The translations under genes were made by a program, and so were the position numbers. The notes under the pieces were generated by a model that was given only the letters and a program-made list of their open reading frames with translations, had not been told where the DNA came from and ran no database searches. A stretch of DNA of 64,000 nucleotides, from contig NW_018405506.1 of the NCBI RefSeq assembly GCF_002113885.1, forward strand, positions 1,398,199 to 1,462,198, given 5' to 3'. The first letter of the stretch is position 1. The number at the start of each line of letters is the position of its first letter. Shown piece by piece: positions 1-64,000 of the stretch. Source of the DNA: Mizuhopecten yessoensis (lineage: Eukaryota).

Positions 1-1891
1 CCTTTAGATGATAGTCGTCATTTTTTTTGTTTCTCTGCTGTAGAGGATAGACGTCAATTCGTTTGTTTCTCTGCTGTAGAGAATAGAAGTCAATTTGTTT
101 GTTTCTCTGCAGCAGAGTATAGGCGTCAATTCGTTTGTTTTACTGTTGTAGAGTNCATTTCGTTTGTTTCTCTGACGTAGAGGATAGGCGTCAATTCGTT
201 TGTTTCTCTGCTGTGGAGGATAGAAGTCAATTCGTTTGTTTCTGCTGTGGAGGATAGACGTCAAGTCGTTTGTTTTCTGACGTAGAGGATAGGCGTCAAT
301 TCGTTTGTTTCTCTGCTGTAGAGGATAGACTTCAATTTTTCCGTTTCTCTGCTGTAGAGGAAATGCGTCAATACGGTTTTTTCTCTGTTGTAAAGGACAG
401 ACGTCAACTCGTTTGTTTCTCTGCTGTAGAGGATAGACGTCAANCTCTGTTGTAAAGGACAGACGTCAATTCGTTTGTTTCTCTGCTGTGGAGGATAGAC
501 GTCAAGTCGTTTGTTTCTCTGCTGTAGAGGATGGACGTCAAGTCGTTTGTTTCTCTGCTGTAGAAGGATGGACGTCCGTTCGTTTGTTTCTCTGCTGTAG
601 AGGACTGACGTCAATTTGTTTGCTTCTCTGCTGTAGAGGAATGACGTCAATTTGTTCGTTTCTCTGCTGTAGAGGATAGACGTTAAGTCGTTTGTTTCTC
701 TGCTGTAGAGGATATACGTCAATTCGTTTGTTTCTCTGCTGTGGGGATAGAAGTAAATTCGTTTGTTTCTGCTGTAGAAGGATGGACGTCAAGTCGTTTG
801 TTTATCTGCTTTAGGGGATTGACGTCAATTTGTTTGTTTCTCTGCTGTGGAGGACAAACGTCAATTCGTTTGTTTCTCTGCTGTGGAGGATAGACGTCAA
901 GTCGTTTGTTTCTCTGCTGTGGAGGATAGAAGTCAATTCGTTTCTTTCTCTGCTGTGAAGGATAGAAGTCAGTTCGTTTGTTTATCTGCTGCGGAGGATA
1001 GACGTCGAGTCGTTTATTTATCTGCTGTAGAGGACTGACGTCAATTCGTTTGTTTCTCTGCTGTAGAGGATAGAAGACAATTCGTTTGTTTCTCCTGTAG
1101 AGGATATGCGTCAATTCGTTTGTTTCTCTGTTGTAGAGGATAGACGTCAAGTCGTTTATTTATCTGCTGTAGAGGACTGACGTCAATTCGTTTATTTATC
1201 TGCTGTGGAGGACACACGTCAATTCGTTTGTTTCTCCTGTAGAGGATATGCGTCAATTCGTTTGTTTCTCTGCTGTGGAGGATAGAAGTCAATTCGTTTG
1301 TTTCTCTGCTGTAGAGGATAGATGTCAAGTCGTTTTATTTATCTGCTGTAGAAAACTGACGTCAATTCGTTTATTTATCTGCTGTGGAAGACACACGTCA
1401 ACTCGTTTGTTTCTTGCTGTAGAGGATAGACGTCAACTCGTTTGTTTCTCTGCTGTAGAGGATAGACGTCAACTCGTTTGTTTCTGCTGTAGAGGATAGA
1501 CGTCAACTCGTTTGTTTCTCTGCTGTAGAGGATAAACATCAACTCGTTTGTTTCTCTGCTATAGAGAATAGAAGTCAATTTGTTTGTTTCTCTGCTGTAA
1601 ATGATAAACGTCAATTTGTTTGTTTCTCTGCTGTAGAGTATAGACGTCAATTCGTTTGTTTCTCTGCTGTAAAGGCTAGACGTCAATTAATTTGTTTCTC
1701 TGATGTAGAGAATAGAAGTCAATTTGTTTGTTTCTCTGCAGCAGAGTATAGGCGTCAATTCGTTTGTTTCACTGTTGTAGAGTATATACGTCATTTCGTT
1801 TGTTTCTCTGCCGTAGAGGATAGGCGTCAATTTGTTTGTTTCTCTGCTGTGGAGGATAGAAGTCAATTCGTTTGTTTCTGCTGTGGAGGAT

Positions 1892-3932
1892 AGACAGACA
1901 GACAGATTCTTTATTTCCTCTGAATAGAGATTTCAAAATAACATCAAACAATACAAATGATAATTAAAGTTTCCGGTTCAAAAAATGATCGGACTATTTA
2001 GTTTAATTCATATCAAGTCACGTTCACTTGCAATTTAGAGTCTTGAGTTCATGTCGTAGAGCAGCAACTTAACTCCGTCCGCAACAACCAGCATCAAACT
2101 CTCCCACTCGTCATCAGCCAATTGGACGCGCGCACGACTTCCCAATAGAAAGTCCGTTTGGTAATTGTCCTCAAGAAATGAAAACCATACATAATCTCTG
2201 ACATTTACTACATTTACAACCTTATCAAGGAAAGCATCGCGTGTAAGGTACAACACTGGACACTCAATAAGTAAATGTGAAACAATATCAATGGTAGTTT
2301 TCGCACACAATCTACATGTAACCTCTTCAATTTCATTTGTCACTGATAGTAACATAAGATCCACTAATTTCCAGCTATATTGAGGAAACTTTGCACACAA
2401 ACTCAGGATTGGATTATGACCTATTGATACATGTATTCCATTGTACCTTTTTAATTCGACTTTGGAAGAGAGATCATGTTTCCATTTATCATAATACCGA
2501 TACGACACAACATTTTTAATAAACCTTTTCCATGAATTCTTTGGATATAACACATAGTCTGTGATTTGCTCTATAAAAAACATCTCGATTTGAAATTTCG
2601 TCATTACTTGATAAATGTTCGGAATAAAACCCATTTTCCGTTTAAGCGTGTTTCCATATATAAAGCTACATAGTCTTACGATGAATACCAGGTACCACAC
2701 AAGTGACGTATCACCGTTTGCAAGTTTATTCCAAAAGTTAAGTTTTCTATTTTCAACTTCACTCCATAAATCCATCAGACCCATACACTGCGAGGTAACT
2801 GCGGTGGACGATCTTTGCGGGAGACCAGCGCACCGCCTGCACGCGTACCTCAAAGTTACATTTACTTGGTCAATCGCTTTATGAGTATATTGACTCCACA
2901 ATTCACATCTATATATGATTCCTGGCGTAATCACAGACGTGAGTATAGTCTTACTCGCCAAGGGGTCTAACCCATTATAGTGCATACCAACACCTACAAG
3001 TGAATTGAGGGTCCGCCTGCCTTTTTTACAAGAGTCAATTATGCCTTCATCGTCTTTTAGGTTGTAGGTGAAACTAACCCCCGCGTAGATGGTGCTAGTA
3101 ACCCATGAGAGTTCTTTCTCACCAAGATGAACAGTGCGATTGAATTTCAATCTCTGTCGAGNGTTTAAGCGTGTTTCCATATATAAAGCTACATAGTCTT
3201 ACGATGAATACCAGGTACCACACAAGTGACGTATCACCGTTTGCAAGTTTATTCCAAAAGTTAAGTTTTCTATTTTCAACTTCACTCCATAGATCCATCA
3301 GACCCATACACTGCGAGGTTACTGCGGTGGACGATCTTTGCGGGAGACCAGCGCACCGCCTGCACGCGTACCTCAAAGTTACATTTACTTGGTCAATCGC
3401 TTTATGAGTATATTGACTCCACAATTCACATCTATATATGATTCCTGGCGTAATCACAGACGTGAGTATAGTCTTACTCGCCAAGGGGTCTAACCCATTA
3501 TAGTGCATACCAACACCTACAAGTGAATTGAGGGTCCGCCTGCCTTTTTTACAAGAGTCAATTATGCCTTCATCGTCTTTTAGGTTGTAGGTGAAACTAA
3601 CCCCCACGTAGATGGTGCTAGTAACCCATGAGAGTTCTTTCTCACCAAGATGAACAGTGCGATTGAATTTCAATCTCTGTCGAGTTAGTGTAAACTGCAT
3701 GGCGTTACTCTTTTGGGGGTTGTAATTGAGCCGCCACTTGCATGAATATCTGTGCACAATGTCTAATTGAAGGTGGTCCATGGAAGCGGCCAGAACCATG
3801 GTATCGTCCGCTAGAAGAACACCTGGTATATGTACATTTCCCGCTTTCAGTCCATGATTGTAATTGTCGAGTTCAGCTATTAGATCATTAATTACTATCA
3901 AAAAGCACCAAGCGGACAAAGTTCTTCCCTGC
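1892..3932 (-). mobile_element. 5'-truncated non-LTR retrotransposon (LINE, RTE-X-like): C-terminal half of reverse transcriptase, CCHC zinc knuckle, 3' UTR and tail
   Basis: ORFs 3119-3919 and 2035-3180. RT motifs QQGRTLSAWCFLIVINDL and VLLADDTMVLA (YADD-like), WRLNYNPQKS, C-terminal CRLC...HLLIEC. The minus-strand 3' end has AATAAA then a (TCTG)n tail. ~520 bp is duplicated across the N at 3162. Clade assignment is tentative. Confidence 0.85.
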
Positions 3933-5453
3933 TGTAGAGGATAGAAGTAAATTCGTTTGTTTTCTGACGTAGAGGATAGGCGTCAATTCGTTTGTTTCTC
4001 TGCTGTAGAGGATAGACGTCAATTTTGCGTCAATACGTTTTTTTCTCTGCTGTAGAGGATAGACGTCAATTTTTCCGTTTCTCTGCTGTAGAGGAAATGC
4101 GTCAATACGGTTTTTTCTCTGCTGTAGAGGATAGACGTCAATACGTTTGTTTCTCTGATGTATAGGCCAGACGTCAAATCGTTTCTTTCTCTGCTGCAGA
4201 GGAAATGCAATTCGTTTGTTCACTGCTGCAGTGGATAGCGTCAATTCGTTTGTTTTTCTGCCGTAGAGGATAGACGTCAATTCGTTTGTTTCTCTGCTGT
4301 AGAGAATTGACGTCAATTTGTTTGTTTCTCTGCAGCAGATTATAGGCGTCAGTTCGTTTGTTTCTCTGTTGTAAAGGATATACGTCAAGTCGTTTGTTTC
4401 TCTGCCGTAGAGGATAGACGTCAATTCGTTTGTTATTCCGCTGTAGAGGATGGACGTCAAATTTTTCGTTCTCTGCTGTAGAGGAAATGCGTCAATACGG
4501 TTTTTTCTCTGCTGTAGAGGATAGATGTCAATACGTTTGTATCTCTGCTGTAGAGGATAGACGTCAATTCGTTTATTTATCTGCTGTAGAGGACTGACGT
4601 CAATTCGTTTATTTATCTGCTGTAGAGGACACACGTCAATTCGTTTGTTTCTCCTGTAGAGGATATGCGTCAATTCGTTCGTTTCTCTGCTGTGGAGGAT
4701 AGAAGTCAATTCGTTCGTATCTCTGTTGTAGAGGATAGACGTCAAGTCGTTTATTTATCTGCTGTAGAGGACTGACGTCAATTCGTTTATTTATCTGCTG
4801 TGGAAGACACGCGTCAACTCGTTTGTTTCTGCTGTAGAGGATAGACGTCAACTCGTTTGTTTCTCTGCTGTAGAGGATAGACGTCAATACGTTTGTTTCT
4901 CTGCTGTAGAGGATAGACGTCAACTCGCTTGTTTCTGCTGTAGAGTATAGACGTCAACTCGTTTGTTTCTCTGCTGTAGAGGATAGACGTCAATTTTTCC
5001 GTTTCTCTGCTGTAGAGGAAATGCGTCAATACGGTTTTTTCTCTGCCGTAGAGGATAGACGTCAATTCGTTTGTTTCTCTGCTGTGGAGGATAGAAGTCA
5101 ATTCGTTCGTATTTCTGTTGTAGAGGATAGACGTCAAGTCGTTTATTTATCTGCTGTAGAGGTCTGACGTCAATTCGTTTATTTATCTGCTGTGGAAGAC
5201 ACGCGTCAACTCGTTTGTTTCTGCTATAGAGGATAGACGTCAACTCGTTTGTTTCTCTGCTATAGAGAATAGAAGTCAATTTGTTTGTTTCTCTGCTGTA
5301 GAGAATAGAAGTCAATTTGTTTGTTTCTCTGCTGTAGAGAATAGAAGTCAATTTGTTTGTTTCTCCGCTGTAAATGATAAACGTTAATTTGTTTGTTTCT
5401 CTGCTGTAGAGTATAGACGTCAATTCGTTTGTTTCTCTGCTGTAGACATGCTG

Positions 5454-6669
5454 TCAAGGAAAGCATCGCGTGTAAGGTACAACACTGGACACTCAATAAG
5501 TAAATGTGAAACAATATCAATGGTAGTTTTCGCACACAATCTACATGTAACCTCTTCAATTTCATTTGTCACTGATAGTGAGGAAATGCGTCAATACGGT
5601 TTTTTCTCTGCCGTAGAGGATAGACGTCAATTCGTTTGTTTCTCTGCTGTAGACATGCTGTCAAGGAAAGCATCGCGTGTAAGGTACAACACTGGACACT
5701 CAATAAGTAAATGTGAAACAATATCAATGGTAGTTTTCGCACACAATCTACATGTAACCTCTTCAATTTCATTTGTCACTGATAGTAACATAAGATCCAC
5801 TAATTTCCAGCTATATTGAGGAAACTTTGCACACAAACTCAGGATTGGATTAGGACCTATTGATACATGTATTCCATTGTAACTTTTTAATTCGACTTTG
5901 GAAGAGAGATCATGTTTCCATTTATCATAATACCAATACGACACAACATTTTTAATAAACCTTTTCCATGAATTTTTTGGATATAACACATAGTCTGTGA
6001 TTTGCTCTATAAAAACATCTCGATTTGAAATTTCGTCATTACTTGATAAATGTTCGGAATAAAACCCAATTTCCGTTTAAGCGTGTTTTCATATATAAAG
6101 CTACATAGTCTTACGATGAATACCAGGTACCACACAAGTGACGTATCACCGTTTGCAAGTTTATTCCAAAAGTTAAGTTTTCTATTTTCAACTTCACTCC
6201 ATAGATCCATCAGACCCATACACTGCGAGGTAACTGCGGTGGACGATCTTTGCGGGAGACCAACGCACCGCCTGCACGCGTACCTCAAAGTTACATTTAC
6301 TTGGTCAATCGCTTTATGAGTATATTGACTCCACAATTCAAATCCATATATGATTCCTGACGTAATCACAGACGTGAGTATAGTCTTACTCGCCATGGGG
6401 TCTAACCCATTATAGTGCATACCAACACCTACAAGTGAATTGAGGGTCCGCCTGCCTTTTTCACAAGAGTCAATTATGCCTTCATCGTCTTTTAGGTTGT
6501 AGGTGAAACTAACCCCCGCGTAGATGGTGCTAGTAACCCATGAGAGTTCTTTCTCACCAAGATGAACAGTGCGATTGAATTTCAATCTCTGGCGCTGTAG
6601 TGTAAACTGCCTGGCGTTACTCTTTTGGGGGTTGTAATTGAGCCGCCACTTGCATGAATATCTGTGCAC
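5454..6669 (-). mobile_element. second, internal fragment of the same LINE (plus a ~125-bp partial duplicate at 5454-5578)
   Basis: 5660-6669 is near-identical to 2225-3160/3163-3758 with a few substitutions and a 1-bp frameshift near 6010. Flanked by satellite on both sides. Confidence 0.85.
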
Positions 6670-7840
6670 AAGAATTGACGTCAGTTTGTTTGTTTCTCTG
6701 CAGCAGATTATAGGCGTCAGTTCGTTTGTTTCTCTGTTATAAAGGATATACGTCAAGTCGTTTGTTTCTCTGCCGTAGAGGATAGACGTCAATTCGTTTG
6801 TTATTCCGCTGTAGAGGATGGACGTCAAATTTTTCGTTCTCTGCTGTAGAGGAAATGCGTCAATACGGTTTTTTCTCTGCTGTAGAGAATAGACGTCAAT
6901 ACGTTTGTTTCTCTGTTGTATAGGCCAGACGTCAATTCGTTTGTTTCTCTGCTGTGGAGGATAGACGTCAATTTGTTTGTTCACTGCTGCAGTGGATAGG
7001 CGTCAATTCTTTTGTTTTTCTGCCGTAGAGGATAGACGTCAATTCGTTTGTTTCTCTGCTGTAGAGGATATGCATCAATTCGTTTGTTTCTCTACTGTAG
7101 AGGTTAGACGTCAATTAATTTGTTTCTCTGCTGTAGAGAATAGACGTCAATTTGTTTGTTTCTCTGCAGCAGAGAATAGGCGTCAGTTCGTTTGTTTCTC
7201 TGTTGTAAAGGATATACGTCAAGTCGTTTGTTTCTCTGCCGTAGAGGATAGGCGTCAATTCGTTTGTTACTCCGCTGTAGAGATAGACGTCAAATTGTTC
7301 GTTCTCTGCTGTAGAGGAAATGCGTCAATACGGTTTTTTCTCTGCTGTAGAGGATAGACGTCAATACGTTTGTTTCTCTGCTGTAGAGGATAGACGTCAA
7401 TTCGTTTGTTTCTCTGCTGTAGAGGAAATGCGTCAATTCGTTTGTTTCTCTGCTGCAGTGGATAGGCGTCAATTCGTTTGTTTCTCTGCTGTAGACATGC
7501 TGTAGACATCAATTCGTGGTTTTTTTTCTCTGCTGTAGATGATAGGCGTCAATTCGTTTGTTTCTCTGCTGTAGAGGACAGACGTCAATTATTCTGTTTA
7601 TCTGCTTTAGAGGATAGCCGTCAAGTCGTTTGTTTCTTTCCTGTAGAGGACAGACGTCAAGTCGTTTGTTTCTTTGCTGTAGAGGACAGACGTCAAGTCG
7701 TTCGTTTCTTTGCTGTAGAGGACAGGACAAATATTTTGACAGTAAATGTTGTGATGCGATAAGCTATACACCCTGCAGTGTTTTCGTTCTTCCTATTGTC
7801 TGTCACTCATGACATTCCTAAATTTTTGTTTTTCTTGTAG

Positions 7841-7947
7841 CACCAAACCCTGCGGAAGCCGAGGCTTTTCAGGCCATTCTGTCCCACGAGCTGAAGAAGG
7901 TACAGTCGAGACTGGAAGAGTTCGCTACCTATATGAAGGAGCTTAAG
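7841..7947 (+). CDS. universal stress protein (USP/UspA family), internal coding exon
   Basis: tttcttgtag| acceptor and aag|gtacat donor. Open frame PNPAEAEAFQAILSHELKKVQSRLEEFATYMKELK ends in phase 0 and joins the 11625 exon in frame. Upstream exons lie outside the window. Confidence 0.75.
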
Positions 7948-10176
7948 GTACATTTAATTATCTTTGTGCTTCGTATACCTATTGAGGATTGATGGGGGTA
8001 TTTTCCTCCTTGTGATAGTGCCGATCTGATTACAATTTCGAAGTGCTATGGAATGCTGTCCAAAGTGTACATGATTGAGAGTAGTTTTGTTCCATGAAAG
8101 AACAGTTAATTGTCAATTTAATATAGTAATGTAATTTATTTCCGTCGTTTTTGGCATAGTAAAGAAAATAACTGTCATTGTATAAATACTATCCCTCTGC
8201 ATTTAGCTTGTTTATAATAACTTTTATCCATAAAAATTCAATAAAACCCCTTTCTGTAACATGTTGTAGTTAACTTAGGAGATAAATAAAATATGTGTAG
8301 GGTTGATTAGCAATGCTTCTTTTCATTATTTTATTGTTGTAATAGTTTTGAACAATGCCACACACTCAAAACATCTGAAAGTGTTAAATTTGACAAAAAA
8401 AACATTTTTTTCGGAGGTTTTGACAAAAAATCCCCAGTTTGTCAGAATGCTTAGATTTTCATAAAATCATCTCTACATAGCGACATAACCATTATGTGAA
8501 ACTTTCATTGAATTATGCTGGTTAATTGCGAAAGGGTGGAGCCTCCTTAAACTGACACAACGGGGGAACCAGTTGTTGCTATTACCCAAAATGCGTAAGC
8601 AGGGAATACAAATGTAACAATAGTGGATATGCGAAGAGGCGGCGGACAATGCCATGTATATGTTTACTGTGAGTAATATAAAGACAAAGATGGCTGTTGG
8701 TAAATTAGCAAGCTATGTTAGGATTGGATCATGTGTAAAATGTTTTGGTATCGGTAATATTTATCAGTATTGGTGTAGTTAATATGGGGTTCCTTTTCTG
8801 ATTTCTAATATTAAACTGTTTCATTACTCAATGGGACGCAGTTTGTTACATCGGGTACTTGGTCTGCTATCAAGCAGTGTGAACTGGTCTGTTATATAAG
8901 TCTACATTGGGTACCTGCAGTTATTTGCCATGCATAGGCTATACTTTGTGCTGATACATTGCTTGCGATATTAAGCTACGACAGAGATTTGACATAACGA
9001 TTATTATGCGGGATGGTTTATAGTTTGAAATGGAATTGTTTCCCCCTGATTGACGATACTGTATTCCCGATGTACGTCTTAGGTGTCGCTGGCGATGTCC
9101 CTAGTGGTGATTCAGGATTTGTCGTAAGTGGTTTTAAAACGACTTAACTGCTACAGGCGGCTTAAATGTTCCGTTGCATTGCTTTTCCATCAACATCGCT
9201 TGGCGCGTGGCTACGTTCCTTTAAAGTGTTTGGAAAACCCCATTAAACTCGCGAGGTTTTCTGTAATTAAAGCTCAACTTGTTGGTGTTCTATTACGGTC
9301 TTCCTCCTAAGTTATATCCCACATAAAGACATTTTTCTCCGCGTAAATGTACGTCTGTGTATGCGCTATTGACATTGATGTACGCTCATATAACTGTCTG
9401 GTGTTTATCATCAATACGGCTAGGAGGATTTACAGGGAACAAATGTGGTAGAAATCACATCGGTAAATATTGGGGAATAGACGGCAAAAACAAGGAAAGG
9501 AATCAAAGGAAATTTCAGAAAACAAATGTATTTTGTGAGAAAATACGCAAAACCACATGAAGGATATTCACTGAAAAAAGTAACATAACTATATGAGTTG
9601 TTTGAAATATAGACATACTTAACGAAGTAAATGTATTTTCTTATAGGAACTATAAATATAGTTTGATTTATCAATGGCAAAGCCTGCGAGTTCTCCAAAG
9701 TGATTGTAATATCTACATGTATGCACTGTGTAGCGCCTTAGTGTGGCTTTTACTACATTATTAGGGCGTAGCATGTTGTATACTTTTATATATTTGAACA
9801 TTGAACAGACTAGCTCGTGTGGATTACTTCCTTACACGTCCGACCTTTATAACTTCACATCGATATGAACACCGCACATAAACAAGACCATTCTTGAAGT
9901 TAACTTGGGATTCTGTGCTCAAGGAAAAGCTCAGAAAATCTATACTAAACAATTTTATACGCCAAACGCGATTTTTGCTTTACATCTGTTCTAGGGATTA
10001 TTGACGTTGTGAAAGAGTATCCTGTGTGTCACTGTAACAATGATTTAACTTGATGAAACAGATTGATATAAGTTTAATAACTTGTTTCCGGATCCTATTT
10101 CATGTATGCAATAATTAAATGTCATGTATATTGTAATTGCAAATTTACGAAATAAAATATGGTTTATACTAACTTG

Positions 10177-10260
10177 ATGTGTGAATCTACTGTAGTTAAA
10201 AGTAATGTTAGCGCCTCAATGTGTGAATCTACTGTAGTTAAAAGTAATGTCAGCGCCTCA
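10177..10260. repeat. 42-bp tandem duplication
   Basis: atgtgtgaatctactgtagttaaaagtaatgt(t/c)agcgcctca x2. Confidence 0.85.
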
Positions 10261-10299
10261 CAAACATGTTACAATGTATTTTACATAAAACGTGATGTA

Positions 10300-11270
10300 G
10301 TACCCTGCACCCCGTACACGTAACCTTATTCACCATACCCTGTACCCGTTCCTATTTACCCTCTTCCCTAAACACTGACCCATCTATCATGTACCCCGTA
10401 CCTTCTACCTTATATTCCATCTACCCATTCCCTTATACTATGTACCCTGTACTCCCTGAACTCTACCCTTTGGCCTTTAGCCTGTACTTTCACATTTCTA
10501 CCCTGTGTCCCTCTCTCTGCCATGTTCCTTCTTTCCTGGGCCCCTGCGATCTATCATGTACCATCTACCATGTGCCTGTAACCTCTACCCTATACATTCT
10601 ATCATGTGCCCGTACTACTACCCTATACCTTGTTCCTTGTTCCTGTACCCTGTACCTTCTACTCTTTGCCCGTACCCTCTAACCTTTACATTCTACCATG
10701 TGCCCGTACTACTACACTTTACCTTCTTCTTGTTCCTGTACCATCTACCTTGTACCTTCTACTCTTTGCCTGTACCCTCTACGCTGTACCTTCTAACATG
10801 TGCCTGTACCCTCTACCATATATATTCTACCCTGTGCGCGCACCCTCTACCCTGTACCTTCTACCCTTTAATGTCTACCCTGTGCCTATACCCTCTACCA
10901 TGTATCTTCTTCCCTGTGCCTGTACCCATTATACCCTATACATTCTACCCAGTGCCCGTACCCTTTACCCTTTACCCTTTACCTCCTACCCTGTGCCTAT
11001 ACCCTCTACCATGTACCTTCTATCATGTGTCGGTACCCCTTACCTTATTCATTCTACCCAGTGCCTGCACCATCTACCCTATACATTCTACCTTGTACAT
11101 TCTTCCCTGTGTCCGTACCCTCTACCCTATATATGTTACCCTATGTGTCTACTCCCTACTCTTTACCTTCTTTCCTACGTGCCCCTTACCTCTACCCTAT
11201 GTTTTCTACCCTGTGTGCATACCCTCTCCCATGTAGCTTCTATTCAGTGCTCCTGTCCTCTACAATATAT
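10300..11270. repeat. degenerate pyrimidine-rich minisatellite (ctgtaccctctacc-type units)
   Basis: Repeated ccctgtacc/ttctaccc/tgtgcc motifs. These generate spurious Y/P/L/C-rich ORFs in several frames. Confidence 0.85.
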
Positions 11271-11624
11271 CTTTTACTCCATATTTGCATACATGCTTTC
11301 TGAAATTAAGAGTTTTTAAAAATTGTCATTTTTTATCATCTTAATGGTATTCACTTTAAAATGGGGTTTCCGGGAAAGTAGACGCATTAGTTTCTTTCTC
11401 TTTTTTGTTATAATGATAAAGGGAATTATTATCTTATTTGATACAGTAATCAAAAACGTATTGTTCAATTGGGCTAATACGAGCTTTCAGCTCATTTCCC
11501 GGCCATCCGGTCAAGGTAATCAAGGTAATCAAGTAGTGCGTTGGACAGAATCTATCACAATGTCATTTCAGGACATGTCTAGTTGCATTTAGATTGTAAT
11601 GTCGTATTTGTTTTGTTTTTGAAG

Positions 11625-11846
11625 GTAGATGGAGTAGTCAAAAGTACGCATGCGTCCAAACCCGGCGAGGGCATCATCAATGTCGCTAAGGAAATTGGTG
11701 CTGGGTTGATTGTTACCGGAACAAGGGGACTTGGGAAAATACGGAGGACTTTTCTGGGAAGTGTTAGTGACTATCTAATACACCATTCACACATACCAGT
11801 ACTGGTGTGTCAAGTGAAAGACAAAAAAGACAAGGCCAATTCGTGA
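11625..11846 (+). CDS. universal stress protein (USP/UspA family), last coding exon
   Basis: ttttgaag| acceptor. VDGVVKSTHASKPGEGIINVAKEIGAGLIVTGTRGLGKIRRTFLGSVSDYLIHHSHIPVLVC contains the USP ATP-binding motif G-x2-G-x9-GS and the PVLV terminal strand. Confidence 0.9.
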   Translation, partial: VDGVVKSTHASKPGEGIINVAKEIGAGLIVTGTRGLGKIRRTFLGSVSDYLIHHSHIPVLVCQVKDKKDKANS

Positions 11847-12298
11847 CGTAATCGTTGATGTCATATCCCCGCATCTACAATTGACGACGACATGGAAGCT
11901 GTTGTTTGCATATTTATATGATACAAGGATAGCGGTAGTAAGGACACGTCCTGTTAGAAATATTTAACCATGATACCTTTGTATGTATTTATCACGAACA
12001 TATATCTACACGTCGTGTGTGCGCATGACTGATGTCACATCCGCTGTGGTGATGAAGTTTCTAAAAAACTGAAATTGAATGTTTGGCAATTCGAAAAATG
12101 ATGCCGCACGAAATACATGCACAAGGATGCTGAAACAAGAAGAAGGACGTTTAATGCAAGTTGGAGACGATAAGGACGGCTTCGTGATCACGACTTATTT
12201 AGTTCGACATGCTTGCTTGGTGCGGTGTATCGAAGGTGTTGGCGGTGTCCTGATTTTACCTCCGCATTATTGTTCCGTGTATGTGTTCCGCTCTGTTA

Positions 12299-12917
12299 CA
12301 ATCTAATTAAAATTGTATCTTCACATCGCTCCCGTTTACTGATATGTCGCGTTGAAGATCTAACAACATGCCATAGAGGGTCACGTCAGAGGTCAACATG
12401 AATGTATTATCGTATTTATAACAAGCCAATCAAAACGCGACATAACTCTTTCTTTCAACCAATCAGAAAGCAGGACCTGTAGCATTTAATGCAGACACCT
12501 CGTAGCCCAAAATCCACTTTTTCGTCTGGTCCAGTGATAGTTTGAATATTGCGAAGCCTGTCATTGGTTAATTTTAGTTTCAGGTTGTTAAACTTTTTAA
12601 CGACAACATCACCAGAAGAGGAAGTCTCTCTTATTTCAAAGCAAAATCCACAAATTGTACAAACGTTGTCTTGTAGATAGACACGGCGTGGTGTCATGGG
12701 CGCCGCCATTTTCGATGCTCATTTGACACCTCTCGGTCTTTTATCATAGCAAGTGTGTTCCGAAATTACTACATCACTTACAGAAATGCGTAAGCTCTCA
12801 TCTGATTGGTTAATGCAAAGGTCGCCTGAACATGACCCTCTACGGGATGTTGTTAGATCTTCAACGCGACATATCAGTAAACGGGAGCGATGTGAAGATA
12901 TAATTTTAATTAGATTG
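12299..12917 (-). mobile_element. non-autonomous TIR DNA transposon (~85-bp TIRs, 9-bp TSD; Mutator-like by TSD length) carrying a truncated Cys-finger ORF
   Basis: caatctaattaaaatt(g/a)tatcttcacatcgctcccgtttactgatatgtcgcgttgaagatctaacaacat at 12299 is inverted at the end 12917. TSD gctctgtta at 12290-12298 and 12918-12926. Internal ORF 12455-12709 (-) has CxxC...CxxC. Confidence 0.85.
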
Positions 12918-14541
12918 GCTCTGTTAGGACACGTGTTTTGTTCATCGCATCGTCATACATGTATAAAAACCATTAGATTTAGCACTATTTACCGCTTCTA
13001 ACCATTGCTACTATTTAGCTATCCAACATTCAGACGACATTCATAGAAGTATTGAACTGAGTTCAATGGGCATTCATAGGCAATATGATTGTCAACTCGA
13101 CAAAGTCAATGACGTACGTCTATGAATATCATTTAAAATCAGTTTAATGCTCGAATATGTTCCATTCTATGGCACTCCCACTATATACCCTACCAAGTTC
13201 GTAATGGTAAACGCGGTGACGTCATCATTATTAAGACGTCATAACTCTAACGTTGGATTTCACTGGCCTTTAATTGAAGATGGCTGTTCTATTCAAGCTG
13301 TTCTATTTAACTACCATTTACGATGCATACACTGATTAGAGCTGAATGAGTGAATTAAGATGAGTGAATTTAGTTTCTGTAAGTTTTACATATTCAACTG
13401 CTTCTTTTAATGGGGATAATTTTTTTTATCCATTTAAAGGTTGTTTTATCTTTGGAAAACGGGACAGAAATAAATATTGTGTATTGTAATAAAAGAATTC
13501 AATGATGGTTTCAAAACAAAACGTTGCAAGAAATATTAAATCTGAAACGCAAGTTACGAAAAAACACTTAATCCAATGATATAACGGTCGTAAATGTTCA
13601 CCCTATCATAAATTGAGTTGTATATTACAACAAATGCCATTTAGTAGGATTTACGGTGATCTTCGTGTATTTGGAAAGAGTGTGATAATTGTGTTTATGT
13701 TTTGTCTCGTATATTAGATCATAATTATTTAAGCAGTATTAAAGATCGTTTTGTTACTACACATTTAGTATGCTCTTTGTACATATTTTTTGTTAATATA
13801 ACATTAGGTAACTCTTGCTCAGAAACAGCAGCCTTGTTATTTATGTTGTACTGCGGGCATGCACTAATTGTGCTATCTTTTGCACATTTGTCAGTGTTAG
13901 AGTCACTCCAAGGACATGACTAGAAATATGTAGCCATGATTCGACTTTCTACACGGATTTATCATAATGTCGCCGCTTCCTCCATCGGTTAGTCCTTGCG
14001 TCCGTCACGCTTTTATATCCGGAGCATAATTCTATACAGTAAACTAGTTAAATCAAAATAATTTGTACTCATTATTAGCGGACACAGAGGAAGAACCACA
14101 GCATTTGCTTTGCAGGATGCGGAGTCATCCCCCTTTTGTAATGCATGGCCTAGTTTTTCTATCCGACGGGGATTAGAGTAACGTGGTTCATATTGCATAT
14201 ATTCCTTTATAATTCGCTAATTAAAAAAACACCTAAAATAACATAATTCAAACTTGTTTTACTGCAAAACCAACATGTAAATACAATTAAAGCCTTTACG
14301 GCAATTGTGTTGCTTATTATATTTCTGTGGTGTTGAAGTAACAGTACCATGAATATTACAAAATATTAACAAAACTCCGGGGAAAACTAAATAAGGTAGT
14401 ATATAGGTAACGTGTGTACGTTTAAACAATGGATGACCCGAAGTTTTACAGTTACCGTTAGGCAGTGGACGATTTCGAAAGCGAAAGCGTCTTCGAAAAG
14501 GTAGTTTGTTCACAGCTGCTGTTCTTTTCAGTCTAATCATA

Positions 14542-14910
14542 AGGCCTTCAGTCAAGCCATACGCTAATCTTAAGGCTTTGGGCCGAGTCATACGATAATC
14601 TTAAGGATTCAGTCGAGCCCTACTTTAATCTTAAGGCTTTCGGTCGAGTCATACGCTAATCTAAAGGCTTCCAGTCGAGCCCTACGCTGATCTTAAAGCT
14701 TTCGGTCGAGTCATGCGCTAATCTTAAGGATTTTGGTCGAGTCTTACGTTAATCTTAATGCTTTCGGTCGAGCCATAAGCTAATTTTAAGGCTTACGGTC
14801 GAGCCATACGCTAATCATCCCACTAGTCTGGTTAACTTCGGCGTTTGCTTACGTTCGAACCCTATGCTTATCTTAAGGCTTTTGGTATGGTCCTGCACTA
14901 GTTTTAAGAT
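14542..14910. repeat. 31-bp minisatellite (aggctttcggtcgagtcatacgctaatctta), ~10 copies
   Basis: Direct tandem units visible, degenerating at the right end. Confidence 0.9.
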
Positions 14911-15587
14911 TGACGTAAGTCTTGACCGCCAGCAATTACAATACAGAACCAGACTATTCTTCAAATTCAGATGATACAGTATGAAGTCATGTTGGCCAGT
15001 TCATTATTTACCATTGCAATTCTGATGACTGAAATAATCTACGTTTGATACATCATTGGGCGAGAGATTAAAAAGTATACATAGAGTGGTAAACACTCCG
15101 CCCTTCCATTTAGGCGGCCGGGTTCGATCTCGTACGCACAGATATTCAGAGAAAGTGTTTTTCTCCTGTCCACACAACTTCAACAACTCAGGTCTGACGT
15201 GGATGCTGCGGTATCTGTGCTGTAACATTCAAGTGAGGTGGCAGTATAAATGATGCCGTTGGGAGCACGGTCCCACTACAAACAGAGCACAGTACATTTC
15301 CAGCACACATGCAGGGATATTGGTGTGACGTGGCTTCCGGTAAGATCGATTTTGTTTTCAGGCCCGATCGAACCGCATATTTTCCCAACATTTTACCATA
15401 CAAAGGATTCCGACGTGTGAACCGATAGAACTGTTCATTATGTGTGTAAAATAGACACCTTATATAACATGCACAACGTACAACGAACTTATGTGGAAGC
15501 CACGCCACACAAGTCTACCTGCAAGTTGATGCTGTTCGACGGCCCTTTGCAATATCGCCGTAAATGTAAATGCATACACACATTGGA

Positions 15588-15775
15588 AGATATTAGCCAG
15601 GTGGCATAGGACTAGTAGTTAGCGCCTGATAAGGCAGCTCTTGCAAATTCCTCAAAATTGAATTGATTAATGTATATGCTAATTGTATTAATTGTATATC
15701 TAGTTACTGTAAAGCGCCTTAGAGTGGCTTATGTTAGCTAGATAGGGCGCTATATCAGATGCTGTATATTTATTA
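15588..15775 (+). mobile_element. dispersed repeat, SINE/LINE 3'-end-like
   Basis: An inverted similar copy lies at ~40240-40432 (gatattagccaggtggcata...cctgataaggcagctc). The tail tgtaaagcgccttagag...gcgctatatcag resembles L2/SINE 3' tails. A weaker match occurs near 9727. Confidence 0.6.
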
Positions 15776-16164
15776 TATATATATATATTTACAACAAATA
15801 TCTGCGTGAAGAAAACTTTATTTCATTTAAAAGCAGAAACCAGTTTTTTCAATCTTCTTTCTTACACAACATATGATTGATAATCGCTACACATTATTAA
15901 AAACTTCATATTGTTTTAAAAGCTTAAAAATGCCCACTGACTATCCTAGCCTCGTATTGAATTATTGCGCGTAATCTAATGGCTTGTTTCGCACAAAATA
16001 CATTTGTACGTCACAAATATATGACGTCATAGAATCAAACAACTTACTCAAAACTGCCGTGTCGATGTCATCAACCTAGATGAGATTTGATGGCGGTCCA
16101 CATAAAAGAGAGCGGTGTGGACCTCCATCAGATTTAATTTTATGCAAACAAGAAGAGCTCCAGC

Positions 16165-17502
16165 ATGGACGGCACAATTGAAGGTCCTTTGTCAGAATCT
16201 CAGAGACAAACAATCTCTCAACAAAATGAAAAAAAAGAAGAAGAACCGAAATCAAGGCAAAAGTCCAGACGGAAGTGGTGGAAAATGTCACGTAACGAAA
16301 AGGAAGAAAAAACACAAAAGTACGAGAAAAACATGGGCTGCTGTGAGGTTTTGCTCAGTAGCGAGCTAATTTCCAGTACAAATACAGATTTAGATGGCAA
16401 CGTAGTCAACGGCATCAGAACGGTAAAGGGCACAAGCGAATCTGTGGATTTCCCTTTTAAATTTTCTGTCAACAAGAAGCCTTCTCTCGATCCACTCGAT
16501 GTGAATAATGTAAAGAAACATGAAAAGAAAAAGAAGCGTAAAGATAAAAAGACCGCGGCTAATGAATCCTCGGACATTTACAAGAAATCAGGCAAGTCTA
16601 AAAGTGCTTCTACTCATAGTCCTCGGTCGCAGAATCCACTCCAAAGAAGTGAAGGACTCAGGGAGACTTCAGTGAGTCCCACTGATTCCGAATTCTGGGG
16701 CTTCAGTAACTCGCGTTCTCCGCTGAACTTCAATGTAGAACACGCGCTTGACATGAATACCATTGTCGATCGCCCTGTTGACAATGCCGCGACAACCTCA
16801 GATGACGAATACGAGGCCGAAATGGCATATCGATTCCCATTCCTGTACAAAAGACTGTCCATACAGCAACCACAAAACACAGGTCACCGCGACCTTCGTC
16901 ATCCAGAAAGACATGTCACGACGCCGAAGCCGCCACGACAAACCCTCGAGAACTTGACTGCGGATGATATAAAGAAACCTTTCAAAATGAAGTCGCCAGA
17001 TTTGGTTTGCAATAGGAGGAACGTTTATATAATTGATAAAGACACGAATAGAAGCACGCCTGTTTTTACCTGTAGACAAGGCAATGTGAAGGAGAGTGAT
17101 CTGCATGCCGTAGCCAAAAACAAAAATATCGCCACCATCAGTTATAGCACCGTGGACAAAGACAAAAACATGGCTACCATCAGTCGCGGCATCATACACG
17201 TCGACAAAGATAAAACCACTGCCTCCGTCAGTCACGTCATCGTGGACAAAGATAAAACCACGGCCACCGTCAGCCATAGCAATGCGACGGGAAGTAAGGT
17301 GAATATTCCGGATACAGACAAAAACATGGCTACCATCAATCATAGCAATGTACAAGAGGTAGACAAGCATATGGAGAATCAAGATACAAATAAATATACA
17401 GCTACAAGCGATGAGAGCAGAAAAGGTCGTAGAGTGCAGATTATTGATAATCTGTCGTCCGATATAGACAAACTGCTGGATGAATTAGACGAGATTTGGT
17501 GA
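16165..17502 (+). CDS. uncharacterised 445-aa low-complexity, probably disordered protein (single exon)
   Basis: Long ORF with raised GC. Lys/Ser-rich, with internal ATxSxxxVDKDK repeats. TGACGTCA at 16022 upstream and AATAAA at ~17675 downstream. No recognisable globular domain. Confidence 0.7.
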   Translation: MDGTIEGPLSESQRQTISQQNEKKEEEPKSRQKSRRKWWKMSRNEKEEKTQKYEKNMGCCEVLLSSELISSTNTDLDGNVVNGIRTVKGTSESVDFPFKFSVNKKPSLDPLDVNNVKKHEKKKKRKDKKTAANESSDIYKKSGKSKSASTHSPRSQNPLQRSEGLRETSVSPTDSEFWGFSNSRSPLNFNVEHALDMNTIVDRPVDNAATTSDDEYEAEMAYRFPFLYKRLSIQQPQNTGHRDLRHPERHVTTPKPPRQTLENLTADDIKKPFKMKSPDLVCNRRNVYIIDKDTNRSTPVFTCRQGNVKESDLHAVAKNKNIATISYSTVDKDKNMATISRGIIHVDKDKTTASVSHVIVDKDKTTATVSHSNATGSKVNIPDTDKNMATINHSNVQEVDKHMENQDTNKYTATSDESRKGRRVQIIDNLSSDIDKLLDELDEIW

Positions 17503-19894
17503 AAAGAAACATTTTAAATGAAGGGCCTTAATTAAACCATTACTCTTTGGAAATTGGATTACAGCTTTCAAATAGTGTTATATCTTTTTTTTAAAAGGGC
17601 CAAACGTAGAAAACCATGAATATAAAAAACTTGGTTCCATATTTATTGTGTTTTTTATTGTTGAAAAAAATATAAATAAACAAAAAAAAACTGTTAAAAT
17701 TAGTCGAATTAATAAGATAATCGGATTCATTTTCATTTTATAATTTGACAAATCATCAGCTCTGAAGATTCATGATAACATGTTAACACGGAAAATTGTG
17801 AAAATGGATCAGGAATTAGATGCACACTTTATGCATTTATAGTCCTTTTCAGGAATCTTACTTACGCAAATGGTTATGATTTTGAAACGAAAATTTGCAT
17901 CATAAAATAATTATAATAGTTTTATTTCAATAGTGGTAAAATTTGCTGAAAATATTTAAAGAGCTATGGCGGGTTGCTATGCCTATTTCCCCAAAGTTAT
18001 AACCCGCTAGTGCGCGCGTCCAGCCGTGCACTGTTACGACGCGTCCTCAGGTATTTGTATACAGGTAGCTCTATCGGAATCCCATGTCTAAGAATAGATT
18101 ATTTTAAACGGACGAATTTATGGTCATGGCTATTAACACATGCGTTTCACGATAAAGACTCAACAAAATGTTTATTTTGCTTAAACACTAGATCGTACAA
18201 TCAATACCAACAAGTTTGAAAGGATTTAATTTTCAATACTACTGCCAAAGTCATACCGTTACCCGCTTTCTTAAAAAAACACACATCTTGATTTTGTTCG
18301 TCCTGCACCTTAGAATGGTAAAATTACATATAATTTTCGAAAAGCATATCTTACACGTGTATTGCGCTCCTTACTTTGTGCTGCAGTCTTCAGTCCTGCT
18401 TTTAAAACGAATGAGACTGTCCTCGACGATGAATTTTCCCGCGTGTTTGGTAATATCTTTGCGATAATAACAGGGTTTTTTTGCTTTGCCTTTTTTTATT
18501 CTGACGAAACAATCCTATATTTTTTTTTTATTTCGGCATCATTTGTTTGTGTTTAAATAATGGATTAAAATACTGGGTAAAACAATTCATAAATATCATT
18601 TAAATGATGTCTTACATGTACCCACAAAGCGTAGCTGTACTGTACACGCGTACAGGGATTTGTTAACATGATTCCATAGAAGATAAACCAATATGTATGT
18701 TATTTAGATATCAATAAAGTGTTTTATTGATTTGAAAAATACTTATCCCTTAATTGAGGAAGATGATCACATGCCTAAATATTAAATTAAAAAAATATGT
18801 GCGTGGTTTCGAACCTACAGCGATTTCTCCTTCTGGTCCTAAGCTAACTGCGTTACACATTAGGCTACATAGGACATATAGAATATAGACGAATATTGAA
18901 ATATAAACTGTGTAAACCCAAGAAACATCTGTCGTAGTTTTGAGAAAAATTGATCAACCCTATTTTTCATTATTTTGAGCACTTTCCCAAAGGAGGACCA
19001 CTTTTCCGTCATACGATTTGTTTTAGGATATTACACCACGGAATCAAAATGTTTACTCAAAAGTTGGTCCTCGGATGGGAAAGTATTGAAAGTATTTTTT
19101 TTAAGTCTGGGAAACCCCGTCACTTTCATAGATATAGTGAATATGGCTATATTTGTAGTTTTATATTAATAATACCGAATATATCAACCGTTCAAAAATT
19201 CATAATCAATTGGTTTTATATATATTCCATGCATTTTCGCTACTTTAAGTGATTTACTCGTTAATATTTTTTTCCGTTTTAAAAAATGTATAATATTCAA
19301 AAGATCAGAAAATTATATATTTGGCGCGAGACTAACCCAAATCGGGACACTTTTTAGACAAATATCAATGTCCTTTATAACATGCTACCAGTTCCAAAAA
19401 TGTTTATTCATTTTTCTGAAGTAGATACTCTCAACTTTTCATTTCTATTATAAGTTGATATTTCGGGCGCGTGGTTCTGTTAATGGAATGCGAAATACTA
19501 TCAGGATTACGCAGGCCCTTGAACCGGCGTAACTGTACCCTCAAAGCATTACTTTTGATAAAACAGACTTTTGAAAATGATATCCAAATAAATGGCGTCG
19601 CACGGCACGTAAATCGGCAAAGTTTTGTTTTGGTCATTATTCTTATCTTTACATTGTCCATGTTATTATATTTACATTTGCCCCTGCGCCGTCCCATTAC
19701 AACAGTGTTAGAGGGCAAGTGTAATTATATAGGCTATAATTACAACTGCTCGACTATAATTACAACTGCCTGTTTCAGGTGTAGGAATATGTAAACAAAC
19801 AAAATGGCCGCCTGAAATGTATTTTGAGGCAGGGCAAATGGTTTTTGTAGGAATATGTCTTAAAAAAGAAAAATATGTAAATATAAAAAATACC

Positions 19895-20019
19895 TGGTTG
19901 TTTGGATGTAATTATTGTTGATATAATTACAAGTGGCCGCTGGCAAATCCCATAAAACCCGCTAGATTTGCGGGAGGCCACTTGTAATTATATCAACAAT
20001 AATTACATCCAGACAACCA
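19895..20019. repeat. inverted repeat/hairpin, 44-bp arms with 37-bp spacer
   Basis: tggttgtttggatgtaattattgttgatataattacaagtggcc ... ggccacttgtaattatatcaacaataattacatccagacaacca (one mismatch). Confidence 0.85.
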
Positions 20020-21327
20020 CTTATTGTTTAAATAATCAGCAGCCAATTAAGCTTATATGTAACAATTGTCAATAAAGCATTAACAAATGAAAACCGTTTA
20101 CATAAAAGTACTTCCTTGCATTGAATGACAGTTTCTTGGGCCGTTTTCCCACAAGTGTTTCCCCGTTTTGGGTACAGTGACGGTAGTCTACTGATGTTAA
20201 GTATCATTATTTTCATACCGTATATATCAAGGTGTAAAAACACACTGTCAATAGTGTTAAGTAAGCATTATTCAGGGTAGACGTGTATATCCTGTAAACC
20301 GCATGTTGTATCGTAAGGACATGTACCTGTAGAACGAATGTTGCCGCATGTGTGTCGTATACATGTAAATCGCGTTCAAGGTAGAAATGGCGCGTGTATG
20401 ACATTATCACCCGTGTCATGCAGATTGAAATCGGGCTGAGATATCGCCTAAATGCACAGCGAGCGGAAATCCTTATATAAAACAACCCGTATCACAGACA
20501 ACCCTATAGGCTATTGCTCGCTCTCTATTAACTTTTCCTTCGGATACAGATCGGTTGTTCTCCTGCTATTCTTACCCCCAATTTCCCTGTGGTACAAACC
20601 ATTTTCCTGCGCTTAACAAAACTTTTGCCGAAGGCACTTAAATGATATGTTGAATATGTTAATCTTTAATGAAAAAGGAACATTTCTAAGGTGATATATG
20701 TCTTATGGAATTCTTTATTTCAATTAAATGAAACTGACCTTTAGAAATAGCATGGCCAGATTGTTTTACTGGTCTTTATACGGTCAGGTAATAAAGTATA
20801 CAATCTCGTTCTTGTAAAATAAATATACAAGGTATATGTTGGTTTTTAAGACCGTCATATGATAAGATAAATCTTTGTTTTATATTCACAAACTTATTAA
20901 TTTTCAAGCTTGGGAAACATAATTTTAACATCAACTCAGGAACTGTTTCGGCGTTGTGTACAGTTATGGTAACACAACCCGTCTGTTCAATATCGAATGT
21001 GATCACGTCAGGTCATCATATATGTTCCATACCTAAAATGATTTACCCGCTCTGTCCTTTAATGTGATTAACCCATGGAGATAGCATCCTTAAATTTGAA
21101 GGGGACAGCTTGTTGTTTTACCGGTTTAAAGGGAGATAACTCTAACTGCACTACACATTTTACATGCACAGGGACCAACGAGTTTGCAACAACTATATTT
21201 GGATTACGCTTGGGTTTTCAGAGTTATTTTACACGTTTAAGGAGTTTAGATAAATATTCCGACCAAAAAGATTCTATACACTATCATTGGGGTGATAATG
21301 TAAAACGTCAAATGAACACATATAATC

Positions 21328-21698
21328 AAATAATTGTACCTATCTTTAAATAATTGAAGAAAGGTACAATTCAATTGGTGATAGGTGCAATTCAATTGAA
21401 GATAAATTCAATTTAATTAAAGATGGGTTCAATTCAATTGGAGATATGGAACGCCGAATTAACATTTATTCAATTAATTGAAGAAAGGTTCAATTCAATT
21501 GAAGATATGTCCAATTCAATTAAAGAAAGGTTCACTTCAATTGGAGATAGGTTCAATTCAATTGAAGATATGTTTTATTTGAACATAGTTTTAATTCAAT
21601 TGAAGATAGGTTTAATTCAATTGAAGTTAGGTTCAATTTAATTTGAGATAGGTACAATTCGATTGGGTATAGGTACAAATAATTGTACCTATCTTTAA
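21328..21698. repeat. 21-bp minisatellite (ttcaattcaattgaagatagg) bounded by 22-bp direct repeats
   Basis: aaataattgtacctatctttaa at 21328-21349 and 21677-21698 flanks the array. Confidence 0.85.
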
Positions 21699-23420
21699 TC
21701 ATCGTTCCTAGAGGTGGCATGTATACCGAAGGTTGATCTAAACCTCTTAGACGCGTAAAATTACTCTGAACACCTAATAACTGGTTTCAGTTTAAACATA
21801 TTGTATTGCCAAGCAAATGGATTGGGCACAAGTTATCAAACTTATATTAAGCCCTTTCCCAGCAAATTACAAGCATATATTTACAATAGTACAAGATGGC
21901 AGACTTAATTAATATACATATATACACTATTTCATTTTTAAATGCTTTAATTTATATATTGAAATTATAAGAGAGAGACAGAGAGAGAGAAGGGGGATGG
22001 GGTTCTAATAGTCTGTAATTATAATACATACATCCTCATAATTATTAATGTATGACACATGGTATCTGCCTCCAAAGCAACAGATAGTATAAAAAAGCAT
22101 ATCGGAACATGTGGTTGTTTTTTCTCCATGCAAATGGACAAGTGTTACTCAATTCGCTGTTCACAACTTTCTGTATGTTCAAATATAATAACTGGTGAAA
22201 GTCAACAACTTTGTGCATCTCGCCTCGATGAAAGAACAATTTTGCCATTTTGGTATGAAATTCCCAAAACAAATCATGTTAAGTCCCCCTTCGGTTAAAT
22301 AAACAATAAACACTGACGTCATGCTTTAGAAAATATGCTAGAAATCAACACTTTCTAGACATACAAACGCTATGTCAAGTCATCTTCAGGCTAAGCTCGG
22401 CGGAACAATTTGATTGTGATCTTGACAGATTTAAGCAGATCTAGAGGTAAATAGAAACCTTTTCGTTAGCAAATCTTCAAATACAATGTACATACAAAAA
22501 CAAATTCGTGTACCATCATTCGACAAAAGAAACAGAGTCCCACGGCTGGCTTGTGAACCTTTTTGGAAGAGAGTTTCACGCGCATGGTCTGCTGGAAAAT
22601 ATTACATGCTCACACATGGTACAAGGTCGTAAACATATATGGTTATTAACCAATGAGAAGTATGGATACATCGCAAACGCGGTAGAATAAATTATATATA
22701 TCACTGAACAACATACCTTGATCAGATGTTGTGAACACATGTCCACTGACGTCACAATGCACATCCCATGTTCATATCGATTATTTTCATTAACATTTGA
22801 GCTCATCCTTTCCTACACAAACGGATACTAAAACAGATTGAAATTATCAACCAAGTATAATGAAAAGAACCCTCAACTGTTAGAAGTCAATTTGAGTGTA
22901 GACTGATCAATGTTTGTTTTAATCTAGTGAGTTGTTTGACAAATTGTTTTCCTGGCCATATGGATAGGAGGAGCAACATTCAAACTTGACATACGACATT
23001 GAAAATGAAAAGCTATGCGAACTCCATATATTAAACAGCTAGTTCCTCTGTCGAGGTGTGAGAGAATGATCAACATTGCCTGTTAACAAAGTGTCTCCGA
23101 AATGTCAGAGTTGTCCTTTGACGTATCACTCGAATTCAGTACTGTTGCAACAACATGAATCAAACACTAATGGATTTTATTCATACAAAGCACATAAGTG
23201 TTCCTTTCCCCACAAAAAAAACCACGATAACTTCTAAATATTATCAACGTGCGGCAATTAATTTAACAATGTATTGTCTTTGTAAAGGACTATCTGAGTA
23301 CAACAAATATCAAATTTTATGTATGTATGGAAATTAGGTTATGAAAAAAAAGTCAATCAAACCACGTTAGTTTCTAGTCAATTCATTGTGTTGTAGTCAT
23401 ATTCAGCGGGTAAAGCAGTG

Positions 23421-25732
23421 TTATGCATGACCGTTACAGGTCTTATCACAAATGCCTTTATTTTTCGCGCGAGCTGAGCTGTCTGCCAGGAGCTCTAGGA
23501 TTTCTTTTCTCTGCTTCATCTGTGCTACATTGGCTGGAGTTTTCTTATTGAGTCCCTCGGCGTGTACATCTGCTCCGTTTTGTAGCAGAAGTTTTACGAG
23601 CGCAACATGACCTGAATCGCATGCGCAATGGAGTGGAGTGTAGCCAACCTTTGACCTGATGTTGACGTCTGCGCCACCTTGTATGAGAACCTTTGCCACC
23701 AAGTTATATCCGTCATAACATACCCTGTGGAGACATGATAAGCCGAAATAGTCCGTCTGGTCGTAGTCCGCGCCATTTTGTAACAGCATGCTTGCAACAT
23801 TATGGCGGCCTTTTTGTGTGGCACAATACAATGGGCTCCAACCCTTTGTGGTCGCTATATTGATATCGGCACCGCTCTCTATCAGGGAAAGAACAATGTC
23901 CAAATCCCCTTTACCGGAAGCCAAATGTAAGGGAGACCATCCTGTGTGTGCAGTGACATTGATTGAGTTTTGTCGTTTCAAGAGCATTTGGACAACCTTG
24001 GCGTTTTCTTCTCCGCCACCGAAGTAAATGGCAGGCCATCCACCACAAGTGACCACGTTCGATTTCGCGCCGTTTTCCAACAACACACGGAGCAACTGTA
24101 AATCCCCGTTCCAACACGCATAATGCAGAGGTGTTCCAAAGGACTCTTGTTCCTGGTTAACGTCGGCTCCGTAGTCAAGAAGTAATTTCACGGTGCCATA
24201 ATTGCCTGCTTTACAAGCGATGATTAGTGGCGTCCTGCCGCCTGCATCGACGCAGTGTGCACTTACACCTTTACTAAGCACAAACATAACTGCCTCGGCG
24301 TTTGCACTGAAGCATGCACCGTGCAAACAATCTGATGTCGGCTCCTCATTATGCAAAAACTGTCGCAGCAGGGACAGGTTTCCAGTTCGGCCAACCCAGT
24401 AAAACAACGAGTATCCCTTCTTATCCACGCTTCGGTAAAACCTCAGCTGTTTTGTGCGCTCCATATTTGAAATGTACATACACCACCGGATAGAGAAGGA
24501 CAGATCATCGATAGAGGGGTTTTGGAAAACATCGTCAATGTCTCCGTTCATGACATCATCCGTAAAACGCTTGGCCAGTTCCTTGTAGTAGATCTCTGGC
24601 AACCGTACCAACGTGTCTTCCGCGACGTCAGGGAAAGACTGAAGCCGCACGTGTTGCTGGATAAAGTGAGCGCTGCAGTGCTGCAATACAAACATGGCAT
24701 CCTCGTTTGCCAGCACAACGCCTACCGCTTCCAGAAGAGAGGCATGCACGAATTTGTATGCAGTATCATTAACTGTCACATGTGAATCGCGCAGCCTTTC
24801 AATGGCACGATGAATATCAAACAATGTGAGGTTGGGCAGTTTACGTGCCTTTTTTATTGATTCTAGTTTCTCTGCAACCCAGTTGACATTCGGTGAGGCC
24901 CCACAACAAATATAGCGCAGCCTTTCGAGCCATCCATTGGGGGGTTTATTTTGCGTGGGTTCGCTTGGCGTCAGATTATCAAACAGTAAGTGTCCATCAC
25001 AAACAAGCAGTAGGATCAATGCTGAAAACGCAACACTGTCTCTCCTTGAAAGCTGAACAAGTTCTTCACGTAACTGTGAAACGGGATGAAGAAAAAAACT
25101 TTCACCTTTTGCTCGAAACATTTCGTCAGACGCAAAAAGTCTACAGGATAATGGGAAGCATGGGGTATCGCATGATGTTAGCATTTCGATCGTCTTTGCA
25201 TTCAGGACAATGTCTTTGTCCCTGAGATGACTCCTAATCATCTGTAGCTTTTCAGATGATGAGAGACGCAAATCAGAAGAAGAAATATCAATCGGCTTCC
25301 CAAAAAGATGAAAGCGATTGACTGTTGCTTTCAGATCTCTGTAGATGTACCTGCGGACTGTTGCTATGACAGTTGTATATTTGTGGTTGATACATCCCCG
25401 TAAGTCCTCCTGCAGACGCTGCCAAGCTTCGGCACGTTCAGGAATGGCACACGACTCACCAACGCAATTGTCTACGAATATCGTTTGCTTTTTGCTAGCA
25501 TCCCATTTTTTACGCCATTCATCCGCCGAGTCGATTATGACAAGGTTGTCGCCGGCTACGAGACGACGCAGAATGAGGTGCCATGCACAGGACGTCTTTC
25601 CCTCGCCCGAGTTACCAACAATCAGAACGGCCCCATCACGGTCTACCTCTTCCTGTATCCGACGATAGGCACGAGTCTCCACGAACTTCTTGTCTTCCGC
25701 GCCTCTCTTTTCTATGAGCACCTGCATCAGCG
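23421..25732 (-). CDS. HEPN-nSTAND3-ankyrin protein, last coding exon: nSTAND3-type P-loop NTPase, helical/winged-helix region and ~10 ankyrin repeats
   Basis: Acceptor ttcgttacag| at 25733 (phase 1). FVETRA motif, Walker A LIVGNSGEGKTS (25593-25616), Walker B TIFVDNCVG, CFPLSCRLF, YKFVHASLLEAV. Ankyrin consensus GRTPLIIAC, GTPLHYAC, GWSPLHLAS, GYTPLHCAC. Confidence 0.92.
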
Positions 25733-26215
25733 CTGTAACGAAACGGTTTATCTTAAAAAAATCAATTATTTGGTTCTCACATTTACCTCCACTGAAGTTG
25801 TGATTGCAGAATCTAACCCTTCATAATACTGACTCATTGTCACATCCAATGTCAAAAAGAAAATCACAATCTGCGGCATTTGCAGTAAGTTTTAGTATAT
25901 ATCACAAAACTGTATTATTTTTGGTTTCTTTTCTTATTCTTACTATGTATGATATATTTCTATACCAGAAACAAACTAAAGAAATATCATTTAAAAAACA
26001 AAATTGTGATCGGAGGTTACGTTGAAAAGACACTTGATCAACAGTTAAGTGGATAAATCGTTGACGTCTCTTCATATGTCTTTACTTATCCATGATAGCT
26101 ATACATATTCTATTTAAAACCCAAAAAAAGGCAAAAACTCTCTACAGATCATTTTCAACAGTCCGGTTTCTCCACGTTTAAAAATGTATAGCTATATATA
26201 TAAATATAAACTTAC

Positions 26216-26254
26216 TTGTGTTAATTGGCAGGCTTATCACAGCAGGTAAGGTGT
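26216..26254 (-). CDS. HEPN-nSTAND3-ankyrin protein, 39-bp linker micro-exon
   Basis: ttacattacag|acacc...acacaa|gtaagt. Phase 1 at both ends; encodes (H)TLPAVISLPINT(T) and joins the flanking exons in frame. Confidence 0.75.
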
Positions 26255-26664
26255 CTGTAATGTAATAAGGAACACATAGTGAAATACAACATAAAATAGG
26301 ATTTGTTATCTAGTGTAAACATCCTTTTAAATATATCAAATACAACATTCCCTCGTAAACAAGGAAGTCAACGTTTCTAAATAATGTTCTTTGGTTGCTA
26401 GGAACGAAAGAGAGAGGAAACATAAAACTCCTGATCATTGTGTAATGATTGGATTAGGATCTTGTTTTGTTTCTCGTTATATAGCATTAATGACACTGAA
26501 AAGATATTTTACTTGAGTTTTTGTTTAGTCTTTCGTAATGGCGTAATGAAATATGATACATGAAAACACACTCATAAATACTAATCCATATGACCAAAAC
26601 TGTAAATATAAACAAGATGATTTCCTAAAATCTTTCAGTACCCGTTTGGTAGTATATAACTTAC

Positions 26665-27211
26665 GATTTAAAATGTTGTCCACTTCCTGCTTGTATTTAT
26701 CTCCCCCTATACTTATAACAGCTGTGTAAAGCTCCGCCCACGTTTCCTCGAATTCTTCATCGCTGATTGCGGCTTTCAGTTTATGACCGTACAGGTCGTT
26801 GCGAGCGAGACGTAACCGCTCGATATTGGCTGCGTCGCTAGAGTCTGAGGAATCTGGTTTGATACCCCAACCCAGCTGGGGTGGTCTGATTAAAGGTCTA
26901 CTGCTACCATCATCATCAGTAAATCGGGTCTCCCTAAACAGAACGTAAATCAAGGAAATGTCGAATACGTTTGAGCATGGCTTAGCATCTGTCGGGAAGA
27001 GTTTGGCTCTACCATGTCCTCCAATACTTGGCTTCTTCTTCAGTATTGATTTATTACTCGATACGAAGTCTGACAGTTGACTAGGGGGAACCAATATGTC
27101 AAATTTATTCTGAAGGACCTTTGTACCAATGTCTAGAAGTAACTTGCAAAGCCGGATGAAGTTATTTGATTCTCTTGTGGCACTTCCTGCGGAAACGGGA
27201 GCCACTGCCAT
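26665..27211 (-). CDS. HEPN-nSTAND3-ankyrin protein, first coding exon: DZIP3-type HEPN domain
   Basis: ATG at 27211 after acceptor tttctcattgcag| (27240). Motifs NFIRLCKLLLDIG, FDISLIYVLFR, PPQLGWG, ANIERLRLARNDLYGH, ISDEEFEETW are typical of the DZIP3/hRUL138-like HEPN family. Phase-1 donor aatc|gtaagt at 26664. Confidence 0.87.
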
Positions 27212-30200
27212 GCCTAGAACACAGATGGATTCCTGTATTCTGCAATGAGAAAGTACAAGTAATAAGGTAATGTAGCATACCATGATGTCTATACTCAGGA
27301 ATAACATTATTTTCATACCCAAGCAGAAAATAATAATTGCTTTAATAATATGATAAAGTATAATATCTAAAACAAGGTTTTCTTATCCGTATGGAATAAA
27401 ATTACATACTAATATTACTTCAAAATGTATGTTTGCCTTTAGCTTTTCAAGTACCGTTTAATAACAATCTTTAATGATGATAAGAAGTTATCTTTCGAAT
27501 TGTAAACCAGTTACATTTTTTTCACCCGTTTGTAAGTAAATTCTTGTGTAGAACAATGGAATGTTTAAGAAATCTCTTGTATATTAGACAGTTGGGAATG
27601 TTTCCGGTAAATACGATAGAAAAGACTGCAAAAGGAAAGAATCGCATGTAACGACGATTATATCACTTCTATTATAGTAGGCGTCTAATTTAATGAAATG
27701 TTTTTTGCGATAAATTTTGAAATCTTATTATATATTTTTTTAATATGTCTCGAGGATAAAACATAACTTAAACATAAATGTATAATACTGCATTAACATC
27801 AAAATCTTTGCTATACACAATTATCAAATAAAAGGTAAATGAAAATCCTGGCTTATCGACCCCCGTAGGAAGGGTATACATGAACATTTATTAAACAGGT
27901 GAATACTGCATTAACAGCTAATAAACCGTCAGTTGTCATAAGTTTGACAAAATAACAGCTAGTACATGAACCAAGTAAGTATCCTCTCTACAGCTAACGA
28001 AGCACTAGAAGACACAAAAGTCATTAATTTGATATGTAATGTTTTGCATGTAAAGTTTCTCTTTAACAGTTTGTAAATTAGTAAATAGTACCTCTACAAA
28101 GTATTTGGTCTGCAGTATGTTTCAATCTTAGTACAAGCTTAATATTTAATGTTCCATCATTGCAGGGACAATAGGAACCCGGTGACACTACACCACTCTT
28201 GTCCTACCGAGTTAAATGTGTAAATGTGAAGGAAAACAATGTCTAAATTTCATATTTGTCTATTTATTGTATAAATATTATATAGTTCTGTTTCAGAAAC
28301 GTTAATTTTCATTAGTATAGAGTCTGTGTATAGGGTATTCTATGTGGTAATTCAGTATTTAAGTTTGCAATGTTGTATCAAGCGCATCTTCCAGCTATGT
28401 GTTATCCCAGTGTTTTCTTGCCATGTTTTGCATCATTGGAGTTTTGATGTCTTGATATTTCGCGACAACTGTTTTAAGTGGTTTACATCTATAAATGTAT
28501 CTGTGTCAGTAAATCTTTAATGAAAAAATATGTTTCCGTCCGTCCACTGTTAATAAAACAATTTTGGTTTGCTGGTGTTGTTTAACGATAATGGGTGTTG
28601 ATAATGTTTCTGATGGGATTGTGGTTAGAGCACACTCTATTGAGGTCAATGAATGATTAAATATATTTTGTTGTTAAGGCCCTTGCTAATTTTTTACCAA
28701 AAAGACATCCAGTCCAAATTTCAAAACAACAGTTTCATTAAACCATTAAAAAGACAATATTTTCCAGAAGAAAAAAGTTAAAAAAAAAATCATTTAAACA
28801 ACTTTTGGCTTTACAACGTTGTAAACTATCCATAGCTGCCATTATCTCCTTAGTAACCAGAGACTAGGAGAGGATATATTTTGAGGATTAACTTGAGTTC
28901 GCTCCCTTTATTAAAATAAGTTACGTAGCTTAGTCGTTGGGTTTAAATGTAGGTGTGAGTCAATCCTATTACAAAACGCTAGCAAACAACCATGAATAAG
29001 TGTTGACAATATTAATTCGTAATATTTTGTTTTATGTATTTCAGAAAGTAAGTAAATCAATGTGAAGATTAAAACTCATACCTAAGCGATGTGTTCATAT
29101 TCTCTATAAGTTATAAGTAAACATTTCATGTGTTCCTTATACACTGAAAACGATATTCGTTGATAAGTCTGAATTACAAACCCAATAAATAATAACTATT
29201 AACGAGTGAAGTCTGTAGCTGATATAACGACACTTGAAATAGAACCACACTGTAAACACCAGGCTGCTGGAAAGGTTAATACGATGGGTCTGTTTATTTG
29301 TTATGGTAGCTCACCGGTATACCATTTATTCGAATCGAGAAAAAACGACCGCCTAACCAGTCAGTGTTTAGGGATGATTTCGGCTTCGTGTGTGCTAAAA
29401 GTCATTTTTCAAATTTGCATATAAGGACGATTTAGTTATTTACATTTATCTTTAGATTCACACATTCTTAACAAACAAAAACCTTATAGGATTTATAATA
29501 TCTATAAATAAATTCATTTCAGCGTTATCTGAAACACGTTAGACAGAAGTGTCACTTTATAACGTTATACTAATTTTGAGCATATCTCACTTTAAAGATA
29601 TGTTTTTCCGATAACGATGTCCACAAAACAACCTGAACCACGTGACACGACAGATAATATCGTTGCATGATATGAAGCAACACATACTGTTTGTAAAATG
29701 AATCACCAGTCATGTCCAAAGGTTAAACAGTACCCAGACTTCCAGACGGACGAGGAAGAAACCCCTTGTATCTGCTTATTACGCATCGTACACGAAATCC
29801 GTTTGTGTTCGGCTTGTATGGGAAGAGTCCAACCCTTACCGTTAAAACATATAATGACTTTGTAAACAATCCAAAAATGCGAACGAAATGTACGGGGGCT
29901 GGGGGCTGGGGGCTGGTTCAACTTCAATTCATGTTGAATCCAACAGAACGATTCAATGTTCGCAAATAAGAATTAAGTTATGATTTTGAGTATTCATATA
30001 AGTACATTATCAATGCACTTTACTAGTTAAGATCATTAAAAGTACAACTACATCTACATGCCTACAGGTATTAAGGATTTTGTTAAACTCCTAAAATGAC
30101 CATGTCACCAAGGACTCGTCTTAATAAGTACTTATCCCGTAAGGGTAATGAAGTAAACCCTAAATGTTTAATTATACACCACATATATCCATTTTGTGCT

Positions 30201-33200
30201 TAATTTTTGAATGCCCTTTTAATGTAGTTTCCAACGATTTCCTATGTGCCTATATATGTTATGTATATGTGTTTAATAAAGAATCCTTATGTAGTATTTA
30301 AATACCGGGCTGATGTATCTTTAGAGAACATATTTTGGCAGCTGGCAAACGTTTATTATATGACGAAGATGTGAAAAAGCTCTTTATACTTGAAAAGGTT
30401 GATTTTTGAAGTTAGTTTTTAATCTAAGTTGAATATTCATGTATAAAGATGTACGAAGGCAATATTTACACATATCTACAGACACGAGGATAATCCTGTT
30501 TGTGTTACAACCTGCAGCAATATCATATACTCTTCGGAACTACCCATCAGAAGATGGAAACTTTAGGAATCCATAAAGGCAAAATAGCTAAGCCCACCTG
30601 AAACCATCAGATTTTTATTACTAGAAATGCACTATTGTTGTGAGAAAATGACATTACGTGTGGTGCACAATTACATACCAACTGGTCTTTTTTTCCAGAG
30701 AAAAAGGGACCACTTTAAAAGAGCGTGATATCAATGTAATTTGATAATTTAATGAGTACTAATATTGAAAGCACTTATATTTTGATTCTGGCGTTTCGTT
30801 CCTTATTCGTAAGGATTTTAGATAGCAATTCAATTAATTATACAGCATGGCAGATTGTTGACTGCTTACATCGATGGAAAAATGTACAACACTAGCAAGA
30901 GATACAGGTGGATGAAGTCAATGGTCTAATGGTCACTATCATAATCTCATTGGAAAACATTCTATTTGTATTTATGCTTAGTGATTTGCCCTTCAGTGTC
31001 GTATCTATATTGATACGTGTTTGTTTTTTTAGTCAAATCAGGGTTACATCTTCAGGATTTATTGACTTGATCTTTACCCTTAAATCCCGCTATCTTTTAT
31101 TTTTTCAATAAAATATCGGTGATGAAACCAGTCAAAAATGAGTCATCTAGACATAATATTATTGGAGAGAAAAAACTGAAAATAAAAAACAAAATTACGG
31201 AGAACGAAGACCTGCTGTCTTACATTTTATTTGTCAAGTGATTTTGGGAAACTTGCAGTAGTTCTTAGAGGAATGCTGATAGTAAATCCTGACAGAGGCA
31301 AGATTATCGTCAGTTTCTTATTTCTTCGCCAGTGTTATCAGTGATACTGATTGGCGACTGCTAACAAGTTTTAAAATAATTATATACAATGAAACAAAAC
31401 ATTGGGTATAAATAACTGGTGTTTGATTATCAGTGAACATTGATATATGACCTTAAAATCAGTTACATTTTAAGCTTGTGGAATGAAATCATTACAGTTT
31501 GATAATAAAGAGGGTTGGCATTGAACATTGAATTTAGGAAGACCTCGGTTATACAGCTAAACGCTTTTATAAATTAGATAAAATACAGAATTTATTGAAA
31601 ATTATATGGACGCTGAAGTTAAAAGCTATCACTTTATTTCAGAGTTTGATAGTGCCCTTAACTGGGTATAACAATTGAATGGTTCTTGATCTGTAACCTA
31701 ATGTCGATGATAACATTTTGAGCGAGAAAGAGAAGTTTAAAGTGTAAAGAATGTTCCTGACCTTGAACGATAAGGCCTGGAAGATGACATTGATCCAACC
31801 CAAACTTCCGGTGGTATTGTGCTTAAACACTCTGATATAATTTATGATCTCGTATTTCAATATGTTCTGCTATCAAACATGCAGATTGACATCAAGATTG
31901 TTAATATAGAGAGGCCACACTATCACAGTTCTCCCAGCATTCCTGACAAACATTCGTCTTCTGCGTCACAGATAACTCATGAAATTTCATTTTCATTTTT
32001 ATAAAGGGCATAACATTTTAATGTTGTTGTATGATGTGAATTCAATTCAAATTATATCTTGAAGTGATACTTTGCCAACAATATTCTTCATTTAAATAAT
32101 GATCCTAACAAAATATTACACTTTTACATCATACATAATAAAATCGGAAAGAAAACGGCCACTGGTTGTACATAGGCATGAATTTTATCTAATATTTGAC
32201 TACATGTTAAGCAAATTGTTTCGGCTATTAAAAAACAAAATAACTCCTTAATACACGTGATTCACTGCATTTGGTTCATTAGGAATAAAACGGAGATTTT
32301 CGCAAAATTATTGTACTTAATCTCTTACTTAAGAATCTTTGTCCACATATATCTTTGACGGACGGAAGCAATCAAATGAAATTTTGGATGACTATCGTAT
32401 ATAATGAGAACTAATGCTGAACAGTTTTCTTTCTAGTTCTGACTATCTTCGTGATTCTTCTAGACTTATACATTGTAATCGTATCACTCACGAGAGTGTG
32501 AAACCTATTTTTAGCTGAAAACTACTTAATTAAGAAGGAAATATTTTCAACACTGCATCAAATATATAGAGGTTTGGGTTAATCATTTGATGTTAAGAAT
32601 ATATATGTCAAGAATGGAGGCGTTTTTTGCAAAGTTATGTATCTTAAAATTAAATATTAAAAAGTAATCAAAACATGCAGGTGTTAGTAATATTGTATTC
32701 ATTTTTGAGGGGTCAATGCCCCATATGGCGCCCTCCAGGATTATCCTGTGTATTACATGTTTTGCATAAAACAAAAAAATAACAATAAATCGATATAAAG
32801 AATATCATTGAATTGAAATAAACGCCAAGCTGAATTGCTTTTATTAGACGTTGACGCGGGATAAGTTGAGTTCCATGTTTGTATTTAATACCGTGTATGA
32901 CCAACGTTTTATTCGAGAAAAGCGATGCAGCATCGTTGCATTGAACATGTAAACAGACTACAAAAACAAATACAAAAAAATACAAAACAAAAATACAAAA
33001 TAAAAATACAAAACAAAAATACAAAAATCGCATTTTACGAGTTTTCAGTTGTTACGGAGACTGAAAAATGCAATTAACGTTTGTTTACTCGTCATGAGAG
33101 TATAAAATACAAGTTATTCGCAAAATAAAATACAATTATGAGGACTTTCACACTTAAATGATTCAAGTAAATAGTGTGATACTTGCTAGGTATTTAACTC

Positions 33201-34045
33201 CCAAATATTTATACAACAAAAACGTTGTTCTGTTTTCACAAATTTAGGGTTGATCCGCAGAAAAAGGTGTCAATGAATCTTTCCCTTTTTACTTTGTTCG
33301 TATCATAACCATTGTCACTTTTATGACATATTCTATTTTAGTTTTTTATACAAGAAGTATTCTTTATTGATATCACATATTGTGATACATTTTACAGAGT
33401 TATCATCATTCGAAATGTGAATAATTGAAGAAAATCATCTGTTGAGAAAAAAGACCTTTAAGTGAAACTTTACTCAAACAATCCTTTATCGCTTAAATGC
33501 CATAATTCAAAAACAAGTGATGCTGATGACTTTACAATTATTAAAACGAAGATAGATTGAAACCTCTCATCAATCATAAATTGTAAAATTCATACCTATA
33601 AAAACATCAAATATATAAAATAAAATCAGCAAATAAACTCTAAGTAGATAAAAAAAAACCACCAAGTACAGGGTCTAAAACGGCAGAAAGGAGAAAACAA
33701 ATACATCCTGGTCTCTAGAAAAACGAATGTAAACCCAGGTAAAGATATTTTACATAGACCTTTCTATTACAAATTGCCTATCTCTGACTGCTTCGACATA
33801 AAAAGGTCCCATGTTTTCAGCTCTGTGTTGCAGTGGCAGTCTATTTGTTTTCTAAAGTGTATAGACAAACTTATCTGATAATTTGTAGCGTTGAAACATT
33901 ACAAATACATGAACTTATGAAAGGAGGTTAAAACAACTTATCAAGAGCCGGAAAAACAACAGCAAATTTGTTTTTGTTTACACTGTTTTGGGATCAAGAT
34001 ATTGAAGGTGGAAAAGAACACAAACACTGTATAAAAACCGTATAG

Positions 34046-34399
34046 CATTCTTGATACTCCATGGTTAAAGCTAACTTTCGCTTTCTGCACCCCTTAAATA
34101 TTCCATGACAAATTGAAAGCACGTGGCTAATAATTTGATTGGTTTAAGGTAAAGAAAACCTGACCACCCGCTCGGCTGATACCTGTCCTTTGGAGATTAC
34201 AGAAGAGCGACACCCGACTGCAAAGCCATTCAATGTTACCGTTATGCGACCGACGGATTCTTTGGATGTACATCAAAGGATCAAACTAGTCTACTTATAC
34301 CATCCACAGGGTGTTGCACACTGAGACTTAGATTTTGCTATGACATTTTCCAGGGGTGGCGAGAGCAAAAGAGAGCGAAACCCCTGGGTATCGAGATTG
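34046..34399. mobile_element. MITE family A (CATCCTCGATA...), old diverged copy
   Basis: TIRs and internal sequence (gatgtacatcaaaggatcaaactagtct) match the copies at 42.7 kb and 55.2 kb. Degenerate TSD accgta(tag/cgc). Confidence 0.7.
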
Positions 34400-35750
34400 A
34401 CCGTACGCTAAAAAAGGGTGGGTAATGTCCATTCCTTACTTGTTTAAAGTCGTTCGGTAGAAATGTCAATAGCTTTAAGATTGTAAGAAAGTTTGTAGTG
34501 ATGATTATATTAGTTATTGCTGACTGATCAATCAATAAATTCATGATACATGTTTTTAAGGTGAATAACAAACGTGTTTCATAAATGTATTGATTACCTT
34601 CGAATAATGGACCTGTTACATATAACATGAGCAGCAACAACTCTAATATCAGTTATCAATAATAACACATGTATTGTGGTAATACGTAACAACACTTCTA
34701 GCAACCATTATTAATAACACCACCTAACATAACAAATTAATAACAACTATATATAATTTATAATAACATCCCCTATATACATGTATACTTATTAACTCAC
34801 TTAAAACACCTATATATATCTTGCTGATAATATAGATATCATAAGTAATAACGACAGTATGATCCAATATTGGCACTTGATCCGAACAAAAAAAGTTGAA
34901 TGGATGCGTATTACTTAAATAGATGTTTGGGCAAGGAAGTAATAACCACAGTGCGGAAAAAGATATTTGTCATATTTTCAGGCCGATCTGCCCATTTATC
35001 AAGACAGAAATAACATATCAATACATGACTCGTTGATAACACCTGTACATATGTTTACAGATTCGTTACTAATGACTTACAACGCATTGTCATTCATTAT
35101 GCAGGTGTTTTTATTTGTTTCTCTTAAACCTTATATGTTATGTCGATTTCCTTTATCGAAATAACACGGATGAATTAATCATACGAGCGGTTCCTTTCAT
35201 AATCATAAGATTTAAAATGACATCTCTTTGTTGAACCAGATTTAAAGCCGATAACATATGACTGTTTGAAATGTGTGTATTCTGAATAACAAAAAAAATG
35301 TAAATAGCACAGCAGAGCACACCTAATGGTACTAGACACCGCCAACCAAGGTCGACATAAATAATGCTATGATAGATACCTGCTCGGTTACACTACATCT
35401 GGTAAAGAAGCATATAAAGTATTATCTTCTCTGATACTGAACATATATCATTGGCAAAATAAAAATAATTAAATATATGCAATGAATATTAAACCTTACA
35501 TATCACCACATCCGCATTGAACTTTAATAATCAGGTGTTTTCTTTGAAACTCGTATTGAATTAACTGATATAAGCCCATATTAGCTAACGAATGAAAATA
35601 TGTAAAATGTTCAATACATATTAAAATCTGCTTGAATGTGAAAAACACAAATTACGAATTTATAACATAATAATCTGTATGTTCAGAGCATAAACTTACC
35701 ATAATATCGGCATGTGTATGCCAAACAAATTATACAATAACAAAACATTA

Positions 35751-36095
35751 CCTGTCTACACCAGCCTGGGCTCCCGAGAGAGCCGGGAAGATAGATTCGT
35801 CGGTATTTGTACCGTCAACCGAGGTCATCAGTGAGGGAAATCCTATCAGGGGCGGAAGTTGATCCGGGCTTAAGTCTACAAACCTGTGCATCGAAATATC
35901 TCGTTTGTGTCATGACCCGATGCTACCCGGTTTGGTTGTGATATGAAACAATTGTAAACAGTTTTATGTGCAATTATGTTAAACTACAGTGTGTTTTAAT
36001 AGAAGGATTTTGATGATGGATTACTCGTTTGAAATACCAGGAACCGGTTAGGATATTCATTAACCGAAAAGTCGGTCATTTGTAATTTCCCCAAC
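35751..36095 (-). promoter_or_regulatory. candidate promoter and non-coding first exon of the HEPN-nSTAND3-ankyrin gene
   Basis: Local GC/CpG-rich patch with a minus-strand donor cag|gtaatg at ~35750. Contains GGGAAATCC (35835), GCGGAAGT ETS box (~35852), AACCGAAA (36062) and GGGGAAATT (-, 36084-36092). Inference only. Confidence 0.3.
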
Positions 36096-36229
36096 CCTGT
36101 TTAAAATCGTTGTTTTTTCTTTGTTCGAGTTACCGCTAACTAACATACGATTTTTTTTTACTTCCCTATTTTAAACAATAACTCCTTAAGTATACAAATG
36201 TGAAAAAGTAAGAAGAAAAAGAAAAGCTT

Positions 36230-37070
36230 TGATGTTTAGATTGACACTTCTTCAGCTTAGATTAGCGCTACATCAGCTTAGATTAGCGCTACATCAGCTT
36301 AGATTAGCGCTGAATCAGCTTAGATTAGCGCTACATCAGCTTAGATTAGCGCTACATCAGCTTAGATTTTTACTTTTTCAACTTAGACTAACACCTCTTC
36401 AGCTTAGATGTTTAGATTGACACTTCCTCAGCTTAAATGTTTAGATTTACTCTTTTCAGCTTAGGTTAGCACTTCTTCAGCCTAGATAATCACTTCTTCA
36501 GCTTAAATTAACACTTCTTCAGCTTAAATTAGCACTTCTTCAGCTGATGTTTAGATTGACACTTCCTCAGCTTAAATGTTCAAATTTACTCTTTTCAGCT
36601 TAGATTAGCATTTCTTCAGCTTAGATTATGACTTTTTCAGCTTAGGTTAGCACTTCTTCAGCCTAGATTATCACTTCTTCAGCTTAGATTAGCATTTCTT
36701 CAGCTTAGATTAGTACTTCGTCAGCTTAGATAAGCACTTCGCCAGCTTAGATTAACACTTTTTCGTTTTAGATTAGCACTTCTTCAGCCTAGATTAGCAC
36801 TACTTCAGCTTAGATTAGCACTTCCTCAGCTTAGATTAACACTTCTTCAGCTTAGATTAGCACTTCCTCAGCTTAGATTAACACTTCTTCAGCTTAGATT
36901 AACACTTCTTCAGCTTAGATTAGCACCTCTTCAGCATAGATTAGCACTTCGTCAGTTTAGATAAGCACTTCGCCAGCTTAGATGAACACATACATTTACG
37001 TTTTAGATTAACACTTCTTCAGTTTAGATTTACCCTTTTTTAGCTTAGATTAGCACATCTTCATCTAATG
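36230..37070. repeat. 21-bp minisatellite (cttagattagcacttcttcag)
   Basis: ~35-40 tandem units. Confidence 0.92.
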
Positions 37071-37424
37071 TTGACATATCTACAGCTTGACAGAGTACCA
37101 TTTTTCACCCCTGCAGGTAGGGAATCGAGAAAAGAATACACCTGTTGTTACCCACTGCATGTATTGTAAGAGAGGACTAAAGTTGGGAACCCCCTACAAA
37201 GTTGGGGATTTGTAGTTGTGCCCGGGGGTCTACTTTGGACGCAAAAGCGCCAAAAATAAATCTGCTGCACCCATTGCATCATTTGATATCTTTATATATC
37301 TTTCTGATTCTAACTACCTTTTATTTCCAAGCACCTTGCTTGGCAATACCTCACTTCTGGCTTTAATGTTGAGCGTTCGTCTAGGTGAGGAAGGCAATGG
37401 GTTCTGTCCCCAGGATTGGACATA

Positions 37425-37692
37425 ACAAAGTCCTTAAAAATGGTAGTTGTTATTCCCTGCCTAGCGTTCAGTATTGGTTAATCCGTTGTCGGTATAATGT
37501 GACCGGGCGGAATGCTGTGCTGGGTGACTTCGACATGGTTTTTTCAGTGAGATACATGTAATACTATAAAGTCGGCATCAGATCCGAGCTATCACAAGGA
37601 GTCAGGTACACCAACATACACATGTACGCTTACAAAACAACCATGAGGGCACGTCCTTTAATGGCATTCGATGTTAATAGGACGTTTAACAA
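37425..37692 (+). mobile_element. mollusc-type SINE body/3' end
   Basis: aaaaatggtagttg..tccctgcctagcgttcag, gtataatgtgaccggg, cagtgaga..actataaagt, and ending gttaataggacgtttaac. Recognised from general resemblance to bivalve SINEs. Confidence 0.55.
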
Positions 37693-39404
37693 AACAGGGG
37701 CCCAAAGGGCCTGTATCGCTCACCTGAATATGGTAGGTGCTGTAAGTACATATGAAATTTTAGAAAGATACATCCAGTACTTGAGATATAGCGAGAACAA
37801 ACTTCAAACAGAGCCCCACCCCTATGCCCCTAGGGAGGTCATACCAACCAATTATACAAAATTGCGTCCCCTTGGCCCAAGGATGCTCCAGACTAAATAA
37901 GGATAAAATCCCTTAATCCCAATGGTGGAAGAAAGATTTTAAAGGTTTTACCTCTATTTCTATTGGGCCCCGCCCTTCTGCCCCCTGGGAGACCACACCC
38001 ACTGCTTATACAAAATTGAGTTCCCTTGGCCCAAGGATGCTCCAGAATAAATTAGGAGAAAATCCCTTAATCCCTATGGTAGAAGGATTCTAAAGGTTTT
38101 ACCTCTATTACCCATATTGGGCCCAGCCCCTCAGGTCCCAGGGGGGCACACCCACCGTTTATACAAAATTGGTTCCCCTTTACTCAAGGATGTTCTACAC
38201 CAAATATGTACCAAATCCTTTCATTCCTACAGAAGGAGAAGGATTTTAAAGAATAATTTGCTATATTTTCCCTATTGGGTCCCGCCCCGCAGTCCCAAGG
38301 GAGACTAGAGGCATCGTTTATACAAAATTGGTTCCTCTTTACCCAAGGATGCTCCACACCAAATATGTACCAAATCCTTTCATTCCTACAGAAGGAGAAG
38401 GATTTTAAAGAATAATTTGCTTTGTTTCCCCTATTGGGCTCCGCCCCTCAGGCTCCTGGGGGGTCAGACCTACGGTATATACAAAATTGGATCCCCTTCA
38501 CCGAAGGATGCTTCAGATCAAATATGGATCAAATCCTTTCATACCTACAGACGAAGAAGGATTTTAAAGAATAATTTGCTATGTTTCCCCTATTGGGACC
38601 CGCCCCGCAGTCCCAAGGGAGACTAGAGGCATCGTTTATACAAAATTGGTTCCTCTTTACCCAGGGATGCTCCACATCAAATATGGAACAAATCCTTTCA
38701 TTCCTACAGAAAAAGAAGGATTTAAAAGAATAATTTGCTATGTTTCCCCTATTGGGCCCCGCCCCTTAGGCCCCTGGAGGGCCAGACCATCGGTTTATAC
38801 AAAAGTGGATCCCCTTCACCCAAGGATGCTTCACACCAAATATGGACCAAATCCTTTCATTCCTACAGACGAAGAAGGATTTTAAAGAATAATTTGCTAT
38901 GTTTCCCCTATTGGGCCCCGCCTCTCAGGCCCCTGGGAGCCAGACCCACGGTTTATACAAATTCGTTCCCCTTCACCTAAGGATGCTTCAGACCAAATAT
39001 GGAACAAATCCTTTTATTCCTACAGAAGAAGAAAATAAAGAATTTGCTATATTTCCCCTATTGGGTCCGGCCCCTCTGCCCCTAGAGGGACCATATCCAT
39101 CATTTATACAAATGTTGTTCCCCTTCTCCCAAGGATGCTTCTGACCAAATACGGAACAAATCCTTTCATTCCTACAGTAGAAGAAGGATTTTAAAGAAGA
39201 ATTTGCTATATTTCCCCTATTGGGCCCCGCCCCTCAGGCCCCTGGGTGCTGGACCCATCGTTTATACAAAATTGGTTCTTCTTCACCCATGGATGTTCCA
39301 TACTAAATTTGGTTAAAATCCGTTCAACGGTTCATGACTAGTAGTGTAAAGTTGACGGACGACGGACGGACGACAGACGACGGATGACGGACCAGGTGAG
39401 CTAA
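37693..39404 (+). mobile_element. Helentron-associated non-autonomous element (HINE, pearl/CvA/DINE-1-like) with internal ~158-bp tandem array
   Basis: 5' aacaggggcccaaagggcc hairpin. Subterminal IR gctcacctg (37718) / caggtgagc (39393). ~9 central units of ~158 bp and a (GACG/GGAC)n microsatellite before the 3' end. Confidence 0.85.
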
Positions 39405-40679
39405 TAAAATCAAACCAAATTCTTCAACTTCAATCTAAACTTTAGTCCCCTACTTTTTTTGCCTTAAATAGGTTTTCCTAACTTTGGTTGAAAATAGAAA
39501 TGGTAAGTAGAATGTTTTTTGAACAATGGTGGAAGCTAATGAATAATAATTCCTGGTTTTTGTCAAGAAAAAGGCGAATGTGTACGATTCTTACTACAAC
39601 CACTACACGCAATCAAAATCTAATAATGGTTATTTTCCAATTTTGGAATACACAATGTATTTTCATACAAATGAAAATCATATCAAATGGATTTATTCAA
39701 AAACTGAATTTCTAAATTTCAAGTTTTATTTTTCACTCATGACACACGAGGTGTGTTACAAGAGGTCAAGATTTTAATACATTTCAGTTACATAGCAAAG
39801 TGAGTAGAGATTGTGTATACAACATGTAAATATATAATACTACATAATAATAGCACTGCATTTATCTTATGTCACTTTAAGCCATTATGTAAAGCCTGTT
39901 TGTATTGTTTAAATGATGATAACTGCACTTAAAAGCGTGGGATTACATACCCCAGGTAAGTTATGATAAATTCATTTATACCACTCTACAGGTATGTTGC
40001 TTTGTTGATAGGACAATCATAACGTCAACAAATAGGAGTAATTCCTTCCACATATTTTCGTCGCTTTCTTAGCAATTTCATTGGGCGTAGCAAACACGGA
40101 AAATATTGTGAATATTCCGTCTGGTACAATTAGGAATATGGTGTCATAACAATGGCGTGTCTAAAATCGAACAACGACATTTATATTTACTCTGCAATGC
40201 CGTTAATATATTACCAAAGACAGTAGATAACTTTAAATCAATATACAACATTTGATATAGCGCTCTATCTAGCTAGAATACACCACTCTAAAACGCTTTA
40301 CAGTACATAGATATACAATTTATACAATCAATACAATAAGCATATACATTAATCAATACAGTTTTGAGGAATTGGCAGGAGCTGCCTTATCAGGCGCTTA
40401 CTAATAGTCATATGCCACCTGGCTAATATCTCCATATATGTGTATGCCTGCGTGTGTGCTGGAGATGTATTGTGTTATGTTTTATCACTAGAAATGCAAA
40501 GCATGAAGCATCTACTTGGAATATCGATACAGAGAGAAAAATAAATACAATTTGTACTGTTCCATATATAACCATGTCTTGCAATAAAGACTCGTCAGTG
40601 GCAATGCAGGTGTTCTAAAACATATGTAGAAATACAAGGTAAGTTGAAAGGTGTCTATAAAACCACAGTACCATTGACT

Positions 40680-41355
40680 GGTTATCTCTGTATTGTCATC
40701 GTTATTGGACAGAGGACTACTATATTGGTCTTTCGCCTCAGGCCAATATAGCAAGCCTCGTGCCAATCTAAAGCTTCGCCTCGGACCAGTATAGCAGGCC
40801 TCGTGCCAATCAAAAGCTTCGCCTCGGACCAGTATAGCAGGCCAGGTTCCAATCTAAAGTTTCGCCTCGGACCAGTATAGCAGGCCTCGTGCCAATCTAA
40901 AGCTTCGCCTCGGACCAGTATAGCAGGCCTCGTGCCAATCTAAAGCTTCGCCTCGGACCAGTATAGCAGGCCTCGTGCCAATCGAAAGCTTCGCCTCGGA
41001 TCAGTATAGCAGGCCTCGTGCCAATCTAAAGCTTCGCCTCGGACCAGCATAGCAGGCCTCGTGCCAATCTAAAGCTTCGGGGGGGACCAGTATAGCAGGC
41101 CTCGTGCCAATCGAAAGCTTCGCCTCGGACCAGTATAGCAGGCCTCGTGCAAATCTAAAGCTTCGCCTCGGACCAGTATATCAGGCCTCGTGCCAATCGA
41201 AAGCTTCGCCTCGGACCAGTATAGCAGGCCTCGGGCCAATCTAAAGCTTCGCCTCGGATCAGTAAAGCAGGCCTCGTGCCAATCTAAAGCTTCGCCTCGG
41301 ATCAGTATAGCAGGCCTCGGTCCAATAGCTATAGGCCAATACAGAAATAGCCCAT
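40680..41355. repeat. 43-bp minisatellite (ctcggaccagtatagcaggcctcgtgccaatctaaagcttcgc), ~14 copies, bracketed by short inverted repeats
   Basis: Highly homogeneous units 40736-41325. ggttatctctgtattg (40680) versus caatacagaaatagcc (41337) suggests an array carried inside a small element. Confidence 0.9.
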
Positions 41356-42651
41356 ATTATACCATAACAAATTTAAAAGTTGGCAAGCAGCGGATAATTT
41401 ATATCTAAACTAGTATTTCAAGTACACTTTTGCTAGATATGTTCTAGCTGCAATTTAAGGTTATGAGACAATAACACTGCTGTAACGTGACCGGCCATTA
41501 CAATGCCGTTATGTCATAATCATGTTGTTTGACATAATGAGCGTAACAGGTCGTTGGCAAGAACAATAAAATATTATTCATGACTTATTCAATTATAAGG
41601 TTGGTGTTTACCTACTGAGCATTCCCTGCTGTTATCAATGGGTGGGGCTATGTACACCTTCCAGAAATAGCTGGTGTAACTTACCAACCCTTTGTATGCA
41701 TCGCTATGACGCCACGCCTTGACGTGCATAACTAGGTTGAGTACAAGGAATGGATAGCGATACATGTGCTTCTTTAGAATTAATACAGCAGTTTAGACGT
41801 CTCTTATTGATCTTTTAAACGTGTTTTTTTTATCCATATGTGCTTCCCAGAAGATAGCATTTTTAATGATATCTTTAGATCCAATTGTTAAACAACGTGC
41901 AGTTTTAAATACATTTAAAACTTTATGTCAATAAAGCAGATAATTTATGTACCTTATTCGCTTCCTGTTGAAATTGTGATAACCGACAAAGAGAGTATTT
42001 ATTACCTGGCCCTGGTCGCCTTGTTGTAGTAGAGTCGGGGTCAACCGGTCAAACCCTCCACGTGTTATAAAACTTTAATGCTAGATCCATTCATAACAAC
42101 TCCAACAAAAATGTGAATGAAAGTTCACCCAAAGGGGGGCATTTGTATTTATTTTACTGATAAAACCACCGGGTTGTTTCTAGCATTAAGTACAATGTAG
42201 TGTAATTACACTTTACTTAATATGTAACTTTTCAAAATCCAAAAAAAAGTAGCTACAAACATTTAAAAACATGGTAGCAAATACAACCGAACTATAATCA
42301 AATTCCTTAGCTAGCTTATTGGTGTTGTCTTCACCTCACTACCAAACAATATGATAGACAGGACTTAAAGTGAACGATAGTTACTTCCCTTTATCAATTA
42401 CTTAAGGTGTGATAGGTGCCATGTGTGATTCAGGAAACATTTAACCGTCTAGGTTTGCAGGGACCATCTGCAGGCATCAGCATCTGGATGGATATTATGT
42501 GAAAATATAAGATAGTCTTTTGTACCCTACCATATGGAGTATAGTAGGGAAGACTTTTTTTTTTATATTTTCACATATTTACATACCAGATCAATATAGT
42601 AGGGTAGGGAATGCTATTTTCTATTTTCACACATTTACATACCAGATGAAG

Positions 42652-43379
42652 CATCATCGATACTCCAGGGGTTTCGCTCACTTTCACTCTCTGCATCCCT
42701 GGAATCATCCTCGATATCCAGTGGTTACGCTCACTTTCACTCTCTACAACCCTGGAACATGTCATAGCAAAATCGAAGGCTCAGTGTGCACCGCCTTGTG
42801 GACGAGACGAGAAGACTAGTTTGATCCTTTGACGTACATCAAAAGAATCTCGCGGTCGCGTAACGTAAAACTTATTCGCTTTTAAGTCGAGCGTCGCTCC
42901 TCTGTAATATTCAAAGAACAAGTATCAGCCTAGTGATTGGTCAGATTTGTTTACCTGCCACCAATCAAATAGCTAGCCGTTTGCCTTCAATTTTACTATG
43001 ACATAATCCAGGATTGTAGAGAGCGAAAGTGAGCATAAACCCTTGGTATCGAGGATGCCCTGGAATCATAGCAAAAAAATGTAGGCTCAGTGTACACCAC
43101 CTTGTGGAGGAGACTAGAGGACTGATTTAAACCTTTGATGACCATCAAAAGAATCACGCGCTCGCGTAACGGTAAAATTGACCGATTTGAAGTCGGGTGT
43201 CGCTCCTTTGTTATCTTCAAAGGACATGTACCAGCCTAACGATTATTCAGGTGGGTGGTTTTTTTTTACCTGAGACCAATCAACTAGCTATAGCCTTCTT
43301 GTCTCGTCCACAAGGTTGCGCGAACAGAGCCCTCGATTAGAGAGCAATTGTGAGCGTAATCCCTGTGGCATCGAGGATG
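42652..43379. mobile_element. MITE family A, nested pair (inner copy 42706-43057 inside outer copy)
   Basis: The inner copy catcctcgata...tatcgaggatg is flanked by 9-bp TSD ccctggaat (42697-42705, 43058-43066), which lies in the left TIR of the outer copy. Confidence 0.88.
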
Positions 43380-44887
43380 CTATTGTTAATAAAAGATTCC
43401 CTAAATTAATAGAGATACTTCAATAAGTTTATGAGATATCCAGGAGATTTCGCTTTTGAGTATTAGATTTTTTAAGTTGACATGCAAAATGTGATGTCTT
43501 GACTCTTTCTCGCCGAATGATTTTTTTTCGACCACTCCATAAGTACAATGTTGTGTGCTGATCATTTCACAACAATACAGGCAGCGTAAGGCATCAACCG
43601 ATGCCATCCTGATGTTGTCGTTCCACATTGTTTTGCTTACATGTATTTTCCAAGTTGACTTATTGACTTTCTGACCGTTGACCTGCCTTATTGGGTGCTT
43701 TTTTCCATAGCGTCTATATTGTGACGGTGAGTTGGCTGTCTATGTTCAGTGAGATTGGATGATATTAGAAAAACGTGTGTCGTTTTGGTTTCATCTTGAT
43801 TCTTGTAGGTGCTATTGTTGTGTTTTGTTTTAATCTTTTGTGTTACTGCTAAGTATTGAACGTACAAACGTGGTAATTGACTGCTGGCGGACTATATAGG
43901 TTCAACGAGGTTTGCCGTAACCATGTAGCGTGAATTTATTCCGAAACGGTTATCAAGAAATACTATTTTCAGAAGAAATTATCTAATGGAGTATTTTTGT
44001 AAGTCGCTTTATATATAAATGCGAAAATACGAAATAGCCAGATAGTGCAGTAAAATAGTCCCTAACCTAGATATCCTAAAAGTACCAGTAAATGGTTTAT
44101 AGTCCGAAATAACTGGAATATCGCCTTTTAATGTTGATGGGGCTGCGATCTAGTCCCCCAACATCAATCTTACATATGTCAACAACATTCACATACAACA
44201 TACTGAGGAGGCTTAACCTTTCTCTGTATGGAGGGTTTCTCAACAAAGTGCCAGGAATTGCTACCCGACGATCTCATTATGCAGTCATATAAAAATGATG
44301 TAAACGCTATTCACATTATTTAAATAAAAATGAATGTCTCAAAATCACATTTTTTATAATAAATTAGAAATGCATCGTCCACACTCTCAAACGAATAAAA
44401 TCGCTACACGTATACTTTCTCCCACAGAAATACTGCAGCCTATGTTTATATTCAGAATAACCTCGGATTTCCCGGGAATACACATGTTACATTACAAAAA
44501 TTGCATTAATTTGTGAATTATACAAGGGCCACTACTCATATACCCATGTGCAAGGAAAATAATTTCCAAGAGCTTATATGTTTCAAATCAATCCCACTTC
44601 AACACAGCATCTTCCCCTTACAATAATACTGAATGTAGTCACAAACCAGAAATATTTTCCCATCGATATCTTTTTAATATAGGAATAAATGTATCATACA
44701 TTAATAAGTGAGATGTTCTAAATTAAAATCTCTGCACAGCTAGAAGCGCTCCTGATAGAGTTATGCCACATGCTTTACAAATGTAGATAGACAGTTTTAT
44801 ATAACGTCACGGAATATATATATTGAAAAGGTTATACTCTGACTCCCATTCTCATGTATACATGTAGCATGTGACATAGTCCAGTGC

Positions 44888-44930
44888 GAGTGTGTGTGTG
44901 TAGGTGTGTATGTGTGTGTGTGTGTGTGTG
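44888..44930. repeat. (TG)n microsatellite
   Basis: gtgtgtgtg run with few interruptions. Confidence 0.9.
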
Positions 44931-45396
44931 GTAATAAACGAGGTGGAAATTTGACGCCCGCGTATGTATATTACATGTACAGAGACGTAATATATACGTC
45001 CCTGGTTCAACCACCACGGACTCCGGAGTTCACAGTATTGAACGTTTATGGTGCGGTAATTTTAATAACATGTCTTGAAAGCCAGAAAACGGAGAACTAT
45101 TACAACATATGGGAAATGTATTATTTAAAATGTACATTTGTATGCCTATAGCTAGATCATGAACGATCTAATTCCGTGCCTAGATTTAGAGATGGTAGCT
45201 AGGCCTACTCAGAGACGTATAATACATTATACGTCTCTGGCCTACTGTAAAGAAATGACAGGGAACTACTTTTTATCCCCGACTGTATTAAAACATAATT
45301 TGTCTTAGCAACAGTAGTTTTTTTCATCTTTAGCTTTCATAAATAAGGACGGTACACGATTCCTTAACATTTCGGTAAGTGACCTTAATATGATGT

Positions 45397-45410
45397 CGGA
45401 AGTGACGTCA
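45397..45410 (+). promoter_or_regulatory. overlapping ETS-CRE motif CGGAAGTGACGTCA just upstream of the SENP8 start codon
   Basis: Exact composite motif ending 20 bp before ATG 45430; typical of housekeeping promoters. Confidence 0.6.
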
Positions 45411-45429
45411 TATAATATGGATTGTGACC

Positions 45430-45551
45430 ATGGCAGATGAAGACAACGACATAGTACTGAGTTTTAACGACAGTTTGTTACGGAAATCGGACTTGAAGCT
45501 CCTCGAAGGTGCACACTGGTTAAACGATAAGCTAATTGGATTTTGCTTCGA
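45430..45551 (+). CDS. SENP8: NEDD8-specific protease 1 (sentrin-specific protease 8, peptidase C48), exon 1
   Basis: accATGg start; MADEDNDIVLSFNDSLLRKSDLKLLEGAHWLNDKLIGFCFE; donor ga|gtaagt (phase 2). Confidence 0.92.
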
Positions 45552-46157
45552 GTAAGTTTGCGTTGTTAATCTCCGTGTGAAACCCTGTTTTTATACACAA
45601 CATGTGTCCTACTGCTGCGGTCGGACATGGCCACTTTTTTTTGCTTGTTGACCTTTCGTGCGATAGTTTTGCACATATGGTATGACCCCGGGGTCACGGT
45701 GTAGGCCTACTTTTGTCCAGTGCTGGGATTTATTGGATTGAACACATTTAAAGGTTCCTAATGACTGACAGTTGTTGTCGAGTCTAAAGTTCACCAAACT
45801 TCAGGTTACGGTTTAAATATATAATGTGTCTATGATACTCTATGGTTATTTTGTTGTTATTCATCACACGAGTAGCACTATACTGTATGTTCACCCCGCA
45901 TTAAAACCCCTCTGACTAATTAATGGAGCATAACATCAATATATTTTAAAATTGTAGAATCATACCATAGAAGCAAAATTTCAAAAGATATTAAAACTGT
46001 CATAGTATATAGGTTTTAGGGAATTTATTTTTTGGATCTGAAAGTTTTAATGGTGTCCGAGTGTAACAGTAAATGCAAAATGATGGCTAAAATATATATG
46101 CCAAACTCGAGTCTAGATAAATGCTCCAACCAGTTGAACTACCTGCATGGTTGCCTG

Positions 46158-46255
46158 TAATTCCTGTAGGAACTCTATCTAAATCAGAGATTTATAACGA
46201 TAGTTATAACTATCGTTATAAATCTCTGATTTAGATAGAGTTCCTACAGGAATTA
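46158..46255. repeat. perfect 98-bp palindrome with 9-bp flanking direct repeat
   Basis: Centre gtta|taac at 46206/46207; ggttgcctg at 46149-46157 and 46256-46264. Confidence 0.92.
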
Positions 46256-46579
46256 GGTTGCCTGTGATCAACTTGAAGTGATCCAGTTCCACTACTTTCT
46301 CCTTTTCTTCTTGCAGCGAAACTGGATTCGGTCGATTGTCTGCAACCAGATACCTTAATTAGTACAGCATGTCTAGATTTTGGAGGGTCCTGGGTTCAAA
46401 ATCTGATCTGGCCATGCATTTCTCTTTCTCCTATTACAAAATAAATGTGCATATGAAGCCTTGAAATAAAGGAATCATACCCAAACATGGGTTGTAAATA
46501 GTTGTGTCTTTCGGGGCAAAGATTTTTAAAAAAGGAGGGAGGAACATAGCGGAACTGGACTGGGACAAATGTTGGCAAC

Positions 46580-46655
46580 CAGGTAGCTCAACTGGTAGAG
46601 CACCTGTCTAGAATGCAGGGGCTGGGGTCCTGAGTTGGAAACCCAGTCTGGCCGT
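46580..46655 (+). mobile_element. tRNA-derived SINE head (degenerate)
   Basis: A-box tagctcaactggtagagc with a degenerate B-box. Related remnants near 46360-46420 (+) and 46860-46925 (-). Confidence 0.5.
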
Positions 46656-48278
46656 GCAACCCAGCTGGTTCCAGTAGTCCCTTAAAGCTTGCCAATCTTA
46701 CACAAAGAACTTGAGAGTTGATCGCATGCACATTTATTTATTGATTTCCGATTCAACTGCAGACCCTTGTAAGCTTTCACAGTCAGTTACGCTTGTAACA
46801 CAGACTAAAAATGCACGCATGCACCGCTGAAACAGTCCTGAGAGAAAATAATGCACAACCAGACCAGAATTCAAAACCCGGACCTCTAAACACGAAATGG
46901 CTGCTCGAAACAATAGAGCTACATGCATCGGTGCTGGTGATATCGATGGACCCAGTCCAGTTTCACTAAAGGAGTTTACAAGATATAACTCTCGTGTTTT
47001 CCACTTGTATATATTTGTGCTGTGATGGGGATATTGGATACATGTTGAAGATATGACTCCCCAACAATTCGCATATAGCAATTCACATAAATTGTTTGCT
47101 GCTTAATTTAAGTAACATTTCACATTGATTGCTTGCTTCTAAATGTAAGTAACATTTTAATTAATCTTTAATGAATCTAATTTTTAAGAGTATCAATGTG
47201 AATGAAAGAATCAATGAATGGTTGAAAGTTTAAGGAAGAGACGGACAGGTATCACATGACCAAACACTCAATACACTGTAATGATATATATATTGGTTGG
47301 ACAATCCTTTTAACATGAGGTCAAAAACCAAGGTCAAATGAATATTATTTTTAATAATTATTGCTGATTGAAATAAGATATATATATCCTTTCCAAGTCT
47401 TATGTCTGATTATTGTGAAAGATGAAACTATATTATTGATCAAGGATTATTAACCGATGAAATGATGATTTCACTTTGAGTTTAAATGCCAACTTCTTGA
47501 ATATTCAAAACAGATGCAACCTCCTTTAACCCTAAGGAAGGTTACCTGAAAGGATAAAATAATATTACCAAAACATGGCTGCTGCAAAACCAATACAAAT
47601 TTAAGAATCAATCGCACCTGTAGTTAAAAGAGTTAAAAAAAAGTGAAAAATTTGGACATTTTTCATGAAATATGCATAAAAGGGTGATGACGGGGTGTCG
47701 TTCTAACCCCCCTAACTTTTTGTTTTCACTGGAAGCATATCTTTATTTTTTAATGATTTGTAGCATAGATATAATTTATTTTATATACCAATGTAAAAAA
47801 AAAATATCATTGACACAATTATTTTATTTTCGACTTTACATTTTTTTATTATTTTTTTTAAATATTATGTCTAAAATATTTCAAAATATTCGTTTATTAT
47901 AGTGTTTTCAGACAAATAAAAAAAAAATGCAGTTTTTGGCAGGTACTTTCATGACTTAAAAAGGGCAGAAAAATGACATTTTTTGGACTTCAAAAGGGGG
48001 TAACTCTTTCAAAGAATATTTTTAAAAATAGCCTGGAAACAAGTATTCTCAAATGATATTTTGTTAGGTACACCCCATAGAACAAAAAAAATCATTGACT
48101 AGATTTTGTTTGCCTCTAGTGTCCTTCTCTACCTTAAACTATAGGAGAAGAAATGTATGAGTAAAGTACAAGTGAATGAAGGGAAAGAGGCCTACAGTGT
48201 AGAATAACAAGTTGTAAGAGAGGTGAAACAGCATCAACCTGGGCCACTCAACCTCCAGAAAGATGCTGGGAAAAAGTA

Positions 48279-48568
48279 TAAGGCCAAACAAAAAAATATA
48301 TAGTGTTTCCAGTAACCCATCTTCGCTAGCCAAGGGTTACGATGTGGTAATATGATCTACCTACTCTTAACTCTTGGCATACCCTTATTTTTTGTGCCTA
48401 CCCTAAGCTTTTTAAGACCATTTTCAAAGAAGTACTGTTAAAGTCAAGATCACTCTCCTATATAAACCATATATAATCATTTGTAGAAATGAAATTTGTT
48501 ACCTACCTATACCTACCCTAAATGTTTCCAATATGTTACAGGAAACACATATTTTTCTGTCTGACCTA
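48279..48568. mobile_element. degenerate MITE
   Basis: taaggccaaacaaaaaaatatatagtgtttccagtaac versus inverted gttacaggaaacacatatttttctgtctgaccta. Confidence 0.5.
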
Positions 48569-48674
48569 AATTGAACCTTACAAAGTAGAAGATTTTTTTT
48601 TTAATATACCTGTACGAAAGTGTTATGTTGTTGTCATGTTGAACACGGTGACATGACTTTGTTTATATTTTCAG

Positions 48675-48763
48675 ATATTTTGAGAGGGAGAAATTTAGCC
48701 ACTCTGGGGATAGGCTGTGCCTTATTAGCCCTGATGTGACCCAGTTTATAAAGCTTTCTCCAG
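48675..48763 (+). CDS. SENP8: SENP8 exon 2
   Basis: tttcag|; YFEREKFSHSGDRLCLISPDVTQFIKLSP; g|gtacc. Confidence 0.9.
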
Positions 48764-49162
48764 GTACCATACTCCAAAAGTCGGACTCTAACCTATCTTG
48801 TATTCATGAGATGTGTTAATCTACATACATAGTAACAAAGAGAAATCTATTAAATCAACTTTATGCATCTTATATCAGCCATGCAAATGTTAGCTAAATC
48901 ACAAGAAAATGTAATACTTTATTGATTTTTTGGGTTTTTTTTGTTTATAACATTTTATATAGTTATTGATGTCATTTTTACAAACAGAAAATATGTAAAT
49001 TTTGATATTAAGTATTTTGCTCAACAATCATGGAATTTTCAAAAGGATAAACCCCTGAATGGCTAACCAACCTGATTTATATAGAAATTGTGCTAAAGGG
49101 TATGATGAAGGACTGTTTGTTTCCACACGTTTTATAACTGGTAATTCTGCTGTCTGTAACAG

Positions 49163-49271
49163 TGGAGGAGCTGGGAGTTTTTCTGGAACCCCTGAATCTC
49201 AAGGTGAAGGAGTTTGTGTTTATGGCTGTCAATGACAACAGTAACCCTGACATTGCAGGAGGAACACACTG
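49163..49271 (+). CDS. SENP8: SENP8 exon 3 (catalytic His)
   Basis: aacag|; EELGVFLEPLNLKVKEFVFMAVNDNSNPDIAGGTHW; tg|gtaagt. Confidence 0.92.
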
Positions 49272-49744
49272 GTAAGTTACATTAGGGTGGTGGTCATTAG
49301 ATAAGTTGTTACCAGATCAAATGATCAGGAATGGTTTAATCTCGTAAAGAGTGAAGTGACTGACCATATTTTTCTAAAGGTTCATTTGAAACACATTATT
49401 TTTTAGTTATTTTCCATAGTCCCTTGAATCCAACTTACATTTCAATATCTCTTTTTTTGGCCCTGATAGAAGCAGGTAGAGGGTCTTAATGTGTAAGTTA
49501 ATTAGTGTATGTGGTCGGGCAGGTGATCTTTTACCTTTTCCCATCTGATTGGGAAATCAAATCCCTGTTATTTTGGTGAAAGGCGAGTACGCTATCCACT
49601 GCGCCAAAACGCAACCGACCACCCAGTTATACGAGTTATTCATTGAAAAATATAGAAAAAACTATTTTTCTTCAGATACCATGAAGCATGAAACTGCTGC
49701 TTACCATTTTTTCTTGTTACTTAATGCCATTAAATTGCTTACAG

Positions 49745-49860
49745 GAGTCTGTTGGTATACATCAGATGTCGGCAGGAGTTCCGCCATTATGATTCCTATG
49801 GGAGTGCTAACAAGGAAATAGCCAAGCAATTGGCCTTGAAGATCCAGCCCTTTGTCCTAG
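49745..49860 (+). CDS. SENP8: SENP8 exon 4 (catalytic Asp)
   Basis: ttacag|; SLLVYIRCRQEFRHYDSYGSANKEIAKQLALKIQPFVL; g|gtaatt. Confidence 0.92.
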
Positions 49861-50497
49861 GTAATTGTGGATGTTTGGCATACCTCTTATATATTGCCAC
49901 TGTATGATCATTTTCAATTAAGTAGTTTATTAAAGTTAAATGTCCTTAAAAAATATGTTTTACACTCGTTAAGAAAGCATGTACTGTGGAATATATAGAG
50001 CACTTTGATTTTGTAGGGTTCAAAGTTAAACAGATTTGTTCTTGGAAATTAATGTTTGTGGCATTAAATTTCATGTTTAGTGTCAATAGTATGAAATATC
50101 TCTCTACCAGAGAAGCAGCATATAATATATATACATTTCCTGTTGTTTCTCAAGCACTGGATCTATAAAAGAAAAATGAAATCTCTGCAAATATAAGTGC
50201 TATGGGCTATTTCCACCCAAGATTGCAAAAAAGCCAGGTTTTGTTTAAGTGTACTACCACCCACAGAATTTAGTTAATACTTTGGTTGGAAGTACTAGGG
50301 AAAATTGCATTTAATAGTACAATGAATAACCCTGCTCTTCCATTGGTTTTCCATGAATAATGCCTCATGCTCTCTCTGAGTCTATGCAGCCAGATAAAGT
50401 TACATTAATTTGTACACACCTCTTTTCACATCTAAGCATTGCTTTATATACACCATGGAAAAATAAGATTAGAATATCATATATATATACCAGTATA

Positions 50498-50874
50498 CAG
50501 GGTTAGACACTAACATTTTTTGCTTGGTAGTCCACAGTACTAGTTGAATAGAATAATTCGTCATTGAAACTACTCCAAGATTTCCCGATAAGAAAACATT
50601 GCAATCTACAGCACGAAATATTAAAAGTAATTGACTGTAGGGAACTTGAAATAATTACTGCCATAAAAATATGGTGAAGGTTTAGGAAAATTTTGACAAT
50701 TATCATGCAATATATCATATTTTAAGCTGTTTTCTAAATTTTAAAAAGAAATATTCTTATTTTATAATCGAATTTTTCACAAGTCTAAAGGACCAGTTAG
50801 GTTAGGTGATTCACTAGTCCTTGCTGAAATCTCCTAGTCCAGGACTAGCGGACTAGTCTTAGTGTCAACCCCTG
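50498..50874. mobile_element. possible hAT-like MITE
   Basis: cagggttagacact ... agtgtcaacccctg termini with repeated actagtcc motifs; no TSD recovered. Confidence 0.4.
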
Positions 50875-51067
50875 GTATATATAACTCTTAATTGTCTCCC
50901 CATACTAACCACTAGTATTCATGTTTAGTCTATAAAAAGAAAAATGCATCAGTAATTTAGTATGTTTATATCTCTGTTTTTTATTTTTTAAATGAACCAT
51001 TGTCTGTAGACCTAAGTTTGACCAGGCTATGTTCAGAACAGAAATATATATAGTAGCATATAAGTTA

Positions 51068-51612
51068 CAGTTGTGTGACCGCACAACACACCAGATATAA
51101 CGTGCATATATTGTGTGCGCACAACTGTGCGCTGCAACAATCTGTCACCCCATTGTGTGATTTTGTACTATTGGTTGAATAATATATGTATTATGGAATG
51201 AAAAGAATCTGGAAGGCTCGTATGAAATACACTGTATCTATTGAATTCTAATCACAATAATTAAGGTTATGTTCAATTTCACAATGCGTGTTACAAAGTT
51301 TACAGTGACCGTTAGACTGGCAAGAATGGGTTTGGCTCCAAGATAGAAAGATAGCTAGATGTAGCTAGAATATAGAAACATATGTAAAAAAATCATGTTT
51401 ATATGTTTAAACACATATCTATATACATTGTTAAGCCATTCCTCAATTTACACCAATCACGATTATTATTGCACAACATTCGTCCATCGTGCGCACAAAT
51501 GTGAGCAGGCAATAATCGTCCAGATGTTTATTGTTTTCGCACATGGTGTGCACAAAATGGACACATCATGTGCACATCGCACATCATGTAACGTTGTGAG
51601 ATCCCACAACTG
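51068..51612. mobile_element. Tc1/mariner-type MITE with TA TSD
   Basis: ta|cagttgtgtgaccgcacaac ... gttgtgagatcccacaactg|ta. Confidence 0.65.
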
Positions 51613-53673
51613 TATCACATGATCAATTTTACACATTGTATTGTGTGACAGTGTAAAGTCATTTAAAAGGAAGGTACATGTAGGTGGTGCTTAAACATAT
51701 TTCTTAACTTTTTGAAAAAGAGACATCTATGGTATGACTTTTTTCACCAATTTGTAGCAAAATGTTGACAAATTTTCCTAAATGAAGGACAGGGTACGCC
51801 GGTAATACTCCCAAAATACCTGGCACACCTCCATTTCCAGAAATATACAAATATGTACATGCCTTAAGTATGTGTCTGACTGTACTAGAATAGAGTAATA
51901 GAAAAAAAAAATGATCTTGAAAGTATTTCAGGGAAAACCCCACTGTATTTCAGGAGTTAACATGAAGGAGTGATATAAGAAATGATCATTGTATTTCAGA
52001 AGTAGTTTTAAAAAAAGTTGTGTATTTAGGTGTAATAAAACCAAAAGTAATGATCATGTACACTATTTTGGGAGTTATAAAGAAAAGGATCATGTATTCG
52101 AGAGTAATATAAAAATGATAATGCATTTCAGGAGTTTTAACAACCATGTTATCTGATGAGTTATTTTGTTCAGACAGTAGAGCGCGAGGTTAACCAGACA
52201 TTACAAAATTCACAGAAATTATCAACTAATTAAAACAAACCCATTTTGCTGGGAGAATGACTGAATGTTTATTGTAAACATGCTCACAGTCATTGTTTCA
52301 TGGCGAACCAGGAGTTGTATTTTAACATTAGCGACATAATTGATTTGATGTGGCCATATAATATAATACCTTAATTAGTCCTGGTAAGTTAAGCTGCATT
52401 CTTGTGGAAGTTTGTCTGCAGACAATTCAGTGGGTATATGGTGACAGGTGTGGGTGTTCAGGCGTAAAACCTAGCTGCCCACCCCTAAATACTCATTTAA
52501 CACTGCATTAGTGTGTGTTACAGGACTGAGACATTTCTGTGTGCAGGGAAGCGACGATATGTCATGTCTGCTCTTGATTTTCAACATTTATTATGTAATG
52601 ACACTATGATGTCAATAAGTGTGTACTCTGTGCTCTTGGATCAATATGCAAATAAGGTTATGATATACTCTAGTTTACAACAGTAATTTGTGTCAAGGCT
52701 CTCTACCTAGTAATGCTTTATCTTTTATACGGTGTAATGGGAGTACATGTCAGACAGGAACAGCCAGTACTCCTCCTTGACAGTTTGTTGTACTGGTGAC
52801 CTCAACTGACCTCTGGTGTCGAATGACAATAAAGGTTTTAGGGCCTCTGTTGCAGTATTGTATTAATAGCTTTGTGGGTGGTTAAAAGCAGTGCACGTGT
52901 ACACATTACAGGACCTACCCAGCCATATACACGTACATACTAGGAAGTAAAAGTCTAGTGCAAACTTTAACTATTTTCATCAGTTTGGCATGCAAAGTTA
53001 ACTTTTGTCATTTTGACATGTAATGATGCATGAAGTGGATTATTATAGAAATAATCTGTTAAGAATATATATGGTAACTGTTAGCTTTGCAGACTTATGA
53101 AAGAAGTCATACAACCGTTAATTTCTAAGCACTGTGGGCACACAATGGGTGATTAAATTGTATATGTATCTGTCCCAACTTGTGATAGGTAAGAAACTGT
53201 ATAGGTCACAGACAGACTAAAGATCACATCAGTGATCACATTTATCTTCAAATGAAAACAAGTTGATATAATGAGTGACTCTAGTTACTGGCATCGTAAA
53301 GCCAGGCTGATAACTGATACATGTTACGGTATATCCATTTTAAACACTGATTCTACCATCTTTAACATTTCTAATGTTAAATTCACATGATACACACAAA
53401 TGTGATAACTAATAACTGGTACATCATGTATATAATTACCACAACTGGTCGGGATGAGGTCTGTATCATAATCAAAATCAACCACATTGAAAGTTCAATC
53501 TCATTGTGAGGCCAAAAATTCAAATAGAGTACTTGACAGTGGTTTGTTAAACATGTGTCACTTAAATGATTTAGTCTCTTAGTAAAGTTAGTAAACTAAT
53601 ATAGTGTAGAACCTGAGTCAGTAGTCACAAGGTGTTGATTGATTAAGACAAATCAATACTGAAATCATACTCC

Positions 53674-53756
53674 TTAACCCTTTCACCATAATGGACTCTT
53701 CCAAATTAATGCATGGTATATAGTTCACTCAAGTTACAGAGGGGTGAAAGGGTTGA
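53674..53756. mobile_element. ~80-bp mini-MITE (TTAA-type ends)
   Basis: ttaaccctttcacc ... ggtgaaagggttga. Confidence 0.5.
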
Positions 53757-53800
53757 TACCAGCCAAATGCAATATGTATATATTTTTCTGGTTGTTTCAG

Positions 53801-53854
53801 CTCCAAGGGGAAGAATGAAAGTAATTGAAGCAGATAGCCCCCAGCAACAGAATG
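53801..53854 (+). CDS. SENP8: SENP8 exon 5 (oxyanion Gln)
   Basis: gtttcag|; PRGRMKVIEADSPQQQN; g|gtaagc. Confidence 0.9.
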
Positions 53855-54257
53855 GTAAGCACAAACGACCCATCTCATTACCAGGTAGAATCGGTAGTGC
53901 TTCGTATTATAAACGGGTCACATTACAAACTGATATTTAACAGACCAGATTCATTTGGCTGTTAGATTATGTTTTATATAAGTATTTTCCATTACAGGTT
54001 TGTATGCTATTCTGAATATATTTATAAACAAATGGTCTTATCATGTGCATATGTATATGTATGTAACAGTAAACAGGATTTTCTTTCAACTTATTGTATT
54101 TTTGTCATATTCCTGAGTAAACAAGAGGAAAAATTCATTAGGGGCCTGAAATACTATGTAAAGTTAGTTAAAAGTACAGGTGAATGTACATTCATTACAT
54201 ACATTAATCTATAGAAACCTGTCCAAGTCAGCAGTGAAGTCTAGATCTTTTGATAGG

Positions 54258-54742
54258 TTTTGTCTCGCCACCACGAAGTAGTGGTAGCGAGATTTAGGTG
54301 TTGCTTTTCCGGCGACGATGTCATTAAGGTTTTGCGTTTCAGTTAGTTTTACTGAAAGTATAAGTGCTACATCAACTAAACATGGACCATAGATACATCT
54401 TATGTAGTACATCTCAACCCATGCATCAAAGGCTGGATGCGGCCCATCTTTCATGGTCCATTGACTTTGTCAGCATCTCCATCAACATTAGGTTCGTGTG
54501 TTAAAGTTAGTTTCTCTGAAACTGTAAGTGATAGACCTACCAAACTTTGACCATAGATGCATCTTGGGTAGTACATCTGCATGCATCAAAGTGTGGATGG
54601 GGCCTACCTTTCATGGTCCATTGACTTTCTCAGTATATCTCCATCAACAATCAGTTTTTTGTGTTTAAGTTTGTTTCTCTGATATGTGCATTGATGGTCG
54701 AAGCAGGGCACAGGCGAGACATATCAATCACAATGGCTTGTT
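54258..54742 (-). mobile_element. second HINE-like element with ~2 internal units
   Basis: Subterminal IR tgtctcgcc (54261) / ggcgagaca (54713), terminal hairpin tctcgccaccac-gaagta-gtggtagcgaga, duplicated internal unit (ctttcatggtccattgacttt x2), cttgtt end. Confidence 0.65.
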
Positions 54743-55233
54743 TTACCTTAAAAAGCTGGTGGGCACAGGTGTGACTATCGCTTCAGGGAAACATTAGTCA
54801 TTCCCTAAAATAGGGTTTTCAATTTATTTATTTATTGAGATCTTTGTGGCCCATCAACACAGCAGAGGTGTTTTATTTCTTTATGTATAAAGCTGTAGGA
54901 GAGATAGTTTTGGGGAGTCACCATATTTTTTATCAAATTAACATGAGAAAGAATTTGTACTGAAAGGCCAGAGGGTGAAATTGGCAGGGCGAAATAAGAC
55001 AAGATGTATTATATTCACTTAGACGATAACATTTAGGTTATTTACAGTAAAACTGCCAGTTCATTGTTCTTTTATATTATTTGGCCACTTGTTTTAAATC
55101 TGAAAATTACTGTTACATTAATTCTCAGATACAAATAGATAAATGTTTTCACTGGATATTTTGTATCTTTTGTTTGCACCAATTAATATTTAATCCAAAA
55201 GAAAATCTGAAAGTTTCCCAGTAGCTGAGATTG

Positions 55234-55621
55234 CATCCTCGATATCCAGGGGTGTAGAGAGCGAAAGTGAGTGTAATCCTCGATATCCAGGGGTTACACT
55301 CACTTTCGCTCTCTACACCCCTGGAATATGTCATAGCAAAATTGAAGGCACGAAGATATAATAGCTGTTTGATTGGTCTCGGGTACAACAAACAGACCAA
55401 TCGCTAGGCTGGTACGTGTCCTTTAAAGATTACAAAGGAGAGACGCCGGACTTCAAATTCTGTCATTTTTACTGTTGCTGTCTTTTGATGTACATCAAAG
55501 GATCAAACTAGTCTCCTTGTCTCATGAACAAGGTGATACACACTGAGCCTTCAATTTTGCTATGACATATTCCAGGGGTGGAGAGAGTGAAAGTGAGCGT
55601 AACCCTTGGGTATCAAGGATG
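55234..55621. mobile_element. MITE family A copy in SENP8 intron 5
   Basis: catcctcgata...tatcaaggatg with 9-bp TSD ctgagattg (55225-55233, 55622-55630). Confidence 0.88.
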
Positions 55622-55763
55622 CTGAGATTGAGATATGTTCAATGTCCTTTTATCAGCACTTGTTGATATATTTTGAAAACTAAATGTTGATGGCTAAAAC
55701 ATCAAGTATTATAAAGGGCATTTCTCTTCCTGTTTATGACTAGGATCTATATTACTTTTACAG

Positions 55764-55936
55764 GTTATGACTGTGGCTTATATGTGATAGCGACTGCGGA
55801 ACACAAGTGTAAAGAACTGTGTGAGGGGTTCTGCGTGTCTCTATTAGACACTGTTAACAGCACTTCAATGAAAGACAAACGCCAGCAGCTCATTAAGCTC
55901 ATTCACACAGTTGCCTCAGAGTTTTCCGGCAGCTGA
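55764..55936 (+). CDS. SENP8: SENP8 exon 6 (catalytic Cys, stop)
   Basis: ttttacag|; GYDCGLYVI...SEFSGS*. The six exons total 663 nt = 220 aa with all phases consistent. Confidence 0.92.
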
Positions 55937-57742
55937 CGGATCTACCCGCAACTTCAATGTACAAATTACAATATACGCGGCTATGTATAGGTTCACATGT
56001 TTACAGTCAGTGGCGAGTGGACTGACTGATCTATAACTGATATTTGTGTTATACCAGGCTGCAGACAGATCTGTGGTTAACTCAATGTTTACCCTGAACA
56101 TGTAAAGCTGTATTATCTCCGGGGGCTAGTCCTTACACAGGGGTCAATGGATACGGGGCTATTTACATATTAACAGACTCATGTAAAGGTTATACCAATC
56201 GTTATTAACTTTTTCTGGACCTCCGACACCACATGACAACTCTCTTGTCCCAAGAGCGCCATACTCTGTCAATGAAAAAAGTTGTGCTTTGACATAATTT
56301 CTGAGTTCATGCTAAAGCTACCTCAGGTACATTAGAGTTAAAAGGCTGAGGCCATAGCTACTGCCCATTGGGATGTCAGAGGTTACTTGAAGTACACTAA
56401 CAACCTGTCAAGTGAGCCTCATGTAGAATAACAAATCATTGGTCTGTTCACATTGAAAAATGCCTCAACAATTCCTGGAACTGATCCCTTTCTGGGGGGA
56501 AAATATGACATTTGGAATGCAAAATAATTTGATAATACTCCTGAGCAGTTCCATGCAGATAAAAATATCTTAATAGCTTTAATTTGTATACTGTGGGTCT
56601 CTATCCTTAACCCCAAGTGTTAACGAGTTTTGTAGGGATAACAAATACTTGAAGGGAAGTTGCACTGTAGAATAGTTTTGGCAGTTTTAACTGTTTCTGT
56701 CCATTGATCATGTACCAAATGTTCCCATTAGTTTAAAGATGACAATCAAGCACTGCCCATTGCAGGGATTATGCACCAGAGTACATCCAAACATGTTTTT
56801 GGGTTTTATGCATGCATCCTGTCTGACTGTTAAGAACTAATTTCTTTTTTACTGGTAAGATACCGGATTTTGCAAACTATATGTATTGAAAATGATTTAA
56901 AGAGATAATAATTTACAGTTCAAGGACACTTGTTAAGTTACTTAGCCTGTCCTGTTCAGAATTATTGTGAAATCGTTGTGAAATATCTGGTTTTAAGGGT
57001 CCCTGTCACAATGTAGGTAAAAAAACACTAAGAATTCCAATTGTGACTGATCATGAGCCAGTCCACTTGCTGATCAGGTAGCTCAAGTCTTGGTCAGGCT
57101 CTATTGGATTTTCAGAAAGTTGTTGCTTTTTATAAACAGTCTTCTTTTTTTCTTCACAAAAGGGTAAACAATATAAACCGGTTGTCATGCAGGTAAAACA
57201 GTTTCCAATTCATTGTTGTAGTTTCTGGCAGTGGTACAGGGATCCTCATTTTTTTTTTTTTTTTTTAAGTCAAGTTATAAAAACTTAAAACATCCTGTAA
57301 TCTAAACTATTTACCTATGTTAATGGTATTGCATTTTATTTAGTTTGTTTAACAAATTTTTATTATGAATTAATGCTGTTTTTCTTCAATATTGTATGAA
57401 ATGAAAGTTTTGTCCCTGTACAAGCCACATTATTGATGCAAATTTTGCTCATGGACTTGAAAATCACCGCTTTGAAGCCAGGAGTGCTATTATGCACTGA
57501 AAGTTTCATGTTAGTATGTGTATACTTGTAATCTGGTGTACAGATGTTCATACTTTGTTCAATTATGAGTCATTGTCTGCATAATGAAAACTTACGTTTG
57601 ATAATGGTAGGACATTAGTAACATACGTGTACTATATTTGATAGGATCAGTGATAAATGATCATCACATTTTGTTGCCAGTTTAGAAAGTATATGTTCAC
57701 CTTGTTCAAGCAGCACTAGTATTTTTATAGGGATACCTGGTA

Positions 57743-59775
57743 AGGGGAGACAACAGTGTTGATACCATGTATGGGGAGACAACAGTGTTGATACCATCTA
57801 AGGGGAGACAACAGTGTTGATACCATGTAAGGGGAGACAACAGTGTTGACGTACTACTGGCTTGTTCTGTGCCTGTATGGTAGACAACAGTGTTGATGTC
57901 CTACTAGCTTGTTCTGTGCCTGTATGGTAGACAACAGTTTTGACATACTAATAGCTTGTTCTGTGCCTGTATGGTAGTGTCCATGTACTTCTAGCTTGTT
58001 CTGTGCCTGTATGGTAGACAACAGTGTTGACATACTAATAGCTTGTTCTGTGCCTGTATGGTAGTGTCCATGTACTTCTAGCTTGTTCTGTGCCTGTATG
58101 GGAGACAACAGTGTTGATGTCCTACTAGCTTGTTCTTTGCCTGTATGGTAGACAACAGTGTTGACGTACTACTGGCTTGTTCTGTGCCTGTATGGTAGAC
58201 ACCAGGGTTGACGTACTACTAACTTGTTCTGTGCCTGTATGGGAGACAACAGTGTTGACGTACTACTAACTTGTTCTGTGCCTGTATGGTAGACAATAGT
58301 GTTGACGTACTTCTAGCTTGTTCTGTGCCTGTATGGTAGACATCAGTGTTGACGTTCTACTAGCTTGTTCTGTGCCTGTATGGTAGACAACAGAGTTGAG
58401 GTACTACAAGCTTTTTCTGTGCCTGTATGGTAGACAACAGTGTTGATGTCCTACTAGCTTGTTCTGTGCCTGTATGGTAGTGTCCATGTACTTCTAGCTT
58501 GGTCTGTGCCTGTATGGTAGACAACAGTGTTGACGGACTACTAACTTGTTCTGTGCCTGTATGGTAGACAATAGTGTTGACATACTTCTAGCTTGTTCTG
58601 TGCCTGTATGGTAGACAACAGAGTTGAGGTAGTACAAGCTTGTTCTGTGCCTGTATGGTAGACAACAGAGTTGAGGAACTACAAGCTTGTTCTGTGCCTG
58701 TATGGTAGACAACAGAGTTGAGGTAGTACAAGCTTGTTCTGTGCCTGTATGGTAGACAACAGAGTTGAGGTAGTACAAGCTTGTTCTGTGCCTGTATGGT
58801 AGACAACAGTGTTGAAGTACTACTAGCTTGTTCAGTGCCTGATGGTAGACAATAGTGTTGACGTACTACTAGCTTGTTCTGTGCCTGTATGGTAGACAAC
58901 AGTGTTGACATACTACTAGCTTGTTCTGTGCCTGTATGGTAGACAACAGAGTTGACGTACTACTAGCTTGTTCTGTGCCTGATGGTAGACAACAGTGTTG
59001 ACGTGCTACTAGCATGTTCAGTGCCTGATGGTAGACAACAGTGTTGACATACTACTAGCTTGTTCTGGGCCTGTATGGTAGACAACAGTGTTGACATACT
59101 ACTAGCTTGTTCTGGGCCTGTATGGTAGACAACAGTGTTGACATACTACTAGCTTGTTCTGGGCCTGTATGGTAGACAACAGTGTTGACGTTCTACTAGC
59201 TTGTTCAGTGCCTGATGGTAGACAGCAGTGTTGACGTACTACTAGCATGTTCAGCGCCTGATGGTAGACAACAGTGTTGACGTGCTACTAGCATGTTCAG
59301 TGCCTGATGGTAGACAACAGTGTTTACATACTACTAGCTTGTTCTGTGCCTGTATGTTAGACAACAGAGTTGAGGTACTACAAGCTTTTTCTGTGCCTGT
59401 ATGGTAGACAACAGTGTTGACATACTACTAGCTTGTTCAGTGCCTGATGGGAGACAACAGTGTTGACGTACTACTGGCTTGTTCTGTGCCTGTATGGTAG
59501 ACACCAGTGTTGACGTACTACTAACTTGTTCTGTGCCTGTATGGTAGACAACAGAGTTGACGTACTACTAGCTTGTTCTGTGCCTGATGGTAGACAACAG
59601 TGTTGACATACTACTAGCTTGTTCTGGGCCTGTATGGTAGACAACAGTGTTGACGTGCTACTAGCATGTTCAGTGCCTGATGGTAGACAACAGTGTTGAC
59701 GTACTACTAGCATGTTCAGTGCCTGATGGTAGACAACAGTGTTGACGTACTACATGCTTGTTCTGTGCCTGTACG
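57743..59775. repeat. 47-bp minisatellite (gtagacaacagtgttgacgtactactagcttgttctgtgcctgtatg), ~40 copies, preceded by related 29-bp units
   Basis: Tandem units with 46-bp variants; source of the STLLSTIQAQNKL pseudo-ORFs. Confidence 0.95.
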
Positions 59776-61900
59776 GTTGTGAGGTTGTGATAGACATGCT
59801 ATATCCTGGTTGTTTTTTTGAAGTGTTTAATATAACATGTAGTAAGCTTTACTCATCCGGACTAAATCCTAAATCACCTGCCACATGTACATAGCAAACA
59901 TGACACATAAGTTGTAAGTGGGGCATTTCACCCTATATAATGTATTTTTATACTCATGGTGAGGGGTCAAGTGTTATATAGAATTCAAGAACACTGTATG
60001 AGGGATCTAGTGCTTTTTACAGATCTTCTGGGCATCAGGTAAGTTAGGTGAGGTTTACCCAAGCAGTATCAATTCATGTACATGAGTGAATTGAAAGTTA
60101 TATCAGATACCTTTACTTGTACTTGAATCGCTGGCGTCACCAAAATGATTTTTCGAATTAATATAATGAGTGGAAAGTACTAAACCTCCGGATTAATTGT
60201 CATGTGAATGATGTCATTTATTGTCATTACTTACTTGCACTTACCCTAATTGCAGTATGAACAAACTCGGTGTGAAACACATAGACTAGTTGATTAAGTT
60301 GTGTTATCACGCTCTATGTAATGATCCCAATTGAAACAGACTTTAATAGAGAGAAATTCATATTTTAGAGACAACATTTTGTTTTTTTGCCTCTAACATT
60401 CTAATGCAATTTTTCAGTGTTGTAATAAATTAAAGAAGTATCAAAACTAGATAAAATGTTTCATGTGAAATTCAAAAAAAACACCAATATTTCAGCTACT
60501 CTGTTGAGACGCTAGGTGACAATGGATTCCTGTTATAAGGTAAAAGTATTGTATAAACCTTCAAAGGACTACTAGTGATTGTTAAAGATTTTCGACGGGT
60601 TTCCAGACAATATGTAAGGTTGGACCCCACAAAATTGTTGAATGTTATATGCTTAGATAAATTCAACACACTGGTATGCCATTGTTGATGTGTGTTGGCA
60701 TCTGTTAGATAAACACTGTTGATGTTCCTGTCCAATTTTATATACTCAAGCATTTCTTACTTTTTGTGTGTGTTGATCTAAGACATGTATATACACTGTT
60801 ACACAGATATCTGTTCTTTTTTTCTGAATACATGAAATTAACAAACGGGTTCACTTATATTTTATGTTCAAATTTATCTCAATAAATCATGTGATATCTT
60901 TCATTTTGTGATCTCCTCACAAATTAATGCAAAGTTCTAACAAATATACATGTATGTATATAGTATAACCAATTTATATTTCAGTTAAAGCACCTGATGC
61001 TACCAATATATATTTTCTGGTCATGTCTACAATTTGTATGTACACTGTCACTCTGTAGTACTGTCAAGGTCAACAAACAACTTCTTAAGGATTCCTGTCC
61101 ATCTGAATACAGTTACCTCCCTTACATTTTATTTCAGATACAATGTGATATGATTTTTGAGTAAAAAAAAAATCTTAAAAATTCCGTAAGGTATGGATTT
61201 CCAGAAATGATATATCAAATGTCTCATTATGTCCAGAAAAAAAACCCCATTCAAATGCAAAATTATAGTTTTTTTCGCATTGGTACATCGATTTTTAAAA
61301 TCACATCCTTTTGATTACAAAAAAACCTGGGGTTTCCAATAATGTTATGTGGGTTGTCACATCTGCAAATATTATACCAGGGTACAGACTTCTTTGAAGT
61401 TCAGGGAATTTCGTTTTGCTAAAACTGTTTTTCTTCAAGATCCATTTGACAACATTAAATAAGTCAGTACAACATGTATTAATGAAAACGTGTTTGAACT
61501 TTCAGACACTGAAGTGTTTTGTAAAACACATACTGGATTCCTGTTTACACAAACATATATACAGATTCACACATTCTCATAAATCTGGGAAGTGTTGCTT
61601 ATTCTTGTTAAGTTTAAATATACACATAAAATAATTTCCAAAATGATAATGTAATTTTTCCTATCAAATCATGTTAATTTGAAAAAATCCAATTCTTCTT
61701 TGAATATTTCAATGATTCTTAGGATTTATTTCTACTGGATGTAATTATACTTGCAAATGTGAATCTTCGAATACATACATATTCAATAACACATCACTTT
61801 TCTTAACACGTGCCTTATTTGTATACACTTATTATCTAGTACTGCTCTTGGTACCAACAAACTGCTGTTTTCTTTTTGTTACATTATTTCCTGTATTTTG

Positions 61901-62430
61901 TACCTTTCTGTGCTAACAATGATTTGAAGGCTACAGAGGGGTAGTGCCTTTCTGTACTAACAATGATTTGAAGGCTACAGAGGGGTATTGCCTTTCTGTT
62001 CTAACAATGATTTGAAGGCTACAGAGGGGTAGTGCCTTTCTGTACTAACAATGATTTGAAGGCTACAGAGGGGTAGTACCTTTCTGTACTAACAATGATT
62101 TGAAGGCTACAGAGGGGTAGTACCTTTCTGTACTAACAATGATTTGAAGGCTACAGAGGAGTAGTACCCTTCTGTACTAACAATGATTTGAAGGCTAAAG
62201 AGGGTAGTACCTTTCTGTACTAACAATGATTTGAAGGCTACAGAGGAGTAGTACCCTTCTGTACTAACAATGATTTGAAGGCTAAAGAGGGTAGTACCTT
62301 TCTGTACTAACAATGATTTGAAGGCTACAGCTGGGTAGTACCTTTCTGTACTAACAATTATTTGAAGGCTACAGAGGGTAGTACCTTTCTGTACTAACAA
62401 TGATTTGAAGGCTACAGAGGGTAGTGCCTT
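61901..62430. repeat. 43/44-bp minisatellite (acctttctgtactaacaatgatttgaaggctacagaggggtagt), ~12 copies
   Basis: Direct tandem units. Confidence 0.95.
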
Positions 62431-62834
62431 TTGAGTTTATTCAGTTGTCAAAAATTGTCATACGAACACATTTAAGGTACCTCTTCAAAAATGAAAATGA
62501 AATTATTTATTGATGAATGTATGATCAATAAAAGTATTTAAAAGTATTGTTTAGCATTGAATACATGCACAATTCAGTGGAACGTTTTGTATGCCTTTTG
62601 AACAGCATTGCCACTCATGTTACTGTGTTTCACGGTGTACAAATACAACAGCCTTGTTTCAGGCTCTGTTAAATTTTGTACATGATTAATGATATTTCAT
62701 TATTTATGTACATATTAGTCTGTGGCATGATATGGTGATCATCTTGGATCCTTGCAGTACCATCCAATTTCATAAAGAAGGAAATAATTTGGTAAGGAAA
62801 TGACACTTGATAAAGTCATTAATGTTAGAATAAA

Positions 62835-63200
62835 GGCACGGTAGTCTAGTGGTAGGACACTGGGCTCGTGACCGAAGGGTTGTGGGTTCGAGTCACGGCA
62901 CGGCACGGCACTGTGTTGTATCATCAAGCAAGATACTTTACTGCACTTGTTCCAGTCTACTCATGATCAGCTGTAAATGAGTATGTGGTTGGGCAGTGCT
63001 AGAATTGTTGAATGCTAGCTGTGAGCGCCGAAATGGCAGCACCAGCTGTATGCTCCCCAGGGAGTTGAGAAAGATATTAGCTGGATGCGAAGATCCTATA
63101 ACCACGGATAATAATTTGTGAACTGCTTTGAGACAACCTACAAACTAGATTGCGATAAAGAGGTATATAAGAACCTCAAATGATTATTATTATAATTATA
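62835..63200 (+). mobile_element. tRNA-derived SINE, near full length (Deu/Nin-domain-like)
   Basis: A-box tagtctagtgg, B-box gggttcgagtc, core ...ctgtaaatgagta...gctccccagggagttgaga, and (TTA)n tail. Confidence 0.75.
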
Positions 63201-64000
63201 ATTTTGCTACTATTTGATGTGTAGTCTATATCAGGATGAAAATGAGTATATACACACCAGCATATTAGTTTCTGTTTGGTGATGCACATGTGAGCTTGCA
63301 CTGTATACGTACCTAATCTAATTAAAATAAAGATCATTATCATTAAACATAGTGTATAATGAAGATAGGTATCTTAATCAGGTTGACACTGTACCATGGC
63401 ATCTCCTCGGTGTCAGCTGTTTCCTAACTCCTTCTGAACTGCTGAACAGACTTCTTACAAAACTTGACTGAAAGCATTCCTAAGTGGTGTGGATTCAAAT
63501 AGAGATACTGCACTACTACTTTTTTAACCTTATTAGGGGCATAACCAAGAGATGTAATTCAGCTATATTGCTTTGAGCAACTTCTCCTTTGTAATTATGA
63601 GAGATAGACTTTGGTGCTGACCCCCAAGGGGGCTGATGAGCCCATGCAGCCAAAAAGGGCAAATTATTAGAAAATGGTGGAGATTCCACCCTTCAACCAA
63701 TACCTGTTTGGTGGGCATGAAGAGATGAACATAAACATCCTACCAGAGTTACTCTGGGGTCAGTCGCAGATAGTATGTACTTAGTTCCTTGTCTGTTGAG
63801 ACTGTTGAGATCTCCACCCTATATCCATATATACAATTGCAAGGAATAAAGAGACACATATGCTTCCAGGATTTGCCTCAGATCTGTCCCTGTCACAGGG
63901 GAATTATTCCCTGGGTCATAATATGAAAATGGATGAGATCTCTGTCAAATAACCATACATATAATTACATGGCTGTAATGAGAGATAAACACAGTCATGC

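Follow-up and report, generated by a model that had tools for sequence, protein, structure and literature searches.

LOC110448843 of the Yesso scallop, a conserved single-copy HEPN-STAND-ankyrin gene and a plausible switch-gated ribonuclease

Proteins that combine a HEPN_DZIP3 domain, a NACHT or other STAND NTPase and repeats have been read as NLR-like RNase receptors in oysters, pearl oysters, corals and Aplysia (PMC3710099, PMC9646362, PMC10236652, PMC9334734). From computational analysis, a STAND-gated HEPN RNase was predicted for this architecture in 2013, 2022 and 2023, by Anantharaman et al. (PMC3710099, Table 1), by Takeuchi et al. for Pinctada fucata (PMC9646362) and by Noel et al. for corals (PMC10236652). 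According to the published reading, the HEPN-STAND proteins of marine invertebrates are NLR-like and possibly act as RNases against viruses or transposons. Few groups of putative immune receptors have expanded as much in bivalves and corals as the HEPN-STAND-repeat proteins. In the literature, no enzymatic, binding or infection data were found for any DZIP3-type HEPN-STAND protein, and a search for the gene described here, LOC110448843 of Mizuhopecten yessoensis, found nothing; an earlier note on this DNA had likewise known of no functional characterisation. Both the gene itself and the concept behind it were already present in databases and papers, and what the present analysis offers is confirmation and candidate selection, not discovery.

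Several proteins outside this family follow a comparable logic. RNase L and Ire1 carry HEPN domains of the KEN type; their activity needs paired HEPN domains and is switched on by dimerisation. RNase L responds by cleaving RNA and arresting translation. In bacteria, the profile PF20720 (nSTAND3) also annotates the NTPase of Avs5, a defence against jumbo phages. Human SAMD9 is described as a STAND-like P-loop protein with a virus-activated nuclease for tRNA-Phe (PMC10246899).

The window analysed here, the whole stretch of 64,000 nucleotides, contains LOC110448843 (NCBI) as an annotated, transcribed gene with four exons. The earlier note, made from the letters of this DNA, had proposed three coding exons with GT-AG borders and phase-1 introns, encoding 965 amino acids in which a HEPN domain, a P-loop NTPase and about ten ankyrin repeats are united. 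Reading of the sequence bears this structure out, and the product of the three coding exons is identical to the 965-aa LOC110448843 protein (P0001; 'Ankyrin-3' in UniRef). The coding lengths are 547 + 39 + 2312 = 2898 nt, and thus both introns between the coding exons are phase 1. The features of the locus are:

35752..35793, minus strand: non-coding 5' exon, 3' end (36-42 extra letters on contigs of runs X1 and X11 upstream of 27242)
27240..35751, minus strand: first intron, about 8.5 kb, inside the 5' UTR (GT at 35751-35750; ..ttgcag up to 27240)
26665..27239, minus strand: start-codon exon (ATG at 27211; aa 1-182 plus one base; HEPN_DZIP3)
26783..26803, minus strand: HEPN motif R137-N138-D-L-Y-G-H143 (Rx5H), read directly from the sequence
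26216..26254, minus strand: micro-exon of 39 nt, HEPN-NTPase linker HTLPAVISLPINT, with RNA contig joints on both sides
23421..25732, minus strand: last coding exon (aa 196-965 plus stop; ttacag before 25732)
24339..25730, minus strand: NOD module, aa 197-660 (P-loop NBD, helical lid, winged helix, further helical domain)
25593..25616, minus strand: Walker A G235-N-S-G-E-G-K-T242 (GxGK residues conserved in at least 90% of 81 relatives)
25467..25472, minus strand: Walker B acidic pair D283-N284 (D-N in all four scallop orthologues)
24744..24746, minus strand: winged-helix His525 (YKFVH-A), invariant in 81 relatives
23469..24338, minus strand: about 9-10 ankyrin repeats, aa 661-950 (Pfam and count by eye)

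Profile searches were done exon by exon, and full-length comparisons were made via P0001. All three kinds of profile that had been named for a check (HEPN_DZIP3, nSTAND3 and Ank) were matched in Pfam, and one spliced mRNA carries the three domains. HEPN_DZIP3 (PF18738) matched exon 1 with 86.5 bits (cut-off 27; E 1.9e-24; profile positions 1-132 of 144), nSTAND3 (PF20720) matched 25221-25685 with 112 bits (cut-off 27.2; E 2.6e-32), and the repeats matched Ank_2 (E 2.4e-56) and Ank (E 3.1e-49); a degenerate first repeat begins near aa 635. The nSTAND3 profile is loose, with matches in all 14 control genomes of bacteria and archaea, and with 21 of 166 candidates scored, a genomic count of nSTAND3 copies is unreliable. 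In NCBIfam, the only matches were sub-threshold and repeat-driven, to ankyrin effectors of Legionella, and are not meaningful.

Like the DZIP3/hRUL138 HEPN-NACHT/STAND proteins of marine invertebrates, the scallop protein has a HEPN domain of that family at its N-terminus, then a STAND NTPase, and repeats at its C-terminus, and it has in common with them the Rx4-6H motif with Asn after Arg and the expansion in bivalves. However, its NTPase is of the nSTAND3 family (PF20720) instead of NACHT and its sensor consists of ankyrin repeats instead of LRR, TPR or WD40. The scallop gene is single-copy and conserved in scallop genera and mussels, and it does not belong to a variable tandem array.

Avs5 (SIR2-STAND; PaAvs5, EfAvs5; bioRxiv 10.1101/2025.07.08.663546; PDB 9jap) shows the same order of effector, NTPase and helical-repeat sensor, and its NTPase carries the annotation of the same Pfam family, nSTAND3, whose profile is loose. 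Avs5 is, however, a prokaryotic protein with a Sir2 NADase in the place of HEPN and with TPR, Sel1 or PPR instead of ankyrin as its sensor, whereas the scallop gene is interrupted by spliceosomal introns and has orthologues in molluscs. Among the PADLOC models none for Avs matched; the matches, weak and on the P-loop, were PDC-S73 (E 9e-8), mad8 and DrmD. In Pfam, no NACHT, NB-ARC or LRR match was present at E<=0.1. The earlier note had described the protein as Avs/NLR-like. The protein is NLR-like in logic alone; it is neither a strict NLR nor an Avs.

With RNase L the scallop protein shares the presence of ankyrin repeats and a HEPN-superfamily RNase domain, a putative one in the scallop, in one polypeptide. 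The order in RNase L is reversed (ANK-pseudokinase-KEN), its middle part is a pseudokinase and not STAND, and its HEPN family is KEN versus DZIP3; neither kinase nor KEN (Ribonuc_2-5A) families were found in the scallop protein by Pfam. Binding of 2-5A counts among the differences, as a trait known of RNase L. Human SAMD9/SAMD9L resemble the scallop protein, as proposed here, in being animal STAND-like proteins with a built-in RNA nuclease effector, but this effector is AlbA_2-type and not HEPN, the other flanking domains differ and ankyrin repeats are absent.

The structural model of the NOD module matches the NBD-HD1-WHD core of NRC2, MalT, NLRC4, Apaf-1 and Avs5; a PDB sequence search with this part as the query gave no usable match. 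Other conserved NOD residues are those of GxGK, D283, R322, F388-P389 and H525. In the STAND-like model, His525 falls within the winged helix, at the place where plant NLRs have the MHD histidine. The residue after His525 varies among the 81 relatives (HD in 49, HE in 18, HA in 3). The scallop Walker B has the pattern hhhhD-N with Asn in place of the second acidic residue, a combination found in 9 of the 81 relatives as compared with D-D in 65. By its sequence, this pair suggests slow hydrolysis, and the NTPase may therefore act mainly as a binding switch. Alternatively, the D-N pair could reflect a weakened or lost NTPase cycle.

The best explanation, which we consider rather likely, is that LOC110448843 encodes a cytosolic STAND switch protein whose ligand-driven assembly activates a HEPN RNase. 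At rest, the NOD module would hold ADP, and His525 together with the repeat array would keep the protein closed and monomeric. A ligand bound to the ankyrin repeats would open the NOD module, allowing nucleotide exchange and oligomerisation. In the oligomers the N-terminal HEPN domains would pair, so that two R137-N138-x4-H143 motifs form a composite, metal-independent RNase site, and this site would cut cellular or foreign RNA and thereby shut down translation or virus replication. The mechanism as the earlier note had put it is plausible, but the idea is not new and has appeared in print for the marine invertebrates named above. That the HEPN domain cleaves RNA, that the ankyrin repeats sense a ligand and that the protein serves immunity is inferred here. 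Since the gene is single-copy and strongly conserved, the ligand of this protein is probably conserved itself; candidates are a small signalling molecule, a guarded host protein or an invariant microbial or viral feature, and a fast-changing pathogen protein is less likely. A more specific version, which we put forward only tentatively, is that the protein is a functional counterpart of RNase L or SAMD9 in molluscs, a receptor of an invariant signal that leads via STAND assembly and HEPN RNase activity to translation arrest. Invariant signals of this sort would include a nucleotide second messenger and a conserved viral or host-guard feature.

The HEPN-STAND-repeat family of molluscs is large, and LOC110448843 belongs to it as a strongly conserved gene that is present in a single copy. 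A total of 1789 clusters (50% identity) match aa 1-660 at E<=1e-3, and the order HEPN-NTPase-ANK is present in about 52 of 154 mapped proteins. The Yesso scallop genome contains at least 47 HEPN_DZIP3 exons, about 20 of which lie 2-20 kb upstream of, and on the same strand as, a NOD-module homologue. The nearest paralogue of LOC110448843 in its own genome is 27% identical. Likely orthologues were found in four scallop genera and in Mytilus, where the protein (P0008) is 43% identical to the scallop protein at equal length and with equal domain order. Two further genera share the exon structure (A. irradians, Ylistrum balloti). In the comparison with A. irradians, all domains had dN/dS values of about 0.03-0.07, with 0.066 for the ankyrin repeats; as dS was saturated (1.5-2.5, about 2) and one of the segments compared yielded no usable value, these figures are rough and are claimed just as far below 1. 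By this rough measure, the gene is under strong purifying selection in all domains, repeats included. Assembled transcripts are present in 14 runs of six studies (two declared RNA libraries, twelve guessed to be RNA), and in two deep RNA runs for which raw reads were used (X19 and X24) the gene was nearly silent, with 2 reads each in about 1.9 Gb. Low read counts, single-copy status and constrained repeats are unusual for arms-race receptors.

A possible interpretation is that the protein is indeed a regulated HEPN RNase but a conserved switch of stress response or RNA metabolism that answers to an endogenous signal and not to a pathogen, with a logic comparable to Ire1 or RNase L signalling. 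It agrees with the single copy and its distant paralogue, with likely orthologues extending from scallops through mussels, with the constraint on every domain down to the ankyrin repeats, with the maintained intron-exon structure and with transcripts assembled in six studies, at a very low level in the two raw-read runs. Yet the wider family shows lineage-specific expansion and architectural shuffling, which are typical of immune and conflict systems (PMC9646362; PMC8195603), and conserved receptors for conserved microbial molecules exist too, so that constraint alone is compatible with immunity. We regard an endogenous switch as unlikely, although it deserves consideration. Single-copy status, purifying selection and near silence do not look like a fast-evolving pathogen receptor but are still compatible with a role in immunity.

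The intact R-x4-6-H motif of the HEPN domain that had been noticed as RNDLYGH was confirmed by direct reading and is conserved in the family; it fits Rx4-6H with a polar residue (N/D/H) next to Arg. R137-N138-x4-H143 is invariant among the four scallop orthologues. Across 71 aligned family members, N138 never varies, and at least 90% have R137 and H143; 38 members show the spacing Rx5H and 29 the spacing Rx4H. Further conserved residues are R93, R132 and D84. The AlphaFold model of aa 1-196 (pLDDT 93.5) is predicted to be an all-alpha bundle and matches the HEPN RNases Csm6 and AbiF; a PDB sequence search with the HEPN exon as the query gave no usable match. In multimer modelling, which had been suggested for examining HEPN juxtaposition, the homodimer scored 0.57 and the best of 3 controls 0.01, although the predictor may carry over a resemblance to HEPN dimers of known structure. 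Of 30 proteins solved as one-chain pairs, 21 attained the mark used for a dimer, and of 23 solved as single chains, none did. The dimer runs had at least 68% of contacts in common, with a partner pLDDT of at least 83. The modelled symmetric interface comprises residues 137, 140-148, 84 and 15-30, and thus both R137 and H143.

With the architecture unchanged, HEPN could instead be an RNA-binding or protein-docking module and not a nuclease. The protein would then be a STAND scaffold or adaptor that recruits effectors, or would sense RNA through HEPN, and the ankyrin repeats would be the output or docking surface. The survey of 2013 grades the Rx4-6H motif of DZIP3/hRUL138 only as 'mostly conserved' (PMC3710099), the HEPN domains of Swt1 and SACSIN bind RNA, according to the literature, without being enzymes, and the R..H motif is missing in 4 of the 71 aligned family members. 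However, R137, N138 and H143 are, together with D84 and R132, conserved at the level expected for catalysis, which counts against this alternative, and the modelled dimer sets the two R137/H143 motifs face to face. A HEPN domain that is no nuclease is thus improbable in our view.

If ligand-driven assembly does activate the HEPN RNase, animal one-protein receptors couple NLR-like sensing straight to RNA cleavage, like bacterial Avs and CRISPR-associated HEPN systems, and the link between prokaryotic and animal immunity would be extended. If the protein is moreover a counterpart of RNase L or SAMD9, it would become the first animal STAND protein shown with a working HEPN nuclease. It would also give experimenters a tractable entry to the family, which numbers hundreds of proteins in bivalves and corals. 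The gene is suited for a first test, being single-copy, with a confirmed transcript, likely orthologues in scallops and mussels and confident structural models of its three domains. As farmed scallops and mussels suffer mortalities from viruses and Vibrio, a functional antiviral RNase would have practical interest.

The exons had been said to appear as unrelated ORFs, and the ORF list does split them into two, 26525-27322 and 23421-25727. The earlier note had proposed an RNA check across both junctions. X19 and X24 gave 2 reads each, and the junction evidence was drawn from assembled contigs. Contigs from two studies (runs X1 and X11, the latter a declared RNA-Seq library) bridge both 25732->26216 and 26254->26665, with joints that read CT..AC on the plus strand, i. 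e. GT..AG on the minus strand. P0001 reads ...DNILN-HTLPAVISLPINT-TLMQV... over both junctions, an exact match to the exon prediction. The micro-exon is bordered by ttacag before and GTAAGT after, and it is kept in the genomic loci of Argopecten irradians and Ylistrum balloti, i. e. in three genera in all. An artefact, in which a small HEPN gene and an adjacent NTPase-ankyrin gene were wrongly joined by annotation, would fit the separation in the six-frame ORF list and the many family database entries that are fragments (HEPN alone or NTPase-ANK alone), but it is ruled out for practical purposes by the single RNA contigs that cross both junctions, and the unbroken 951-codon ORF of the A. irradians orthologue on one 3.2-kb Logan contig (L002), the phase-matched exon-3 frame without its own upstream ATG context and the conserved micro-exon make it extremely improbable as well.

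The start-codon exon has ttgcag before 27239 and GTAAGT after 26665; its start was set to 27239 because the RNA contigs extend upstream into a non-coding exon. The extra 5' letters of these contigs have their sole match in the window at 35755-35784, about 8.5 kb upstream, where the non-coding exon terminates with ...gtagacag and is followed by a gtaatg donor from 35751; the joint over the first intron is implied by loose contig ends. The nearby ORFs 2035-6984, 10505-11319 and 16165-17502 were considered as parts of a system and rejected, being without Pfam match and lying mostly in satellite arrays. On the 3' side, contigs run unbroken from 25334 to 22800, and the 3' UTR reaches 22800 or further.

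The three coding exons proposed in the earlier note, with GT-AG sites, phase-1 introns and a total of 2898 nt, were borne out by the window sequence, by the database protein P0001 and by RNA contigs, which also revealed an additional exon:

35755-35784, minus strand: RNA contig letters of a non-coding 5' exon, which ends ...gtagacag and is followed by gtaatg (RNA contigs and window sequence)
27239-26665, minus strand: exon with the ATG, followed by a GTAAGT donor (sequence and RNA contigs)
27211, minus strand: ATG start codon (read in the window sequence)
26254-26216, minus strand: 39-nt exon, preceded by ttacag and followed by GTAAGT
25732-23421, minus strand: last exon, preceded by ttacag and ending with the stop at 23421 (window sequence)

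The coding exons (547 + 39 + 2312 = 2898 nt) imply that both introns are phase 1 and that the product has 965 residues. P0001, filed as an exact match under Mizuhopecten yessoensis, the Yesso scallop, has 965 residues and is named 'uncharacterized protein' by NCBI (LOC110448843) and 'Ankyrin-3' in UniRef. Across both junctions it reads ...DNILN/HTLPAVISLPINT/TLMQV..., identical to the exon prediction. As the earlier note had remarked, the mechanical ORF list breaks the gene apart and presents both large exons as unrelated ORFs; homology searches were run per exon, and full-length comparisons used the stored P0001.

Both joints (25732 to 26216 and 26254 to 26665) are present in assembled contigs from two runs of different studies, one of them (X11) declared as RNA-Seq; read on the plus strand the joint ends are CT..AC, i. 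e. GT..AG on the strand of the gene. The same contigs extend upstream of 27242, and their extra letters match the window at 35755-35784 only. Together with the exon end at gtaatg this indicates a further non-coding 5' exon, a first intron of 8.5 kb and an ATG exon beginning at 27239. A 21-bp tandem array is found a little upstream of the new exon. Downstream the contigs run unbroken from the last exon to 22800, hence the 3' UTR measures at least 620 nt. One X11 contig (depth 9) lacks 2 bases at 23447, eight codons ahead of the stop, an allele that alters only the non-conserved C-terminal tail beyond the ankyrin repeats.

Between 46 and 69% of the sampled words were found in fourteen runs from six studies (two declared RNA libraries, the other twelve guessed to be RNA). 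This share is expected of spliced mRNA, exons accounting for about 73% of the searched stretch. Only two reads each came from two deep RNA runs searched at the raw-read level, meaning that steady-state expression was very low in those runs. In Argopecten irradians the orthologue is one 3242-nt contig (L002, a Logan contig) with an uninterrupted 951-codon ORF, and the three-coding-exon structure, micro-exon included, is kept in the genomic DNA of A. irradians and Ylistrum balloti. These findings, with the contigs over both joints, exclude for practical purposes an artefact of two merged genes.

All three domain assignments of the earlier note were recovered with Pfam: HEPN_DZIP3 in exon 1 (86.5 bits, E 1.9e-24), and nSTAND3 (112 bits, E 2.6e-32) and strong ankyrin families (up to E 2.4e-56) in the last exon. 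The R-x4-6-H motif it had described is intact (R137-N138-D-L-Y-G-H143, RNDLYGH, 26803-26783, minus strand). Among 71 aligned HEPN domains of the family, D84 and N138 are invariant and R93, R132, R137 and H143 are retained in at least 90%; 38 have the motif as Rx5H and 29 as Rx4H. Across 81 NOD modules the Walker A GxGK, D283, R322, F388-P389 and H525 are conserved, H525 lying within a Y-x-F-x-H-D/E motif of the winged-helix part. In plant NLRs and Apaf-1 the MHD histidine contacts ADP, and we take the H525 motif to be reminiscent of it. The Walker B (25467-25472, minus strand) reads D283-N284 in all four scallop orthologues (alignment A3) and D-D in 65 of the 81 relatives, the Mytilus orthologue among them. 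By comparison with Walker B mutants elsewhere among STAND proteins, the scallop D-N may slow NTP hydrolysis, possibly as a change specific to this lineage.

The predicted structure of the NOD (aa 197-665) has a pLDDT of 92.2. Its structural matches were as follows.

Matches of the NOD model (protein, score, residues aligned)
NRC2, 12.7, 274
MalT, 12.4, 310
STAND-TPR protein 6mfv, 11.4, 306
NLRC4, 11.2, 311
Apaf-1, 10.6, 324
EfAvs5, 10.5, 184
SAMD9, 9.8, 252

STAND proteins align over 270-350 residues whereas AAA+ unfoldases align over the NBD of about 195 residues only; the model thus indicates a genuine NBD-lid-winged-helix STAND module. The HEPN part matched, lower in the ranking, the HEPN proteins 2hsb and 1wwp and also LsoA. 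The juxtaposition of two HEPN domains suggested in the earlier note was reproduced in a homodimer model of aa 1-196, which scored 0.57, the best of three controls reaching 0.01; of proteins solved as one-chain pairs 21 of 30 attained the mark for this score, of those solved as single chains none of 23, and a pass may reflect resemblance to solved HEPN dimers. Runs shared at least 68% of contacts, with a partner pLDDT of at least 83. The modelled symmetric interface comprises R137, residues 140-148 (including H143), D84 and helix 15-30. This is the geometry expected of a composite HEPN site and supports the mechanism as a prediction.

The domain layout is in keeping with the effector-switch-sensor logic of STAND proteins. 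A closed ADP state would be kept by the winged-helix histidine and the repeats until the ankyrin array binds a ligand; nucleotide exchange and oligomerisation would follow, the N-terminal HEPN domains would pair to an active RNase, and RNA would be cleaved. The sequence and fold features needed for every step are all present and all conserved. On balance we favour a ligand-gated HEPN RNase, and if it is one, an immune trigger is slightly likelier than an endogenous one.

The scallop genome contains at least 47 HEPN_DZIP3 exons. A search with the NOD module of the gene found 64 places, the nearest just 27% identical; LOC110448843 is therefore single copy. Comparison of the two genome lists placed about 20 HEPN exons 2-20 kb upstream of a NOD exon on the same strand, which gives the scallop some twenty genes with the HEPN-NOD layout. 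Elsewhere, contig C1496 of genome G000 carries at least four tandem HEPN_DZIP3 exons on one strand over about 80 kb (568602-650169), with no nSTAND3-like NOD exon found beside them; this cluster is possibly of another architecture, HEPN-NACHT or HEPN-only.

Public proteins matching aa 1-660 form 1789 clusters (50% identity) at E<=1e-3 and 681 at E<=1e-10, and about 52 of 154 mapped proteins have the order HEPN-NTPase-(mid)-ANK. Named members come from Mytilus, Crassostrea/Magallana, Saccostrea, Sinanodonta and Haliotis and are labelled 'uncharacterized', 'ANK' or 'DZIP3-like HEPN domain-containing' and nothing else. The Ylistrum, Argopecten and Pecten orthologues are 83-84% identical. Mytilus P0008 (973 aa, same domain order, 43% identical) is nearer than every scallop paralogue, which makes it likely that the lineage arose before scallops and mussels diverged. 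The Pecten maximus orthologue P0004 (872 aa) lacks about 2.5 ankyrin repeats (alignment A1, columns 650-770) and has a short unrelated stretch there, probably a gene-model or assembly error rather than a real deletion.

Identity to the scallop orthologues P0002 and P0003 is 80-85% in the HEPN, 88-92% in the NBD, 86-88% in the middle part and 80-81% in the ankyrin repeats. Exon by exon against the A. irradians mRNA contig, dN/dS was 0.03-0.07 throughout, 0.066 for the ankyrin repeats and 0.115 for the highest single repeat, with dS saturated at about 2. Low dN/dS and high identity in every domain point to strong constraint on all three parts, and the presumed sensor does not appear to be diversifying. 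This pattern argues for an invariant ligand; a trigger of pathogen or of animal origin is compatible with it.

The HEPN-STAND-repeat layout is already known from the literature. HEPN domains of the DZIP3/hRUL138 type fused to NACHT/STAND and repeats were described by Anantharaman et al. (2013; PMC3710099, Table 1), and Kaur et al. (2021) described expanded bivalve TRADD-N proteins whose variable C-terminal domains include STAND NTPases, HEPN RNases and ankyrin repeats. Takeuchi et al. (2022; PMC9646362) reported more than 50 HEPN_DZIP3-NACHT-repeat proteins in a pearl oyster, found Rx4-6H in 194 of 202 and proposed degradation of viral and transposon RNA; NLR-type proteins with the same N-terminal domain occur in corals (PMC10236652) and Aplysia (PMC9334734). 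Unlike the published HEPN_DZIP3 proteins, the scallop member has an nSTAND3 NTPase and an ankyrin sensor, is unusually conserved and is single copy. The reading of the earlier note, an immune RNase with HEPN effector, nSTAND3 NTPase and ankyrin sensor, is plausible and consistent with every test run, and was already anticipated in print. The value of the gene is chiefly that of a well-defined candidate for a first functional test of the family.

The scallop protein is no NLR proper, no Avs and no relative of RNase L, the resemblance being one of logic only: PADLOC returned no Avs model, and NACHT, NB-ARC, LRR, kinase and KEN were all absent in the Pfam search of the exons. The nSTAND3 family is annotated in bacterial Avs5 too, though the profile is loose. 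In a six-frame search PF20720 (nSTAND3) hit every one of the 14 bacterial and archaeal control genomes, in seven of them above the cut-off; the label by itself is therefore poor evidence that a protein is closely related to Avs5. Human SAMD9, which is STAND-like and carries a tRNA nuclease activated by viruses (PMC10246899), is the nearest experimentally supported animal precedent of the concept.

Elsewhere in the window, a 445-aa ATG ORF (16165-17502, plus strand), Lys/Ser-rich with repeated 'VDKDK(T/N)xATxSH' units, had no match in a Pfam search. Large arrays of a 36-bp satellite (5-1895, 3925-5446 and 6677-7722, each with about 29-53 copies) are broken up by two near-identical segments that carry ORFs (2035-3919 and about 6007-6700), and these ORFs had no Pfam match; the long 'ORFs' of this region are mostly translated satellite. 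Further tandem arrays lie at 36236-37063, 37852-39295, 40732-41326, 57835-59777 and 61900-62431, with periods of 21/42, 159, 43, 47 and 44 bp.
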